A stretch of 15,155 bases of DNA from a virus. The stretch lies in the UHGV virus genome UHGV-0151496; one strand, written 5' to 3'. This document shows, piece by piece, positions 1 to 15,155 of the stretch. The position numbers and the translations under genes were made by a program. Below the pieces are notes generated by a model. The model was not told the origin of the DNA and did no database searches. It saw nothing but the letters and a program-made list of their open reading frames with translations. The stretch's first letter is position 1. The number at the start of each line of letters is the position of its first letter.

Positions 1-1005
1 TTAATCCCCCGTGGACATTGCGTGGACACTCACGCCACCTTTCAGCGGATTAAGGGCCACCGCATCCTGCAGGTAATCCGGTGCAAAATGTGCATATGCC
101 ATTGTTTGCTGAATGGTTGCGTGGCCAAGAATCTTCTGAAGCGCAATAATGTTTCCTCCGTTCATCACAAAATGGCTGGCGAACGTATGCCGCAGCACAT
201 GTGCAGCCTGGCCTTTTGGCAAATCGGGCTTAACTCTTTTCAGCGCCAAGCAGAATTCCCGGTACTTCACCTCAAACAAGCCGCCTGTTTCTCTGGTTTT
301 GATCGCCTCACAAACTGCCTGCGAAATTGGCACTGTTCTCTTTCGGCCATTTTTGGTTTCAAGAAACGTTACACGGTTATGAACTATCTGTTCACCACGA
401 AGCTTACAGGCTTCACTCCAGCGCGCCCCCGTGCTTAAACACAAAAGCGCAACACGCCAGTAATCGCCCTCCAGTGTATCGAGCAATAACGCCACTTCCT
501 TCTGGGACAGGAAAGCCATTTCTCGTGGAGATACATAAAGAATAGAAATTCCCCTTACCGGATGTTCTGCATCCCAGAGGCCTATTTTCTTCAGTACGGT
601 AAACATTCCGGATAACCGATTCATGTATCTGTTAGCAGATGACGGTTTCAATCCATCAGCTATCTTTTGAGAACGCCACGCGATAATTTTTAGCTTATCA
701 AGATCCACAGCCTGCATATCAGCGCCAAGCTCATTGATTATGTTGCGCAGTTGTTTTCGGTCTTCTTCCGCCTTACGCCTGTGCTGGCCGTGATACATCC
801 ACCACAACTCAAGCAAATCATTTAGCGTTCGACGATCACGGTAGCCCTGTATATATTCCCGCTTTTCAGCGTTAGCCATGATGTAGCGTTCAGTGGCCAC
901 CGCTACCGATTTTTTGTCAAATACCTTACGCACGCGCTTTCCCTTGCGTCCGTTCGGCCTGATGTCCAGCAAATAACGACCATCTTCGAGCTTCTTAATC
1001 GACAT
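1..1005 (-). CDS. int: Tyrosine site-specific integrase, P2 Int-like
   Basis: ORF track 1..1020 begins with TTG; the first ATG is codon 6 (plus-strand 'cat' at 1003-1005), preceded on the minus strand by GGAGGG 7 nt upstream. N-terminus MSIKKLEDGRY..DIRPNGR and C-terminal HVLRHTFASHFVMNGGNIIALQKILGH..YAHF (R-H-R-Y catalytic region) resemble P2 Int as recalled. Stop codon is nt 1-3. Confidence 0.92.
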   Translation of the reverse strand: MSIKKLEDGRYLLDIRPNGRKGKRVRKVFDKKSVAVATERYIMANAEKREYIQGYRDRRTLNDLLELWWMYHGQHRRKAEEDRKQLRNIINELGADMQAVDLDKLKIIAWRSQKIADGLKPSSANRYMNRLSGMFTVLKKIGLWDAEHPVRGISILYVSPREMAFLSQKEVALLLDTLEGDYWRVALLCLSTGARWSEACKLRGEQIVHNRVTFLETKNGRKRTVPISQAVCEAIKTRETGGLFEVKYREFCLALKRVKPDLPKGQAAHVLRHTFASHFVMNGGNIIALQKILGHATIQQTMAYAHFAPDYLQDAVALNPLKGGVSVHAMSTGD

Positions 1006-1101
1006 TGCGAAGCCCTCCAATGAACCGCTCTACAATTTCTCCAGCTTCTTTCCAGCAATAATCAGACCAGACAAAAAGCAGGTCTAACCAGTTTTCTGGC
1101 C

Positions 1102-1689
1102 TCAGCGGGATAATTTTTGGATTGTTTTGGTTGAAACCCGATCGCCCTCCGAATCGCAGGAGCCATCAAGAGAGAGAGCCGGAGAAATCTGCCCAACCTC
1201 CGGCATCGTTTCATCTGTTGATAACCAGTAAGCGTATTTCTTAAATTTAGGATGTTTCGTAACCTTAAGTAAGGCCCCCTCTGTTACTTGCTTCCCTCTC
1301 GCCTCATAGTTAGTTACCGTTCCATAAGGTAGCCCAACACAATCCGCAAACTCCTGGCGGGTCATCCCTTCAGCTTCACGCATCAAGCGAAATTTTGCCC
1401 CAAGCCCAGATGCCACTTCAGACTCATCATCTACTAACGGAGTAGGCGAAACTTGCCCATTTTCAGCAGCCGAATGCCCAGTCATAAGCCAAAGCGCGTA
1501 TTTCTTGAACCTTTCAACCTGTAAAACTCGCTCAACCAACTCTGCTCTGGCAGGTTGATGCCCGGTTTCATATTTCTGAATAGTATTGAGCGGAATTCCT
1601 GTAATATCAGAGAATTGACGCCTACTTAACTCCTCCGCCTCTCTCATCATCATGAGTCTTTGCGAATAGTCTATTGACACGTTTCTCAT
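1102..1689 (-). CDS. Immunity repressor (C/CI-like) with two tandem XRE-type helix-turn-helix modules
   Basis: Same strand as int and divergent from cox, the P2 position of gene C. ORF track extends to a TTG at 1737; the first ATG is at 1687-1689 with AAGGAG upstream. Two internal repeats: REAEELSRRQFSDITGIPLNTIQKYETG...KYALWLMTG and REAEGMTRQEFADCVGLPYGTVTNYEARG...KYAYWLSTD. Confidence 0.75.
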   Translation of the reverse strand: MRNVSIDYSQRLMMMREAEELSRRQFSDITGIPLNTIQKYETGHQPARAELVERVLQVERFKKYALWLMTGHSAAENGQVSPTPLVDDESEVASGLGAKFRLMREAEGMTRQEFADCVGLPYGTVTNYEARGKQVTEGALLKVTKHPKFKKYAYWLSTDETMPEVGQISPALSLDGSCDSEGDRVSTKTIQKLSR

Positions 1690-1740
1690 ATGAGAAATAT
1701 ACTCCTTTCTAAATTGAGAAATGTTAAAACACCTCAATTG

Positions 1741-1780
1741 GCCTAAGTAAGCCTATATAAGCCATTTTGAGCCATTCGAA
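1741..1780. promoter_or_regulatory. Candidate operator/divergent promoter region: four phased 10-bp direct repeats each starting GCC
   Basis: gcctaagtaa gcctatataa gccattttga gccattcgaa read directly in the C-cox intergenic region; includes a tatataa -10-like element. Direct-repeat operators are known for P2-type C repressors. Confidence 0.5.
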
Positions 1781-1801
1781 CGAATTAGGGAGATTACCAC
1801 A

Positions 1802-2089
1802 ATGAGCGAATCTGAGCTTGGGGGGTTCATTCAGGTAGCACCATATCCACTTGAAGCGGTGCCATATCAACTATTCGCCAAGATGATCGGCCGCAAGGAA
1901 TCCACAGTCAGAACCATGATTGACGCAGCAAAGCTACCGACAATTGACTTTGTGAAACCAGGTTCAGTAAAGACGCGTGCATCAGAAAACTGGGTATATC
2001 TGCCAGCATTTAACGAAGGCATGCGCAAAGCGTTTTTTGAGCAACCGAAAGAACGCCGCGATGCATGGTTGTTGTGGTTGGGGCTTTAG
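1802..2089 (+). CDS. cox: Cox-like excisionase / early-operon repressor (P2 Cox family)
   Basis: 95 aa, divergent from the repressor, GGGAGA 8 nt upstream of the ATG. Motifs PYQLFAKMIG..TVRTMID..KLPTIDF and WVYLPAFN..RRDAWLLWLGL resemble P2 Cox as I recall it. Confidence 0.8.
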   Translation: MSESELGGFIQVAPYPLEAVPYQLFAKMIGRKESTVRTMIDAAKLPTIDFVKPGSVKTRASENWVYLPAFNEGMRKAFFEQPKERRDAWLLWLGL

Positions 2090-2095
2090 TCATAA

Positions 2096-2302
2096 ATGAC
2101 CAACAACATCACCAATATCATTTTGACCCTCGTTCTTTTTGAAGTGGGCGTGGTAGTGATTTGGCTTTTTCGCAAATTAACAGGGCATGAGGAACGCTTT
2201 ATGGCTCTCAATGTTGAATACATCACTGCTTATGCCAGAGGGCTTTTTCCGGCTGCCATTGGGGCAATGATCATGGTGTTTGTTATCTGGTTTATCGGGT
2301 AG
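2096..2302 (+). CDS. Small hydrophobic (probably membrane) protein, unknown function
   Basis: 68 aa, two hydrophobic segments (IILTLVLFEVGVVVIWLF; AAIGAMIMVFVIWFIG), immediately downstream of cox in the same operon. Confidence 0.55.
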   Translation: MTNNITNIILTLVLFEVGVVVIWLFRKLTGHEERFMALNVEYITAYARGLFPAAIGAMIMVFVIWFIG

Positions 2303-2313
2303 AGGTGCAAAAA

Positions 2314-2667
2314 ATGAATAAGCAACAGCGTAATTCTTCACAACAACGTTCCCGCAACGGAACGAAACGCCATGCTAACCGTTTCGTTACCAGCGCATCA
2401 CGCAGCAACATCCGCTACAGCCTGAGTGATACACACGCAACGCCGGATGGTCACGCTGTAAAGCAAATTGCCGAGCACACCTGGTTTATTGAGAAAGCAG
2501 GAATTGTAGTCCACAAATGCCCGCGCAATCCGTTTACCGGAAACCGCCTTTTTGCGCTGAGCAGCGGCGACAATCAGTTCGGACAGGATTTCACATTGTA
2601 CGAAGCACTACGCACGGTTGACCGATTAATTGCAGGCTGTAGTTTTCAGCACCCGTGGAGCTATTGA
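2314..2667 (+). CDS. Hypothetical early protein
   Basis: ORF track start 2305 is GTG; the ATG at 2314 has AGAGGTG 6 nt upstream. Basic, Ser/Arg/Gln-rich N-terminus. No family recognised. Confidence 0.55.
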   Translation: MNKQQRNSSQQRSRNGTKRHANRFVTSASRSNIRYSLSDTHATPDGHAVKQIAEHTWFIEKAGIVVHKCPRNPFTGNRLFALSSGDNQFGQDFTLYEALRTVDRLIAGCSFQHPWSY

Positions 2668-2670
2668 TCA

Positions 2671-2928
2671 ATGGCAGCCTCAACAACAGGCGAAAAAGCA
2701 ACACCGGAGGCGGTCTACCGATGTCTTGCTCATCGAGTGGTCACGCACTGCGCTTTCAAAATGCTTAACGGAGAAAGAAGTCCAGCCAAAGCAAAACGCC
2801 AACTGATTAACGGACTGGAGTCATTAAGAGAGGTTGCCGCAGCCGCAAATGATTATCCACCGTTCTTCATGATTAACGAAATGATTGAGCAGATTAAATC
2901 CGGTAAATCAATCGAGCATCTTCTTTAA
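2671..2928 (+). CDS. Hypothetical early protein
   Basis: 85-aa ORF, ATG 3 nt after the preceding stop, co-directional in the early operon. Confidence 0.5.
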   Translation: MAASTTGEKATPEAVYRCLAHRVVTHCAFKMLNGERSPAKAKRQLINGLESLREVAAAANDYPPFFMINEMIEQIKSGKSIEHLL

Positions 2929-2949
2929 TTATTTTCGGGATAACGCCAG

Positions 2950-3192
2950 ATGGACGAAGAATATAAAAAACTCATCAACAAAGCTCTTGAGCGTTTTTAC
3001 TTTCGCTTAAGCGCATCGGGCGCTCATGCTGAACGCGCAGCCCGCGAGTCATTAAACAGAGCCATCAGGAGTCTGTTCGACACAGCTTTTTACATTGATG
3101 ACCCGGACGCACTCGACGAACTTTCAAAACTCGTCTGCGCCGCAGAAAACGGGGAGCATATCGAACCGTATAAGGTGGGGAATATCGCATGA
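2950..3192 (+). CDS. Hypothetical early protein
   Basis: 80-aa acidic ORF; its TGA overlaps the next start (ATGA at 3189-3192). Confidence 0.5.
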   Translation: MDEEYKKLINKALERFYFRLSASGAHAERAARESLNRAIRSLFDTAFYIDDPDALDELSKLVCAAENGEHIEPYKVGNIA

Positions 3193-3302
3193 GTATATTT
3201 ATATCCTGGCTTGCCCTGGTTATTTCGGTGTTCTGCGCCATTGGCATTGTGCGAATTATCGATTCCTTGAAAAAGATTGAACGCTTTTTCACTGGCGAAT
3301 AA
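3189..3302 (+). CDS. Candidate 37-aa hydrophobic micro-protein (MSIFISWLALVISVFCAIGIVRIIDSLKKIERFFTGE)
   Basis: Absent from the ORF track (below its length cut-off). ATG overlaps the upstream stop as ATGA; one predicted transmembrane helix followed by a short charged tail. My own translation of the sequence. Confidence 0.4.
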   Translation: MSIFISWLALVISVFCAIGIVRIIDSLKKIERFFTGE

Positions 3303-3394
3303 CAGCACGAATAAAACACCACATTAATTCCGAAAACCTGAAAACAATCCACATTCGCGGAGGGTTTCTCATATTTAAACAGCGGAGAGCGTAA

Positions 3395-3769
3395 ATGAGC
3401 AAAAGAACAGAAGACGTTATTTTTAAGCTGGAAAAAATCGCAAAGGCAGAAAGCGAACTAGCAATAGAAGGTGCAAAAGAAGGTCTCATGGGCGTTGCAG
3501 CCCATTCAGCATTGCTGGCAGCAGTCGCAACTGAAGCTGTTGCAATCATTAAGCAACTGGACAGAGATATTAAATTACTGAAAACAGAAAACGCCAGCGA
3601 GGCTGCATTAACGCTCAACGACTGCGTTAATCATCTTGTTCATACCGCCCATTCCACATACCCGGATGCAGTCCTGAAAATCGTCAAGAAAAACACCTGC
3701 ATCGTTGCTCCGGTTGCTCCTGGCCTTCTCGTCGAATTGCCCAAAGAGCAGGTTTTCATCACAAAGTAA
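3395..3769 (+). CDS. Hypothetical early protein
   Basis: 124-aa ORF with GGAGAG 5 nt upstream of the ATG; Ala/Lys/Glu-rich, probably helical. No family recognised. Confidence 0.6.
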   Translation: MSKRTEDVIFKLEKIAKAESELAIEGAKEGLMGVAAHSALLAAVATEAVAIIKQLDRDIKLLKTENASEAALTLNDCVNHLVHTAHSTYPDAVLKIVKKNTCIVAPVAPGLLVELPKEQVFITK

Positions 3770-3783
3770 TCACGGGGTTCGTC

Positions 3784-4065
3784 ATGAGAAAGCAACCGAC
3801 TGTCACCGTATGTGCCGGAGAGAACGGGAGCGCCAGACTGCACATTGACTGCATTCCGCCATCATCGGTTTACAACAGAGCTATCACCGAACTTAAAGCC
3901 TTTATCTGTGGCAAACGTAATTTCTCCGTTATGCGAGCCAGTCATCGCATGAGTATTCGCGTCGGTGAACGCTATCGCCTCCTGAGTGCACGCTCAGATG
4001 GTCTGTCGTGGCAACTCATCACCCATGAAACCTATAACACGAAATGCAGGCAGAAGTGCGCATGA
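3784..4065 (+). CDS. Hypothetical early protein
   Basis: 93-aa ORF; its stop overlaps the next start (ATGA at 4062-4065). Confidence 0.5.
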   Translation: MRKQPTVTVCAGENGSARLHIDCIPPSSVYNRAITELKAFICGKRNFSVMRASHRMSIRVGERYRLLSARSDGLSWQLITHETYNTKCRQKCA

Positions 4066-4400
4066 CACATCCACTGGACAAACTGAAATATTTCAAAGCG
4101 TTCATGGCTCACACAGCCAGAGCGTTTGCAGGGTTTTACGCGTATCCATGCAGAACAGAATGGGATGGCCTTCTGCAACGAATTTTAAAGGAAGGGAGCC
4201 TGGTGGCCATTGACGAGTTCACCGCGAAATTTCAGTTCAACGATAACGAATATGAAATCTGGATTGCTAACCGATGGTACGCATTCGGCCATCTGCGCCG
4301 TCTGAACGGCCTCTTGTCTGACGAAGCATTCCGCCCCTGTTTCAGAACCATGTATCGCCTGCATCAGATGGTTCAGGCATTTCTGGCTGCGGAGGCGTAA
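4062..4400 (+). CDS. Hypothetical early protein
   Basis: ORF track start 4044 is earlier in frame; the ATG at 4062 (MTHPLDKL...) overlaps the upstream stop as ATGA. Aromatic-rich, 112 aa. Confidence 0.55.
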   Translation: MTHPLDKLKYFKAFMAHTARAFAGFYAYPCRTEWDGLLQRILKEGSLVAIDEFTAKFQFNDNEYEIWIANRWYAFGHLRRLNGLLSDEAFRPCFRTMYRLHQMVQAFLAAEA

Positions 4401-4612
4401 TGGCTTTTGAGGTGTACAAGGTTGTCCGTTTCACAGTTGATGGTCGCAACTATGACGTGGATGAGCGCCTGATAGACATGGACAGAACCGCCCCATCACG
4501 CACTGACCCAAACGTCCACTATATCTGGTTTAAGGACGGGGAAACCCATTTTCGCGCCACTGACGTGACGCACGTAAATCTCATCCGGCAAACACGGGAG
4601 AAACAGCAATGA
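4400..4612 (+). CDS. Hypothetical early protein
   Basis: 70-aa ORF; start overlaps the upstream stop (TAATG) and its stop overlaps the next start (ATGA). Confidence 0.5.
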   Translation: MAFEVYKVVRFTVDGRNYDVDERLIDMDRTAPSRTDPNVHYIWFKDGETHFRATDVTHVNLIRQTREKQQ

Positions 4613-4839
4613 CAGCAATCAGAAGCTATCCACGTAAACCAGGCAAGGCACTCGCCACACTGAAAAGTCTTCTTCACTCCGAAGTATGTGATTTTTGCGC
4701 GGGGCTCGGTTCACCAGGTGAGCCAGTCTCACCTGCAGCGATTCAGGCAGAACTCCTGATGCGCCTCGATGCGGTATTTGATTTTTACATTCATATGCCA
4801 CCAGAGACCAGCACAGCATCCGTTGCCGTAAAACGCTGA
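4609..4839 (+). CDS. Hypothetical early protein
   Basis: 76-aa ORF, translationally coupled to the upstream ORF; last ORF before a ~325-nt non-coding gap. Confidence 0.5.
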   Translation: MTAIRSYPRKPGKALATLKSLLHSEVCDFCAGLGSPGEPVSPAAIQAELLMRLDAVFDFYIHMPPETSTASVAVKR

Positions 4840-4962
4840 AACAGGTACACCATGCACACACAAAAAAACCGCTTGCCACAGCGCAATCAGTCAGGTTACA
4901 TTTCCGCTGCATCTCATAAAACGGATGCCGGGTTTCGCAGCCTGCTGATCAACAAAGCGCAC

Positions 4963-4983
4963 AACCGCGTCAGCGGTTTTTTT
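4963..4983 (+). terminator. Intrinsic-terminator-like hairpin with T tract
   Basis: aaccgc-gtca-gcggtt followed by ttttt: 6-bp stem, 4-nt loop, 7 consecutive T (4977-4983) on the + strand. Confidence 0.5.
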
Positions 4984-5039
4984 GTGCGTACCGCATTGCC
5001 GCACATTTTTTCGCATCAGAATTATGGTGGGGCGTACGG

Positions 5040-5069
5040 GGCCGACTTCGGTCGGGCCGGGTTTTCTTT
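5040..5069 (+). terminator. Second terminator-like hairpin (GC-rich stem, UUCG loop) with U-rich tail
   Basis: ggccgac-ttcg-gtcgggcc followed by gggttttcttt. About 7-bp stem with one bulge, then T-rich tract. Confidence 0.45.
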
Positions 5070-5165
5070 GTTGACCGGTACTGCGAACCTCGTACGTCTC
5101 GCCACCCACAGTTTCGCAGCTCTGGATGGTGAGTATTCAAAACTTACCAACAAAGAGGCCACACC

Positions 5166-5396
5166 ATGGCAAACCGCAAACAGCACCGCGCTATCGCGGA
5201 GCGTCGTCACATCCAGACTGAAATCAACCGCAGACTTTTCCGCGCATTCCGCGTCGCTAAAATCATGCACATCAACATGCTGCATGAGCGTAGCTGCGAA
5301 CTTTCAAACCTCTACTCATCCGCTGTTTTCAGCTATCTGGCGGATGATCTGCGCGAGCTTCAGCAGCTCATCCAGCAGCAAAACCAACTCCGTTAA
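5166..5396 (+). CDS. Hypothetical small basic protein
   Basis: 76-aa ORF with AAGAGG 7 nt upstream of the ATG; Arg-rich N-terminus and Gln-rich C-terminus (LQQLIQQQNQLR). First gene after the non-coding gap. Confidence 0.6.
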   Translation: MANRKQHRAIAERRHIQTEINRRLFRAFRVAKIMHINMLHERSCELSNLYSSAVFSYLADDLRELQQLIQQQNQLR

Positions 5397-5468
5397 TTCC
5401 TGTTCCGGGCCTTTCCCGCACCCTGCGGCGGGAGGCCTTCGCACATCTGTAGTAAAGAGAATTGCAGC

Positions 5469-5858
5469 ATGATTGACCGTCACGACTTCGTAAAATGGGT
5501 GCGCACACAGGACACCCGTCTGGCCCCAAAACTTCAGGCAATGTTTGATTTTTATCTCCGTGCCCGTGCCAGCCGGGCACGCACCACAAAACCGGAGAAC
5601 GCAGACACCCTTTATTTCACCGTGGACGACTGTTACCGCGTGGCCTTTACACCACAAGGTCTGGGCCTGTACACCCTGACACCACACGGCGACTCCCTGT
5701 TGGCGTATTACGACTCCCCGGCCTCCGTATTTGCGGCAATGCTGGCGCATCGTACCGCTGGCGGGTGTGCATCGCTGAGTGAATACACCGCTGAATTTAA
5801 CCGCCTTTCCGTCATCTTTTCGCAGGAGTGGCAGAGCGTGACGGGATACCAGCCATGA
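5469..5858 (+). CDS. Hypothetical protein immediately upstream of the replication gene
   Basis: 129-aa ORF; its TGA overlaps the gpA ATG (ATGA at 5855-5858). Confidence 0.55.
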   Translation: MIDRHDFVKWVRTQDTRLAPKLQAMFDFYLRARASRARTTKPENADTLYFTVDDCYRVAFTPQGLGLYTLTPHGDSLLAYYDSPASVFAAMLAHRTAGGCASLSEYTAEFNRLSVIFSQEWQSVTGYQP

Positions 5859-8695
5859 GTGAGTTTGCATGGAGCTGGAATGAACCGCAGCCAGCTATTG
5901 ATCCGGACGACTTCGCGAACTTCAGCCGGTTGCCAAAAACCGGACTGCAACGCGCCATTCGTTACTACCTTGAGGCAGACAAAAAGGCCCAGGAAGAACA
6001 GGAAGCGAAGGGAGAAGCCTTTTTCGCACAATCCGCCATGGGTAAAAAACTCATGGCATCCCTTGAGGAAGCCGGGCAACACAAAAAACTGATAAAAAAC
6101 ATCATCAGTAAGCGCCAGGAAATAAAGCAAGACCCGGTGGCCCGTGCATTTGTCACACTAAAGGCGCTTCCCGTTTATCTGCGAGAACCCCTGAGCCGCC
6201 ACCTCTCGTTCCTGCGCAAGAAGCAGGAAGCCGATCGTCAGAAAGGCAAAAAGAGCTGGCAGGCCGAACGCTACGCGCGCGGAAACCTGCGCAAAATATT
6301 CGAACGTCTGAAGCGCACCGACAGCCGCTGGCTGACACAGGGGTATCGCTCCCTTGCCGGACGCGAACGCCTGGACGATTTGCTTTACCTGCCGCAGCTC
6401 AACAAACACCAGATACAGACGCTGGCCACCATGACGGCGGCGATGTTCAGCAGCACCTTCGAAAAACTCTGCGATGGCTTTGGCGCGACCGATGGTGAGC
6501 TGACCATGGATGTAACGCTGAAGGCGTATCAGATGCTGGCCCGCATGGCGTTACACCTGCACACCATGCCGCCGCATTATGACGCACTGACAACAGACAA
6601 AGACCGGAAGAACGAACCGGAAACGGAGCTGCTGCCAGGCGCAATCCTTCGCCTGACCTGTGCGGAATGGTGGAAACGCAAACTGTGGCTTTTACGTTGC
6701 GAGTGGAGAGAAGAACAACTCCGCGCCGCCTGTCTGGTTTCCAGAAAAACATCGCCCTATCTGAGCCAGGACGCGTTAAGCGAGTTTCGCGCACAACGCG
6801 AGAAAACACGCGATTTCCTGAAAAGTTTCATGCTGGAAAACAAATACGGGTTCACGTTTTATCTCGAGACAGTGTATTACGCGGGAGTAAGTAACCCGGT
6901 TCACCGTAAGGCAGAAATGATGGCCACCATGAAGGGACTGGAACTTCTGGCCGAAGCCCGTGGCGACAGAGCGGTGTTTCTGACTGTCACCTGCCCGTCA
7001 AAATACCACGCAACAACGGAGAACGGTCATCCGAACCCCAAATGGAACGGGGCCACCATGCGCGACTCCAGCGATTACCTGGTTAACACGTTTTTTGCGG
7101 CGGTCCGCAAAAAACTGAACCGCGACGGTCTGCGCTGGTATGGCATCCGCACGGTGGAGCCTCATCATGACGGCACGGTGCACTGGCACATGATGGTTTT
7201 TGCGCATCCTGACGAGATTGAAACCATCGTGTCCCACACCCGCGATATTGCCATTCAGGAAGATCGTCACGAGCTGGGTGATGATATTACCCCACGCTTT
7301 AAGGCGGAGTACGTCGACGGCTCAAAAGGCACACCGACCAGCTACATCGCCACCTACATCGGGAAAAACCTGGACAGCCGTGCCGTGGATGGCATCGACC
7401 CGAAAACGGGCAAGCCACGCGTTGACCACGAAACCGGAAAATCAATGGCCGAGAGCGTGGAACGCGCCATCGGCTGGGCGCGCCTTCACCGTGTCCGCCA
7501 GTTCCAGTTCTTTGGTATCCCCTCCCGTCAGGTGTGGCGTGAACTCCGCCGCCTTGCCAGCCAGATGGCACGCAACCCGGAAGGCCCGCAACGGCTGAAG
7601 GATGACGCAATGGATGCGGTACTCGCTGCCGCTGATGCCGGATGTTTTGCCACCTACATAGAGAAACAGGGCGGCGTACTTGTTCCACGCAAAGACTACC
7701 TGATTCGCACCGCCTACGACCTCGCAGAAGAGCTGAACGATTACGGCGAACAGAGCGCACAGATTTATGGGATCTGGTCACCACTCATCGGGGAATCCTC
7801 CCGTGTGTGCACGCACCCGGATAACTGGAAGCTGGTAAGACGTAAACCGGAAGCGGAAGACAACACCCGCGAAAATGGTTTTGACCTTCAGGGCGGCCTT
7901 GCCGCCCCTTGGACTCGTGGCAATAACTGTCCCCGTGTACAGGAAACGGACAACAACGGGACAGAACAGCCGGAAGAACGGCCAGCACCGTGGCCGCAGC
8001 TTCCTGACGGCGTTGAAGTGAATGAATGGATCCGCTCACTGAAACGGCACGAACGCCGGGCGCTGATGCGTTCGCTGCGTGACAAACAGGCAAAAAACAG
8101 CAGCGATGAAATGCAGAACTGGACACAGAGCCGCAAACAGCCGCGGCCTTTACCTGATAACCACGAGTTACTCGCTAAAGAATGGCGGGAGTCTGCTGAA
8201 TCTCTCGGCCTGCATATCGGTGAACAGCAGATGCAGCACCTGTTACGGGGCGGCAGTCTGTACGTTGACGGCAGCATCATTTCACCGCAGGGATTTGAAA
8301 TTGTACGCAAACCGGATACCCGCCCGGACGGCCTAATCACGCAACTCTGGCAACGCCTGAGCCGTAATCACGGCATAAGCAGCACGGAGATCCGCCATAA
8401 CCCGGTCGCCAGCTATCTGAAACAGCTCGAGGCATCAGACCCTGAAGCCGCCGCACGCCTGGCATCCACACTTCAGCAAGACCAGAACACCATGAAAACA
8501 CCCGTTACCGTGCTTTCTGACATGCTGCGCGCCATCCGCGACGCAGAGCACGCACAGAGAATCAGTGAAACCACTGAACGCGCCCGCCGCAAAGCAGACC
8601 TACTGCGGGGTAGCCTGACCAGTGGAAACAAAAAACAGACAAAAACGGGATTCACAAATCCCGTAAATGAGCAAAAAACGCGCCGCGATATATGA
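5855..8695 (+). CDS. A: Rolling-circle replication initiation endonuclease, P2 gpA family
   Basis: ORF track start 5828 is GTG; the ATG at 5855 overlaps the upstream stop. Contains an HUH-type motif (GTVHWHMMVFAHPDE) and a paired-tyrosine motif (SYIATYIGKNL) typical of P2 A-type Rep proteins. Position matches gene A in the P2 map. Confidence 0.88.
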   Translation: MSEFAWSWNEPQPAIDPDDFANFSRLPKTGLQRAIRYYLEADKKAQEEQEAKGEAFFAQSAMGKKLMASLEEAGQHKKLIKNIISKRQEIKQDPVARAFVTLKALPVYLREPLSRHLSFLRKKQEADRQKGKKSWQAERYARGNLRKIFERLKRTDSRWLTQGYRSLAGRERLDDLLYLPQLNKHQIQTLATMTAAMFSSTFEKLCDGFGATDGELTMDVTLKAYQMLARMALHLHTMPPHYDALTTDKDRKNEPETELLPGAILRLTCAEWWKRKLWLLRCEWREEQLRAACLVSRKTSPYLSQDALSEFRAQREKTRDFLKSFMLENKYGFTFYLETVYYAGVSNPVHRKAEMMATMKGLELLAEARGDRAVFLTVTCPSKYHATTENGHPNPKWNGATMRDSSDYLVNTFFAAVRKKLNRDGLRWYGIRTVEPHHDGTVHWHMMVFAHPDEIETIVSHTRDIAIQEDRHELGDDITPRFKAEYVDGSKGTPTSYIATYIGKNLDSRAVDGIDPKTGKPRVDHETGKSMAESVERAIGWARLHRVRQFQFFGIPSRQVWRELRRLASQMARNPEGPQRLKDDAMDAVLAAADAGCFATYIEKQGGVLVPRKDYLIRTAYDLAEELNDYGEQSAQIYGIWSPLIGESSRVCTHPDNWKLVRRKPEAEDNTRENGFDLQGGLAAPWTRGNNCPRVQETDNNGTEQPEERPAPWPQLPDGVEVNEWIRSLKRHERRALMRSLRDKQAKNSSDEMQNWTQSRKQPRPLPDNHELLAKEWRESAESLGLHIGEQQMQHLLRGGSLYVDGSIISPQGFEIVRKPDTRPDGLITQLWQRLSRNHGISSTEIRHNPVASYLKQLEASDPEAAARLASTLQQDQNTMKTPVTVLSDMLRAIRDAEHAQRISETTERARRKADLLRGSLTSGNKKQTKTGFTNPVNEQKTRRDI
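8646..8663. repeat. 18-bp perfect-arm palindrome cgggattcacaaatcccg (copy 1), inside the 3' end of the gpA ORF
   Basis: Read directly: 7-bp arms CGGGATT/AATCCCG around a 4-nt centre, followed by taaa. Near-identical copy 73 bp downstream. Confidence 0.6.
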
Positions 8696-8718
8696 AGCGC
8701 GCACAAAACAGGCAAAAG

Positions 8719-8736
8719 CGGGATTTCAGAATCCCG
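8719..8736. repeat. 18-bp palindrome cgggatttcagaatcccg (copy 2), upstream of parM; candidate ParR operator/parC-like site
   Basis: Same arms as copy 1, also followed by taaa; lies 36 nt upstream of the parM ATG. Confidence 0.6.
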
Positions 8737-8771
8737 TAAACGATTAATTAATCAACATAAGGAAAAGCGAC

Positions 8772-9731
8772 ATGAAAATTTGTATCGACGACGGCTCCAC
8801 CAACATCAAGCTGGCATGGACTGAGAACGGCGAACGCCGCAACGCCATCAGCCCGAACAGCTTCAAGTCGGAATGGTCTGCGCCGTTCGGCGGCTCGCAG
8901 CCCGCGAACTACATGCTTGATGGCGTGCGCTATGGTTTTGATCCGGTCAGCGATCGCTTTGTCCGGACGACCGACACGCAATACCAGTACAGCGATGTGA
9001 ATGTCATTGCCATTCATCATGCGCTGGTCAAATCAGGTATTACGCCACAGGAAGTGGATGTGGTTGTCACCCTGCCACTGAGCGAGTATTTCGACACAAA
9101 CGCACAGCCGGATATGACCAACATCAACCGCAAAAAAGCGAACGTCATGCGCCCGGTGGAGTACCAGAACGGTGAGGCATTCACTATCCGTAACGTGCGG
9201 GTTATGCCTGAATCCATTCCGGCAGGCTTTAAGGCACTGGCTGACATGAGTCCGTTTGAATCCCTGCTGATTGTGGATTTGGGCGGTACCACGCTGGATG
9301 TGGCAAAGGTTCAGGGGCAACTGGCAGGTATCAGCCAGGTATTTTGCGATCCACACGTAGGCGTTTCACTGATGACCGATGCCGTGCTGTCGGTGATGGC
9401 CACCAACGGTATGCGTACCAGCCACCACATCGCCAGTACCATTATCGAACATCGCCACGATGAAGCCTGGCTGCGCCAGCACATCCACAATGACGCGCAT
9501 TACGCCAGCCTGATGGCGGTTATTCGTGAAAAGGAAGAAACACTGAAACAACGCGTGATCCGCGCACTGGCGGGCTTTTCGGGATACGGTCGGGTGATGA
9601 TTGTCGGTGGAGGGGCGGAGATTGTGGCTCCGGCGGTACATGACGCTTACGGCCTCAACGCAAACATTCACACAACACCGGAGCCACAGTTTGCCCTGGT
9701 TAATGGACTCCATGACATGAACAGGGAGTGA
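8772..9731 (+). CDS. parM: Actin-like plasmid segregation ATPase ParM/StbA
   Basis: N-terminus MKICIDDGSTNIKLAW, SPNSFKSEW, YSDVNVIAIHHAL, VMPESIPAGF, LIVDLGGTTLDV, VMIVGGGAEI and C-terminal ALVNGL closely resemble plasmid R1/R100 ParM (StbA) as I recall it. AAGGAA precedes the ATG. Confidence 0.9.
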   Translation: MKICIDDGSTNIKLAWTENGERRNAISPNSFKSEWSAPFGGSQPANYMLDGVRYGFDPVSDRFVRTTDTQYQYSDVNVIAIHHALVKSGITPQEVDVVVTLPLSEYFDTNAQPDMTNINRKKANVMRPVEYQNGEAFTIRNVRVMPESIPAGFKALADMSPFESLLIVDLGGTTLDVAKVQGQLAGISQVFCDPHVGVSLMTDAVLSVMATNGMRTSHHIASTIIEHRHDEAWLRQHIHNDAHYASLMAVIREKEETLKQRVIRALAGFSGYGRVMIVGGGAEIVAPAVHDAYGLNANIHTTPEPQFALVNGLHDMNRE

Positions 9732-9735
9732 ACCA

Positions 9736-10047
9736 ATGACAACATCAACCAGGCGGATAAGTTTCTATCTGAAGCCAGCCGCAGTCAAGAACGAAGGTGA
9801 AGCATGCACATGGCTGGACAGCCTTACACCAGAAGCCCGCAAAAGCGGCCAACGCGTGGCTTTTCTGGCCGGGCTGGCGCTTCTGAAGACGAATCCGGCA
9901 GAGGCTTACCGGCTGGCTGCATGGGCTGACGATGAGGCGTTATCCGTGACACAAACCAGGACAGAACGCCCCGTGTCACAGCCAGTACCAACCGCACAGA
10001 TAACCAGTCAGATGGCCGGAAATATCCGGGCGCTATTTCCTGAGTAA
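9736..10047 (+). CDS. parR: ParR/StbB-like centromere-binding adaptor
   Basis: 103 aa directly downstream of parM (4-nt gap, GGGAG upstream). N-terminal RRISFYLKP...LDSLTPEARKSGQRVAFLAGLAL resembles the ribbon-helix-helix region of R1 ParR. Confidence 0.7.
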   Translation: MTTSTRRISFYLKPAAVKNEGEACTWLDSLTPEARKSGQRVAFLAGLALLKTNPAEAYRLAAWADDEALSVTQTRTERPVSQPVPTAQITSQMAGNIRALFPE

Positions 10048-10053
10048 GCAGAG

Positions 10054-10074
10054 CCAGGGCGGAAACCGCCCTGG
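10054..10074. terminator. Perfect 9-bp stem / 3-nt loop hairpin after parR (no T tract)
   Basis: ccagggcgg-aaa-ccgccctgg, 7 nt after the parR stop. Marks the boundary between the GC-typical core and the AT-rich island. Confidence 0.4.
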
Positions 10075-10099
10075 ATGTAATCAGTAGAGAGTGTGAACC

Positions 10100-10228
10100 C
10101 ACACCACATCACGCTCCATGAAATTTGCATAATTTAACTATGATTTTTGCAACTCTCCATTCATAATGTTAGTAATAATTAACCAATCTAAACCCATAAG
10201 AGCCACCATTGTTAAATTCAGGTGACGT
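10100..10228 (+). promoter_or_regulatory. AT-rich upstream region of the cargo operon; putative promoter
   Basis: TTGCAA at 10147-10152 and TAAT-rich -10 candidates (cataat 10162-10167, taataa 10173-10178); AGGTGA before the ATG at 10229. Spacing is not canonical, so the exact promoter is unresolved. Confidence 0.25.
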
Positions 10229-11374
10229 ATGAACATTCAACAGCGTATAGCAGAACGCTTGGTTCAGGCCAGAAACGACGCGGGAATGAGTGCAAGCGCC
10301 GTCGCAGATGCGATCGGTGTTGTTCGTCAAACCTACAGTAAGTTTGAGCAGGCGCTAGGCGTCCCAAGCGTTACCCAACTCATCATGCTCTGCAAGATTT
10401 TCGATAAGCCTATCGGGTATTTTTATGAGCAAGATGATGGCGAGTTCCGTTTTGCAATGCGAGCAGATAGTCCGGATTTGTTGGATGCTAAACTTCGCAA
10501 TGAGTTGATTGAAAAGTTAAAAAATATCAATGCAATTGAGGAAGCTGCTGATGCTAATTTGCCAGAAGATCTTCCTAACTCAATGCCTATTTTTACCGCC
10601 AAAGCAGAAGATTTGCGAAGAGTCGAAGATAAGGCTATGGAAGAACGTTTCCGTCTTGGTATAGGAAACGCTACTTGCGTTGGTGACATTGTAGCCATTT
10701 TGGAAGCATCGGATATTCGAGTAATCCCGTTCAATCGCGAAGAAACCGATAAAGGGATGGTATTCGGATTTTCTGCGTTTTCGAACAAATACGGTACCGC
10801 GATTTATGTAAATGTTCACGACAGCATTTCAATAGAACGTCAAATCTTCAGTATTTGCCATGAATATGCTCATCTTATCTTCCACCGTGATGAGTATGAT
10901 GGCCCTGCTAAAAGCTATAAAACTAATGGCAAAGCAATTTCACCGGAAGAAAAAGTTGCTAATCACTTTGCTGCTTGTTTTTTGGTACCAGAAAGTGCAT
11001 TGCGAAAACAATTCGTCATGCAAGGTGGTGGATGGGCGTATGAGGAAACCGTCCTTAGACTAAAAAGCATTTTCAGAGTATCAGCCACTTGCATCATCGA
11101 TCGTCTTAGTAAATGTAATTTAATTAATCAACAAAACACTAGATACCTATGGGCAACCGCCAATCGTAAAGGTTGGAAGAGACACGAGCCAAATCCCATT
11201 AGGGAAGCACTAAATTATAAAGGTCGCCTAACCGTCTTATCGCGTAAAGCATGGGAAGCCGGTTCCGCGTCGGAAACCTTCATATCTGAACTTTTAGAAT
11301 TAGACAGAAAAGCTCTCAGCAATCTTCTGGATGAATGGTACGACGAACAGGAGGCCGGAGAGGATGCCGTTTGA
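10229..11374 (+). CDS. Fused XRE-family HTH + ImmA/IrrE (COG2856/DUF955-type) zinc metallopeptidase
   Basis: N-terminal HTH (SASAVADAIGVVRQTYSKFEQALGVPSVTQL) and central HExxH motif (SICHEYAHLIFH) in the context typical of ImmA/IrrE peptidases. 381 aa, AT-rich codon usage unlike neighbouring phage genes. Confidence 0.8.
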   Translation: MNIQQRIAERLVQARNDAGMSASAVADAIGVVRQTYSKFEQALGVPSVTQLIMLCKIFDKPIGYFYEQDDGEFRFAMRADSPDLLDAKLRNELIEKLKNINAIEEAADANLPEDLPNSMPIFTAKAEDLRRVEDKAMEERFRLGIGNATCVGDIVAILEASDIRVIPFNREETDKGMVFGFSAFSNKYGTAIYVNVHDSISIERQIFSICHEYAHLIFHRDEYDGPAKSYKTNGKAISPEEKVANHFAACFLVPESALRKQFVMQGGGWAYEETVLRLKSIFRVSATCIIDRLSKCNLINQQNTRYLWATANRKGWKRHEPNPIREALNYKGRLTVLSRKAWEAGSASETFISELLELDRKALSNLLDEWYDEQEAGEDAV

Positions 11375-11882
11375 ATGCCCCAGATGTGTTATCGATACGA
11401 ATGTACTGTCTGATTTTTACGAAGGTAAATGCTTAGATCTTATCTGGCAAATTTACCCGGGTGGTGTGTGGATTGACCCCTATGTCTGCGAGGAACTAAA
11501 AGCTAAATACAATCTTGATGTTCAGGAACAGCTTACACGCCTGCAACTTCCATACAATTTCACCAATGATTACGAACCTGAACATTTTATTGAAATGGCT
11601 GAGATAAAAAATCGCAGGAGAGCATTGAAGTATGCGGACATAAGCTGCGTTGTTAACGCGAGAATACATGATGCAACATGTCTTTCGGCGGATAATGCGG
11701 TTTATAAAACGTGTGCGGAACGCGGTGTAAAAGCCGCCCGCCACGGAGGGCTACTCCAAGAGGCTGTGCGCAGGAGACTTATCCACAAACATCAAGCCTT
11801 AATGCATTTCCAATTTTTCCTAGATCGTGGGTTAACGATGAAATCTTCTGTTCGAGAACAGATTCTTGCCAGTTTCGAATGA
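11364..11882 (+). CDS. PIN-domain-like nuclease (VapC-like fold), candidate toxin/effector
   Basis: ATG at 11364 with AGGAGG 9 nt upstream (ORF track's 11331 start lacks an SD). VIDTNVLSDF near the N-terminus (PIN strand-1 Asp), acidic residue in VCEELK, then DISCVVNARIHDATCLSADNAVY resembling the PIN D..IAA.A / T.D motifs. Start lies 10 nt upstream of the peptidase stop. Confidence 0.6.
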   Translation: MPFECPRCVIDTNVLSDFYEGKCLDLIWQIYPGGVWIDPYVCEELKAKYNLDVQEQLTRLQLPYNFTNDYEPEHFIEMAEIKNRRRALKYADISCVVNARIHDATCLSADNAVYKTCAERGVKAARHGGLLQEAVRRRLIHKHQALMHFQFFLDRGLTMKSSVREQILASFE

Positions 11883-11915
11883 ATCCAAATCTCTCTTGCC
11901 ATATTGGGTTATATT

Positions 11916-11941
11916 GAGCCGCAATAGCGGCTCTTTTTTTT
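11916..11941 (+). terminator. Rho-independent terminator of the cargo operon
   Basis: gagccgc-aata-gcggctc followed by 8 T (11934-11941), 34 nt after the PIN stop. Confidence 0.8.
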
Positions 11942-11956
11942 GTTTATTTATAACAA

Positions 11957-11992
11957 GTGCGCAATGCACAATAGTGCGCAAATTTGCACAAT
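11957..11992. repeat. Tandem direct repeat GTGCGCAA(T)n TGCACAAT x2
   Basis: gtgcgcaatgcacaata / gtgcgcaaatttgcacaat read directly. TGCACAA recurs at 12056-12062 beside the palindrome aaaaacgcgttttt (12064-12077). Confidence 0.5.
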
Positions 11993-12313
11993 TTTTTTGA
12001 GCGACTTTTTGCCCTTCTGGCCCGCGTGGCGGCTGGATCCGTCAAGGATCCGTGCATGCACAAAAAAACGCGTTTTTGTTGCGCGCAGGTGCCGGGGGAA
12101 CAGCCCGCAATTTGGGGTCTGAAAGCATCCTCAGAAATCGCCAGAAATGCTGCTGATTGTGCCCCTGACGCGATGTTTTATTGGTTGTGTGGTGAAGTAT
12201 GGGCTGATGCATCACATGCCTGTGATGCACTTTGATGCGACGTGTGCTGACAGGTTATTCAACCTGGTAGATCCCTGAGATGCCTGGTGCGTGACACACC
12301 GGAGCTGGTGAGT

Positions 12314-12337
12314 CGGGGCATAAATTTTTATGCCCCG
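12314..12337. repeat. Inverted repeat cggggcataaa-tt-tttatgccccg just downstream of the portal gene stop
   Basis: 11-bp arms read directly; could be the minus-strand transcription terminator of the P-Q operon and/or part of the packaging (cos) region. Confidence 0.5.
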
Positions 12338-12363
12338 GAGAAGCAGCAGACAAGCGAAGCGCG

Positions 12364-13413
12364 TCAGGATGTGGGCGGGGTATCCAGCAGTGCGTAAGGG
12401 TTAAAGCGGATCACCTCCTCGCCCAGCCAGTCATTAACGTGCTTCATCGCCTCCATCACCGGCATCAGTTCGTTGATCGCAAACACTCTGGCCGCCTTCT
12501 CCACATCACCAAAAGAACCCTGCCCGCTGGGCATTGCGCCCATCAGTTGTGGTGGTACACGGTGAGCGGCCAGCACATCATCACGGGAGGCCGCCTTGAC
12601 GTTCATGAACTCATCCCGGGCGGTGATCTGCTGGAATGGCAGGATTTGCACACCGTCCTTCCCGCCGTTCGGTGCCTGGAGTAGCAGGTTCTTGAATGCC
12701 CCACCGCCTCTTGCGCCCTGCAACGCTCTTTCGAGAGCCTGCATACTTTCGCGATCAACCTGTGCTGCCCCCACGTAAATGATGCAGCCTGCATGTGAAC
12801 CGTTGTCATAGTAGAGTTTGCGGAAGCGATCTGCCGAGTGCGACAGACTGGCAGACAACAGGCCACCGAGATATTCCGGCATTCCGTACATCTCCTGGTT
12901 GATGTCGGGGTTCAGCACATGGCAGACGCGCCCCTGACGGAACTCGTGATCCTGCTCCCCCGTCTGCACAAACCAGTACACATCCGGTTCAACACCACGA
13001 CGGACGTATTTTGCCAGGGCATGGCGCAGTTCCAGTTTTCCGCCCAGCCTGTTGGTGCGCAGTTCAAGAAACGCATTCCCGAAGACAAACCAGTCCAGCG
13101 CAAAGGCGGAGAACGCCTGCCGGGACAACAGCCGGTGCGGAATGAAGCAGCCCAGTATGGCATTCCGCTTGAAGTACAGCGCCGACTGGTGCCACGAGGT
13201 CTGCCGGGATGCCCGCGCCAGTCCGTACCAGTCAACGGGCGTTTCGTAGTATCTGCCGTTACTCAGACAGTATGCGTTATCCAGCAGGTCGAGTGCGTGC
13301 GCATCGTAAGGGCCGTCGAACGAGAAGGCGCTTAACGACGGCTGGCGGCGCAGTGCCTCTGCCAGCGCCACGCCGTCATCGCGGCGCGAATATTTTCGTT
13401 TTTGTTTTTTCAT
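12364..13413 (-). CDS. Q: Phage portal (capsid portal vertex) protein, P2 gpQ-like
   Basis: 349 aa, immediately downstream of and overlapping (ATGA) the terminase ATPase gene on the minus strand; size and position match P2 gene Q. Family assignment by position and general resemblance, not by a search. Confidence 0.8.
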   Translation of the reverse strand: MKKQKRKYSRRDDGVALAEALRRQPSLSAFSFDGPYDAHALDLLDNAYCLSNGRYYETPVDWYGLARASRQTSWHQSALYFKRNAILGCFIPHRLLSRQAFSAFALDWFVFGNAFLELRTNRLGGKLELRHALAKYVRRGVEPDVYWFVQTGEQDHEFRQGRVCHVLNPDINQEMYGMPEYLGGLLSASLSHSADRFRKLYYDNGSHAGCIIYVGAAQVDRESMQALERALQGARGGGAFKNLLLQAPNGGKDGVQILPFQQITARDEFMNVKAASRDDVLAAHRVPPQLMGAMPSGQGSFGDVEKAARVFAINELMPVMEAMKHVNDWLGEEVIRFNPYALLDTPPTS

Positions 13414-15155
13414 CAGAACTCAATCACCCGCATTCCTGTAGCACCGTCCTCCTCACCCAGCGGCTCGTTAATGACGGCAAGCATGGTTGCCCACGCGAGG
13501 TCGCCGTGGTTCACGCCGCGTGTGCGGTCTGTTTCATAAGTTATTGCCCCACCCGCCGTTTTTGCCTTGCGCACAGCGTTGAATGCCCTGACCAGCTCAC
13601 GTTCGCCCCGGTCATACTCCCAGCGCCCCGCACGAATAATCTGCAACATCTTCAGCACAAGCGCGCGTTTGGATGCCAGTGTGAACGTGTACGGCACGGC
13701 GGCAGGCCAGAACCGCCGCACTATCTGGTACACTGCCTCACCGTTACCGCCGGTCACGTCGATACCAATGTGCTGGACGTTGTATTTGTGCGTGAACTGC
13801 TCAATCACACGGGCCTGCTCTTCAAATTCCAGCCCCTGCACCTGTAACGTCTCCACCGTGCGGAATTTGCCGCCCCTGACAGCAGGCGGAACAACAACAG
13901 ACAGCGCCCCGCTGTCGCCGTTACCGCTGCTGCCGTTAGCGTCGTAGCCAATCCACACCGGACGATTACCCACCGGACGTGCTGCGAACGGTTTCCAGTC
14001 ATTCCACTCATCATAGCCGTCCACACCACAGCCCAGCAGGGCATTAAGGTCGAAGGCGGATTCGCCGTCGCTGACAAACTCGCACATGTAGAGATTGCGG
14101 AACTCATCCGGCGAGTTCATGTTGCGGATTTTGTCGATACTGGTGAGTGACCAGCCCAGGTCCACCGCATCCTGAATCGTCACGATTTGTCGCCACGCGC
14201 TGTCGGGGCACAGCCCCCCACTCTTCAGAGCATGATGGGACACATCAATCTCCCGGCGCTCACTGCGTGGTCGCCCGGCATTCCACCGCGCGCCGTTCCA
14301 GAACTGAAACGCCTCGTGCATCTCCGATGACGGCGTGGAAAAGTAGGTCTGCGTCAGGCCATTCAGCGTGGCCATCGCGCCTGCGACCTTGCGCAGCGTG
14401 ATGAAGTTCGACACCCAGAAAAATTCGTCAAAATACAGATTGCCCGTGTATGACTGTGCACTCGCGGCGGATGTCCCCAGAAAATGCAGTTCCGCGCCGT
14501 TAGAAAGCACGATTTTGTCACCGCCTTTCAGCTCGACGTCCACCGCCTGTGCCGCCTTCTGAATCACGCCTTTAAACTGAAAAGCCTGACGGCGCGAGGC
14601 TGACAAAAAAATCTGGTTTCGCTGGTACGGATATTTCACGCGCTCATCCAGCGCCCGCAGCAGTGCCTCCTGCGCAAAATACCAGGTCGCGCCTATCTGT
14701 CGGGATTTCACAATGATGCGAATATCAACACCGGCACGACGGCAGACGTCCAGTGCCTCATACCAGCGTCGCTGATGCTCTGCCAGTTGACCGGTGATGT
14801 GTTCGCGCAGTGCGGCAACCTGCGATTCGGAAAAATGGTTTTTCAGCTTTCGTTTTCGCGGGCTTTTTTCCGCGCCGCCCCTGTTGTCATTCAGTTTTGC
14901 GAGCTGGCGTGTCAGCAGGTCGATTTCCTTAAAATCACCGCCGCTCTTTTCAGCTTTTGAGGTCAGCTGAACCAGTCGCGCATCAATCGACTGCGTGACC
15001 CGCTCCACGGGCGGCGTCTCATCCCATCCGTCGCGCTTTTTCCACGAATAAATCGTGTTCTGACTGATACCCATCAGCCGCGATATTTCAGCGGGCGGAT
15101 AACCCTGCCAGTAAAGCTGTTTTGCCCGCAGCCTGATGAATGCGTCCTGAATCAT
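13413..15155 (-). CDS. P: Terminase large (ATPase) subunit, P2 gpP-like
   Basis: 580 aa. N-terminal HTH-like region (QGYPPAEISRLMGISQNTIYSWKKRDGWDE) typical of gpP-type terminases; Walker-A-like region (IVKSRQIGATWY). Start codon is the last 3 nt of the window, so an upstream start cannot be excluded. Confidence 0.85.
   Translation of the reverse strand: MIQDAFIRLRAKQLYWQGYPPAEISRLMGISQNTIYSWKKRDGWDETPPVERVTQSIDARLVQLTSKAEKSGGDFKEIDLLTRQLAKLNDNRGGAEKSPRKRKLKNHFSESQVAALREHITGQLAEHQRRWYEALDVCRRAGVDIRIIVKSRQIGATWYFAQEALLRALDERVKYPYQRNQIFLSASRRQAFQFKGVIQKAAQAVDVELKGGDKIVLSNGAELHFLGTSAASAQSYTGNLYFDEFFWVSNFITLRKVAGAMATLNGLTQTYFSTPSSEMHEAFQFWNGARWNAGRPRSERREIDVSHHALKSGGLCPDSAWRQIVTIQDAVDLGWSLTSIDKIRNMNSPDEFRNLYMCEFVSDGESAFDLNALLGCGVDGYDEWNDWKPFAARPVGNRPVWIGYDANGSSGNGDSGALSVVVPPAVRGGKFRTVETLQVQGLEFEEQARVIEQFTHKYNVQHIGIDVTGGNGEAVYQIVRRFWPAAVPYTFTLASKRALVLKMLQIIRAGRWEYDRGERELVRAFNAVRKAKTAGGAITYETDRTRGVNHGDLAWATMLAVINEPLGEEDGATGMRVIEF

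Follow-up and report, generated by a model that had tools for sequence, protein, structure and literature searches.

Phased GCC repeats in the repressor–cox spacer of a P2-like E. coli prophage as the probable core of a cox-box array

The spacer separating the divergent repressor and cox genes of a P2-like (P88/Xuanwuvirus-type) E. coli prophage carries four GCC triplets at exact 10-bp steps. Sequence comparison makes it probable that these repeats are the core of a P2-type array of cox boxes lying over the repressor promoter Pc, an array that probably consists of six 10-bp units, at 1725–1784. The argument is built on the repeat itself, on the homology of the neighboring Cox and repressor proteins, on a spacer layout resembling that of P2, and on the way the array stays with cox when the repressor changes. 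The window, i.e., the whole stretch of 15,155 nt analyzed here, is the left end of this prophage, and all positions are counted from its first letter.

Organization of the switch region

From the left end of the prophage, the gene order is int, C repressor, a 112-bp spacer and cox, and the genes 3′ of cox form a typical P2-like early set, including a gpA-like origin nickase (PHROG matches). The features of this region, with their supporting evidence, are listed below.

1–1020, minus strand: P2-type tyrosine integrase (Pfam Phage_integrase and Int_N)
1102–1689, minus strand: immunity repressor, 195 aa, with two tandem P2-C-type HTH modules (Pfam and PDB matches)
1674–1703, plus strand: early promoter Pe, TTGACA–18 bp–TATACT, 11/12 matches (consensus promoter scan)
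1682–1697: putative operator O1, perfect palindrome TTTCTCAT/ATGAGAAA (TTTCTCATATGAGAAA), in the Pe spacer and containing the repressor start codon
1706–1721: putative operator O2, TTTCTAAATTGAGAAA, just 3′ of the Pe −10 and 24 bp from O1
1725–1784, plus strand (toward cox): putative cox-box array, six in-phase 10-bp units (consensus scan, family matrix, sharing among relatives)
1741–1780, plus strand: four 10-bp units each opening with GCC (direct reading; the only such run)
1754–1759, minus strand: candidate −10 of Pc, TATATA (positional homology with the annotated P2 record, where the Pc −10 is TATAAT)
1802–2089, plus strand: cox, 95 aa, winged-helix excisionase and, by homology, repressor of Pc (Pfam, PDB)

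The initial annotation had located the repeats in the switch region between divergent repressor and cox genes, which is confirmed: the repressor start codon lies at 1689 on the minus strand and that of cox at 1802 on the plus strand, so that a P2-C-type repressor and cox diverge from the 112-bp spacer. The segment 1100–1810 is near-identical in 7 of 5426 complete E. coli genomes, with partial matches in 238, and the insertion site of the prophage adjoins pdxB. The early region also encodes a ParB-like partition protein (8772–9731) and an HTH plus metalloprotease (ImmA/IrrE-like) regulator (10229–11882), the latter with a partly overlapping downstream ORF (both from PHROG matches); these genes may be cargo or an anti-phage module.

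The Cox protein matches the Pfam family Phage_Cox (PF10743, 1.3e-22, profile positions 5–87 of 87) as well as the P2 Cox structure, PDB 4lhf (3.5e-26). It is 100% identical to Cox of P88-like phages (Xuanwuvirus P884B11, PhiR44_2), 56% identical to P2 Cox and 41% identical to W-phi Cox. The contacts building the P2 filament have been assigned to M31, P38, W81, and W84, and its specificity has been linked to T25 (PMC3936717). All four filament residues are identical here (M39, P46, W89, W92). Among the residues with a role in DNA contact (PMC3936717), R29, D33, R51, K75, and R78 of P2 are kept; T25 is replaced by E (E33), R30 by T (T38) and R73 by Q, the first two being recognition-helix residues. 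This pattern fits a Cox that would form the same filament and read a somewhat different box, its specificity being probably shifted relative to P2.

On the other side of the spacer, the Pfam profiles HTH_3 and HTH_31 each match the repressor twice, and its N-terminal half matches the P2 C protein (PDB 2l49/2xcj, 4e-17).

Early promoter and repressor operators

Pe is the only promoter-like site returned by the consensus scan of 1500–2000, and it drives cox and the early operon. Its −10 occupies 1698–1703, and its −35 overlaps the first repressor codons, as in the annotated P2 record. The −10 lies between two direct repeats of 22 nt, offset by 24 bp and each holding a 16-bp palindrome. The palindrome pattern of O1 and O2 is restricted to these two sites in the window, a count reached in 0 of 200 shuffles. 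Since they flank the Pe −10, in the same layout as in the annotated P2 record, the palindromes at 1682–1697 and 1706–1721 are operator candidates, and it is likely from their sequence and position that they are the operators of the repressor. They change whenever the repressor type changes in relatives, and phage Chuche, whose repressor matches the N-terminal module of the present one, carries identical palindromes. The two marks by which an operator may be recognized, namely repeats spanning the −10 or −35 of Pe and co-variation with the immunity type, were also looked for in the GCC array. The palindromes do span the −10, whereas the array only starts at 1741; the array is moreover common to three immunity types.

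Two other repeats were noticed around the switch. A 14-nt inverted repeat, 13/14 complementary (TCTTTGCGAATAGT/ACTATTCGCCAAGA, 1657–1670 and 1870–1883), brackets the whole of it, with one arm in the first repressor codons and the other in cox, and extends to 1646–1654 and 1879–1887. Its rough chance is about 0.007 per 300-bp region; it is partly kept in relatives, one arm being altered in the loci L047 and L042. An 11-nt direct repeat (CCATATCCACT/CCATATCAACT, 1841–1851 and 1862–1872, 21 bp apart) lies in the 5′ part of cox and may be due to chance.

The phased repeats and their match to cox boxes

The stretch 1741–1780 reads GCCTAAGTAA GCCTATATAA GCCATTTTGA GCCATTCGAA, with GCC at 1741, 1751, 1761, and 1771. 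The four exactly phased 10-bp GCC repeats of the initial annotation are thus found both by direct reading and by a scan of the whole window, where they form the sole run of at least four identical trinucleotides at periods of 8–12. According to first-order Markov simulations, the chance of a phased run of any triplet at period 10 is 0.07 per 15-kb sequence, and 0.0014 in a 112-bp sequence of spacer composition. A chance origin of the GCC phasing at the location of the spacer is unlikely.

The core shared by the repeats is longer than GCC and can be written T(A/G/T)(A/G)GCC (TTGGCC, TAAGCC, TAAGCC, TGAGCC). Unit boundaries starting with GCC are arbitrary; when set against the cox boxes of P2, GCC becomes the 3′ end of each unit. 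The four are then extended by one in-phase unit on either side, TAAAACACC (1725) and TTCGAACGA (1775). The units of the putative array are, in order, TAAAACACC(T), CAATTGGCC(T), AAGTAAGCC(T), ATATAAGCC(A), TTTTGAGCC(A), and TTCGAACGA(A), with GCC as the 3′ core of units 2–5.

In P2, the cox-box consensus is TTAAA(G/C)NC(A/C), with at least six copies whose starts are 10–11 bp apart; the boxes overlap the −10 and −35 of Pc within a C–cox spacer of about 110 bp, and they are wrapped by a Cox filament containing one protomer per helical turn (PMC3936717). An array of this type is expected to show a Cox footprint of about 70 bp and a box-dependent repression of Pc. The six in-phase units match this consensus at 7/8, 4/8, 4/8, 6/8, 6/8, and 5/8 positions, respectively, the 7/8 match lying at 1725 and the two 6/8 matches at 1756 and 1766. 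Summed over four phased boxes, the score is 21, a value unsurpassed among about 30,000 positions (mean 9.9, sd 2.5) and 4.3 sd above the mean; a coding-region site at 4530 has an equal sum.

More distant relatives were also compared with the window. Seven Cox lineages, 51–56% identical, were considered: P2, the Enterobacter phage T5282H, the Klebsiella phage ST16-OXA48phi5.4 and the IMG/VR groups L054, L055, L060, and L062. Their spacers are no longer alignable. All seven nonetheless display three to four plus-strand boxes ending with AAGC(A/C), 9–10 bp apart, immediately 5′ of the cox ribosome-binding site. The consensus of these boxes, TTAAAAGCA, is in register with TTAAA(G/C)NC(A/C). A family matrix built solely from the boxes of these seven other lineages gives 4.8, 8.9, and 5.5 bits at 1745, 1755, and 1765 of the window. 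The phased sum is 19.1 bits, a value that 0.6% of dinucleotide-shuffled spacers attain and that no other part of the window reaches.

Close relatives and immunity types

The set used for close comparison comprises 47 loci with Cox 94–100% identical, taken from phage records, E. coli genomes, and IMG/VR, to which one locus at 74% (L051) was added. A Cox search of genome contigs yielded one locus, the set being otherwise supplied by viral contigs and the phage collection. The 47 relatives fall into three unrelated types of operator and repressor, with one repressor per type.

Immunity type A: operators identical to the palindromes of the window
Immunity type B: ATGCCATATCGGGCAT repeated twice, e.g., P88 and PhiR44_2
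Immunity type C: GGATCATATGTGATC and GTTACATGTGATAC, e.g., Shae_phiSM

Left of about 1724, the sequence differs between types, whereas from there to the cox start codon it is common to all of them. The array thus travels with cox and not with the repressor. It is retained next to single-module repressors of the two other types (PhiR44_2/P88 and Shae_phiSM). The type B relatives (L001, L008–L025) lack exactly one 10-bp unit, corresponding to 1735–1744 of the window, and with it the first GCC (1741); the units that remain thereby stay in helical phase with a shared AAAACAC block beside O2. Across the relatives, L051 included, the three GCC triplets closest to cox vary little or not at all, and the first one is not conserved.

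A fused two-module repressor

Comparison of the immunity types also sheds light on the repressor. Its 195 residues comprise two C modules, each with its full five helices, which belong to different immunity classes and are fused head to tail. The N-terminal module (type A) shares 66% identity with the C protein of phage Chuche, a phage with the palindromic operators found here. Identity reaches about 95% between the C-terminal module and the type B repressor that P88/PhiR44_2 encode as a free protein, with five differences in the last 99 codons and an identical HTH. A commoner sister lineage combines the same N-terminal module with a type C module at the same junction, again giving 195 aa throughout; E. 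coli contigs with this fusion number in the hundreds, and Citrobacter has it too. No report of fused C repressors of this type was found in a limited literature search.

Comparison of the C-terminal module with its free type B counterpart gives dS = 0.28 and dN = 0.022, a ratio of 0.08, which argues that the module is still under selection. AlphaFold2 predicts both five-helix modules with confidence and their mutual arrangement without (pTM 0.40, linker pLDDT below 50), and the model is compatible with an intramolecular pseudo-dimer as well as with intermolecular pairing. From its sequence, the fused repressor may confer dual immunity; alternatively, the C-terminal module may serve merely for oligomerization. 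A broader proposal, which we advance only tentatively, is that the GCC array belongs to a Cox–Pc cassette with its own specificity (core AAGCC) that would recombine just right of O2 (about 1722–1724) with at least three immunity cassettes, the one in the window encoding a fusion of two heteroimmune C proteins that could immunize the lysogen against two classes.

The att side

For P2, the annotated record shows a second Cox site, with the attP core on one side and the P′ arm sites on the other; the latter overlap int at its 3′ end. In the window, two arm-type repeats, GTGGACA, fall within the 3′ end of int, at 11–17 and 22–28. They match the arm-site consensus tgTGGaCa (PMC3448106), and the P2 P′ arm is found at the same place in its annotated record. 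Since the window begins at the int stop codon with these arm repeats, the attP core and any att-side Cox site would lie just to its left. E. coli AR_0085 carries a prophage of the same type (L005), and the att side was accordingly read there; homology to the host stops about 183 bp short of int. The int-proximal sequence is AGTATCGCC CTTTAAGCC GTTTCAGGC TATATAAAA, with three phased units, AGTATCGCC/CTTTAAGCC/TTTCAGGCT, directly beside the arm sites. This triple reaches p = 0.03–0.04 with a matrix from its own switch, 0.17–0.35 with the family matrix and 0.09 by local alignment to the switch. The power of the test is low, the P2 positive control, where binding is proven, being equally weak (p = 0.02 and 0.15). 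The same locus carries at 1343–1375, in the interval separating int from the junction on the pdxB side, an inverted repeat, GGCAATACTGAA and TTCAGTATCGCC with a 9-nt gap; it has no T run and is thus no obvious terminator.

A clearer picture emerges from T5282H (L064). Its switch array, GCAACCGCCAATATAAGCAGTTACAAGCCGAAATAAGCGC, recurs as GCAACAGCC, a gap and ATAAGCAGTTACAAGAAGGATAAAGCGC beside the arm sites (local alignment score 35, reached in 0 of 500 shuffles). The two copies, at 461–498 and about 1936–1975, are almost verbatim, and the Int arm-type repeats read GTGTAGACA and GATGTAGACA. Presence at both the switch and att is the dual location expected of a Cox target, and this duplication supports the view that the phased boxes are Cox targets in the family.

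The repressor promoter and a possible mechanism

The hexamer TATATA, read leftward from 1759 to 1754, lies at the junction of units 3 and 4, and the −10 of the P2 Pc is likewise located at a box junction. By analogy, we infer that this hexamer is the −10 of Pc. In the consensus scan of 1500–2000, no minus-strand promoter passes, and the hexamer has no convincing −35 (TTCGAA at 1780–1775, with a 15-bp spacer). The P2 Pc is itself described as weak (PMC1904263). With predicted starts at about 1710 for Pe and 1747 for Pc, the two transcripts would overlap by about 37 nt, to be compared with about 35 nt for the P2 Pe and Pc transcripts (PMC1904263).

The following scenario can be proposed. In a lysogen, the repressor would sit on the palindromes at 1682–1697 and 1706–1721, flanking the −10 of Pe. 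When Pe (1674–1703) fires, Cox (1802–2089) would be made. This small winged-helix protein would polymerize into a helical filament, with one protomer per helical turn docking on the direct repeats at about 1725–1784, each ending with (A/G)GCC. The filament would wrap the DNA and cover the weak leftward Pc (candidate −10 TATATA, 1759–1754). Transcription of the repressor and integrase genes would thereby be switched off, committing the phage to lytic growth.

Alternative explanations

The regular spacing could also be a relic of slippage, i.e., a 10-bp tandem duplication in an AT-rich promoter region, kept by recent ancestry, the region being then just Pc and the cox 5′ leader. The type B relatives differ by exactly one 10-bp unit, as replication slippage would give, and the window-wide chance of a phased triplet run (0.07) is not extreme. 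Moreover, the GCC columns are not clearly favored over their neighbors in the close relatives (mean minority count 1.08 versus 1.57), which are too similar for this comparison to separate them well. Such an origin is nevertheless unlikely, given that lineages whose Cox proteins are 51–56% identical and whose spacers cannot be aligned have retained phased boxes that agree in core and strand and in how far they lie from cox. In addition, the matrix from these distant lineages singles out the array in the window, T5282H repeats its array at att, and the homologous P2 boxes are footprinted Cox sites (PMC3936717).

Another possibility would be an intrinsic bend, or a platform for host nucleoid proteins (IHF, Fis, H-NS), tuning Pe and Pc independently of Cox. 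GCC does alternate with AT-rich tracts every 10 bp. A GC/AT alternation in step with the helix is a classic signature of curved or easily wrapped DNA. Both Cox and C of P2 bend DNA (PMC3936717, PMC1904263). However, bendability is to be expected anyway of a target wrapped by Cox, so that it characterizes the array more than it competes with it as an explanation. The conservation of an (A/G)GC(A/C) core across lineages argues for base-specific reading, and we consider this explanation quite improbable. Neither a slippage relic nor an intrinsic bend explains the lineage-wide conservation of core, strand, and position.

The initial annotation named two possible binders. Cox oligomers agree with the position, orientation, spacing, and core of the repeats and with their staying with cox. 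The other candidate, a two-HTH repressor binding cooperatively on one helix face, has little in its favor and is rejected here as very improbable. This repressor does have two HTH modules, the repeats do lie inside the switch spacer, and C repressors of the P2 family do bind direct repeats (PMC2995052). However, the same array accompanies single-module repressors of two other types, so that it stays with cox over three immunity types, and it is the sequence left of about 1724 that tracks the repressor. Better operators are present, namely the O1 and O2 palindromes, which flank the Pe −10 as in P2, occur nowhere else in the window and are shared by Chuche. The array begins 38 bp 3′ of the Pe −10, too far away for a direct block of Pe. 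Finally, the operator motif of the type from which the C-terminal module derives (ATGCCANATCGGGCA, type B) is absent from the spacer, the window containing only chance-level matches with three mismatches, all outside the spacer.

An RNA-level element in the cox leader of about 90 nt, or in the overlapping antisense transcripts, is extremely improbable and was rejected: the region is transcribed from Pe and probably antisense from Pc, but the fold predicted for 1710–1810 (−15.4 kcal/mol, z = −1.0) does not stand out from those of shuffled sequences, 1500–2100 has no Rfam hit at E up to 1, and the leader offers no GGC with which the GCC repeats could pair.

Comparison with known phage switches

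The closest counterpart of the proposed cox-box array is that of P2 (PMC3936717, AF063097). A Cox homolog (56% identical) is encoded next door, and the spacers measure 112 bp here and 114 bp in P2. The boxes are on the same strand and at the same distance from the cox start, with a spacing of one helical turn, about six units and an overlap with the position of the Pc −10, which is a candidate here. The remainder of the switch is also similar, with a Pe whose −10 is flanked by two repressor sites and whose −35 lies at the C start codon, Pc and the boxes, both putative here, occupying the cox-proximal half. In contrast, the core is (A/G)GCC here and (G/C)NC(A/C) in P2, single units match at only 4–7 of 8 positions, and Cox binding is putative in the present case. 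An att-side array is also not clearly recognizable in the phage type of the window.

In P2, the C operators O1 and O2 are found on either side of the Pe −10 as direct repeats of 8 bp, at a distance of 22 bp (PMC2995052, PMC1904263); their counterparts here are 24 bp apart. The P2 half-sites are non-palindromic, whereas each operator of the window is a 16-bp inverted repeat. The GCC repeats lie to one side of Pe without flanking it, and they stay the same when the repressor changes.

Two less closely related systems are worth considering. The Apl sites of coliphage 186, located between pR and pL (PMC7498355), are also helical-turn direct repeats between face-to-face promoters, bound by an excisionase of the Cox/Apl family that acts as a switch regulator and also binds at att. 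However, phage 186 has a repressor of the CI family and a cII gene, and Apl is only distantly related to the Cox studied here. The lambda Xis micro-filament on X1–X1.5–X2 (cited in PMC3936717) likewise involves a winged-helix directionality factor assembled head-to-tail on phased direct repeats, with DNA bending. It has no role at a lysis–lysogeny promoter, being confined to attR, and its DNA sites have no detectable sequence relationship to the present ones.

Implications for the P88/Xuanwuvirus group

A literature search on the P88/Xuanwuvirus switch returned nothing relevant, and no binding or transcript data for this phage group. The proposed array belongs to a known kind of phage switch element, and the picture of how a P2-type switch functions is unchanged by it. 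The fused two-module repressor is more unusual than the array and could repay experiment. For annotation purposes, the operators and promoters of a common E. coli prophage family can now be placed. If the array is confirmed, the P88/Xuanwuvirus group would join the few P2-like phages with a defined Cox target. It would also provide a second natural Cox recognition sequence, with an AAGCC core and with E33 and T38 in place of T25 and R30 of P2, for probing how the Cox filament reads DNA.

Follow-up and report, generated by a model that had tools for sequence, protein, structure and literature searches.

The stretch between positions 4840 and 5165 of the window (the whole 15,155 nucleotides of UHGV virus genome UHGV-0151496 that were analysed) is, with a probability that we put at roughly 0.8, a self-contained RNA regulatory cassette of the phage P1 immI (c4) and phage P4 immunity (seqA-CI-seqC) type, residing among the early-operon genes of a P2-like (P88-like) prophage. 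Most likely, two catalogued phage RNA genes keep the neighbouring antirepressor gene off through pairing over its ribosome-binding site. At the level of sequence, both RNA genes, their structures and the covarying complementarity of the C4 RNA to two sites, one of them over the Shine-Dalgarno sequence of the cargo gene, can be demonstrated. The element is a member of the Rfam families isrK and C4, arranged as in the P4 immunity region and in P1 immI.

A non-coding gap with two RNA genes

The gap, first proposed from the sequence alone, is real: it lies between the stop of the upstream open reading frame (ORF) at 4839 and the start, at 5166, of the next ORF that is backed by homology. The dense packing that had been described for the neighbouring early-operon ORFs is seen in their ATGA overlaps at 4400/4612 and 4609/4839. 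Exactly two matches at Rfam gathering thresholds were obtained in the whole 15-kb window, both of them in the gap, on the plus strand and over the full length of the model. The Rfam scan that had been recommended as a check thus returned two curated families, isrK (RF01394) and C4 antisense RNA (RF01695), and instead of the one small structured RNA of 75–100 nt that had been envisaged there are two, an IsrK-like RNA of 75 nt and a C4-type RNA of about 80–90 nt. A tRNA or tmRNA identity for the GC-rich structure was dropped, as ARAGORN found neither in it. The main elements are as follows.

4840–5165, plus strand: gap without coding function, 326 nt, between the stop of the upstream ORF and the next homology-backed ORF
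4873–4902, plus strand: promoter-like site, -35 hexamer TTGCCA, 18-nt spacer, -10 hexamer TACATT; 9 of 12 consensus matches
4909–4983, plus strand: IsrK-like small RNA (RF01394, Rfam), equivalent of the a1/b1 or seqA element
4963–4983, plus strand: putative intrinsic terminator of the IsrK-like RNA, 6-bp stem AACCGC/GCGGTT, loop GTCA, U7
5020–5109, plus strand: C4 / CI-type antisense RNA (RF01695), Rfam covariance-model match
5166–5396, plus strand: cargo gene of the P4 epsilon 'derepression protein' family, 76 amino acids, putative antirepressor
5407–5438, plus strand: GC-rich hairpin after the cargo gene, without U tract, kept in all relatives

The promoter and the IsrK-like RNA

The promoter-like hexamers noticed at the outset, TTGCCA and TACATT, are both invariant in 53 of 53 distinct relatives, and the -10 hexamer ends 7 nt ahead of the first base of the isrK model. 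Transcription would be predicted to start at about 4909, which is the first base of the isrK match. The position of the site is analogous to that of PLE in P4 and of PisrK in Gifsy-1.

The isrK match scores 66.8 bits against a gathering score of 50 (E = 1e-12) and covers model positions 1–77 of 77, while the overlapping match to c4-a1b1 (RF03163) is weak, with 17.6 bits against a gathering score of 46.7. The RNA starts with two hairpins, H1 (4909–4928) and H2 (4929–4944), followed by a single-stranded stretch and then the intrinsic terminator, the stem arms of which are 4963–4968 and 4973–4978, with the U7 tail running up to 4983. Across relatives, H1 is paired in 98.6% of cells, H2 in 89% and the terminator in 98.5%; folded alone, the RNA is not separable from shuffled sequence (z = −1.3). 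The first of the two hairpins that had been called terminator-like is the terminator of the IsrK-like RNA, with its U7 tail and conserved pairing. Judged from these sequence features, the IsrK-like RNA appears to have a promoter and a Rho-independent terminator of its own, both of them conserved. By analogy with IsrK in Gifsy-1, the first hairpin may well be a leaky terminator (PMC4825925). Binding of Hfq by IsrK and activation of translation of the read-through mRNA by the short form are properties described for Gifsy-1 only (PMC4825925).

The C4-type antisense RNA

The second element matches the C4 model with 77.8 bits against a gathering score of 45 (E = 4e-14, model positions 1–87 of 87). 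Its closing helix P1 is 17 bp long (5025–5041/5088–5104); stem P2 (5042–5046/5051–5055) is capped by a UUCG loop and stem P3 is formed by 5056–5060 and 5075–5079. Taken alone, the C4 stretch folds into the Rfam structure, with −44.6 kcal/mol and a z-score of −3.5. In 46 distinct sequences P1, P2 and P3 are 100% paired, and four pairs show compensatory change on both sides. The mature C4 RNA probably comprises about 5025–5108. In P1/P7 and in P4, RNase P excises the C4/CI RNA from a precursor, and by analogy the C4 RNA would here be matured from a longer precursor by the same enzyme. A consensus scan found no separate promoter-like site between 4983 and 5020.

This structure bears directly on the original prediction of two tandem intrinsic terminators, which would act in the early operon as an attenuator or a checkpoint for antitermination. 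In its favour, hairpin 1 is a conserved stem of the terminator type with U7 behind it, its homologue in Gifsy-1, the IsrK terminator, is leaky, and the weak stem 5047–5061 was also flagged by the terminator scan. Tandem terminators are however a description that fits 4963–4983 only. The supposed second terminator, 5040–5069, consists of inner stems of C4: the UUCG-capped P2, the 5' arm of P3 and a U-rich loop, all inside a 17-bp closed structure that scores 77.8 bits on the C4 model. The run of U is the P3 loop, separated from stem P2 by six nucleotides. What looked like its U tract is the hypervariable a' recognition loop, whose sequence changes in step with two boxes some way off; in most relatives it lacks two of the U. 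The consensus scan counted eight terminator-like sites in the region against 4.1 ± 2.0 expected from shuffles, and within about two standard deviations of the shuffles it is by itself not above chance; the significance of the elements in the gap comes from the Rfam scores and the covariation, not from the terminator scan. We regard a checkpoint made of two terminators as very unlikely. Of the original proposal, a first hairpin that is possibly a leaky terminator stands, while the logic that can be demonstrated is that of an antisense RNA over the ribosome-binding site of an antirepressor-type gene, and not that of an attenuator in cis.

Recognition boxes and their pairing

The boxes through which the C4-type RNA would act, and the hairpin between the two leader boxes, are the following.

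4934–4940, plus strand: b1 box, TTCGCAG, in the loop of isrK hairpin 2; exact complement of C4 b'
4949–4957, plus strand: a1 box, TCAACAAAG; exact 9-nt complement of the C4 a' loop
5063–5074, plus strand: a' recognition box, UUUCUUUGUUGA, the C4 P3 loop
5081–5087, plus strand: b' recognition box, CUGCGAA, the unpaired P3-P1 junction of C4
5113–5119, plus strand: b2 box, TTCGCAG, in the downstream mRNA leader
5128–5148, plus strand: spacer hairpin GGUGAGU/ACUUACC between b2 and a2, present in the minimum-free-energy fold
5148–5158, plus strand: a2 box, CAACAAAGAGG, pairing with a' through 9 Watson-Crick and 2 G-U pairs

On the same strand, exact complements of both C4 boxes, a' and b', are present in two places, in the order that antiparallel pairing needs, and they are found together nowhere else in the 15 kb. 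The a2 box overlaps the Shine-Dalgarno sequence AAGAGG (5153–5158), which lies 7 nt ahead of the ATG at 5166. For the C4 a'-b' segment, duplexes with isrK and with the leader are predicted at −26.7 and −24.8 kcal/mol, respectively, against about −13 kcal/mol with two control stretches. The spacer hairpin is weakly supported, being paired in 85% of cells without compensatory change; it would bring the distance between b2 and a2 near to that between b1 and a1. A further TTCGCAG at 5819, just before gene A, was considered as an extra C4 target and rejected as a chance occurrence: it is missing from relatives with the same allele, and in other relatives allele-matched boxes were never found near gene A.

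In the minimum-free-energy fold of the unprocessed 267-nt transcript, a1 and b1 pair with a' and b' in cis and the Shine-Dalgarno sequence is open, a fold that resembles 'structure A' of the Gifsy-1 paper (PMC4825925). The repressor must therefore be the processed C4 RNA acting in trans, or folding must be kinetically controlled.

Conservation and covariation of the cassette

The region 4851–5477 is 82%–91% identical to P88-like phages (genus Xuanwuvirus, family Peduoviridae), while the RNA part alone shows about 70% identity to lambdoid and Stx phages. The closest E. coli match is 95% identical and the closest IMG/VR match 96.6% (locus L072). Homology with relatives begins at about 4857; further upstream, several unrelated sequence classes are found. 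Among the IMG/VR loci, which were retrieved by means of the downstream (cargo) protein, all 80 that encode this protein contain the cassette, in 53 distinct sequences. Covariation was assessed on an alignment of 46 distinct rows.

The scaffold is nearly invariant and the boxes are hypervariable, with 12 variants of a' and 6 of b' in 17 combinations. Each a'/b' variant is matched by its own a1/b1 and a2/b2 boxes. In the alignment, a'b' and a1b1 are paired in 100% of 736 cells, with 12 of 16 pairs changing on both sides. The compensatory cells number 185, against a shuffle mean of 49; none of 500 shuffles reaches 185, and slid registers give at most 49. Between a'b' and a2b2, 96.4% of 830 cells are paired and 175 are compensatory. 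Cognate helices are 7–11 bp long, compared to a mean of 4–5.7 bp for non-cognate ones, and within 2.5 kb to either side in relatives, complements of the own boxes lie at the two expected positions only. The covariance analysis across relatives that had been suggested as a check accordingly found fully paired C4 stems and boxes that covary three ways.

Phage mEp460 has the same three-part layout with other alleles. The layout recurs in 19 instances, from other Enterobacterales (Salmonella, Shigella, Citrobacter, Serratia, Erwinia, Mixta, Izhakiella and Symbiopectobacterium) and, once, from Pseudomonas; a pattern search of genome contigs returned 18 loci. Of 5426 complete E. coli genomes, 1160 have the cassette, in up to four copies each and 1293 copies altogether. 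The alleles differ in 7/7 genomes with two copies, as expected by chance at such allele diversity. Read by eye, P4 and mEp460 have a hairpin at the position equivalent to 5128–5148.

The cargo gene and the host element

The ORF 5166–5396 reaches 28.6 bits on PF25738 ('Derepression protein family'), the cut-off of which is 27, and is 32% identical to P4 epsilon over 50 amino acids (E = 6e-8); P4 epsilon itself scores 170 bits on PF25738. From this borderline Pfam score and the 50-residue alignment, kinship of the cargo protein with epsilon appears weak but above threshold. Its equivalents in relatives are annotated 'derepression protein'. P4 epsilon inactivates P2-type repressors. Over 5166–5396, synonymous and non-synonymous variable codon columns number 21 and 27 in the epsilon frame, against 12 and 37 and 8 and 40 in the other two frames. 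An overlapping +1-frame gene in 5166–5472 was considered and is unproven, as its frame has no synonymous excess (12/37, compared to 21/27 for the epsilon frame).

Just past the hairpin 5407–5438, the class of the downstream gene switches in relatives, and this hairpin may be the 3' edge of the module. Downstream of the cassette, the epsilon-like gene is followed by an ORF of 129 amino acids and by gene A (PF05840, 429 bits). In the window lie genes for an integrase, a tandem C-type repressor (1102–1737), Cox, a portal protein and a gpP-type terminase as well as replication gene A, and the closest relatives of the window are P88-like phages of the genus Xuanwuvirus, family Peduoviridae. A P4-like satellite, which would have sid, psu, delta and alpha primase and no virion genes, is ruled out by the P2-type Cox, gene A, portal and terminase. 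In lambdoid relatives, the same RNA module stands ahead of Rha-type antirepressors; the RNA lock has therefore been combined with different antirepressor cargos.

Protein-coding readings of the gap

In PGAP/RefSeq annotation, the equivalent stretch is labelled as an 'ash family protein' pseudogene, which raises the question of whether the gap is a protein gene or the remains of one, either of the Ash family or of the 206-codon ORF 4852–5472. PF10554 (Ash) does match translations of the C4 region, with 37.5 bits in mEp460, 59.7 bits in P4 and, weakly, 16.8 bits in one IMG/VR locus (L017). The +1 frame is open to 5472 in nearly all sequences, 81 of 83 sharing the stop codon, and the 45-codon ORF that starts at the C4 5' AUG in Gifsy-1 is translated. 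In mEp460 and P4 (the old 'cI' ORF), PF10554 matches residues that result from translating the C4/CI RNA gene together with its target region. The ORF from the same AUG in the window is short.

5024–5074, plus strand: ORF from the C4 5' AUG, from the ATG at 5024 to the TGA at 5074, 16 codons

This truncation to 16 codons is caused by two extra U in the a' loop of the window. Translations of this stretch of the window match neither PF10554 nor any other Pfam or NCBIfam family. The frame is broken by this 2-nt indel. Between relatives, indels of one and two nucleotides occur inside the gap. The variation sits in the RNA-paired, covarying boxes and not in third codon positions, and over 5166–5396 it is the epsilon frame that has the best synonymous signal. 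The 206-codon ORF was rejected as coding for lack of a Pfam or NCBIfam match and on account of the frameshifting indels in relatives, in line with the original statement that the gap has no convincing ORF. That the gap is a protein gene or pseudogene appears highly improbable, even more so than the tandem terminators.

Proposed mechanism

Under the preferred reading of an RNA cassette that silences an antirepressor gene, transcription from the promoter-like site 4873–4902 would start at about 4909 and yield a 75-nt IsrK-like RNA ending at the short intrinsic terminator. Partial read-through of this terminator would come from transcripts of the cassette's own promoter and, in lytic growth, of the upstream early promoter. 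The C4-type RNA would be part of these read-through transcripts and would be excised from them by RNase P, as C4 is in P1 and CI in P4. The a' and b' boxes of C4 would then pair with a2 and b2 on the leader, and the a'-a2 duplex would mask the Shine-Dalgarno sequence, leaving the epsilon-like gene untranslated. An untranslated leader may in turn make the downstream ORF and replication gene A subject to Rho-dependent polarity.

The IsrK-like RNA carries the same two boxes as the leader and can therefore compete for C4; with its exact copies of the target boxes, b1 and a1, it would do so in cis in the precursor or as a decoy in trans. If IsrK rose in relation to C4, the ribosome-binding site would become accessible, leading to antirepressor synthesis and derepression of the prophage, a role taken from Gifsy-1. 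By the same kind of analogy, the role of IsrK may be that of a decoy, or that of a co-target as for seqA in P4. The matched a and b alleles would act as specificity determinants, as in the heteroimmunity of P1 and P7, so that relatives, whether resident in the same host or superinfecting it, would escape each other's C4. The diversity of alleles is most simply read as heteroimmunity of the kind found between P1 and P7 (PMC12197685). Repression of the antirepressor and allele-specific immunity exerted in trans by C4 are what the known systems would lead one to expect.

The C4 pairing could also act mainly as in P4 immunity, by causing premature Rho-dependent termination and silencing everything downstream including gene A; the cassette would then serve as a second system of immunity rather than as a switch for an antirepressor in particular, an alternative that overlaps with the preferred one. 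P4 CI RNA causes premature transcription termination (summarised in PMC4825925), and in P4 the immunity region, which hits the same pair of Rfam families, precedes epsilon and alpha in one operon, just as the cassette here lies upstream of the epsilon-like gene, the 129-amino acid ORF and gene A. Diversification of the alleles is what would be expected of an immunity determinant. On the other hand, no terminator or Rho-utilisation feature was identified downstream, the hairpin 5407–5438 having no U tract, and there are no C4 target boxes near gene A in relatives, the TTCGCAG at 5819 being unique to the window. Gene A is, moreover, presumably also transcribed from the early promoter. We hold termination as the main effect to be possible but on the unlikely side.

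Comparison with known systems

The RNA cassette proposed here is most like the immunity region of P4, which runs from PLE through seqA, CI RNA and seqC to kil/eta, epsilon, cnr and alpha. Both consist of a promoter, an isrK-like a1/b1 element with terminator, a C4/CI RNA, b2, a hairpin and a2 over the Shine-Dalgarno sequence, followed by a gene of the epsilon family and a replication gene downstream, which are in the same operon in P4. On the C4 model the P4 CI RNA reaches 74.9 bits; for the seqA region, isrK gives 60.8 bits and c4-a1b1 44.1 bits. The two differ in that the host is here a complete P2-like phage instead of a satellite, and in that the epsilon-like gene is joined directly to the a2/Shine-Dalgarno site, with no kil/icd-like ORF in between. 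isrK and C4 are 36 nt apart here and about 107 nt apart in P4, and the cargo protein has 76 amino acids compared to 95, with 32% identity.

In the immI region of P1 and P7, the c4 antisense RNA precedes icd and ant1/2 (Citron and Schuster 1990, as cited in PMC8198154 and PMC12197685). There, too, an antisense RNA is co-transcribed with its own target and keeps an antirepressor off, two short boxes pair around the ribosome-binding site of the first downstream gene, and alleles define heteroimmunity; the cargo here is of the epsilon type and not Icd/Ant. The likeness to P1 is drawn from the Rfam C4 family, which was seeded from P1/P7, and from the literature.

The third system is isrK - orf45/STnc1160 - anrP of Gifsy-1 in Salmonella (Hershko-Shalev et al. 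2016, PMC4825925). Experiments there demonstrated a short form of IsrK as well as transcripts that continue past its terminator, from which an RNA of about 80 nt is processed, and with IsrK supplied in trans the translation of the antirepressor rose 139-fold (PMC4825925). The window has the same isrK family and, as a prediction from sequence, would share the short terminated RNA with read-through, the processed RNA of about 80 nt and the downstream antirepressor, and the middle region of IsrK pairs in Gifsy-1 with the equivalent of the C4 b'/a' region. Compensatory mutations were made of isrK G28 and G31 with C162 and C159 (PMC4825925); by our own mapping of the numbering of that paper onto the Rfam models, G28:C162 and G31:C159 appear to correspond to b1:b'. 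The paper itself does not equate STnc1160 with C4, and its text contains no mention of Rfam, Weinberg, Citron or Schuster (PMC4825925). The regulated ribosome-binding site was placed at an upstream ORF starting inside C4 (PMC4825925), which in Gifsy-1 has 45 codons and is translationally coupled to anrP, whereas the C4-internal ORF of the window has only 16; the coupling model is therefore not simply transferable. The cargo of Gifsy-1 is a Rha/Ant-type antirepressor in a lambdoid prophage.

The Rfam c4-a1b1 motif (RF03163; Weinberg et al. 2010, PMC2864571) occupies the same place as the IsrK-like RNA and likewise consists of two hairpins, the second of which has b1 in its loop, but the isrK model fits the element of the window better and takes in the terminator.

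Implications

The regulatory device is already known, and the gap is explained by existing knowledge as a further example of it: both RNAs and their pairing logic have been known for decades from P1/P7, P4 and Gifsy-1, and are in Rfam. One architecture unites IsrK/orf45/STnc1160, P1 c4/a1b1 and P4 seqA-CI-seqC. Here it is found inside a P2-like phage, where it would directly gate a homologue of the P4 protein that inactivates P2-type repressors. With its three-way covariation and at least 17 allele combinations, the cassette would offer ready-made orthogonal RNA regulators and a testable model of heteroimmunity. The annotation problem is widespread, since the cassette, present in the 1160 E. 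coli genomes counted above, is often labelled as an 'ash family protein' pseudogene.

A broader, joint reading, in which P2-like prophages carry a P4-type lock gating epsilon, with boxes diversified by conflict and IsrK as an induction decoy, is speculative, and we think it rather doubtful. If it were true, 'helper-type' P2-like prophages in about a fifth of complete E. coli genomes would carry such a lock, and the boxes would have many orthogonal specificities, which would have arisen from conflict among co-resident P2-like phages and P4-like satellites. The 'Ash' family, which satellite surveys use as a marker for epsilon, would largely be a translated RNA gene. The IsrK-like RNA would be a signal-responsive anti-antisense decoy, inducing phages that are usually deemed non-inducible.

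Borders of the RNA cassette and its cargo gene

On its left side, the RNA cassette, composed of the isrK-like RNA and the C4 antisense RNA, is delimited by a sharp mosaic boundary at about 4851-4857 of the window. Homology to all relatives starts at the A-rich run immediately 5' of the −35 hexamer, and to the left of the boundary the sequences of the relatives belong to several unrelated classes. A left edge this sharp, with unrelated classes beyond it, argues that the cassette and its cargo, the P4 epsilon-like derepression gene, are transferred together as one unit. On the right-hand side, a conserved structure follows the cargo gene:

5407-5438: GC-rich hairpin, conserved and lacking a U tract, 3' of the derepression gene

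Immediately past this hairpin, the downstream gene is of either of two unrelated classes among the relatives. Because the gene class switches just there, the hairpin may be where the module recombines on its right-hand side, or else a 3'-end stabiliser.

In other genomes, the Symbiopectobacterium purcellii locus contains two C4 modules (6515-6564 and 7468-7517), about 950 nt apart and with different alleles of the a'/b' recognition boxes. A C4 with an E. coli-type scaffold is present in the genome of Pseudomonas lundensis.

Further downstream in the window, the b-box recurs:

5819-5825: third copy of the b-box TTCGCAG, 9 nt 5' of the GTG at 5828 that starts the gene A ORF

The copy is not conserved in relatives carrying the same allele, and about one TTCGCAG per strand is expected by chance.

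Coding potential and family names

A second reading frame is open across the cargo gene:

5167-5472 (+): open +1 frame, in the frame of ORF 4852-5472, spanning the whole derepression gene and the next intergenic region

The frame is just as open in 81 of 83 sequences (the window and 82 loci), and its end overlaps the following gene by ATGA. No synonymous-site signal was found in it, so its openness is probably a chance or compositional effect and less likely the mark of an overlapping gene.

In P4 and mEp460, the Pfam 'Ash protein family' (PF10554) matches, above cut-off, the residues that the C4/CI RNA gene and its target region would encode if translated; the translations of the window give no match. 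The regions concerned are:

5020-5165: window
8330-8521: P4
2606-2780: mEp460

In RefSeq, the gap equivalent to that of the window bears the annotation 'ash family protein', as a pseudogene. PF10554 served to mark epsilon in a survey of P4-like satellites (PMC8628076), but the family of P4 epsilon itself is PF25738.

Repressor and accessory genes

The likely target class of the epsilon-type antirepressor is encoded near the left end of the window:

1102-1737 (−): repressor ORF, 211 aa, two P2 C-type repressor domains in tandem

Residues 27-99 and residues 115-205 each align to the phage P88 C protein (93 aa), with 29% and 34% identity respectively, and the domain search returns two HTH matches. 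The tandem protein could be a single-chain form of a repressor that is normally dimeric on direct repeats.

Two further loci are accessory cargo of this P2-like prophage:

10229-11882: PIN-domain gene and, overlapping with it, a gene for an HTH plus M78 (ImmA/IrrE-like) peptidase
8772-10047: gene pair for a ParM-like partition protein and a Plasmid_stab_B protein

The ParM-like and Plasmid_stab_B pair hints at a plasmid-prophage lifestyle.

Follow-up and report, generated by a model that had tools for sequence, protein, structure and literature searches.

Two palindromic 42-nt repeats as a candidate parC centromere in the mobile par cassette of a P88-like prophage

In plasmid R1, the centromere parC contains ten direct iterons of 11 bp, and the promoter lies between two groups of five (PMC5016525). 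The characterised ParR proteins all bind direct repeats in the form of tandem iterons of 10-20 bp, and the ParR of pB171 uses just two of 10 bp, located upstream of parM (PMC9426499). For the ribbon-helix-helix (RHH) partition proteins omega and ParG, the orientation of the short repeats makes no difference, direct and inverted ones being bound equivalently with comparable contacts (PMC5016525).

The DNA analysed here is a P88-like (Xuanwuvirus) P2-family prophage of E. coli; the whole stretch, 15,155 bp in length, is referred to as the window. It carries a ParMR locus which shares the gene order of the parC-parM-parR (parA/stb) locus of R1/R100, with repeats upstream of parM and with parR directly downstream. 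Moreover, the prophage ParM is 47% identical to R100 StbA, and the ParR proteins belong to the same Pfam family (PF10784). No study of this prophage ParMR locus was found in a literature search.

The par cassette, its proteins and its neighbours

The genes considered are as follows.

5855-8695, + strand: gpA replication endonuclease, starting at ATG 5855 or GTG 5828 and ending at TGA 8693-8695 (Pfam Phage_GPA, E 1.2e-128)
8630-10047, + strand: par cassette, containing the repeat region, parM and parR, which moves as a unit
8772-9731, + strand: parM, actin-like segregation ATPase of 319 aa (StbA_N, E 4.5e-82; ParM C-terminal domain, E 8e-65)
9736-10047, + strand: parR, predicted centromere-binding adaptor of 103 aa, R1 ParR/StbB family (PF10784, E 3.4e-24)

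The Pfam matches bear out the gene identities given in the initial annotation, with gpA as Phage_GPA, parM as StbA_N/ParM and parR as PF10784. R1 ParR/StbB also matched PF10784 (E 2.7e-30), and the prophage ParR showed 33% identity to R1 ParR over 61 aa in a pairwise BLASTP (E 1e-8). Both parM (pN/pS 0.12-0.18) and parR (pN/pS 0.11-0.30) are under purifying selection. In ParR, conservation is seen in the N-terminal beta-strand segment RRISFYLKP, which is invariant across the clade, and in the C-terminal NIRALFPE. The motif N-I/A-x-x-L/M-F-P was found at the extreme C-terminus of both ParR alleles, of the ParR of the Serratia clade and of plasmid ParRs; the C-terminus of R1 ParR is KKNAMKLIN. 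When ParR was used in word-indexed protein, exhaustive profile and metagenome searches, nearly all matches fell in a narrow Escherichia-centred clade. The AF2 model of the ParR monomer, built from a 28-sequence alignment, was of low confidence (pLDDT 54.7); its unstructured N-terminus and helices at 20-29 and 32-52 are compatible with an RHH fold and not diagnostic of it, and a Foldseek search of the PDB with this low-confidence model returned noise only.

The boundaries of the cassette were examined by comparison with other loci. On the left, three loci (L120, L074 and L131) were unrelated to the window before ~8630 and 93-97% identical to it after this position. On the right, the matches to most phage records stopped at ~10047, the parR stop, and those to P88 and PhiR44_2 at 10077. 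The left neighbours varied: in L120 the repeats follow an unrelated 159-aa ORF, itself downstream of a different 773-aa gpA; in L131 they adjoin non-gpA genes; and the Serratia sister cassette sits after an ORF which resembles a methyltransferase by sequence motif. Since the homology to loci with other left neighbours begins at ~8630, left of unit 1, the repeats belong to the par cassette. Among the gpA relatives, none of the best 80 loci reaching far enough past gpA lacked the cassette, the apparent cassette-free exceptions being contigs that ended early or had offset coordinates. Of 5426 complete E. coli genomes, 1285 (about a quarter) carried the element.

Architecture and conservation of the repeats

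The region between the cassette boundary and parM contains the following features.

8629-8670: repeat unit 1 (direct repeat family D1), A-rich flank, palindrome 1 and TAAATGA; pi 0.031 (low)
8646-8663: palindrome 1, CGGGATTCACAAATCCCG, with the arms CGGGATT and AATCCCG around the loop CACA, followed by TAAA; inside the gpA ORF; proposed inverted ParR half-site pair
8668-8673 and 8689-8694: weak candidate promoter recognised by eye, TGAGCA-N15-TATATG, which starts just left of the spacer and runs into it
8671-8701: central spacer, in which the gpA stop (8693-8695) and a GC-rich inverted repeat (CGCGC...GCGCG) lie; the region is most variable here (pi 0.065)
8702-8743: repeat unit 2, 42-nt direct repeat, A-rich flank, palindrome 2 and TAAACGA
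8719-8736: palindrome 2, CGGGATTTCAGAATCCCG, with the same arms around the loop TCAG, followed by TAAA; ends 35 nt before the parM ATG

The two palindromes described in the initial annotation (CGGGATT-N4-AATCCCG followed by TAAA, with starts 73 bp apart) are real and can be read directly from the sequence. Each is the core of a longer direct repeat; the two 42-nt units share 81% identity and have A-rich left flanks (AAAACAGRCAAAARC). When at most 2 mismatches were allowed, the palindrome pattern occurred at just 2 sites in the window, copy 1 and copy 2, against a chance expectation of 0.07, and none of 200 dinucleotide-preserving shuffles of the window contained at least two palindromes. In a whole related phage genome, the motif was likewise confined to the same two sites. 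The spacing of 73 bp corresponds to ~7 helical turns, so both copies should lie on the same face of the helix. Inverted half-sites with 7-bp arms and a 4-bp spacer are the strongest repeats (n = 4: CACAAATCCCG, TGTGAATCCCG, TCAGAATCCCG and CTGAAATCCCG), and the earlier statement that the arrangement differs from the direct iterons of R1 was correct. The direct repeats consist only of loosely phased CAAAA tracts, five on one strand (8629, 8640, 8672, 8704 and 8713); the successive tracts at 8629, 8640, 8672 and 8704 are spaced by 11, 32 and 32 bp, which is ~1, 3 and 3 helical turns. The parC candidate comprises two 42-nt units with identical palindromic cores, at most 145 bp upstream of parM and inside the cassette boundary.

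That copy 1 falls within gpA is due solely to the gpA ORF extending into the cassette up to the first in-frame stop; the par cassette itself encodes the last ~22 codons of gpA (8630-8695). Copy 1 is translated as TGFTNP in the window; in the Hafnia relative the frame is a different one, with the stop inside the loop, and in L131 it belongs to an unrelated ORF. Since the reading frame of copy 1 differs between relatives, the DNA rather than the gpA tail is what is conserved. Furthermore, the gpA tail had no codon-position signature (pi 0.046 vs 0.043), in contrast to upstream gpA (0.059 vs 0.032) and parM (0.036 vs 0.010). The proposal that a DNA site constrains the protein sequence here is better restated: copy 1 is within the gpA ORF and its DNA is conserved, but the tail is read-through and bears no mark of selection by codon position. 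For annotation, it would help to regard the C-terminal tail of the essential gpA in these phages as accidental read-through into a mobile cassette.

Across 143 haplotypes, the GGGA/TCCC cores were near invariant and were the most invariant bases of the region. The pi value was 0.031 for the palindrome arms (0.021 for the core) and 0.156 for the loops; the diversity of the arms was several-fold below that of the loops and also below that of third codon positions. In 34 of the 143 haplotypes, including P88, an uncompensated 8651 T>C made copy 1 asymmetric (CGGGACT...AATCCCG). The loop of copy 2 was TCAG or TAAA, and 8735 C>T was present in 19 of the 143. The A-tract at 8642 showed an A/G polymorphism in most relatives. 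Identical arms in both copies, together with arm changes that go uncompensated, are more readily explained by sequence-specific protein half-sites than by a generic hairpin.

The repeat region is under constraint: it had 0.043 differences per site when the window was compared with P88, against a synonymous divergence of 0.20 for parM. The corresponding values for Hafnia were 0.27 and 0.45, and both copies were kept. These relatives have diverged too little for phylogenetic footprinting to be strong, and the conservation partly reflects shared ancestry. In 49 ParMR loci of other species, clade-specific repeats were observed at the same position, mostly as two clusters of ~11-bp iterons; in the P88 clade, the 42-nt units are the only strong repeats there. 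In the comparison with related ParMR loci that had been suggested earlier, the arms are kept in the P88 clade and the position is shared; the repeats of the other clades differ. P0029 and P0030 (ParR 63% identity) were outside the upstream comparison because their contigs begin within parM.

Candidate functions of the repeats

We propose that the two palindromic 42-nt repeats are the parC centromere/operator, made of inverted ParR half-sites, of a type II ParMRC cassette. Judged from sequence comparison, this has about an even chance of being right. It is comparatively the best supported of the readings, given that the repeats travel with parM and parR, their position, the conservation of their DNA and their R1-like half-sites. 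The initial annotation had placed parC-like sites on both sides of the parM promoter; the parC-like part stands in this comparative sense, and the promoter between the copies is a weak candidate only. A sigma-70 scan found no consensus promoter in the window or in Hafnia; however, it also missed the known R1 promoter, and its silence therefore carries no weight. In Hafnia, the counterpart of the weak candidate, also recognised by eye, is TGAACA-N16-TATAAG. Several observations count against the parC reading: of 1417 occurrences in E. coli, 1415 were chromosomal; there are four half-sites here versus ten iterons in R1; the characterised ParRs bind direct repeats; no recognisable promoter was seen between the copies; copy 1 is asymmetric in 34 of the 143 haplotypes; the nearest sister clade, the Serratia-like one, has another layout; the RHH fold of ParR found no confirmation in the model; and the minus-strand hairpins with their T-runs and the strong RNA fold leave room for other readings.

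If the repeats are parC, ParR, a member of the R1 ParR/StbB family, would act as a small adaptor of ribbon-helix-helix type, its dimers sitting on the AATCCCG half-sites, two head-to-head per palindrome. With the palindromes on the same face and the A-tracts in phase, the ~140-bp region could bend around a small ParR oligomer, and the C-terminal tails of ParR (NIRALFPE) would then catch ParM filaments at their growing ends. The weak candidate promoter between the copies may also be repressed by bound ParR, and the repeats probably also serve as an operator. It is a more tentative idea, and one we rather doubt, that ParR recognises compact palindromes instead of tandem direct iterons and that a partition-dependent episomal phase of an integrating phage is implied. 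If true, this ParR would be the first exception to the rule that all ParRs bind direct repeats, and the episomal phase would be either a plasmid-like carrier state or an organised segregation of replicating genomes. What an actin-like segregation machine does in a temperate phage that is nearly always integrated is a testable question.

The region may also be parC with ParR reading the phased CAAAA(A)C direct repeats, the palindromes being accessory (for positioning or bending, or as the site of a second factor). The five same-strand copies with 11-, 32- and 32-bp spacings can be set beside the R1 iterons, which are A-rich with an 11-bp period, and all characterised ParRs use direct repeats. 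Moreover, the Serratia-like sister clade retains CAAAAAC motifs though its palindrome arms differ, and the A-rich flanks are near invariant. However, the most invariant bases are GGGA/TCCC and not the A-tracts, of which the one at 8642 is polymorphic in most relatives, and the spacing of the tracts is irregular beyond the first two. We consider this unlikely, though worth keeping in mind.

A function as RNA would place the hairpins in a gpA-parMR transcript, as a stabiliser of the gpA 3' end, a protective 5' stem-loop, a parMR processing site, or a helix between copy 1 and copy 2 that controls expression. The plus strand of 8625-8790 folds at -39.1 kcal/mol (z -4.9) with copy 1 pairing copy 2; however, a low z-score is expected from any two identical palindromes. 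The stems are kept and the loops vary freely, 8735 C>T retains a G-U pair, and in L010 the changes 8659 T>C and 8723 A>G occur together and compensate each other in the long-range helix. Such a compensatory change was seen in this one haplotype only, whereas 8651 T>C (34/143) creates a C-A mismatch in either fold. Furthermore, identical arms in two hairpins are unnecessary for an RNA function, the RBS is not sequestered, and an Rfam 15 scan of 8300-9100 on both strands gave zero matches at E <= 1. In the covariation analysis of the central GC-rich stem, the registers were ambiguous. An RNA role appears improbable.

It is similarly improbable that some protein other than ParR, such as a phage Cox, C or Ogr-type regulator or a host factor, uses the palindromes as operators and controls read-through from gpA into parMR. 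Conserved arms with a free spacer are typical of dimeric regulators, and the site is at the end of the early operon. However, the sites move with parMR into phages with other early regions and another gpA (L120, L131), and they are found nowhere else in the whole phage genome. To our knowledge, the palindromes match no known operator consensus.

On the minus strand, each palindrome reads as a hairpin followed by a T-run with a terminator-like score, and the copies in both the window and Hafnia (8- or 7-bp stem, then TTTTTG or CTTTTG) could be intrinsic terminators or insulators that block leftward transcription, antisense or from the late operon, out of the early operon. Such a role is unlikely, more so than the preceding ones: within the cassette, there is no minus-strand gene or promoter upstream of the palindromes, the portal/terminase operon lies 3.6 kb off, past plus-strand genes, copy 1 lacks a continuous T-run in the majority haplotype (CCCGTTTCTG), and the identical arms and fixed 73-bp spacing would be unexplained. 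We give equally little credit to the possibility that the repeats are functionless, the result of a recent local duplication of a quasi-palindrome hitch-hiking with the cassette. The closeness of the relatives, with conservation partly due to shared ancestry, speaks for it; against it, Hafnia keeps both copies despite its parM synonymous divergence, and the arms are several-fold less diverse than the loops, and less so than third codon positions.

The P2 origin lies inside gene A, for which reason the initial annotation had offered an origin-related element as its alternative, and copy 1 does lie inside the gpA ORF. A P2-type origin, or a single-strand initiation signal tied to gpA, was rejected as having next to no probability, because the cassette is mobile and the same repeats occur detached from gpA: in L120 they follow an unrelated ORF that lies beyond a different gpA, and in L131 they adjoin non-gpA genes. 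Copy 2 is outside gpA, and the gpA tail is not conserved as protein.

Comparison with known partition systems

In R1 and the prophage locus alike, two blocks of repeats precede parM. The two also have similar sites, as both R1 AAACAAAACCC and prophage AAATCCCG are A-rich with a CCC/GGG core, and the R1 iterons AAACAAAACCC, CTTAAAACCCA and AAACATACCCA, with their period of 11 bp, resemble the prophage half-sites (AAAACCC vs AATCCCG). Unlike R1, the prophage has two 18-bp palindromes, that is, four inverted half-sites, without a clear promoter; the locus resides in an integrating P2-like phage and is joined on its left to the 3' end of gpA.

The par1 locus of pB171 is likewise a minimal centromere, in which few sites are enough, but its sites are direct repeats. 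The pB171 ParR has a solved structure, whereas the prophage ParR gave no significant phmmer match among all PDB chain sequences. A precedent for inverted half-sites is provided by omega (pSM19035) and ParG (TP228); these differ in being type Ib, with Walker ATPase partners, unrelated sequences and heptad repeats.

The Enterobacterales plasmid ParMR loci (TTCTC-type iterons) and the Serratia-like P2-prophage cassette have ParM proteins 47-61% identical and clade-specific repeats before parM. In the plasmid loci, tandem ~11-bp direct iterons surround apparent strong sigma-70 promoters, as judged by eye. The Serratia-like clade (ParR NRKISFYLKP) is prophage-borne too and has inverted repeats, sharing only AAAAACGGGA with the prophage repeats; its layout differs, in that two compact 18-bp palindromes are replaced by GCCGTTTAAACGGC and an 18-bp inverted repeat with ~34 bp between its arms.

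If ParR does bind the palindromes, the type II model, in which direct iterons wrap around a ParR helix, would need a variant with few inverted sites, which bears on the minimum size of a segrosome and on the evolution of partition specificity and incompatibility. Beyond its inverted sites, the locus is an ordinary member of a very well-understood system.

Palindromes and repeat units upstream of parM

The window shared 93% identity with Escherichia phage P88 and with further phages of Xuanwuvirus (Peduoviridae, P2-like), and the following genes were assigned around the repeats.

ending at 8695: gpA, a long ORF (Pfam Phage_GPA, E 1e-128)
8772-9731: ParM
9736-10047: ParR, 103 aa (Pfam PF10784)

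PF10784 is the family that includes ParR/StbB of plasmid R1, to which the window's ParR showed 33% identity across the N-terminal 61 residues. An RHH fold of this ParR was not confirmed by its AlphaFold2 model (pLDDT 54.7) or by phmmer and Foldseek searches against the PDB. The pN/pS of parM and parR was 0.11-0.30, and both genes are under purifying selection.

The initial annotation had reported two palindromes 73 bp apart, and sequence reading, pattern search and shuffling confirmed that they are real. Direct reading of 8400-9000 placed copy 1, CGGGATTCACAAATCCCG, at 8646-8663 and copy 2, CGGGATTTCAGAATCCCG, at 8719-8736, each followed by TAAA, with a start-to-start distance of 73 bp. When up to two mismatches were allowed, the window held no matches besides these two; 0.07 were expected by chance, and two matches occurred in 0 of 200 shuffles. 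The palindromes are the cores of 42-nt direct repeats (unit 1, 8629-8670; unit 2, 8702-8743; 81% identical), each of which has an A-rich flank on its left. CAAAA tracts are located at 8629, 8640, 8672, and 8704 and are therefore helically phased. The promoter scan called no parMR promoter, and the same scan overlooks the known R1 promoter. Between the palindromes, a GC-rich inverted repeat (CGCGC...GCGCG, 8679-8702) lies across the gpA stop codon. The Hafnia relative, a locus with a 73% identical ParR, has CACGTG...TGCGTG in its place, and in some relatives an A-run takes over part of it.

Extent and distribution of the cassette

The comparison covered approximately 250 related loci, drawn from IMG/VR, from metagenomes, and from genomes. 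Three of them had different left neighbours, namely a different 773-aa gpA and then an unrelated 159-aa ORF (L120), two unknown ORFs (L131), and other sequence (L074). In all three, the identity to the window set in near 8630, immediately to the left of unit 1, with both palindromes intact. The right-hand homology to most phage records ended at about 10047, the parR stop, and extended to 10077 in P88 and PhiR44_2. Therefore, the unit comprises the repeats, parM, and parR, which is the canonical parC-parM-parR layout. The sequence comparison indicates that the repeats are part of a mobile par cassette, not of gpA.

Between parR and the portal gene, an ORF with HTH and M78-peptidase (ImmA/IrrE-like) domains (10229-11374) is overlapped by a PIN-domain ORF (11331-11882). 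This slot (10229-11882) is a moron hot-spot, since P88, phiSM, and further relatives carry other cargo genes in it.

Together with its gpA and parM flanks, the repeat region (8625-8775) occurred in 1285 of the 5426 complete E. coli genomes, in up to 3 copies per genome; of 1417 occurrences, 1415 were chromosomal and 2 were on plasmids. No paper on the P88-type par locus was found in the literature searched. The ParMR cassette is very common yet apparently unstudied, and the presence of several copies per genome raises the question of partition incompatibility. A complete P88-like phage genome from an E. coli isolate has been deposited as a circular, non-mobilizable 34,461-bp 'plasmid' (NZ_CP148288.1, 1-34461). 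It encodes integrase, cox, C repressor, gpA, parM, parR, and all structural genes, together with Hok/Gef and a Com/methyltransferase module. The record hints at an episomal phase and may represent a form that replicates or is episomal.

Constraint on the repeats and competing explanations

The initial annotation had interpreted the palindromes as parC-like sites for ParR. This remains the best reading and finds partial support in the gene identities and cassette boundaries, the DNA-level conservation, the equivalent position, and the half-site resemblance. The two units are most likely the parC centromere/operator of the cassette, to which we give about an even chance. ParR dimers would occupy the inverted AATCCCG half-sites, with the palindromes separated by seven helical turns along a bendable phased-A-tract segment, and ParM would be recruited by the ParR tails. 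ParR binding, this geometry, repression, and any segregation function are what we infer. A close rival, in which ParR instead reads the phased CAAAA direct repeats, is unlikely.

Over the 141-bp region, the window differed from P88 at 0.043 per site (parM synonymous divergence, 0.20) and from the Hafnia relative at 0.27 (0.45). Among the relatives, which are too closely similar for deep footprinting, pi was 0.031 in the arms, 0.021 in the GGGA/TCCC cores, and 0.156 in the loops. The arm sequence is the same in both copies. The copy 2 loop (8726-8729) is either TCAG or TAAA, two forms separated by a double substitution (8727 C>A and 8729 G>A); the TAAA form extends the palindrome to CGGGATTT-AA-AAATCCCG, and the switch looks like a quasi-palindrome template-switch mutation.

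That the palindromes act as RNA hairpins is rather improbable. The plus-strand RNA fold gave a z of -4.9, with copy 1 paired with copy 2, and in one haplotype, L010, a double change is compensatory only in this long-range helix. L010 (IMGVR_UViG_2630968558_000012; window-equivalent 8659 and 8723) has AACCCCG as the copy 1 right arm and CGGGGTT as the copy 2 left arm, changed at the same half-site position in both inner arms. However, arm substitutions were otherwise uncompensated; 8651 T>C was found in 34 of 143 haplotypes, P88 itself among them, and the Hafnia relative has lost the outer C-G pair in both copies. An Rfam search gave no match. The variation pattern is more the signature of two sequence-specific half-sites with an uncontacted spacer than that of any generic RNA hairpin.

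It is about equally doubtful that the palindromes are an operator for some other protein. Each palindrome on the minus strand has the shape of a hairpin followed by a T-run, with a terminator-like score, but we regard minus-strand terminators as very unlikely, and the same applies to palindromes without function.

The gpA frame of the window through copy 1 ends in TGFTNPVNEQKTRRDI and a stop. In the Hafnia relative, copy 1 lies in another frame with a TGA stop within its loop; in L131, it is read as the tail of an unrelated ORF. The copy 1 reading frame is thus not conserved among the three. In 143 unique haplotypes, diversity at third versus first/second codon positions was equal in the gpA tail (8628-8692; 0.046 versus 0.043), against 0.059 versus 0.032 in upstream gpA and 0.036 versus 0.010 in parM. 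Over copy 1 it is the DNA that is conserved, and the gpA tail is a read-through into the cassette. For this reason, and with the repeats travelling with the cassette, the origin-of-replication alternative raised by the initial annotation was discarded as extremely improbable.

Comparison with homologous and known partition loci

A genome-wide scan with a ParM alignment yielded 53 loci from other species, 49 of which had usable sequence upstream of parM. Nearly all 49 carried clade-specific repeats within 200 bp upstream of parM; in most, two clusters of about 11-bp direct iterons (e.g. ATTGTTCTCAA) flanked what by eye was promoter-like sequence, and R1-type loci had AAACAAAACCC-like iterons. 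In the P88 clade, the two palindrome units are the only strong repeats at this position. The four half-sites of the window (CACAAATCCCG, TGTGAATCCCG, TCAGAATCCCG, and CTGAAATCCCG) resemble R1 iterons set head-to-head.

Five contigs labelled Vagococcus, Streptomyces morookaense, 'Clostridiales', Lachnospiraceae, and Bacillus (L188, L212, L213, L228, and L240) carried enterobacterial ParM loci, including a P88-like prophage and an R1-type parC; contamination or mis-binning of these assemblies is likely.

The nearest sister clade comprises Serratia-like P2 prophages (L191 and L312-L314) with 57% identical ParM and a ParR that starts with NRKISFYLKP, versus RRISFYLKP in the window. Their cassette also has inverted repeats and shares AAAAACGGGA with the window, but its layout differs. 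The roughly 160 nt in front of parM (L191, 2336-2500) contain GCCGTTTAAACGGC and an inverted repeat of 18 bp, GGGAACGAWAYAGAAAAA ... TTTTTCTRTTTCRTTCCC, whose arms stand about 34 bp apart. The L191 cassette is preceded by a DNA methyltransferase-like ORF (by sequence motif), not gpA.

Two ParR alleles (window, 9736-10047; L083, 2501-2815), 51% identical overall, sit behind the same repeats and a 93%-identical parM. Common to both are the N-terminal ~60 residues and, at the C-terminus, NIxxLFPE (last ~8); the linker has been swapped.

Reviews describe type II parC as a set of tandem repeats that precede the operon, either continuous or promoter-split as in R1, with one RHH ParR dimer per iteron; for Omega and ParG, binding is equivalent whether the repeats are direct or inverted (PMC5016525). 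Compared with this well-known system, the inverted half-sites, the minimal copy number, the phage-borne location, and the fusion to the gpA end are most likely what is new in the P88-type locus.

Follow-up and report, generated by a model that had tools for sequence, protein, structure and literature searches.

An intact type II (ParM/ParR) DNA-segregation cassette was identified in an integrative P2-family prophage, and its homologies, motifs and gene order indicate that it is genuine. The window analyzed here, a stretch of 15,155 nucleotides from the virus genome UHGV-0151496, encodes an integrase, an HTH repressor, Cox, the rolling-circle replication endonuclease gene A, parM, parR, cargo, a portal and a terminase. 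As judged from its position in related phages, the pair is a constant component of the replication module in P88-like phages (Xuanwuvirus and distant relatives), passed on vertically, and not cargo. We consider on balance that the cassette is probably co-transcribed early with gene A and acts on extrachromosomal phage circles, in the manner of AlpAC in prophage CGP3, rather than maintaining a plasmid-prophage. A more specific proposal is that a promoterless minimal ParMRC in the early operon would actively move or partition the monomeric circles or the not-yet-integrated genomes of P88-like phages; this is a serious possibility, which we place a little short of an even chance. It should be noted that the cassette itself is not new, as it is already annotated, at about 93% identity, in phage P88, in phage phiSM and in about a quarter of the complete E. 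coli genomes.

Gene context of the cassette

The sequence-only reading had described a ParM/ParR pair between gene A and the cargo island of an integrative P2-like prophage. Both open reading frames were found at exactly the coordinates given, flanked by gene A and a variable hotspot for defence genes, and the context of int, cox and gene A was as claimed, with the HTH repressor also present (Table 1). Gene A lies directly 5' of parM on the same strand, and no plus-strand terminator was found between the two genes. The gap of just 76 nt is unlike the R1 locus.

The gene order of P88-like phages (int, repressor, cox, ..., A, parM, parR, hotspot, portal, terminase) is matched by the window. Indeed, P88 (Xuanwuvirus P88; gp17/gp18) and Citrobacter phage phiSM carry the same cassette, which again follows the gene for the replication endonuclease; each is a viable phage that integrates and can be induced (PMC5285337, PMC6456863). 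ParM, ParR and gene A of the window are 93%, 94% and 87% identical to their P88 counterparts, and the differences within the cassette are allelic. Because the portal and terminase are just 78% and 74% identical to those of P88, the window is, on this comparison, a mosaic relative of P88 within the P2 family (Peduoviridae, Xuanwuvirus lineage) and not P88 itself. The hotspot cargo also differs from that of P88; in the window, the hotspot after the pair holds a RosmerTA-like pair.

Table 1 Features of the cassette and its surroundings in the window
Feature	Position	Strand	Description
Integrase	1-1005	-	
Rightward promoter-like site	1674..1703	+	TTGACA-18-TATACT; best such site; upstream of cox
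Cox	1802-2089		
Gene A	5828..8695	+	Rolling-circle replication endonuclease, 955 aa; Pfam Phage_GPA 1.2e-128
Repeat 1	8629..8670	+	First copy of 42-nt direct repeat; inside last codons of gene A
Palindrome of repeat 1	8645-8664		ACGGGATT-N4-AATCCCGT
Repeat 2	8702..8743	+	81% identical to repeat 1
Palindrome of repeat 2	8719-8736		CGGGATT-N4-AATCCCG; 36 nt 5' of parM ATG
Conserved leader	8744..8771	+	TTAATTAATCAACATAAGGAAAAGCGAC; from alignment of relatives
Shine-Dalgarno	8759-8763		AAGGA, in leader
parM	8772..9731	+	Actin-like segregation ATPase, 319 aa, intact
parR (stbB)	9736..10047	+	Short adaptor, 103 aa
Strong hairpin	10054..10074	+	CCAGGGCGG-AAA-CCGCCCTGG; 7 nt past parR stop

ParM and ParR are conserved members of their families

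The full length of ParM is covered by Pfam StbA_N (4.5e-82) and the ParM C-terminal domain (8.2e-65), and the protein also matches PHROG 691, 'partition protein' (1.7e-85). The crystal-structure sequences of R1 ParM (PDB 1mwk) are matched over residues 2-314 with an E value of 7.7e-92. An alignment to R1 and an inspection of the ATP-binding residues had been proposed as checks, and both supported the assignment: identity to R1 ParM is 47.2%, and the nucleotide-binding motifs are the same as those of R1 ParM, namely DDGSTN (position 6), PESIPAG (146), DLGGTTLD (169) and GGGAE (279). The phosphate-1, phosphate-2 and adenosine motifs and the catalytic Glu of an actin-fold ATPase are all intact.

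The start of parR lies 4 nt past the parM stop. Its product matches Pfam Plasmid_stab_B (3.4e-24) and PHROG 2515, 'partition protein' (2.8e-57), and ParR also aligned to R1 ParR, C-terminal tail and its invariant Asn included. The N-terminal strand is likewise similar (RRISFYLKP in ParR and RRTIAFKLNP in R1 ParR), as is the order parM-parR with repeats upstream in the R1/NR1 ParMRC (parA/stb) locus, although R1 ParMRC is plasmid-borne and the pair described here resides in an integrated phage. ParR is also shorter, with 103 aa against 116-117 aa in the R1 type, and part of the central helical region is missing. Across 36 homologs, the protein consists of a conserved N-terminal domain (1-67), a hypervariable linker (68-95) and a conserved C-terminal tail, NIRALFPE. 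The linker is predicted to be disordered, and this predicted layout is the one expected of a ParR adaptor, which in type II systems combines a ribbon-helix-helix DNA-binding domain at the N-terminus with a C-terminal tail that binds ParM. An AlphaFold monomer built from the 36-sequence alignment placed helices at 20-61 and a C-terminal helix at 89-97, at a low confidence (pLDDT 54.6) that leaves the fold unconfirmed, and a search of the PDB with the ParR sequence returned chance matches only.

In comparisons with eight relatives, dN/dS was 0.14-0.18 for parM and 0.11-0.26 for parR; by these estimates, of about 0.15, both genes are under purifying selection. The lengths of the open reading frames were unchanged across the nine compared copies of the pair. 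A disrupted parM was seen in one phage record (503458). ParR alleles are diverse (52-92% identity) while ParM stays at 92-99%, and the variation in ParR is concentrated in the linker, the predicted DNA-reading N-terminus and the palindromes upstream being kept across alleles.

Repeats, promoters and the end of the unit

The two copies of the 42-nt direct repeat are spaced 73 bp apart, and each contains a palindrome. This palindrome was found just twice in the window and likewise in a whole phage genome, with no additional copies elsewhere in that genome. The repeats are kept in nine relatives. Plesiomonas has an analogous repeat pair 72 bp apart, and in both Hafnia and Plesiomonas a comparable proximal element can be recognized, with ATTAATCAA and then a Shine-Dalgarno after it. 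On these grounds, repeat 1 is a candidate ParR site, as the distal half of a minimal parC, and repeat 2 is a candidate ParR site or operator. The palindromes may not be a centromere, as there are two candidate sites against the ten iterons of R1 parC and as they resemble minus-strand intrinsic terminators. The P88 and O157 copies carry uncompensated substitutions in the palindrome arms.

No iteron array was found upstream of parM, where the two palindrome-bearing 42-nt repeats are the only such elements. In contrast, the R1-like locus has an array of 11-bp-type iterons, and the R1-like, IncI1 and D6 loci have at least 3 iteron copies within larger intergenic regions. A homologous R1-type parC was considered and rejected: R1-like iterons (of the AAACCCAAAAACAACCC type) are absent, and the resemblance is a loose, A-rich one that was not counted.

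A scan of positions 8300-10400 for sigma-70-like consensus sequences returned 0 promoter-like sites. Using a position weight matrix (PWM), the best score upstream of parM was 4.1 in the window and 1.4 in P88, against a background median of 5.8, whereas the R1-like, IncI1 and D6 loci reached 11.2-13.5 (13.5 for the R1-like locus). Relatives in Hafnia, Serratia and Enterobacter had scores of 8.2-9.6, near the background 90th percentile. Thus, the own promoter that type II ParMRC loci have in parC, and that ParR autoregulates there, was detected here by neither the consensus scan nor the PWM, both of which are sigma-70 sequence predictions that a weak or activator-dependent promoter would escape. 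Because the pair has no recognizable promoter of its own and gene A lies on the same strand without an intervening terminator, transcription from an early promoter is probable. The site upstream of cox (Table 1), with 11/12 consensus matches, has the top score within 1000-12400 and is a candidate early promoter that would drive cox...A-parM-parR; this assignment presumes the gene organization of P2 and 186.

The hairpin that follows parR (RNA fold -23 kcal/mol, z -4.9) is without a T tract. It is probably the end of the transcription unit, and the alignment with P88 indicates that it is the boundary of the conserved module.

Distribution and ancestry

The cassette was found in 1307 of 5426 complete E. 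coli genomes (24%), O157:H7, ST131 and ETEC among them, while P88-type gene A was found in 1356. The slot, consisting of A, parM, parR, hotspot and portal, is shared by P88, phiSM and E. coli prophages, and prophages with an identical ParM adjoin pdxB in E. coli, in contigs of up to 284 kb. Divergent copies (ParM 54-63% identical at the amino acid level) were found at this position in P2-like prophages from Hafnia, Plesiomonas, Serratia and Enterobacter. A contig scan detected ParM homologs at 3 loci, one of them in a probably contaminated Vagococcus assembly.

The suggestion that the pair might belong to the variable cargo did not hold. Homology with P88 spans parR and ends at about position 10077 of the window, just past the hairpin, and the cargo starts beyond this point; the position of the slot is fixed while the hotspot content differs between phages, and distant P2-like phages keep it. 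The pair is nevertheless not universal in P2 relatives, a finding that would have counted against the sequence-only reading had it been otherwise: canonical P2, 186, PSP3 and the P2-like phages of Klebsiella all lack it, and among 382 phage records that have a gene A homolog, just 14 carry ParM. In a neighbor-joining (NJ) tree, the prophage ParMs form one clade, apart from the R1-like, IncI1 and D6 ParMs. A recent capture from a plasmid was ruled out, as the prophage copies have their own clade, plasmid ParMs are at most 52% identical, and no ParM at 60%-90% identity was found in PLSDB. Across these phages, ParM is more conserved than the portal, the terminase or gene A.

A proposed role on extrachromosomal phage circles

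In the reading that we favor, which takes up the repurposed filament system suggested by the sequence-only reading, parMR would be transcribed together with gene A from the repressor-controlled early promoter, and the cassette would be silent in the lysogen. Synthesis of ParM and ParR would be restricted to the period after infection or induction, in which the phage genome exists as a circle outside the chromosome. Rolling-circle replication of the P2 type yields monomeric double-stranded circles. ParR dimers would bind the two palindromic repeats straddling the end of gene A and the parM leader, the conserved C-terminal tail of ParR would capture ATP-ParM filaments, and these filaments would move or separate the phage DNA circles. 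The circles would in this way be positioned or partitioned, aiding replication, packaging, or inheritance by both daughters before integration. What counts against this reading is that ParMRC action requires at least two sister copies and that a lytic phage would have no obvious gain from pushing circles apart.

The precedent, and the functional model for this proposal, is the AlpC/AlpA/alpS system of the integrated prophage CGP3 of Corynebacterium glutamicum. Its actin-like filament protein AlpC and the adaptor AlpA are induced at an early stage and tether the circular DNA of the phage, and efficient replication depends on them (PMC4446434). The co-transcribed DNA-binding adaptor AlpA binds upstream of the operon, and the system acts on excised circular phage DNA (PMC4446434, PMC5539076). 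Both systems combine an actin-like gene with an adaptor and upstream repeats in an integrated prophage; the likeness was compared for architecture alone, and the host phylum and the phage type are different. AlpAC is experimentally supported, whereas the P88-type pair is known from its sequence.

Literature searches covering ParM in P2-like phages, Peduoviridae, Xuanwuvirus and P88, and ParMRC in bacteriophages, yielded no functional study of the pair. If the pair organizes or partitions extrachromosomal phage circles, the AlpAC precedent would extend from Corynebacterium to enterobacterial P2-family phages. The cassette would then bear on the establishment of lysogeny and the handling of rolling-circle monomers, and would offer a naturally minimal ParMRC (two sites and a 103-aa ParR) for mechanistic work. 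If the more specific proposal of a promoterless minimal ParMRC in the early operon is true, it would be the first demonstration, for an integrative phage of Gram-negative bacteria, of a system that positions DNA by actin filaments, and the cassette could also underlie a transient plasmid-like carrier state. The cassette is very common, and its conservation exceeds that of the portal, terminase and replication genes of the same phage. Should the pair do nothing measurable, it would be an annotated, conserved gene pair without an established benefit.

Alternative explanations

The sequence-only reading had suggested an episomal phase. The phage would then be a facultative phage-plasmid, persisting for many generations as a low-copy circular plasmid stabilized by ParMRC, possibly before integration or when attB is unavailable. 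Characterized members of the pair's family do stabilize plasmids, and the P1-like plasmid-prophage D6, which is kept as a plasmid, uses a related pair, with a StbA 46% identical to ParM and StbB downstream; the D6 record itself mentions similarity to 'phage P88 StbA'. However, D6 has its own promoter-like site (11.2) and at least 3 iterons in a 270-nt intergenic region, as opposed to the pair of the window, which has no recognizable promoter, and its StbA groups with plasmid ParMs in the NJ tree, outside the prophage clade. A complete P88-like genome of 34,461 bp is on record as a circular plasmid from an E. coli isolate, and another strain from that study has an identical 4.3-kb segment in integrated form; both observations speak for an episomal state. 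However, this is the only phage-sized circular record, and spontaneous induction during culture would account for it equally well. The other PLSDB matches are chromosome fragments or integrated copies, and in complete E. coli genomes the cassette occupies 1453 chromosomal places against 2 plasmid places. The 34.5-kb genome of the circular record, which is fully annotated, encodes gene A as its only initiator, plus an integrase and Cox, with no plasmid-type replication initiator. Apart from that one record, neither extrachromosomal maintenance nor a plasmid-type initiator and origin besides lytic replication, the features of phage-plasmids such as P1, D6, N15 and SSU5, was found. A stable plasmid lifestyle therefore has little in its favor, and we regard the episomal or carrier state as unlikely. 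ParM and ParR might otherwise act on the gene A protein, an HUH rolling-circle endonuclease, by stimulating nicking at the origin or assembly of the replication complex, with transport being secondary. The model is plasmid R1, where TraI is bound by both ParM and ParR and its activity as a relaxase is stimulated by them, in vivo as well as in vitro (PMC4949242). Even among very divergent phages, whose structural modules vary, linkage of the pair to the 3' end of gene A is invariable, and repeat 1 sits within gene A. Nonetheless, the idea is pure analogy: the gene A proteins beside the pair share just 30-55% identity and vary in length between 785 and 955 aa, other genes sit between A and parM in Hafnia and Enterobacter, and most P2-like phages replicate without the pair. 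We judge this explanation slightly less likely again than an episomal state.

It is also conceivable that the pair is a moron, expressed in the lysogen, that disturbs the partition of incoming plasmids, phage-plasmids or related superinfecting phages, through partition incompatibility or exclusion, or benefits the host otherwise; this we hold to be improbable, ranking it just below an action on gene A. The phiSM paper names the gene as a possible fitness factor, with no test given (PMC6456863), the pair adjoins the defence hotspot with its RosmerTA-like pair, and A, parM and parR are all still intact in defective O157:H7 prophages, which could point to a role in the lysogen. The many ParR alleles beside a nearly uniform ParM would fit selection on specificity, but this variability lies mostly in the linker, as described above. 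Moreover, no promoter was detected by the scans, and the boundary hairpin leaves the pair within the conserved part, at a fixed position while the hotspot content varies. PADLOC defence models match neither protein, and a role as a defence protein was ruled out. Finally, the pair could be a relic without function, left behind when the phage once recombined with a plasmid long ago. No phenotype of the pair is on record, and parM is disrupted in phage record 503458 (see above), but we consider a relic highly improbable given the low dN/dS, the constant lengths of the open reading frames, and a position that is kept across genera in genes more conserved than core phage genes.

Identity and selection of the partition pair

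The window corresponds to the left portion of a P2-family prophage. The gene order recovered agrees with the sequence-only reading, with int and cox present and the parM–parR pair lying between gene A, the rolling-circle replication endonuclease gene, and the cargo; both ORFs of the pair had been placed exactly.

Features of the prophage region
Feature	Position	Strand	Description
Integrase	1-1005	-	Prophage left end
Repressor			Double HTH; between integrase and Cox in gene order
Cox	1802-2089		Followed by small early genes
Gene A	5828-8695	+	Phage_GPA, 1.2e-128
42-nt direct repeat, copy 1	8629-8670		Within the last codons of A
42-nt direct repeat, copy 2	8702-8743		81% identical to copy 1
parM	8772-9731	+	319 aa; full-length Pfam StbA_N and ParM C-terminal domain
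parR	9736-10047	+	103 aa; start four bases past the parM stop
Strong hairpin	10054-10074		-23 kcal/mol, z -4.9; just before the end of homology
RosmerTA-like pair	10229-11933		P2-type hotspot cargo; HTH + M78 peptidase protein, overlapping PIN-domain protein
Portal and terminase		-	After the RosmerTA-like pair

Over its whole length, ParM matched StbA_N (4.5e-82) and the ParM C-terminal domain (8.2e-65), and it also matched PHROG 691 ‘partition protein’ (1.7e-85). Its assignment as a plasmid-type ParM was borne out by alignment to crystallised R1 ParM (E 7.7e-92, residues 2-314, 47.2% identity), with all four actin-fold nucleotide motifs identical: DDGSTN (residue 6), PESIPAG (146), DLGGTTLD (169), and GGGAE (279). 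ParR matched Pfam Plasmid_stab_B (3.4e-24) and PHROG 2515 ‘partition protein’ (2.8e-57). It likewise proved alignable with R1 ParR, including the N-terminal strand (TRRISFYLKP versus RRTIAFKLNP in R1) and the C-terminal tail (NIRALFPE versus KKNAMKLIN in R1), where a single Asn is invariant in 10/10 aligned ParR sequences. Among 36 ParR homologs, conservation covers residues 1-67 and the final eight positions, with a hypervariable linker rich in Pro, Gln, and Ala at 68-95. This pattern is the one expected of a ParR adaptor, in which a flexible linker would join a DNA-binding domain to a filament-binding tail. The AlphaFold model of the ParR monomer, of low confidence (pLDDT 54.6), places helices at residues 20-61, with one more at the C terminus (89-97). 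The pair is genuine and under selection: parM showed a dN/dS of 0.14-0.18 and parR one of 0.11-0.26, with every compared copy intact.

The ParR proteins of E. coli prophages comprise many alleles (52-92% identity, versus 92-99% for the adjoining ParM), whose differences lie mostly in the linker (68-95), with some in residues 28-60. The dS between parR alleles reached 1.3-1.6, versus 0.24 for parM, implying recombination within the cassette.

Core genes of one P2-family branch

The sequence-only reading had recognized a plasmid-type pair in an integrative P2-family prophage, which stands, and had suggested that it might belong to the variable cargo, which does not. The pair consists of core genes; homology to P88-like phages spans parR and ends around position 10077, and only past the hairpin does the sequence vary between phages. 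There, the HTH + M78 protein of the RosmerTA-like pair matched PADLOC RmrA (2.8e-35) and the NCBIfam spr1629-family repressor/antitoxin, and a canonical terminator (11916-11933) follows that pair.

The partition pair is specific to one branch of P2-family phages and is fixed therein. It is not universal in canonical P2 relatives: ParM was present in 14/382 phage records with a gene A homolog, these 14 all carrying a P88-type A (at least 72% identity), and was absent from the P2, 186-like, PSP3, and Klebsiella P2-like phages among these records. More distant ParMs were found in P2-like prophages of Hafnia, Plesiomonas, Serratia, and Enterobacter, each in the gene A-portal slot with a Plasmid_stab_B gene next to it; their identity to the window was 54-63% for ParM, versus 29-46% for portal, 35-45% for terminase, and 30-55% for A. 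In an unbootstrapped NJ tree, these ParMs and that of the window form a single clade, apart from those of R1-like plasmids, IncI1 plasmids, and the P1-like phage-plasmid D6. No ParM at 60% to 90% identity was detected in PLSDB.

Distribution

The cassette shares ~93% nucleotide identity with P88 (Xuanwuvirus P88), Citrobacter phage phiSM, and a dozen further phage records. The P88 genes are annotated as gp17 ‘plasmid segregation protein ParM’ and gp18 ‘partition protein’, and the D6 record describes its own StbA as similar to ‘phage P88 StbA’. The cassette is already in databases and thus not new as an object.

It was found in 1307/5426 complete E. coli genomes and is almost always integrated (1453 chromosomal places versus 2 on plasmids). 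There were 1356 genomes with P88-type gene A versus 1307 with the pair, and at least 1223 with a contiguous A-parM-parR segment. On contigs encoding an identical ParM (same prophage), the integration site lies beside pdxB, in flanking DNA 100% identical to E. coli. The PLSDB matches were integrated copies or chromosome fragments, with one exception: NZ_CP148288.1, deposited as a circular plasmid of an E. coli isolate from a cat, comprises an entire P88-like phage genome (34,461 bp, int-to-ogr joined). The same study series includes a human isolate whose chromosome carries an identical 4.3-kb A-parM-parR segment.

Several individual loci were also observed. A defective P88-like prophage of E. 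coli O157:H7 86-24 (3417387-3426477) retains gene A, parM, and parR intact alongside an IS3 remnant, a frameshifted tape-measure gene, and a missing portal-terminase region, and its match pattern recurs in many O157:H7 genomes. In Salmonella NZ_CP110658.1, labelled an IncHI2 plasmid, a P88-like prophage with sopE (99429-140772) lies beside IS26 and is accompanied by the flanking chromosomal genes ffh, rpsP, pheA, and tyrA; this is either a plasmid-captured chromosome segment or a misassembly. An enterobacterial A-parM-parR locus (92% identity) in a 226-kb contig of the Gram-positive Vagococcus sp. WN89Y (NZ_JBQPOM010000071.1) is most likely contamination.

Upstream repeats and transcription signals

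The gap between the gene A stop and the parM start is just 76 nt. The two 42-nt repeats, spaced by 73 bp, each contain the palindrome CGGGATT-N4-AATCCCG, of which no further copy was found in the window or in one complete relative genome. It is kept in nine relatives, though with a few uncompensated substitutions. Plesiomonas has an analogous repeat pair, 72 bp apart, with the core CGGG-N10-CCCG; in Serratia and Enterobacter, its place is taken by inverted-repeat arms of 14-20 nt. The two palindromic repeats are the best candidates for ParR sites, but a mere pair falls far short of the multi-iteron arrays at the R1-like, IncI1, and D6 loci. Both palindromes also look like intrinsic terminators on the minus strand.

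A sigma-70 consensus scan of 8300-10400 returned no promoter-like sites. The best PWM promoter score upstream of parM was 4.1 in the window and 1.4 in P88 (background median 5.8), compared with 11.2-13.5 at the R1-like, IncI1, and D6 loci. No plus-strand terminator was found between A and parM, and among the rightward promoter-like sites of the early region, the best (1674-1703) precedes cox.

Offset by +1 from the gene A frame, a 26-aa ORF (8667-8747; MSKKRAAIYEARTKQAKAGFQNPVND) contains a repeat of the motif found at the C terminus of A (KKQTKTGFTNPVNE), with a six-A run (8673-8678) just upstream. Duplication of the 42 nt at the DNA level may have produced this ORF as a side effect, or frameshifting may use it to extend A; the absence of the peptide motif from Plesiomonas favors the former.

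Proposed role

An integrating lineage, carried by one in four complete E. coli genomes, retains a plasmid-partition machine that is more conserved than the lineage's own structural genes. P2-type replication yields monomeric double-stranded circles, the packaging substrate, and such circles could be plasmid-like substrates for a ParMRC machine. parMR would be transcribed together with gene A from a repressible early promoter, which would confine the production of ParM and ParR to the period when the phage DNA exists as an extrachromosomal circle. Functionally, the nearest precedent is the AlpC/AlpA actin system of the integrated prophage CGP3, for which early induction, tethering of phage DNA circles to actin-like filaments, and a requirement for efficient phage replication were reported (PMC4446434). 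Based on this precedent, the circle substrates, and the presumed early transcription, we tend to favor the view that, once the phage has infected or been induced, the pair positions or partitions its circles.

Facultative episomal maintenance of the phage seems unlikely, its support consisting of the one circular record and the analogy with D6. Since R1 ParM/ParR stimulate the TraI relaxase (PMC4949242), the pair might by analogy stimulate the HUH nickase A, to which we give slightly less credence. That defective O157:H7 prophages retain the pair, and that ParR is allelically diverse, hints at an exclusion or incompatibility function expressed in the lysogen, which appears more doubtful again. 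That the pair is a functionless relic is highly improbable. In the literature, the phiSM paper names the gene as a possible fitness factor only (PMC6456863), it receives no discussion in the P88 paper (PMC5285337), and our search found no functional study of a P88-type pair.

Other early-region genes

Gene A encodes 955 aa, of which the Phage_GPA domain spans residues 194-518 only, and the ~430 C-terminal residues had no Pfam family match; its relatives adjoining parM range from 785 to 955 aa. An early-region ORF (3784-4065, 93 aa) carries a ParE-like toxin domain (1.5e-10).

Follow-up and report, generated by a model that had tools for sequence, protein, structure and literature searches.

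The window, a stretch of 15,155 nucleotides from UHGV virus genome UHGV-0151496, carries a short AT-rich island with two genes between its gpA gene (5828-8695) and its portal gene (12364-13413). This slot also contains ParM and StbB genes, which are additional genes of the phage backbone. The features are as follows:

9736..10047, + strand: StbB-like plasmid-stability gene (Pfam Plasmid_stab_B, E = 3e-24)
10048..11964, + strand: cargo island, AT-rich, without homology in the relatives L001-L006, L023 and L024; in 32 of 5426 E. coli genomes
10054..10074, + strand: G+C-rich hairpin, perfect 9-bp stem, 3-nt loop (-19.6 kcal/mol, z = -5.1)
10147..10175, + strand: candidate sigma-70 promoter, TTGCAA, 17-nt spacer, TGtTAGTAA (extended -10); weak consensus match from a relaxed scan
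10168..10185, + strand: candidate operator, palindrome-like TGTTA-N8-TAAC(A), in invariant alignment columns
10209..10223, + strand: second conserved TGTTAA half-site (from the alignment of cassettes), followed by the Shine-Dalgarno sequence AGGTGA
10229..11374, + strand: gene 1, 381 aa, predicted RmrA-like antitoxin/regulator, 100% identical to WP_001603071
10859..10873, + strand: HEYAH, predicted zinc-binding/catalytic motif of gene 1 (H211, E212, H215)
11364..11882, + strand: gene 2, 172 aa, PIN-domain nuclease (Pfam PIN, AF2, Foldseek), presumed toxin/effector
11916..11941, + strand: intrinsic terminator of the cassette, GAGCCGC-AATA-GCGGCTC followed by T8 (-14.1 kcal/mol, z = -3.9)
11965..12108, no strand assigned: resumed backbone block, kept in all relatives (91-95% identity to L001-L006)

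A preliminary description of this DNA had pointed to an AT-rich compositional island at about 10080-11940, and this is borne out: the GC content of 10074-11961 is 0.424, against 0.557 to the left (5828-10073) and 0.572 to the right (11962-15155). The island is the lowest-GC segment of its length in the whole window (minimum 0.421, starting at 10121), and the next-lowest non-overlapping segment of that length has a GC content of at least 0.453. Codon usage differs from that of the flanking genes just as sharply. The two cargo genes have GC3 values of 0.38 and 0.40, whereas gpA, ParM, portal and terminase lie at 0.63-0.69; codons ending in A or T make up a fraction of 0.61 in the cargo and of 0.35 in the backbone. 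Relative synonymous codon usage (RSCU) of cargo and backbone is uncorrelated (-0.085), while within the backbone gpA and portal plus terminase correlate at +0.73. The open reading frame span given earlier (10229-11882) is correct as well and contains two genes that overlap by 11 nt. It should be added that the clade to which the cassette belongs is low in GC in every enterobacterial host (0.43-0.49 against 0.52-0.56); low GC is a trait of this lineage and therefore gives, taken alone, no date of acquisition.

The limits of the island can be placed accurately. The StbB-like gene is the last conserved gene of the left backbone, and homology to all relatives stops at its stop codon (10047); breakpoints obtained with BLAST against the relatives lie at 10047-10073 on the left and at 11962-11965 on the right. 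Both structures that had been proposed as delimiters are real, but only one of them is likely to belong to the cassette. The terminator at 11916-11941 (7-bp stem, six G-C pairs) is the cassette's own, and the junction sequences show that the other cargos of the slot each have their own terminator at the matching place. The hairpin at 10054-10074 has no U tract. Since it sits after the StbB stop codon and a close analogue is present in P88 and PhiR44_2, both with other cargo, it probably marks the 3' end of the backbone's parM-stbB partition operon rather than belonging to the cargo. To the right, the resumed backbone block opens with three TGCACAA repeats in a 10-nt phase and contains, at about 12088-12106, GGTGCCGGGGGAACAGC, which we take to resemble the cos sequence of P2; for this reason we read the block as probably the cos/packaging region. 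An Rfam scan of 9700-12400 at E <= 1 yielded no structured RNA, the sole match being a chance IRES.

The interval from gpA to portal is the main defence hotspot of P2, adjoining cos (PMC9122126; PMC9519451; PMC13586616). The window shows the gene order of hotspot #1 (A to Q) with a content that varies among close relatives, and with cos at its presumed position. The relatives are P88-like (Xuanwuvirus, P2-like) phages and prophages, and in all of them homology is lost between the StbB stop codon and 11962-11965. The eight relatives that were examined carry eight different cargos at identical breakpoints (10047/10048 and 11962-11965), which answers the earlier question whether the slot is empty or holds other cargo in related P2-like prophages. 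Among complete E. coli genomes the cassette is found in 32 (out of 5426) and the ParM/StbB backbone in about 1300. Of 1455 backbone copies 1453 are chromosomal; roughly 2-4% of the prophages bearing ParM/StbB carry the cassette and the rest have unrelated cargo at the same place. Compared with strain C7, the cassette is 99.4% identical, while ParM/StbB reach about 93% and portal/terminase about 74%. Given that identity to C7 is far higher in the cassette than in portal and terminase, a recent exchange is supported. Prophages of the window's own backbone type are found with other cargo, and the phylogenies of cassette and backbone conflict. The island is a horizontally swapped two-gene cassette in a variable defence slot of P2-like phages, and as such an ordinary example of a known phenomenon, cargo exchange in the P2 family. 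This agrees with the original suggestion of a recently acquired, self-contained cassette: it has an operator-like motif, two genes and a terminator of its own, and relatives hold different cargo.

Upstream of gene 1 the default promoter scan found no promoter on the + strand, and relaxed criteria gave weak candidates only, among which the one at 10147-10175. The candidate operator overlaps its putative -10 element and is kept in six cassettes that are overall only 65-76% identical.

Gene 1 carries an Xre-type HTH at aa 7-65 and, at about aa 150-300, a zinc peptidase of the M78/ImmA-IrrE type; the C-terminal region, aa 300-380, is helical. Both domains score above the Pfam gathering thresholds (HTH_3 3e-8, Peptidase_M78 1.5e-11), and 14 of the RmrA models in PADLOC match the protein, the best of them over aa 4-321 at E = 2.8e-35. 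It thus has the fusion of an Xre-type HTH to a Zn-peptidase (M78/ImmA-IrrE) by which RmrA is defined. The AF2 model (pLDDT 85) is matched by Foldseek to CapP, IrrE and PprI (7t5t, 3dti, 8slm). A phmmer search of gene 1 against PDB gave nothing at 1e-5; a profile search with the gene 1 family reached PDB 9vzy_A at E = 7e-17. Across 27 homologues, down to 25% identity, H211, E212 and E241 never vary, and at least 90% keep H215. E241 is likely the third zinc ligand, and by these residues the HEXXH+E site is intact. The NCBIfam assignment 'spr1629 family repressor/antitoxin' was rejected (86 bits against a cutoff of 335).

Gene 2 starts within the last 11 nt of gene 1 (ATGCCGTTTGA), with GGAGG 9 nt upstream. 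The longest open reading frame would begin at 11331 (183 aa), but 11364 is preferred, since it has the GGAGG, preserves the MPF N-terminus seen in homologues and agrees with the RefSeq start. Minus-strand ORFs at 10423-10788, 10580-10819 and 11496-11744 are treated as spurious, because they lie inside conserved coding genes. The protein combines a VapC-like core with a DUF3368-type helical extension at the C-terminus. It scores above the Pfam PIN gathering threshold (E = 3e-5, 24.9 bits against a cutoff of 23.6), is modelled by AF2 at pLDDT 90.9, and has PIN/VapC structures as its top Foldseek matches at probability 1.00 (VapC4, VapC, HARP). The acidic residues D11, E43/E44, D92 and D110 are invariant in the alignment of homologues, giving it both the fold and the conserved acidic active-site residues of PIN/VapC toxins.

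The classification of gene 2 within the PIN families is less direct. A match to Pfam DUF3368 was not reproduced for the protein itself, though its homologues are tagged PF11848; distant PIN relatives do pass the DUF3368 gathering score, and the link to DUF3368 goes via such intermediate sequences. None of the PADLOC RmrT models matches gene 2, even at E <= 10. The PADLOC candidate PDC-S70 gives weak matches (E = 1.8e-4 with 19.7 bits, and 6e-4), and distant relatives of gene 2 match it at 1e-6 to 3e-16; the presence of one PDC-S70 PIN system lowered the plating of T4, T5 and T7 100- to 1000-fold (bioRxiv 10.1101/2024.09.26.614923). All in all, gene 2 is predicted to be a COG2405/DUF3368-type VapC-like PIN nuclease. 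A sequence search of the PIN family against PDB returned nothing, and the family is very narrow: out of 1.84 billion, 66 representatives reach E <= 1e-3. No match to the cassette DNA or the PIN protein was obtained in 72,556 plasmids and 50,697 phage records. The narrowness of the family and its absence from sequenced phages and plasmids leave little comparative leverage on the function of the PIN protein.

The two genes belong together. In 10 out of 11 distinct loci examined the pair is conserved as overlapping or abutting genes, at PIN identities down to 55% and antitoxin identities down to 31%, in settings that include prophages, plain chromosomes and the neighbourhood of restriction-modification genes. 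An HTH-COG2856 fusion gene followed by a COG2405 PIN gene has been predicted to form a three-component toxin-antitoxin (TA) system (Makarova 2009, PMC2701414; Matelska 2017, PMC5499597). Such Xre-COG2856(DUF955)-PIN architectures were described, as computational predictions, to be abundant in phages and prophages. The window contains this exact architecture, an HTH-DUF955 fusion gene with a small PIN-like gene adjacent to it in the same direction; the difference with the described families (COG2405/DUF3368, DUF4411) is that its PIN protein is too diverged for the DUF3368 model and passes only Pfam PIN. Rousset 2022 already lists WP_001603071 (Table S5A) with a 'hypothetical' PIN partner; the arrangement was catalogued and is not reported as tested.

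Similarities to RosmerTA (Millman et al. 2022; Ernits et al. 2023) are a two-gene operon, an antitoxin made of an Xre-HTH and an ImmA/IrrE-type zinc peptidase, and being carried by phages and mobile elements. Anti-phage defence has been found for RosmerTA systems whose toxins are different, and this antitoxin node was predicted to associate with PIN-like domains (Ernits et al. 2023). However, those RmrT toxins that have been characterised either depolarise the membrane or have no known function, whereas the partner here is a PIN nuclease outside the RmrT models. Moreover, the antitoxin-like gene comes first here, while in the one phage relative that was examined (Clostridium phiCT9441A) the partner, DUF5986, lies upstream. 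What the cassette has in common with VapBC is a PIN/VapC fold in which four acidic residues are conserved, a gene for a DNA-binding protein that lies upstream and overlaps the PIN gene, and an operator-like palindrome at the promoter. Nonetheless, VapB is a small RHH/AbrB/Phd protein, against a 381-aa HTH-peptidase fusion here whose metallopeptidase appears to be active by its residues, and the C-terminus of the PIN protein is extended by about 50 aa of additional helical sequence; the small antitoxin of a type II VapBC system is not what is found.

In CapH/CapP, ImmR/ImmA and DdrO/IrrE the same peptidase fold and HEXXH+E site are present, and the substrates CapH, ImmR and DdrO have an HTH of the same Xre class as gene 1. 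Here, in contrast, HTH and protease are in one polypeptide, and the predicted output is a co-transcribed nuclease instead of a separate regulon or operon. PD-lambda-2 (Vassallo 2022) is an E. coli defence system that likewise has an Xre-HTH-ImmA/IrrE peptidase fusion with a toxin-like RNase partner. It differs in having three genes (HigB-like, Xre-peptidase fusion and a P4-antitoxin-related protein), with the fusion as the toxic part, against two genes with a PIN partner here. As to location, the cargo of P2 hotspot #1 (old/tin and the systems of Rousset 2022 and Vassallo 2022) occupies the same slot between genes A and Q adjoining cos, with the same sharp breakpoints and fast turnover among close relatives, but what the window carries there is different from old/tin and the validated systems.

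We consider it fairly probable that the island is mobile TA-type cargo (a 'moron') in the gpA-to-portal hotspot of a P88-like prophage, acting as a protease-gated TA or abortive-infection defence that the prophage expresses. The analysis demonstrates its composition, boundaries, mobility, domain content, intact catalytic sites and gene-pair conservation. Beyond these, we infer toxicity, neutralisation, a trigger, an RNA target and an anti-phage effect, in the following way. In the lysogen, the HTH domain would repress the cassette promoter at the conserved TGTTA-N8-TAACA operator and the gene 1 protein would restrain the PIN nuclease, whose translation is coupled to its own. When another phage infects, or under another stress signal, the peptidase domain might be activated, as in ImmA, IrrE and CapP, and would then cleave the HTH/linker or the neutralising part of the gene 1 protein, either in cis or between subunits. 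The freed nuclease could cut RNA of the cell, of the phage or of both, the most likely substrates being tRNA or rRNA, the targets of VapC toxins, and the resulting halt in translation would abort the infection, protecting the lysogen population and the resident prophage.

The same genes might also be an addiction module, that is, a TA system that stabilises the prophage or an extrachromosomal form alongside ParM/StbB by post-segregational killing and has no role in phage defence. Classical VapBC modules stabilise plasmids, and the cassette lies directly downstream of a plasmid-type partition pair. Rousset et al. even speculate that such P2-like phages may persist as plasmids. We regard this as unlikely, though it is the strongest of the rival readings, given the small share of ParM/StbB-bearing prophages with the cassette, the unrelated cargo in the others and the almost exclusively chromosomal backbone copies. 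Moreover, the gene pair is also seen where no partition genes are near, both on plain chromosomes and next to restriction-modification genes, and no relative turned up in the 72,556 plasmids. Slightly less credence is given to reversed roles, as in PD-lambda-2: the HTH-peptidase fusion would be the growth-inhibiting effector (cleaving a host or phage protein, or repressing genes) and the PIN protein a modulator or nucleic-acid-binding sensor. The PD-lambda-2 fusion is toxic on overexpression and rescued by its HigB-like partner (PMC9519451), which means that toxin and antitoxin may be assigned the wrong way round here, and the peptidase site is conserved as strongly as the PIN site. On the other hand, the four invariant acidic residues argue for a working nuclease, RmrA of RosmerTA is confirmed as antitoxin (an rmrA deletion was unobtainable), and a DNA-binding gene that precedes a nuclease gene with translational coupling is the classical type II TA order.

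Improbable in our view is a prophage regulatory switch, with the HTH-M78 protein as an ImmR/ImmA- or CapH/CapP-like stress-responsive regulator of induction or late genes and the PIN protein as a regulated passenger. The M78 relatives ImmA, IrrE and CapP do cleave HTH repressors upon DNA damage, and many phages have ImmA-like genes beside their repressor (as seen in PHROG metallo-protease and regulator matches). In the window, however, the lysogeny module of integrase, CI-like repressor and Cox is at 1-2089, 8 kb away; besides, the polypeptide is fused, most relatives of the phage lack the cassette, and the pair is conserved outside prophages. Finally, the low GC might reflect a functional or mutational bias of ancestral phage genes that were never acquired, as 1500-1950 and 3150-3600 are also fairly AT-rich (GC about 0.40-0.42). 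To this we assign a negligible probability: the island is missing from all eight relatives at sharp shared breakpoints, only 32 of the about 1300 backbone-bearing genomes have it, and the conflict between the cassette and backbone phylogenies adds to comparative data that refute the idea.

The mobile TA-type cargo is a clean example of P2-family prophages exchanging short defence/TA cassettes at a cos-adjacent hotspot: the same cassette is seen across phages whose late genes differ by 26%, and one backbone type is seen with different cargos. It also offers a specific, cloneable E. coli cassette of 1.9 kb whose predicted toxin half is missed by the PADLOC models. A PIN effector, with its easily assayed RNase activity, would be a convenient route to infection sensing and toxin release of the RmrA type. 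Only tentatively, and with clearly less confidence than the cargo reading itself, we suggest that the pair of HTH-M78 and COG2405-type PIN might be a distinct and ancient anti-phage system. It would form a branch of RosmerTA with a PIN effector, not recognised as a complete system by the PADLOC models, in which one polypeptide would perform operator binding, signal-activated self-cleavage and toxin neutralisation. A candidate site for cleavage in cis, or for a pseudosubstrate, is the conserved strand FRFAMRAD in the linker of gene 1 (aa 73-80), in which R78 is invariant. If true, the cassette would offer a small model system, native to E. coli, for infection sensing by M78 proteases.

The window covers the early half of a P2-family prophage in its integrated form. 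Related phages in the collection are P88-like (genus Xuanwuvirus, Peduoviridae). The main features of the window are:

1-1020, minus strand: integrase
1102-1737, minus strand: CI-like HTH repressor
1802-2089, plus strand: Cox
5828-8695, plus strand: gpA replication endonuclease
8772-9731, plus strand: ParM-like (ParM/StbA-like) protein, 319 aa
9736-10047, plus strand: StbB-like protein, 103 aa
10048-11964, plus strand: AT-rich island (the cargo)
10229-11374, in the island: gene 1, 381 aa, N-terminal Xre HTH and M78/ImmA-IrrE peptidase domain
11364-11882, in the island: gene 2, 172 aa, PIN domain
12364-13413, minus strand: portal
13413-15155, minus strand: large terminase

The island had been picked out in a preliminary description as a sharp AT-rich segment with composition and codon usage unlike its flanks, and every measure confirms this. 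Sliding-window GC drops from 0.55-0.57 to 0.40-0.48 across ~10050-12000 and returns to 0.54-0.60; the island (10074-11961) has a GC content of 0.424, against 0.557 for the left backbone (5828-10073) and 0.572 for the right (11962-15155). It is the lowest-GC segment of its length in the window, all non-overlapping segments being at least 0.453. GC3 is 0.38 and 0.40 in the two cargo genes against 0.63-0.69 in gpA, ParM, portal and terminase, and A/T-ending codons make up 61% of the cargo against 35% of the backbone. RSCU values of cargo and backbone are uncorrelated (-0.085), whereas gpA correlates well with portal plus terminase (+0.73). Both structures said to bracket the island are real: the stem of the hairpin at 10054-10074 is 9 bp long and perfect (-19.6 kcal/mol, z = -5.1), and that of the terminator at 11916-11941 is a 7-bp G+C helix with T8 after it (z = -3.9). 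The left hairpin, however, probably belongs to the partition operon of the backbone rather than to the cargo; in a sequence-level comparison a similar hairpin occupies the same position in P88 and PhiR44_2. Two more stretches of the window are AT-rich (GC 0.40-0.44): 1500-1950, which is the repressor/cox intergenic control region, and 2700-3600, which may be a further accessory insertion and holds small ORFs without assigned function (e.g. 2950-3192 and 3395-3769).

Alignment to related P2-like phages, proposed earlier as a check, shows the slot filled with different genes in each relative. BLAST against six of these phages gives 92-95% identity as far as 10047-10073, leaves the island without a match, and finds homology again at 11962/11965-12108 and from 12298 onwards. 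Compared base by base, all relatives part from the window right after the StbB stop codon, and homology restarts exactly at a triple TGCACAA repeat. The slot holds a ClpX-zinc-finger-like set in P88 and PhiR44_2, a membrane protein in Shae_phiSM, an 807-nt hypothetical gene in Chuche, a 270-nt ORF in phage 520873, and DUF4760 plus a hypothetical gene in Entero_P88; several of these cargos carry their own terminator just 5' of the conserved block.

This block (11965-12108, and 12298-12363) is non-coding and kept in all P88-like relatives. At its start stand three TGCACAA repeats, spaced in 10-nt phase, with a T7 run behind them; at ~12088-12106 lies GGTGCCGGGGGAACAGC, which we presume to resemble the P2 cohesive-end sequence. 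Probably it is the cos/terminase-binding region. A strong hairpin (-20.7 kcal/mol) lies at 12313-12338.

Among 5426 complete E. coli genomes the cassette occurs in 32, always chromosomal and at 98% identity or more. Both junctions are as in the window in 28 copies; the other four lie in a different P2-like phage, accompanied by a 78-nt StbB remnant. In these four genomes (represented by E. coli CFSAN029787, 4609-8201) an IS600 insertion and the remnant are followed by the cassette and an ogr/Delta-like gene, an arrangement that is a transfer footprint of recombination within stbB. Compared with the prophage of strain C7, the cassette is 99.4% identical, gpA 95.6%, ParM and StbB 93%, and portal and terminase 74%. 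The late-module type of the window (at least 95% identity) is found in 16 of the 5426 genomes; in two of these (strains 135 and SCU-172) it occurs together with the same partition genes but with other cargo, one strain having an ead/Ea22-like pseudogene and the second a DUF3800 gene. Given these segment identities and the alternative cargos, the histories of cassette and backbone conflict, as cassette exchange via recombination through the conserved flanks would predict. Against P88-like phages, portal and large terminase (12364-15155) are ~74% identical and gpA, ParM and StbB 93-95%; because of this difference and the rarity of the late-module type, the prophage is a mosaic, and its exact module combination has no counterpart in the complete-genome set.

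The proposal of a recently acquired cassette holds (related phages have other cargo and the histories conflict), with the refinement that low GC does not date the arrival. Enterobacterial members of the cassette clade lie 7-10 GC points under their surroundings in every host examined; the distant Lamprobacter copy has a GC content of 0.63, the same as its host. A GC content this low comes with the lineage of the cassette and by itself gives no arrival date.

The protein encoded by gene 1 has the same sequence as WP_001603071 (100% identity). It matches 14 RmrA models of PADLOC (best E = 2.8e-35) and PHROG 2439; membership of NCBIfam spr1629 was rejected, the score being far under the cutoff. 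Across 27 homologues, some with as little as 25% identity, H211, E212 and E241 never vary and H215 hardly does; these four residues are predicted to make up a complete HEXXH+E zincin site. The linker strand has a further invariant residue, R78. The AlphaFold model (mean pLDDT 85) runs from an HTH bundle through a short strand (74-78) and the alpha/beta peptidase domain to a C-terminal region of helices. Foldseek matches its peptidase domain to CapP, IrrE and PprI, and its HTH to SinR, P22 c2 and C.BclI.

For gene 2, the start at 11364 is backed by GGAGG 9 nt upstream, a conserved MPF N-terminus and the RefSeq annotation. The protein scores above the Pfam PIN threshold and is predicted to fold into a confident PIN domain (pLDDT 90.9), its top Foldseek matches being VapC toxins from archaea and mycobacteria and RNase P of the PIN type; D11, E43/E44, D92 and D110 are invariant in the alignment. 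Very few proteins belong to its family: of 1.84 billion representatives, 66 match at E <= 1e-3 and 4 at 1e-30. The protein of the window itself has no match among the PADLOC RmrT models; its distant relatives fall in the PADLOC candidate family PDC-S70 and score above the threshold of Pfam DUF3368, a short extension at the C-terminus that is characteristic of COG2405 PIN proteins. One predicted protein of 3106 aa (P0036) has PIN-family profile matches in 18 separate stretches; either it is a multi-PIN repeat protein of an unusual kind, or it is an artefact of assembly or gene calling.

Genes 1 and 2 share 11 nt (ATGCCGTTTGA) and form a unit, recurring in this order across hosts and contexts: on the Rahnella chromosome outside any prophage, in a degraded P2-like remnant in Gibbsiella, between pfkA/fieF and cpxP in Enterobacter, in the gpA-to-portal slot of another P2-like prophage, in various contexts in metagenomes, and beside an MmeI-type enzyme and a helicase in Lamprobacter (antitoxin identity 40%). 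At 11362-11374 the same 11 overlapping nucleotides encode the C-terminal D-A-[VIF] of gene 1 and the M-P-F start of the PIN protein; the conservation of each is therefore partly imposed by the other frame. Six diverged cassettes have three elements in common ahead of gene 1: TGTTA-N8-TAAC(A), a further TGTTAA and a Shine-Dalgarno sequence. The first of these is a plausible candidate for an autoregulatory operator overlapping a weak extended -10 promoter.

Related antitoxins also occur with other neighbours. A 40%-identical HTH-M78 gene lies within a type I restriction-modification operon (ENA ERZ28615138 scaffold_6395, 930-9140; order hsdM, hsdS, HTH-M78, Uma2-family nuclease, hsdR), in which no PIN gene was called; the partner may have been replaced there. 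The sole relative in the phage collection (Clostridium phage phiCT9441A, 1670-3631; 25% identity) lies 3' of a DUF5986 gene and shortly before the terminase genes. The antitoxin type is shared but its partner differs, and the packaging module is again close by.

The slot is a published P2 defence hotspot, the gpA-gpQ interval adjoining cos, which in P2 itself holds old and tin (PMC9122126, PMC9519451, PMC13586616). The gene-pair architecture was predicted computationally in 2009 (PMC2701414) and 2017 (PMC5499597), RosmerTA is defined by the antitoxin type that gene 1 shares, and one PDC-S70 PIN system reportedly protects E. coli (bioRxiv 10.1101/2024.09.26.614923). Rousset et al. list WP_001603071 in Table S5A as 'StbA + Peptidase_M78/HTH + hypothetical + Plasmid_stab_B', an arrangement not among their tested systems as reported (PMC9122126). 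Since slot, architecture, antitoxin type and protein are already published, the cassette adds a new, uncharacterised example to a known kind of element, at a known site, and does not establish a kind of its own. Its main value is as a concrete, cloneable candidate for studying the way RmrA-type protease antitoxins operate with a nuclease effector.

Domain content, intact catalytic sites, conservation of the pair, mobility and hotspot location are direct observations; every functional step we infer by analogy. In ImmA/ImmR, IrrE/DdrO and CapP/CapH, signal-activated M78 proteases cut HTH repressors, and the RosmerTA antitoxin is an HTH-peptidase protein, so that a protease-gated toxin-antitoxin or abortive-infection module is the best-supported model. 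The gene 1 protein would repress the operon and hold the PIN nuclease inactive; an infection-linked signal would activate the peptidase and lift this restraint, and the freed RNase would then arrest translation. Less well supported are an addiction module acting with the adjacent partition genes, reversed roles of the two proteins as in PD-lambda-2 (PMC9519451), and a prophage regulatory switch.

The partition genes themselves (8772-10047) are a plasmid-type segregation pair placed between gpA and the cargo slot of a P2-family prophage. This ParM/StbB backbone is present in 1307 of the 5426 E. coli genomes, chromosomal in nearly all cases; Rousset et al. speculated that such phages are perhaps kept as plasmids (PMC9122126). 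In the early operon, the neighbouring ORFs at 3395-3769 and 4044-4400 have no Pfam match, and between them a 93-aa ORF (3784-4065) contains a toxin domain resembling ParE (Pfam PF24732, E = 1.5e-10); this region may hold a second toxin-antitoxin-like pair of the prophage.

What the first reader, a model, noticed from the sequence alone, without database searches (positions are those of the whole stretch)
10229..11882. Candidate toxin / abortive-infection module: HTH-ImmA/IrrE metallopeptidase fused regulator plus PIN nuclease in the P2 gene-A-to-portal cargo slot
Two overlapping genes (11364-11374) form an operon with its own upstream region and a strong terminator. Gene 1 fuses an XRE HTH to an HExxH ImmA/IrrE-type peptidase (HEYAH); gene 2 has a PIN-like acidic-residue layout (VIDTNVL...D..CVVNA...SADNA). 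The operon sits where P2 carries tin/old, a known variable anti-phage cargo position in P2-like phages. ImmA/IrrE peptidases are known to cleave partner repressors in response to a signal; pairing one with a PIN nuclease suggests a protease-gated RNase, i.e. an unusual type II TA or defence system. I do not recognise this exact pairing as a named system.
Basis: partly seen in the sequence, partly recalled or inferred. Interest (0 to 1): 0.88.

Follow-up and report, generated by a model that had tools for sequence, protein, structure and literature searches.

The report
Rosmer-like PIN toxin–antitoxin cassette in prophage
This is a two-gene cassette (a DNA-binding zinc-protease "antitoxin" plus a PIN-type nuclease "toxin") carried as cargo in a P2-like E. 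coli prophage; the gene pairing is real and conserved, but it belongs to an already described family (Xre-COG2856/ImmA + PIN, now called Rosmer-like), so it is an untested new member, not a new kind of system.

Summary
Gene 1 (10229-11374, 381 aa) has an Xre HTH and an ImmA/IrrE M78 peptidase with an intact HEYAH…E241 site. Gene 2 (11364-11882, 172 aa) overlaps it by 11 nt. It has a confident PIN fold with a conserved acidic tetrad (D11, E43/E44, D92, D110). A strong terminator follows at 11916-11941.

The 1.9-kb, low-GC cassette lies between gpA/ParM/ParR and the portal gene of a P2-like prophage. That is the known tin/old defence hotspot.

The pair co-diverges: all 7 distinct related loci inspected carry both genes, down to 31%/23% identity. 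The loci include contexts beside restriction-modification genes. A GTTA-N7-8-TAAC inverted repeat recurs upstream and is a candidate operator.

The novelty claim fails. Gene 1 matches PADLOC RmrA, the Rosmer antitoxin (2.8e-35). Fused Xre-COG2856 genes in operons with PIN toxins were described in 2009. The HTH-DUF955 + COG2405 PIN pairing was described in 2017 and again in 2023. This exact locus (WP_001603071) is listed, untested, in the 2022 P2-hotspot catalogue.

Most likely it is a Rosmer-like toxin–antitoxin and abortive-infection module. Toxicity, trigger, protease substrate and anti-phage activity are all inferred. Interest is modest.

The parts
10054..10074 (+). Perfect 9-bp hairpin (CCAGGGCGG-AAA-CCGCCCTGG) just after the ParR-like stop codon. 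It marks the left edge of the cargo cassette and may insulate it from ParMR transcription.
   Evidence: I3. Homology with other P2-like prophages ends at about 10047 (query 1-1348).
10167..10183 (+). Candidate operator for the HTH domain: inverted repeat TGTTA-N7-TTAAC. A further half-site, TGTTAA, lies at 10210-10215 next to the RBS. Binding is inferred, not shown.
   Evidence: GTTA-N6-10-TAAC occurs within 150 nt upstream of gene 1 in 4 of 8 loci scanned (4 of the 7 distinct ones). Elsewhere there are 4 matches in 98 kb. This is the only match in the whole window.
10220..10225 (+). Shine-Dalgarno-like AGGTGA, 3 nt before the ATG of gene 1.
   Evidence: Read directly from the sequence.
10229..11374 (+). 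Gene 1: 381-aa RmrA-like protein (predicted antitoxin, repressor and protease).
   Evidence: PADLOC RmrA 2.8e-35, aa 4-321. PHROG 2439 2.2e-45. Pfam HTH_3 + Peptidase_M78. AF2 pLDDT 86. Foldseek hits IrrE/PprI and CapP plus Xre HTHs.
10229..10426 (+). Xre-type helix-turn-helix domain of gene 1 (aa 1-66).
   Evidence: Pfam HTH_3 aa 13-65. Helices H3-18, 22-29, 33-40 and 48-58. Foldseek hits P22 c2, SinR and C.BclI.
10445..10474 (+). Conserved linker motif F-R-F-A-M-R-A-D-S-P (aa 73-82). It lies in or next to the lowest-confidence segment between the HTH and the peptidase, and R78 is invariant. It is a candidate cleavage or pseudosubstrate site; this is speculative.
   Evidence: 32 sequences, down to 25% identity. 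pLDDT <50 at aa 70-75.
10604..11125 (+). ImmA/IrrE (M78) zinc-peptidase domain (about aa 126-299). HEYAH is at nt 10859-10873. The predicted third ligand, E241, is at nt 10949-10951 within the E-K-x-A-N-x-F-A motif.
   Evidence: H211, E212 and E241 are invariant; H215 is nearly invariant. Pfam PF06114. IrrE 3dti/8slm and CapP 7t5t by Foldseek.
11126..11371 (+). C-terminal helical domain (aa 300-381) with invariant E320 and nearly invariant P321. It ends in a disordered D-A-V tail. It is the inferred toxin-binding or sensor region.
   Evidence: pLDDT >90 for aa 300-370, 43 for the tail. Conservation.
11357..11363 (+). Shine-Dalgarno GGAGAGG for gene 2, lying inside the end of gene 1. This suggests translational coupling.
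   Evidence: Sequence. Genes overlap by 4-17 nt in 6 of the 7 related loci scanned, as they do (11 nt) in the window.
11364..11882 (+). Gene 2: 172-aa PIN-like nuclease (predicted toxin/effector). It has a PIN core (aa 1-126) plus a three-helix C-terminal extension. The acidic tetrad is D11, E43/E44, D92 and D110.
11916..11941 (+). Intrinsic terminator (GAGCCGC-AATA-GCGGCTC followed by T8) ending the two-gene operon.

Best explanation
A Rosmer-like (Xre-COG2856/ImmA + toxin) two-gene toxin-antitoxin module whose effector is a COG2405-type PIN nuclease. It is carried as a horizontally acquired cassette in the gpA-to-portal defence hotspot of a P2-like E. coli prophage.

Proposed working (all steps inferred):
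1. In the resting lysogen, gene 1 protein binds the TGTTA-N7-TTAAC operator through its HTH and autoregulates the operon.
2. The body of gene 1 protein (probably the conserved C-terminal helical domain) holds the co-translated PIN protein inactive.
3. A cue from infection or DNA damage activates the M78 peptidase, or exposes its substrate. Known cues in related proteases are ssDNA for CapP, RecA or RapI for ImmA, and zinc/redox for IrrE.
4. The peptidase then cuts the fusion protein itself (candidate site: the invariant hydrophobic-Arg-Ala-Asp linker motif) or a partner.
5. This both derepresses the operon and frees the PIN nuclease.
6. The nuclease cleaves RNA (tRNA, rRNA or mRNA, as VapC enzymes do) and stops growth before the competing phage completes its cycle.

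Shown here: domain identities, intact catalytic motifs, operon architecture, co-inheritance of the two genes, cargo position.
For: - Gene 1 matches PADLOC RmrA at 2.8e-35 and 14 further RmrA models. The IrrE/CapP-like fold and the invariant HExxH+E are shown.
- The genes overlap by 11 nt, with an internal SD and a single terminator.
- The pair is present in all 7 distinct related loci. Identities fall in parallel: 74/71, 65/65, 42/38, 43/38, 41/38, 35/30 and 31/23 % for gene 1/gene 2.
- Defence-type surroundings: the P2 A-Q hotspot; an MmeI-type RM and a ParS/MbcA antitoxin-type gene (L002); type I hsdM/hsdS and YafO (L005).
- Cassette GC is 40-45% against 52-60% in the backbone. The slot holds other cargo in about 1400 E. 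coli genomes.
- A candidate operator is enriched upstream.
- Literature: RosmerTA systems defend against phage and the rmrA deletion could not be obtained. A phage-borne RmrTA is toxic, neutralised and defensive. ImmA-PIN pairings have been noted.
Against: - No experiment on this locus or on any HTH-M78 + PIN pair was found in the library searched.
- PADLOC RmrT models do not match gene 2. It gives only weak PDC-S70 hits (1.8e-4).
- Roles are not fixed in this family: in PD-lambda-2 the Xre-peptidase protein alone was the toxic component.
- The protease substrate, trigger and PIN target are unknown.
- No consensus sigma-70 promoter was found on the + strand upstream.
- The PIN Pfam score is only just above threshold, and my own scan did not recover DUF3368 for gene 2.
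Confidence: 0.6

Rival explanations
1. It is an addiction (post-segregational killing) module that stabilises the prophage, or a plasmid-like form of it, and has no role in phage exclusion. The toxin-antitoxin pair would work alongside the adjacent ParM/ParR partition system.
For: It lies directly downstream of a ParM/ParR-like partition pair. Rousset 2022 suggests such P2-likes may be maintained as plasmids. Another E. coli genome has a RelE/ParE TA in the same slot (H36). The cassette is also found as a stand-alone chromosomal insertion with no obvious defence neighbours (L009, L010).
Against: There is no homologue of gene 2 in 72,556 plasmids by tblastn. Only 27-32 of about 1430 genomes with this ParMR backbone carry the pair, so it is not part of the partition function. 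Relatives lie next to RM systems. The family (Rosmer) has demonstrated anti-phage members. Stabilisation and defence are not mutually exclusive.
Confidence: 0.2
2. The roles are reversed or shared. The HTH-M78 protease is the toxic effector, cleaving a host or phage protein. The PIN-like protein is its neutraliser, sensor or co-effector.
For: In PD-lambda-2 the Xre-peptidase component alone was toxic and was rescued by the HigB-like partner. COG2856 was originally listed as the 'toxin' of Xre-COG2856 pairs. The peptidase domain is the most conserved part of gene 1.
Against: The PIN catalytic tetrad is strictly conserved, which argues for an active nuclease, not a mere binding partner. In RosmerTA, RipAB and the Kita phage system the peptidase protein is the antitoxin. 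Gene order here, with the PIN gene second and overlapping, is the commonest TA order, antitoxin first.
Confidence: 0.12
3. It is a prophage regulatory switch. The M78 protease acts as an ImmA-like anti-repressor that cleaves the prophage immunity repressor (or another Xre repressor) to control induction. The PIN gene would be a passenger.
For: ImmA/ImmR, IrrE/DdrO and CapP/CapH all work by cleaving an HTH repressor. The window encodes an unusual 211-aa double-HTH repressor at 1102-1737.
Against: The pair lies 8.5 kb from the immunity region. It occurs with the same PIN partner outside prophages (L002, L005, L009, L010). It is absent from most otherwise similar P2-like prophages. It carries its own HTH.
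Confidence: 0.05

Closest known systems
RosmerTA (RmrT/RmrA; Millman et al. 2022) and Rosmer-like TAs in the NetFlax network (Ernits et al. 2023)
   Same: The antitoxin architecture is the same: Xre HTH plus ImmA/IrrE Zn-peptidase of about 380 aa. Gene 1 matches RmrA models almost end to end. It is a two-gene operon on mobile elements. NetFlax explicitly notes PIN-like partners of the ImmA node.
   Different: The validated RmrT toxins are unrelated to PIN: one is of unknown function and the Kita phage toxin depolarises the membrane. No PADLOC RmrT model matches gene 2. In NetFlax 58% of ImmA/Rosmer pairs are toxin-first, whereas here the antitoxin is first.
Predicted 'three-component' Xre-COG2856(DUF955) + PIN/COG2405 TA (Makarova et al. 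2009; Matelska et al. 2017)
   Same: This is exactly the arrangement seen here: a fused HTH-Zn-peptidase gene immediately upstream of a PIN-like gene, frequent in prophages. The best structural match of gene 2 is 2mdt, the COG2405 structure.
   Different: That system is only a bioinformatic prediction. The present enterobacterial PIN subfamily is small (about 30 clusters at 90% identity; 9 representatives at 50%). It scores marginally with Pfam PIN and not with PF11848.13.
VapBC type II toxin-antitoxin systems
   Same: PIN-fold toxin with four conserved acidic residues. Overlapping genes, antitoxin first, and an antitoxin with a DNA-binding domain.
   Different: VapB antitoxins are small (70-100 aa) RHH/AbrB/Phd/HTH proteins degraded by host proteases. 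Here the antitoxin is 381 aa and carries its own metalloprotease. The PIN protein has an extra three-helix C-terminal extension.
ImmR/ImmA (ICEBs1), DdrO/IrrE (Deinococcus), CapH/CapP (CBASS regulation)
   Same: M78 fold with HExxH + Glu; Foldseek matches IrrE/PprI and CapP. The logic is a signal-activated protease inactivating an Xre repressor.
   Different: In those systems the repressor and protease are separate proteins and control transcription of other genes. Here they are fused and tied to a nuclease partner. IrrE's GAF-like C-terminal domain is replaced by a helical domain.
PD-lambda-2 (Vassallo et al. 2022) and RipAB/Spr1630-Spr1629 (S. pneumoniae, 2025)
   Same: Experimentally studied relatives with an Xre-peptidase component. 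NCBIfam 'spr1629 family repressor/antitoxin' gives 86 bits. PD-lambda-2 is an E. coli defence system.
   Different: The score is far below the spr1629 family cut-off of 335 bits. The partners are HigB plus a P4-antitoxin-like protein (PD-lambda-2) or a DnaN-targeting toxin (RipA), not PIN. PD-lambda-2 has three genes and reversed toxicity.
P2 old/tin and other cargo of the P2 gpA-gpQ hotspot (Rousset et al. 2022; Vassallo et al. 2022)
   Same: Same insertion slot next to the portal gene and cos site. This locus is listed in Table S5A of Rousset 2022.
   Different: The proteins are unrelated. This arrangement was catalogued with the PIN gene as 'hypothetical' and is not among the systems described as tested.

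Membership tests
RosmerTA (as implemented in PADLOC-DB v2) | RmrA: Xre HTH + Zn-peptidase (M78) protein matching an RmrA model | tested here: met
   15 RmrA models hit. The best is PDLC03947 at 2.8e-35, covering aa 4-321 against profile positions 9-315 of 383.
RosmerTA (as implemented in PADLOC-DB v2) | Adjacent RmrT toxin matching an RmrT model | tested here: not met
   No RmrT model hits gene 2 at E<=1; only PDC-S70 hits at 1.8e-4 and 5.7e-4. The literature treats RmrT as diverse, unrelated toxins, so this lowers 'would be called Rosmer by PADLOC' but not 'works like Rosmer'.
RosmerTA | Toxin toxic alone, neutralised by RmrA; operon protects against phage | not testable with these tools
   Requires expression and plaque assays.
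Xre-COG2856/DUF955 + PIN-like predicted TA (Makarova 2009; Matelska 2017) | Single protein fusing an Xre HTH and a COG2856/DUF955 domain with HExxH | tested here: met
   Pfam HTH_3 + Peptidase_M78. HEYAH plus E241 are conserved in 32 homologues.
Xre-COG2856/DUF955 + PIN-like predicted TA (Makarova 2009; Matelska 2017) | PIN-like gene on the same strand, within 100 nt, conserved across genomes | tested here: met
   11-nt overlap. The pair is present in all 7 distinct related loci.
COG2405 / DUF3368 PIN-like family | Sequence match to PF11848 / COG2405 | tested here: inconclusive
   Precomputed annotations give PF11848.14 for most homologues and for the partners in L002, L005, L007, L008 and L010. 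My own hmmscan (PF11848.13) finds nothing for gene 2 and 16.7 bits (cut-off 27.3) for the L005 partner.
COG2405 / DUF3368 PIN-like family | Structural similarity to the family's solved member (PDB 2mdt, SSO1118, as listed by Matelska 2017) | tested here: met
PIN-domain nucleases (VapC-like) | PIN fold | tested here: met
PIN-domain nucleases (VapC-like) | Four conserved acidic residues at the canonical positions | tested here: met
   D11 follows beta1, E43/E44 lie in the helix after beta2, D92 is at the N-terminus of helix 90-101, and D110 follows beta4. Equivalence to VapC D7/E42/D98/E119 is by topology only; hhalign to VapC was uninformative and model coordinates could not be inspected.
Canonical VapBC | Small VapB antitoxin (RHH/AbrB/Phd/short HTH) without an enzymatic domain | tested here: not met
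   The upstream partner is 381 aa with an M78 peptidase.
ImmR/ImmA-type two-protein regulators | Separate HTH repressor as the protease substrate | tested here: not met
   HTH and peptidase are in one polypeptide. No separate small Xre gene lies in the cassette 10048-11965.
spr1629 (RipB) family repressor/antitoxin (NCBIfam NF052239) | Score above the equivalog cut-off (335 bits) | tested here: not met
   86 bits, 2.7e-24: same architecture but a different subfamily.
P2 gpA-gpQ defence hotspot cargo | Located between the replication gene A and portal gene Q of a P2-like prophage, variable between strains | tested here: met
   Definition. The locus is listed in Table S5A.

The most novel reading that the evidence does not exclude
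The antitoxin is a self-destructing sensor. On a phage cue, the M78 domain cuts its own polypeptide at the invariant hydrophobic-Arg-Ala-Asp motif in the flexible HTH-peptidase linker. From recalled literature, not checked here, IrrE cuts DdrO at a Leu|Arg bond and ImmA cuts ImmR at Phe|Met. One cut would then both lift operator repression and release an active PIN RNase. The conserved C-terminal D-A-[V/I/L/F/A] tail could serve as a ClpX-type degron, which would explain the ClpX/ClpP dependence seen in other Rosmer-family systems. If so, this E. coli cassette would give the first mechanistic model for how Rosmer-type systems sense infection.
Probability: 0.15. Interest if true: 0.6.

Novelty: new member of a known kind. 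Interest (0 to 1): 0.3.

Why it matters
Rosmer-type (HTH-Zn-peptidase antitoxin) systems are widespread and some protect against phage. In the literature I could search, their trigger, the protease's substrate and the way the toxin is released are still unknown. I found no tested PIN-effector member. This cassette is compact (1.9 kb), native to E. coli and sits in a well-studied prophage hotspot. Its catalytic residues are clear, and it has a candidate operator and a candidate cleavage motif. That makes it a convenient test case. It does not reveal a new principle. It also shows a gap in current annotation: PADLOC v2 recognises the antitoxin but has no RmrT (Rosmer toxin) model that matches the PIN partner.

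Tried and rejected
- Megablast and tblastn of the operon or gene 2 against 50,697 phage records found nothing. Gene 1 gives only 20-25% identical hits in phages.
- tblastn of gene 2 against 72,556 plasmids found nothing. This weakens a plasmid-addiction origin.
- A profile search of PDB sequences with the gene 2 alignment found nothing at E<=1. Fold comparison was needed.
Catalytic-residue equivalence therefore rests on secondary-structure topology.
- Re-searching the protein database with an alignment added only one more distant homologue. The exhaustive representative search gave only 9 hits, so the PIN subfamily is narrow.
- The consensus promoter scan found no + strand sigma-70 promoter upstream. 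By eye, TTGCAA (10147-10152)-N17-TAGTAA is the best candidate, and I do not rely on it.
- The afdb50 fold library was unavailable.
- Literature searches for a mechanistic Rosmer study or a tested HTH-M78 + PIN pair found none.
- DefensePredictor's PIN systems DS-3 and DS-5 have different architectures.
- I considered a prophage anti-repressor role and rejected it as the main reading because the pair also occurs outside prophages.
Full report
**1. What is there**

The window is the left part of a P2-like E. coli prophage.
- It encodes an integrase (1-1020, −), a 211-aa double-HTH repressor (1102-1737, −) and Cox (1802-2089).
- It then encodes replication protein gpA (5828-8695), ParM (8772-9731) and a ParR-like Plasmid_stab_B protein (9736-10047).
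- The two genes of the finding follow. After them come the portal (12364-13413, −) and the large terminase (13413-15155, −).
- A 99.6% identical copy in E. coli C7 has the same order, next to pdxB.

The finding's coordinates and motifs are correct.
- Gene 1 is 10229-11374 (381 aa). Gene 2's conserved start is ATG 11364 (172 aa, MPFECPRC…), which gives an 11-nt overlap with an internal GGAGAGG ribosome-binding site.
- A 7-bp, G+C-rich stem at 11916-11933 followed by T8 terminates the operon.
- A perfect 9-bp hairpin (10054-10074) follows the ParR-like stop codon.

**2. The two proteins**

Gene 1:
- It has Pfam HTH_3 (3.1e-8) and Peptidase_M78 (1.5e-11).
- In 32 homologues, down to 25% identity, H211, E212 and E241 are invariant. 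H215 and the A-N-x-F-A…P motif are nearly so. The zinc site is therefore intact.
- The AlphaFold model (pLDDT 86) has an N-terminal Xre domain and a low-confidence linker (aa 70-75 below 50). It also has an α/β peptidase domain and a confident C-terminal helical domain.
- Foldseek matches IrrE/PprI (3dti, 8slm) and CapP (7t5t) for the peptidase part. It matches P22 c2, SinR and C.BclI for the HTH.

Gene 2:
- It scores 24.9 bits on Pfam PIN, against a cut-off of 23.6.
- It folds with pLDDT 94.1.
- Foldseek gives VapC toxins and protein-only RNase P.
- D92 and D110 are invariant, and D11 and E43 are ≥90% conserved, in 26 homologues.
- These residues lie after β1, in the helix after β2, at the start of helix 90-101 and after β4. 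That is the VapC layout.
- The equivalence is topological. A profile alignment to VapC failed, and I could not inspect model coordinates.

**3. Is the pairing real?**

Yes. I looked at the surroundings of seven distinct relatives of either protein.
- Each has an HTH-M78 gene followed by a homologue of gene 2.
- Two apparent exceptions were resolved by translation. In Enterobacter cloacae (L009) the PIN start had been mis-called. In a Mu-like phage contig (L004) the partner is a truncated 139-aa homologue.
- Identities of the two proteins to the window's fall together, from 74/71% to 31/23%.
- The genes overlap by 4-17 nt in six of the seven related loci, as they do (11 nt) in the window.
- This indicates a stably co-inherited, probably translationally coupled pair.

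An inverted repeat, GTTA-N7-8-TAAC, lies within 150 nt upstream of gene 1 in four of the eight loci scanned (window included). Elsewhere there are four matches in 98 kb. It occurs once in the window, at 10167-10183. I take this as a candidate operator for the HTH domain; that is an inference.

**4. Context**

- The cassette (about 10048-11965) has 40-45% G+C, against 52-60% in the phage backbone.
- Its flanks (ParMR on one side, the portal-proximal region on the other) occur in about 1430 of 5426 complete E. coli genomes, with different genes in between. Examples are DUF3800, Ea22-like, DUF4760 and a RelE/ParE TA.
- The pair itself is in only 27-32 genomes.
- This is the gpA-gpQ hotspot that carries old and tin in P2. 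It was shown to be rich in anti-phage systems.
- Distant copies of the pair sit beside an MmeI-type restriction-modification gene and a ParS/MbcA antitoxin-type gene (L002). Others sit beside type I hsdM/hsdS and a YafO toxin (L005).
- Other copies are isolated chromosomal insertions (L009, L010).
- No copy of gene 2 was found on plasmids or in isolated phage genomes.

**5. Comparison with what is known**

- Gene 1 matches 15 PADLOC RmrA models (best 2.8e-35, nearly full length). RmrA is the antitoxin of RosmerTA.
- Millman et al. defined RosmerTA as a Zn-peptidase antitoxin plus a toxin. They could not delete rmrA, and they cited Matelska 2017 for the configuration.
- Makarova et al. (2009) reported that fused COG2856-Xre genes often share an operon with PIN or RelE toxins, especially in prophages. 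They proposed a protease-controlled, three-component TA.
- Matelska et al. (2017) listed COG2405, DUF4411, PIN_14, PIN_20 and PIN_26 as the PIN-like families co-transcribed with HTH and DUF955. They gave a Geobacillus HTH-DUF955 → COG2405 example.
- NetFlax (2023) places an ImmA/Rosmer antitoxin hub in its TA network, notes its PIN-like partners, and validated a phage-borne RmrTA as toxic and defensive.
- Rousset et al. [quoted passage not shown] It is not among the systems they describe testing.

The pairing and the 'protease-gated nuclease' idea are therefore not new.

Three things remain open:
- I found no experimental work on any HTH-M78 + PIN pair.
- I found no mechanistic account of how Rosmer systems are triggered.
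- PADLOC's RmrT models do not cover gene 2.

**6. Mechanism**

The best-supported reading (confidence about 0.6) is a Rosmer-like toxin-antitoxin and abortive-infection module.
- Gene 1 represses the operon and holds the PIN nuclease inactive.
- A cue activates proteolysis and releases the nuclease.

Only the parts list is shown; each functional step is inferred.

Cautions:
- In PD-λ-2 the Xre-peptidase protein was itself the toxic component.
- RipB needs ClpX to counter its toxin.
- Another prophage TA cited by Millman et al. as an instance of the Zn-peptidase-antitoxin configuration makes clpP essential.
- Host proteases may therefore be part of the circuit.

Rival readings are a pure addiction module beside ParMR (0.2), reversed roles (0.12) and a prophage anti-repressor (0.05).

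Two features may be worth testing:
- The motif [hydrophobic]-R78-A-D-x-P lies in the flexible linker, and its Arg is invariant in all 32 sequences.
- The C-terminal D-A-[V/I/L/F/A] tail is conserved. Its codons overlap the conserved MPF start of gene 2 (GATGCCGTTTGA).

These could be a self-cleavage site and a degron. That is speculation.

**7. Verdict**

- This is a new, untested member of a known family, specifically the PIN/COG2405 branch of Rosmer-like Xre-COG2856 systems. It sits in a known hotspot and is already catalogued.
- Interest is 0.3. It is useful as a tractable E. coli model for an unresolved mechanism, but it would not surprise a specialist.

Noticed in passing
window 1102-1737 (-): The gene in the immunity-repressor position encodes a 211-aa protein with two Xre-type HTH regions (aa 25-74 and about 119-158). 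The otherwise similar prophage in E. coli C7 has a 106-aa HTH protein there, so the immunity regions are mosaic.
   Followed up: partly
window 8772-10047 (+): A ParM / ParR-like (StbA + Plasmid_stab_B) partition pair lies inside the P2 hotspot. Its backbone is in about 1430 of 5426 E. coli genomes, with many different cargo genes between ParR and the portal. One of these is a RelE/ParE TA (H36).
   Followed up: partly
window 11363-11374: The overlap GATGCCGTTTGA encodes both the conserved D-A-V-stop tail of gene 1 and the conserved M-P-F start of gene 2. Conservation of either could be driven by the other. The D-A-[V/I/L/F/A] C-terminus resembles a ClpX-type degron (speculative).
   Followed up: partly
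window 10445-10474: The conserved FRFAMRADSP motif (R78 invariant in 32 homologues) lies in or next to the least confident segment of the gene 1 model, between the HTH and the peptidase.
   Followed up: partly
window 11955-12000: Just after the terminator there are repeated GTGCGCAA / TGCACAAT motifs and a small palindrome (GTGCGCAAATTTGCAC). Homology with other P2-like prophages resumes at about 11965, so this is portal/cos-proximal backbone, not cargo.
   Followed up: no
gene 2 and homologues (window 11364-11882; L002, L005, L007, L008): Annotation discrepancy: precomputed tables give PF11848.14 (DUF3368) for these proteins. My hmmscan with PF11848.13 gives no hit for gene 2 and only 16.7 bits (cut-off 27.3) for the L005 partner, and that hit is on the C-terminal helical extension (aa 128-171).
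   Followed up: yes
L009 9136-9654: In the Enterobacter cloacae assembly the PIN gene was called 146 aa long with a 68-nt gap after gene 1. The real ORF is 172 aa (MPFSCPRC…) and overlaps gene 1 by 11 nt, so it was a start-codon mis-call.
   Followed up: yes
L004 6166-6585: In a Mu-like phage contig the PIN partner is only 139 aa and lacks the C-terminal helices. It does not overlap gene 1. It may be a decaying or minimal variant.
   Followed up: partly
L008 1-4 and 4001-5571: A second HTH-M78 gene (370 aa) ends about 4 kb upstream of the HTH-M78/PIN pair on the same contig. A YhcG/DUF1016 nuclease-like gene and a NikA-like gene lie nearby, so Rosmer-like genes cluster on this mobile element.
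   Followed up: no
window 4852-5858 (+): Two ORFs (206 aa and 129 aa) just upstream of gpA have no Pfam match at E<=0.001.
   Followed up: no

Follow-up and report, generated by a model that had tools for sequence, protein, structure and literature searches.

The window, i.e., the whole 15,155-nucleotide stretch of virus genome UHGV-0151496 analyzed here, belongs to a P2-family prophage of the P88-like group (Xuanwuvirus, Peduoviridae), as judged by BLAST against phage records; the nearest of these are P88, P88_4B11, Shae_phiSM, Chuche, PhiR44_2, and 520873. Its gene order runs from a replication gene through ParMR and defence-like cargo to a gap, which is followed by the genes for the portal protein and the terminase large subunit. 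ParM (8772–9731) is encoded next to a Plasmid_stab_B protein (9736–10047). The cargo operon, whose two ORFs (10229–11374 and 11331–11882, + strand) flank the gap on one side, encodes an HTH-M78 peptidase (PADLOC RmrA, E = 3e-35) and a PIN-domain protein. On the other side, the portal gene (gpQ homologue; 12364–13413, − strand) was identified from Pfam PF04860 and the annotations of relatives, and next to it lies the terminase large subunit gene (gpP homologue; 13413–15155, − strand), the 5′ part of which extends beyond the window end. This subunit is 48% identical to P2 gpP over 578 aa, and we take it to be the enzyme expected to cut at cos. For gpM and gpN of a prophage of the same lineage, identity to P2 is 33% and 41%, respectively; the packaging proteins are homologous but diverged. 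The gap thus has non-essential cargo, itself downstream of the replication gene, on one side and the portal gene on the other, and the portal and terminase genes are transcribed away from it. A hotspot for defence genes is known in P2-like phages, with the replication gene on one side and cos on the other, and the location of the RmrA/PIN cargo fits it (PMC9122126).

According to a terminator scan, an intrinsic terminator of the cargo operon occupies 11916–11941 (+ strand; stem GAGCCGC with GCGGCTC, plus T8). Relatives differ here, each with its own terminator, and the element falls outside the conserved block described below. Promoter prediction in the gap found none, an Rfam search of it returned only a chance sbrA match (E = 0.98), and the ORFs of the gap, which are tiny or overlap the putative cos, were rejected as not credible genes. 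A repeat search combined with direct reading recovered every repeat listed in the original prediction, with positions shifted by at most 1 nt. The motif TGCRCAA occurs on the + strand at 11958–11964, 11965–11971, 11975–11981, and 11985–11991, with a fifth copy at 12057–12063. It is not enriched across the window (14 copies seen, 9.7 expected), and five of the 14 are clustered in 106 bp. The outermost copy, TGCGCAA at 11958–11964 (position −130 relative to the core defined below), is specific to the window, lies just outside the homology boundary, and is missing in strain 2-1, which has the same cos lineage. The next three (TGCACAA, TGCGCAA, and TGCACAA; 11965–11991) show exact 10-bp phasing, at −123, −113, and −103 from the core; we propose this distal triple as the left edge of cos and a candidate array for recognition by terminase.

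Toward the portal gene, the triple is followed by a T7 tract and a GC-rich spacer, GCCCTTCTGGCCCGCGTGGCGGC (11992–12034, + strand), a partly conserved segment of which the T-tract and CCCTT are kept in Enterobacter phage phiT5282H. A direct repeat of GGATCCGT, found by the repeat search at 12035–12042 and 12046–12053 on the + strand (1 nt from its earlier coordinates), also forms a dyad, GGATCC-n5-GGATCC, because GGATCC is palindromic. This element (12035–12053), possibly a bend or a spacer, is kept within Xuanwuvirus; in phiT5282H, the satellites, and P4/186, other GC-rich sequence replaces it, some of it dyad-like by eye. The proximal doublet TGCAT-TGCAC (−35/−31), together with the A7 tract after it, spans 12053–12069 on the + strand, and its TGC and AAA are invariant in nine aligned sequences. 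In the distant prophage L013, this segment is the only one retained besides the core, at 88% identity. The palindrome AAAAACGCGTTTTT (12064–12077; AAAAACG with CGTTTTT, seen by direct reading and the repeat search) overlaps the A-tract, and distant relatives have kept neither its T-half nor the GGATCC dyad. To the left of the core, the flank at 12070–12087 (+ strand) carries GCGCGCA directly before the predicted top-strand nick; most relatives keep this heptamer, and phiT5282H has GTGCGCA. The predicted cosN core and cohesive-end sequence, GGTGCCGGGGGAACAGCCC, occupies 12088–12106 on the + strand, with a register uncertain by about ±3 nt. To its right, the flank at 12107–12128 (+ strand) is weakly conserved, reading GCAATTTGGGGTCTGAAAG in the window and GCGTTTCAGGGGGTAAATAG in most relatives, and forms the right-hand limit of the DNA in common with satellites. 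The repeat search also found an inverted pair, TGCATCACA and TGTGATGCA (12208–12216 and 12221–12229), and a perfect inverted repeat with 11-nt arms (12314–12324 and 12327–12337).

Conservation delimits part of this gap sharply. In an alignment with nine related phages carrying unrelated cargo, homology starts exactly at 11965, the first TGCACAA, and ends at about 12110–12128; a second conserved piece, beginning at about 12298, comprises the hairpin at 12314–12337 and the 3′ end of the portal gene. The block is present in 1140 of the 5426 complete E. coli genomes. An 18-mer search pattern retrieved 120 loci from IMG/VR, corresponding to about 105 distinct versions, which outside that 18-mer conserve the three TGCACAA units, the T-tract, and TGCACAAAAAA; taken as a whole, these relatives conserve the TGCACAA copies, the A-tract, and the G-rich core. 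No segment is better preserved among phages of Escherichia, Citrobacter, Enterobacter, and Klebsiella than the proximal repeat together with the core, and this signature was also found in genomes of Pantoea, Mixta, Kosakonia, Erwinia, Symbiopectobacterium, Izhakiella, and Salmonella. Since the TGCACAA repeats are kept beside unrelated neighbours in relatives and in a satellite, they appear to be part of cos and not of the cargo.

The satellite evidence comes from islands that share the block. In E. coli OkiPb01677, a copy 77% identical to that of the window lies in an island of 12.5 kb between gcd and hpt. Its products are a primase of 889 aa, a P2-family capsid protein of 423 aa, an Icd-like protein, an Ogr/Delta-like zinc-finger protein, an integrase along with another integrase-family protein, and a MazEF pair. 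The L014/L140 and L047 islands and the excised element QAKE01000006 all have genes for a primase, integrases, an Ogr/Delta-like protein, and a capsid protein, whereas no portal, terminase, or tail genes were found in them. When 3.1 kb of island DNA (L140:12380-15480) was used as the query, 57 genomes carried the whole cos-ogr-capsid module and ~400 others matched only query positions 97–265, a block of ~165 bp. As those ~400 genomes match this segment alone, the putative cos block is the only DNA common to the island and P88-like prophages. L047 and QAKE01000006 (12.2 kb, excised and circularly permuted) are more distant and still keep the same repeats, spacings, and core. The block is thus shared with satellite islands, and their gene content suggests that they depend on a helper. 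P2 and P4 stand in the same relationship, with cos as the shared DNA (PMC9122126). As a clue to the helper, the satellite capsid protein proved uninformative, being 36% identical to the P88-type capsid and 35% identical to that of P2.

The arrangement of the repeats was compared with that in P2-family cos sites. For P2, 186, and P4, circular junctions were rebuilt, and for PSP3, RSA1, and phiCTX the right end of each record was used; the P2 and 186 records annotate the cohesive ends, and the P4 record begins with P2's 19-mer. Motif positions are relative to the 5′ terminus of the 19-mer or, in phiCTX, to the annotated 21-nt end, with GGTG at 12088 of the window as position 1. On this scale, the distal TGCA motifs lie at −123, −111, and −101 in P2; −124, −111, and −101 in P4 and 186; −120, −111, and −101 in PSP3; and −129, −110, and −100 in RSA1. 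The proximal motifs lie at −35 and −29 in all of these except P2, which has only that at −29. The window, P88, phiT5282H, and the satellite L014 have distal motifs at −123, −113, and −103 and a proximal one at −31, with a second at −35 except in phiT5282H. A similar layout is formed by YGCAGR repeats in phiCTX (distal −109, −99, and −83; proximal −37 and −28). The window positions therefore match within 2–3 nt a phased pattern that was derived here from P2, P4, 186, PSP3, and RSA1. Searching for TGCR at −123, −112, −102, and −30 (each ±2) yielded a single site in the window, with anchors at 12086–12089 on the + strand, and the same arrangement arose in one of 100 shuffles. In sequence, the distal triples of P2, 186, and P4 are TGCAT where the window has TGCACAA-type units, and the counterparts of the proximal doublet, TGCAAC-TGCATTAAAA in P4, 186, and PSP3 and TGCATTAAAA in P2, begin the 55-bp cos core. 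A reading in inverted orientation, in which GCGCGCAG(G)TGC would resemble the P2 bottom strand, was rejected as reflecting flank symmetry only; orientation is fixed by the TGCA layout relative to the portal gene.

By sequence alone, the core is harder to recognize. The P2 19-mer, GGCGAGGCGGGGAAAGCAC, has no match with three or fewer mismatches anywhere in the window, and its best match in the gap is 12/19, at 12088. This score is not significant by itself, because 52 window sites match at least one of four known cos 19-mers at 12/19 or better. Intermediates narrow the distance: the P88-type core (GGTGAC...) matches P2 at 13/19, and the core of the more distant E. coli prophage L013, GGTGACGGGGGGAAAGCCC, matches at 15/19. 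When 30,180 positions were scored with a matrix derived solely from the 66-bp cores of P2, P4, and 186, 12088 came second (z about 4), and MAFFT places the window core on the P2 19-mer, with 20 invariant columns in nine sequences. Between −40 and +26, ungapped identity to these cos sites is 44–50% for the window and P88 and 39–52% for all P88-type sequences; set against the 55-bp cores of P2, P4, and 186, the site is 44–47% identical. The intermediates and the gapped alignment support the view that the window core is a homologue of the P2 19-mer. The original prediction, which had reported no recognizable P2-type 19-mer, was therefore right as regards any close match, but a G-rich core that appears homologous is found at 12088–12106 once intermediates and flanks are considered. 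Similarly, in the alignment with the P2, 186, and P4 cos regions by which that prediction proposed to be checked, the layout matches and MAFFT aligns the core, but ungapped agreement stops at 12/19 and no near-exact match appears. A second 19-mer candidate at 12023, containing GCGTGGCGG as in 186, was rejected, as it is unconserved in the satellites and P88.

Several records hint at a physical DNA end inside the core, between 12103 and 12104. Three independent assemblies break at the equivalent bond, ...ACAG/CCC (the slash marking the break), between core positions 16 and 17: the Chuche record is without core positions 10–16 (7 nt; alternatively placed at 9–15), P88_4B11 is without positions 17–21, and the QAKE01000006 contig stops at ...GGGGGGACAG and then continues for 9 nt that are identical to the start of the Nextera mosaic end. 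An internal copy of the core in QAKE01000006 continues normally past the bond. Chuche was isolated on E. coli from an environmental sample, according to its record; if that record is correct, either the core tolerates large changes or the core assignment is off. The linear record of P88_4B11 starts at the equivalent of window position 12010, which was dismissed as a genuine end, given how poorly satellites and distant phages conserve the sequence there. The shared break lies 2–3 nt to the left of the boundary predicted from P2, as ungapped homology predicts an end between positions 19 and 20, not 16 and 17. In P2, the nick contexts are GCGGGCG/GGCG on the top strand and GCGCGCA/GTGC on the bottom strand, and in the window GCGCGCA/GGTG precedes the core. 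From the shared break and the nick contexts together, the overhang could be 16 nt (12088–12103) or 19 nt (12085–12103 or 12088–12106), with the predicted nick positions placed to within ±3 nt. No record or contig starting or ending at the core was found in the phage database, among the 120 IMG/VR loci, or among 22 true metagenome matches, all of which were internal; the metagenome search pattern spanned the bond between positions 16 and 17 and was blind to contigs ending there.

Between the conserved block and the portal gene lies a lineage-specific non-coding spacer (12129–12297, no strand assigned), which holds the inverted repeat at 12208–12229 and TGATGC repeats and is present in only 16 of the 5426 complete E. 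coli genomes. It gave no phage-database match, promoter, Rfam match, or credible ORF, and it fills a second variable slot, on the portal side of cos. Inserted genes at this place are known from other P2-like phages (PMC5694545), and PhiR44_2 likewise has them. The remainder of the gap (12298–12363, − strand) is a conserved 3′ untranslated segment of the portal/terminase operon, containing the hairpin at 12314–12337 with its 11-bp stem. Folded as RNA on the strand of the portal operon, the hairpin reaches −31.8 kcal/mol (z = −5.3). It lies 27 nt past the portal stop codon and is without a U-tract, and it was not among the terminators called by a consensus scan. A GC-rich hairpin of different sequence is present at the same post-portal place in several other lineages, and the annotated terminators tQ of P2 and tW of 186 occupy the corresponding position; with the U-tract absent, "terminator-like" is the safe label. 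The repeats that had been grouped as one cos region are accordingly to be divided, as those at 12208–12229, in the variable spacer, and at 12314–12337, behind the portal gene, fall outside cos.

Taken together, the segment from 11965 to about 12128 is very probably the cos site of a P88-like (Xuanwuvirus) phage of the P2 family, diverged in sequence and conserved in architecture, an assignment made by comparative sequence analysis. Four lines of evidence speak for a diverged cos at this place, as had been suggested: map position, conservation independent of cargo, the repeat geometry of P2, 186, and P4, and sharing with satellites. A cos in this gap is what one would expect of a P2-like prophage; the element is ordinary and of a known kind. 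Mechanistically, terminase (the gpP and gpM homologues) would recognize the phased TGCA-type repeats on the cargo side, the recognition array consisting of three copies at 10-bp spacing ~100–125 bp upstream and the doublet with its A-tract ~30 bp upstream. It would then make staggered nicks in the core at 12088–12106, leaving a 5′ cohesive end of ~16–19 nt; in the virion, the DNA would have its left end on the portal side.

The repeats need not be read by terminase for the block to be cos. They could be bound by a host architectural protein or act through DNA shape only, a reading that we consider rather unlikely. It draws on the constancy of the TGCA core from E. coli P2 to Ralstonia RSA1, on the A- and T-tracts adjoining the repeats, which suggest bending, and on our literature search, in which terminase binding to TGCA repeats was not found. 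However, repeat flavour varies even among E. coli phages (TGCAT in P2 and 186, TGCACAA in P88-like phages), phiCTX uses YGCAGR, and the flavour of each satellite tracks one phage type, with TGCAT in P4 and TGCACAA in L014 and QAKE01000006. Such pairing of phage and satellite fits a phage-encoded reader; together with the divergence of gpM (33%) and gpP (48%) from P2, it leads us to infer that the repeats are read by terminase and not by a host protein. It is also improbable that the site is cos by descent only and now an inactive, decaying remnant, as might be suggested by the divergence of the right flank and by C replacing A at core position 5. The resulting GGTGCC is absent from the other ~104 distinct IMG/VR variants, all of which have A at this position, and the C5 variant is limited to a small lineage (16 of 5426 genomes) in which at least one carrier is a degraded prophage, namely that of H1827/12, with IS421 and a truncated terminase gene. 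Yet strain 2-1 carries the same variant in a prophage that is nearly complete apart from an IS in the tail-fibre region, and in the window itself all repeats and spacings are intact, as is the portal ORF, and no interruption is seen in the terminase ORF up to the end of the window. The C5 copy is presumably active.

Two further readings take the TGCACAA array out of packaging altogether, and both are very improbable. The original prediction had allowed that the repeats might regulate the adjacent cargo; as operators of that operon, they would be situated just downstream of its terminator, and the extra TGCGCAA at 11958–11964 is indeed specific to this junction. This possibility does not survive the comparison with relatives, as nine phages with unrelated cargo show the same repeats, homology switches on at the first of them, and satellites without this cargo retain them; moreover, the repeats lie past the terminator, and no promoter was predicted. 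A parC-like centromere for ParM/ParR is just as hard to sustain. ParM and the Plasmid_stab_B protein are encoded ~2 kb upstream, and phased short repeats are typical of centromeres, but the cargo and its terminator separate the array from parMR, so that the adjacency expected of parC is lacking, and equivalent arrays occur in the satellites, P2, 186, and P4, in none of which did the regions examined contain ParMR.

The preferred reading, a diverged P2-family cos, can be set against systems already known. The description of a 55-bp cos core and 19-nt ends in P2, 186, and P4 reportedly goes back to Ziermann and Calendar in 1990. In these phages, the 55-bp core consists of the proximal TGCATTAAAA, the flank, the 19-mer, and then GCGCGC. 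Passages in two later papers likewise give a 55-bp core and 19-nt 5′ cohesive ends (PMC3931495, PMC5694545). The window resembles them in its map position between the cargo hotspot and the portal gene; in the TGCA triple at about −123/−112/−102, the doublet and A-tract at about −35/−30, the GCGSGCR flank, and the G-rich core; in its homologous terminase and portal proteins; and in a site shared with a satellite whose dependence is here suggested by gene content. It differs in that the core matches at only 12–13/19, the repeat unit is TGCACAA and not TGCAT, the GCGCGCA flank lies on the opposite side from that in P2, and, if the breaks at core position 16 are a guide, the cohesive end may be either shortened or displaced. 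Variation of this kind has precedents within the family: the cos of Ralstonia phiRSA1 is GGTGAGGCGGGGTCCAAC, reported as determined on virion DNA, and that of Salmonella SEN4/5 is GGCGAGGCGGGGGAACGAG, and the P2 family tolerates GGTGA... starts and GGGGGAAC cores (PMC5694545, PMC5261728). RSA1 keeps the TGCAT layout, and phiCTX, whose record annotates repeats R3–R6 around cos, arranges a repeat flavour of its own in much the same way. RSA1, SEN4/5, Smp131, and Pseudomonas phiCTX belong to other genera and hosts, and none has the TGCACAA flavour or the GCGCGCAGGTGAC junction. The cos of lambda (cosQ-cosN-cosB) follows the same logic, with repeated protein-binding elements and bends around a nicking site. 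Unlike in lambda, with which neither the sequences nor the terminase small subunit are related, conservation in the P2 family is almost wholly one-sided, on the side of the nick that becomes the right end of the genome.

P88-like prophages with this block are found in about one-fifth of complete E. coli genomes, and their cos adjoins a defence-gene hotspot. If real, the site would fix the genome ends for annotation, and its divergence accounts for the failure of P2 19-mer searches to detect it; in addition, the TGCA-repeat triple, the doublet, and then GCGCGCAGGTGAC provide a compact signature of helpers and satellites. No paper on the cos of Xuanwuvirus or P88 was found in the literature, nor one resolving how P2-type terminases recognize DNA, and TGCAT versus TGCACAA offers a natural specificity pair for testing such recognition. 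The more interesting by-products of the analysis are the family-wide repeat geometry and a capsid-encoding satellite with the same cos flavour. It is quite possible, and we put it forward tentatively, that P88-like phages form a separate packaging-specificity group within the P2 family, in which repeat flavour and core would constitute a code read by terminase and pair these phages with their own undescribed satellites of ~12 kb (encoding a P2-type major capsid protein, not Psu/Sid), with a cohesive end of maybe ~16 nt, ending ...ACAG, in place of the canonical 19.

In E. coli OkiPb01677, the gcd-hpt interval is occupied by an island of about 12 kb that resembles a satellite (L140 3660-16116; NZ_AP042483.1 141659-154115). 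It encodes an integrase, an Icd-like protein, an 889-aa primase, a second integrase-family protein, an Ogr/Delta-like protein, MazEF and a 236-aa protein without an assigned function, together with a P2-family major capsid protein of 423 aa that is extended at its N terminus by about 120 aa. Portal, terminase and tail genes are absent from the island, and neither Psu nor Sid was found among the island proteins tested. The module of cos, ogr and capsid genes was present in 57 of the 5426 E. coli genomes; no description of the island was found in the papers on P4-like satellites that were consulted. Further instances were observed in two more distant members, L047 and contig QAKE01000006.1 (L153 and L155). 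In the stretch from its second integrase-like gene to cos, the OkiPb01677 island also contains a dense array of iteron-like GGTTACA/TGTAACC repeats (L014 4500-4800), which is probably its replication origin.

QAKE01000006.1 (12,723 bp) is labeled as part of a Bacillota metagenome-assembled genome, a placement that is probably due to mis-binning. The contig is an excised and circularly permuted copy of the satellite, with a unit of 12,207 bp and a terminal repeat of 507 bp. It ends within the cos core, where ...ACAG runs into 9 nt that match the Nextera mosaic end, and this end may be a record of a cos-cut DNA end. Two phage records carry deletions in the predicted core that abut the equivalent of the bond between window positions 12103 and 12104: one of 7 nt in Chuche (PP925824; L010 about 1390-1420) and one of 5 nt in P88_4B11 (LR595891; L002 70-100). 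More than 100 prophage copies are intact where these two records have deletions, which look like end-joining artefacts arising at genome termini. A different change was seen in two IMG/VR prophages with a shortened cos block (L078 about 3230-3320; L283 about 5530-5620), in which the second distal TGCACAA is joined to the proximal TGCACAAAAAA with the loss of about 72 bp, apparently through inter-repeat recombination.

The GGTGCC core, together with the window-type spacer, also occurs in H1827/12 (NZ_CP013031.1), placing it in the same cos lineage as the window; its prophage is degraded: it contains an inserted IS421, and its terminase gene is truncated. The prophage of strain 2-1, which belongs to this lineage too, is nearly complete, except for an IS3 within the tail-fibre region. 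In the window, the cargo at the P2 hotspot adjoining cos (10229-11882) comprises an HTH and M78-peptidase protein (PADLOC RmrA, E = 3e-35) and an overlapping PIN-domain protein, which form a RosmerTA-like toxin-antitoxin or defence pair. The replication gene is followed immediately by a partition pair of ParM and a ParR-like Plasmid_stab_B protein (8772-10047), an arrangement shared with other P88-like phages.

In its N-terminal part (window about 14990-15130), the terminase large subunit is conserved relative to P2 gpP, with ...ISRLMGISQNTIYSWKKRDGWD in the window corresponding to ...IAAMLQMKRPTVQSWKQRDGWD in P2. Judged by eye, this N-terminus looks like a helix-turn-helix, and the putative motif could contribute to cos recognition. 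In the phiCTX record (NC_003278 35300-35580), the annotated repeats R3-R6 span cos, and YGCAGR repeats stand in place of the TGCA repeats. Therefore, the repeat sequence differs among genera, while the layout stays similar.
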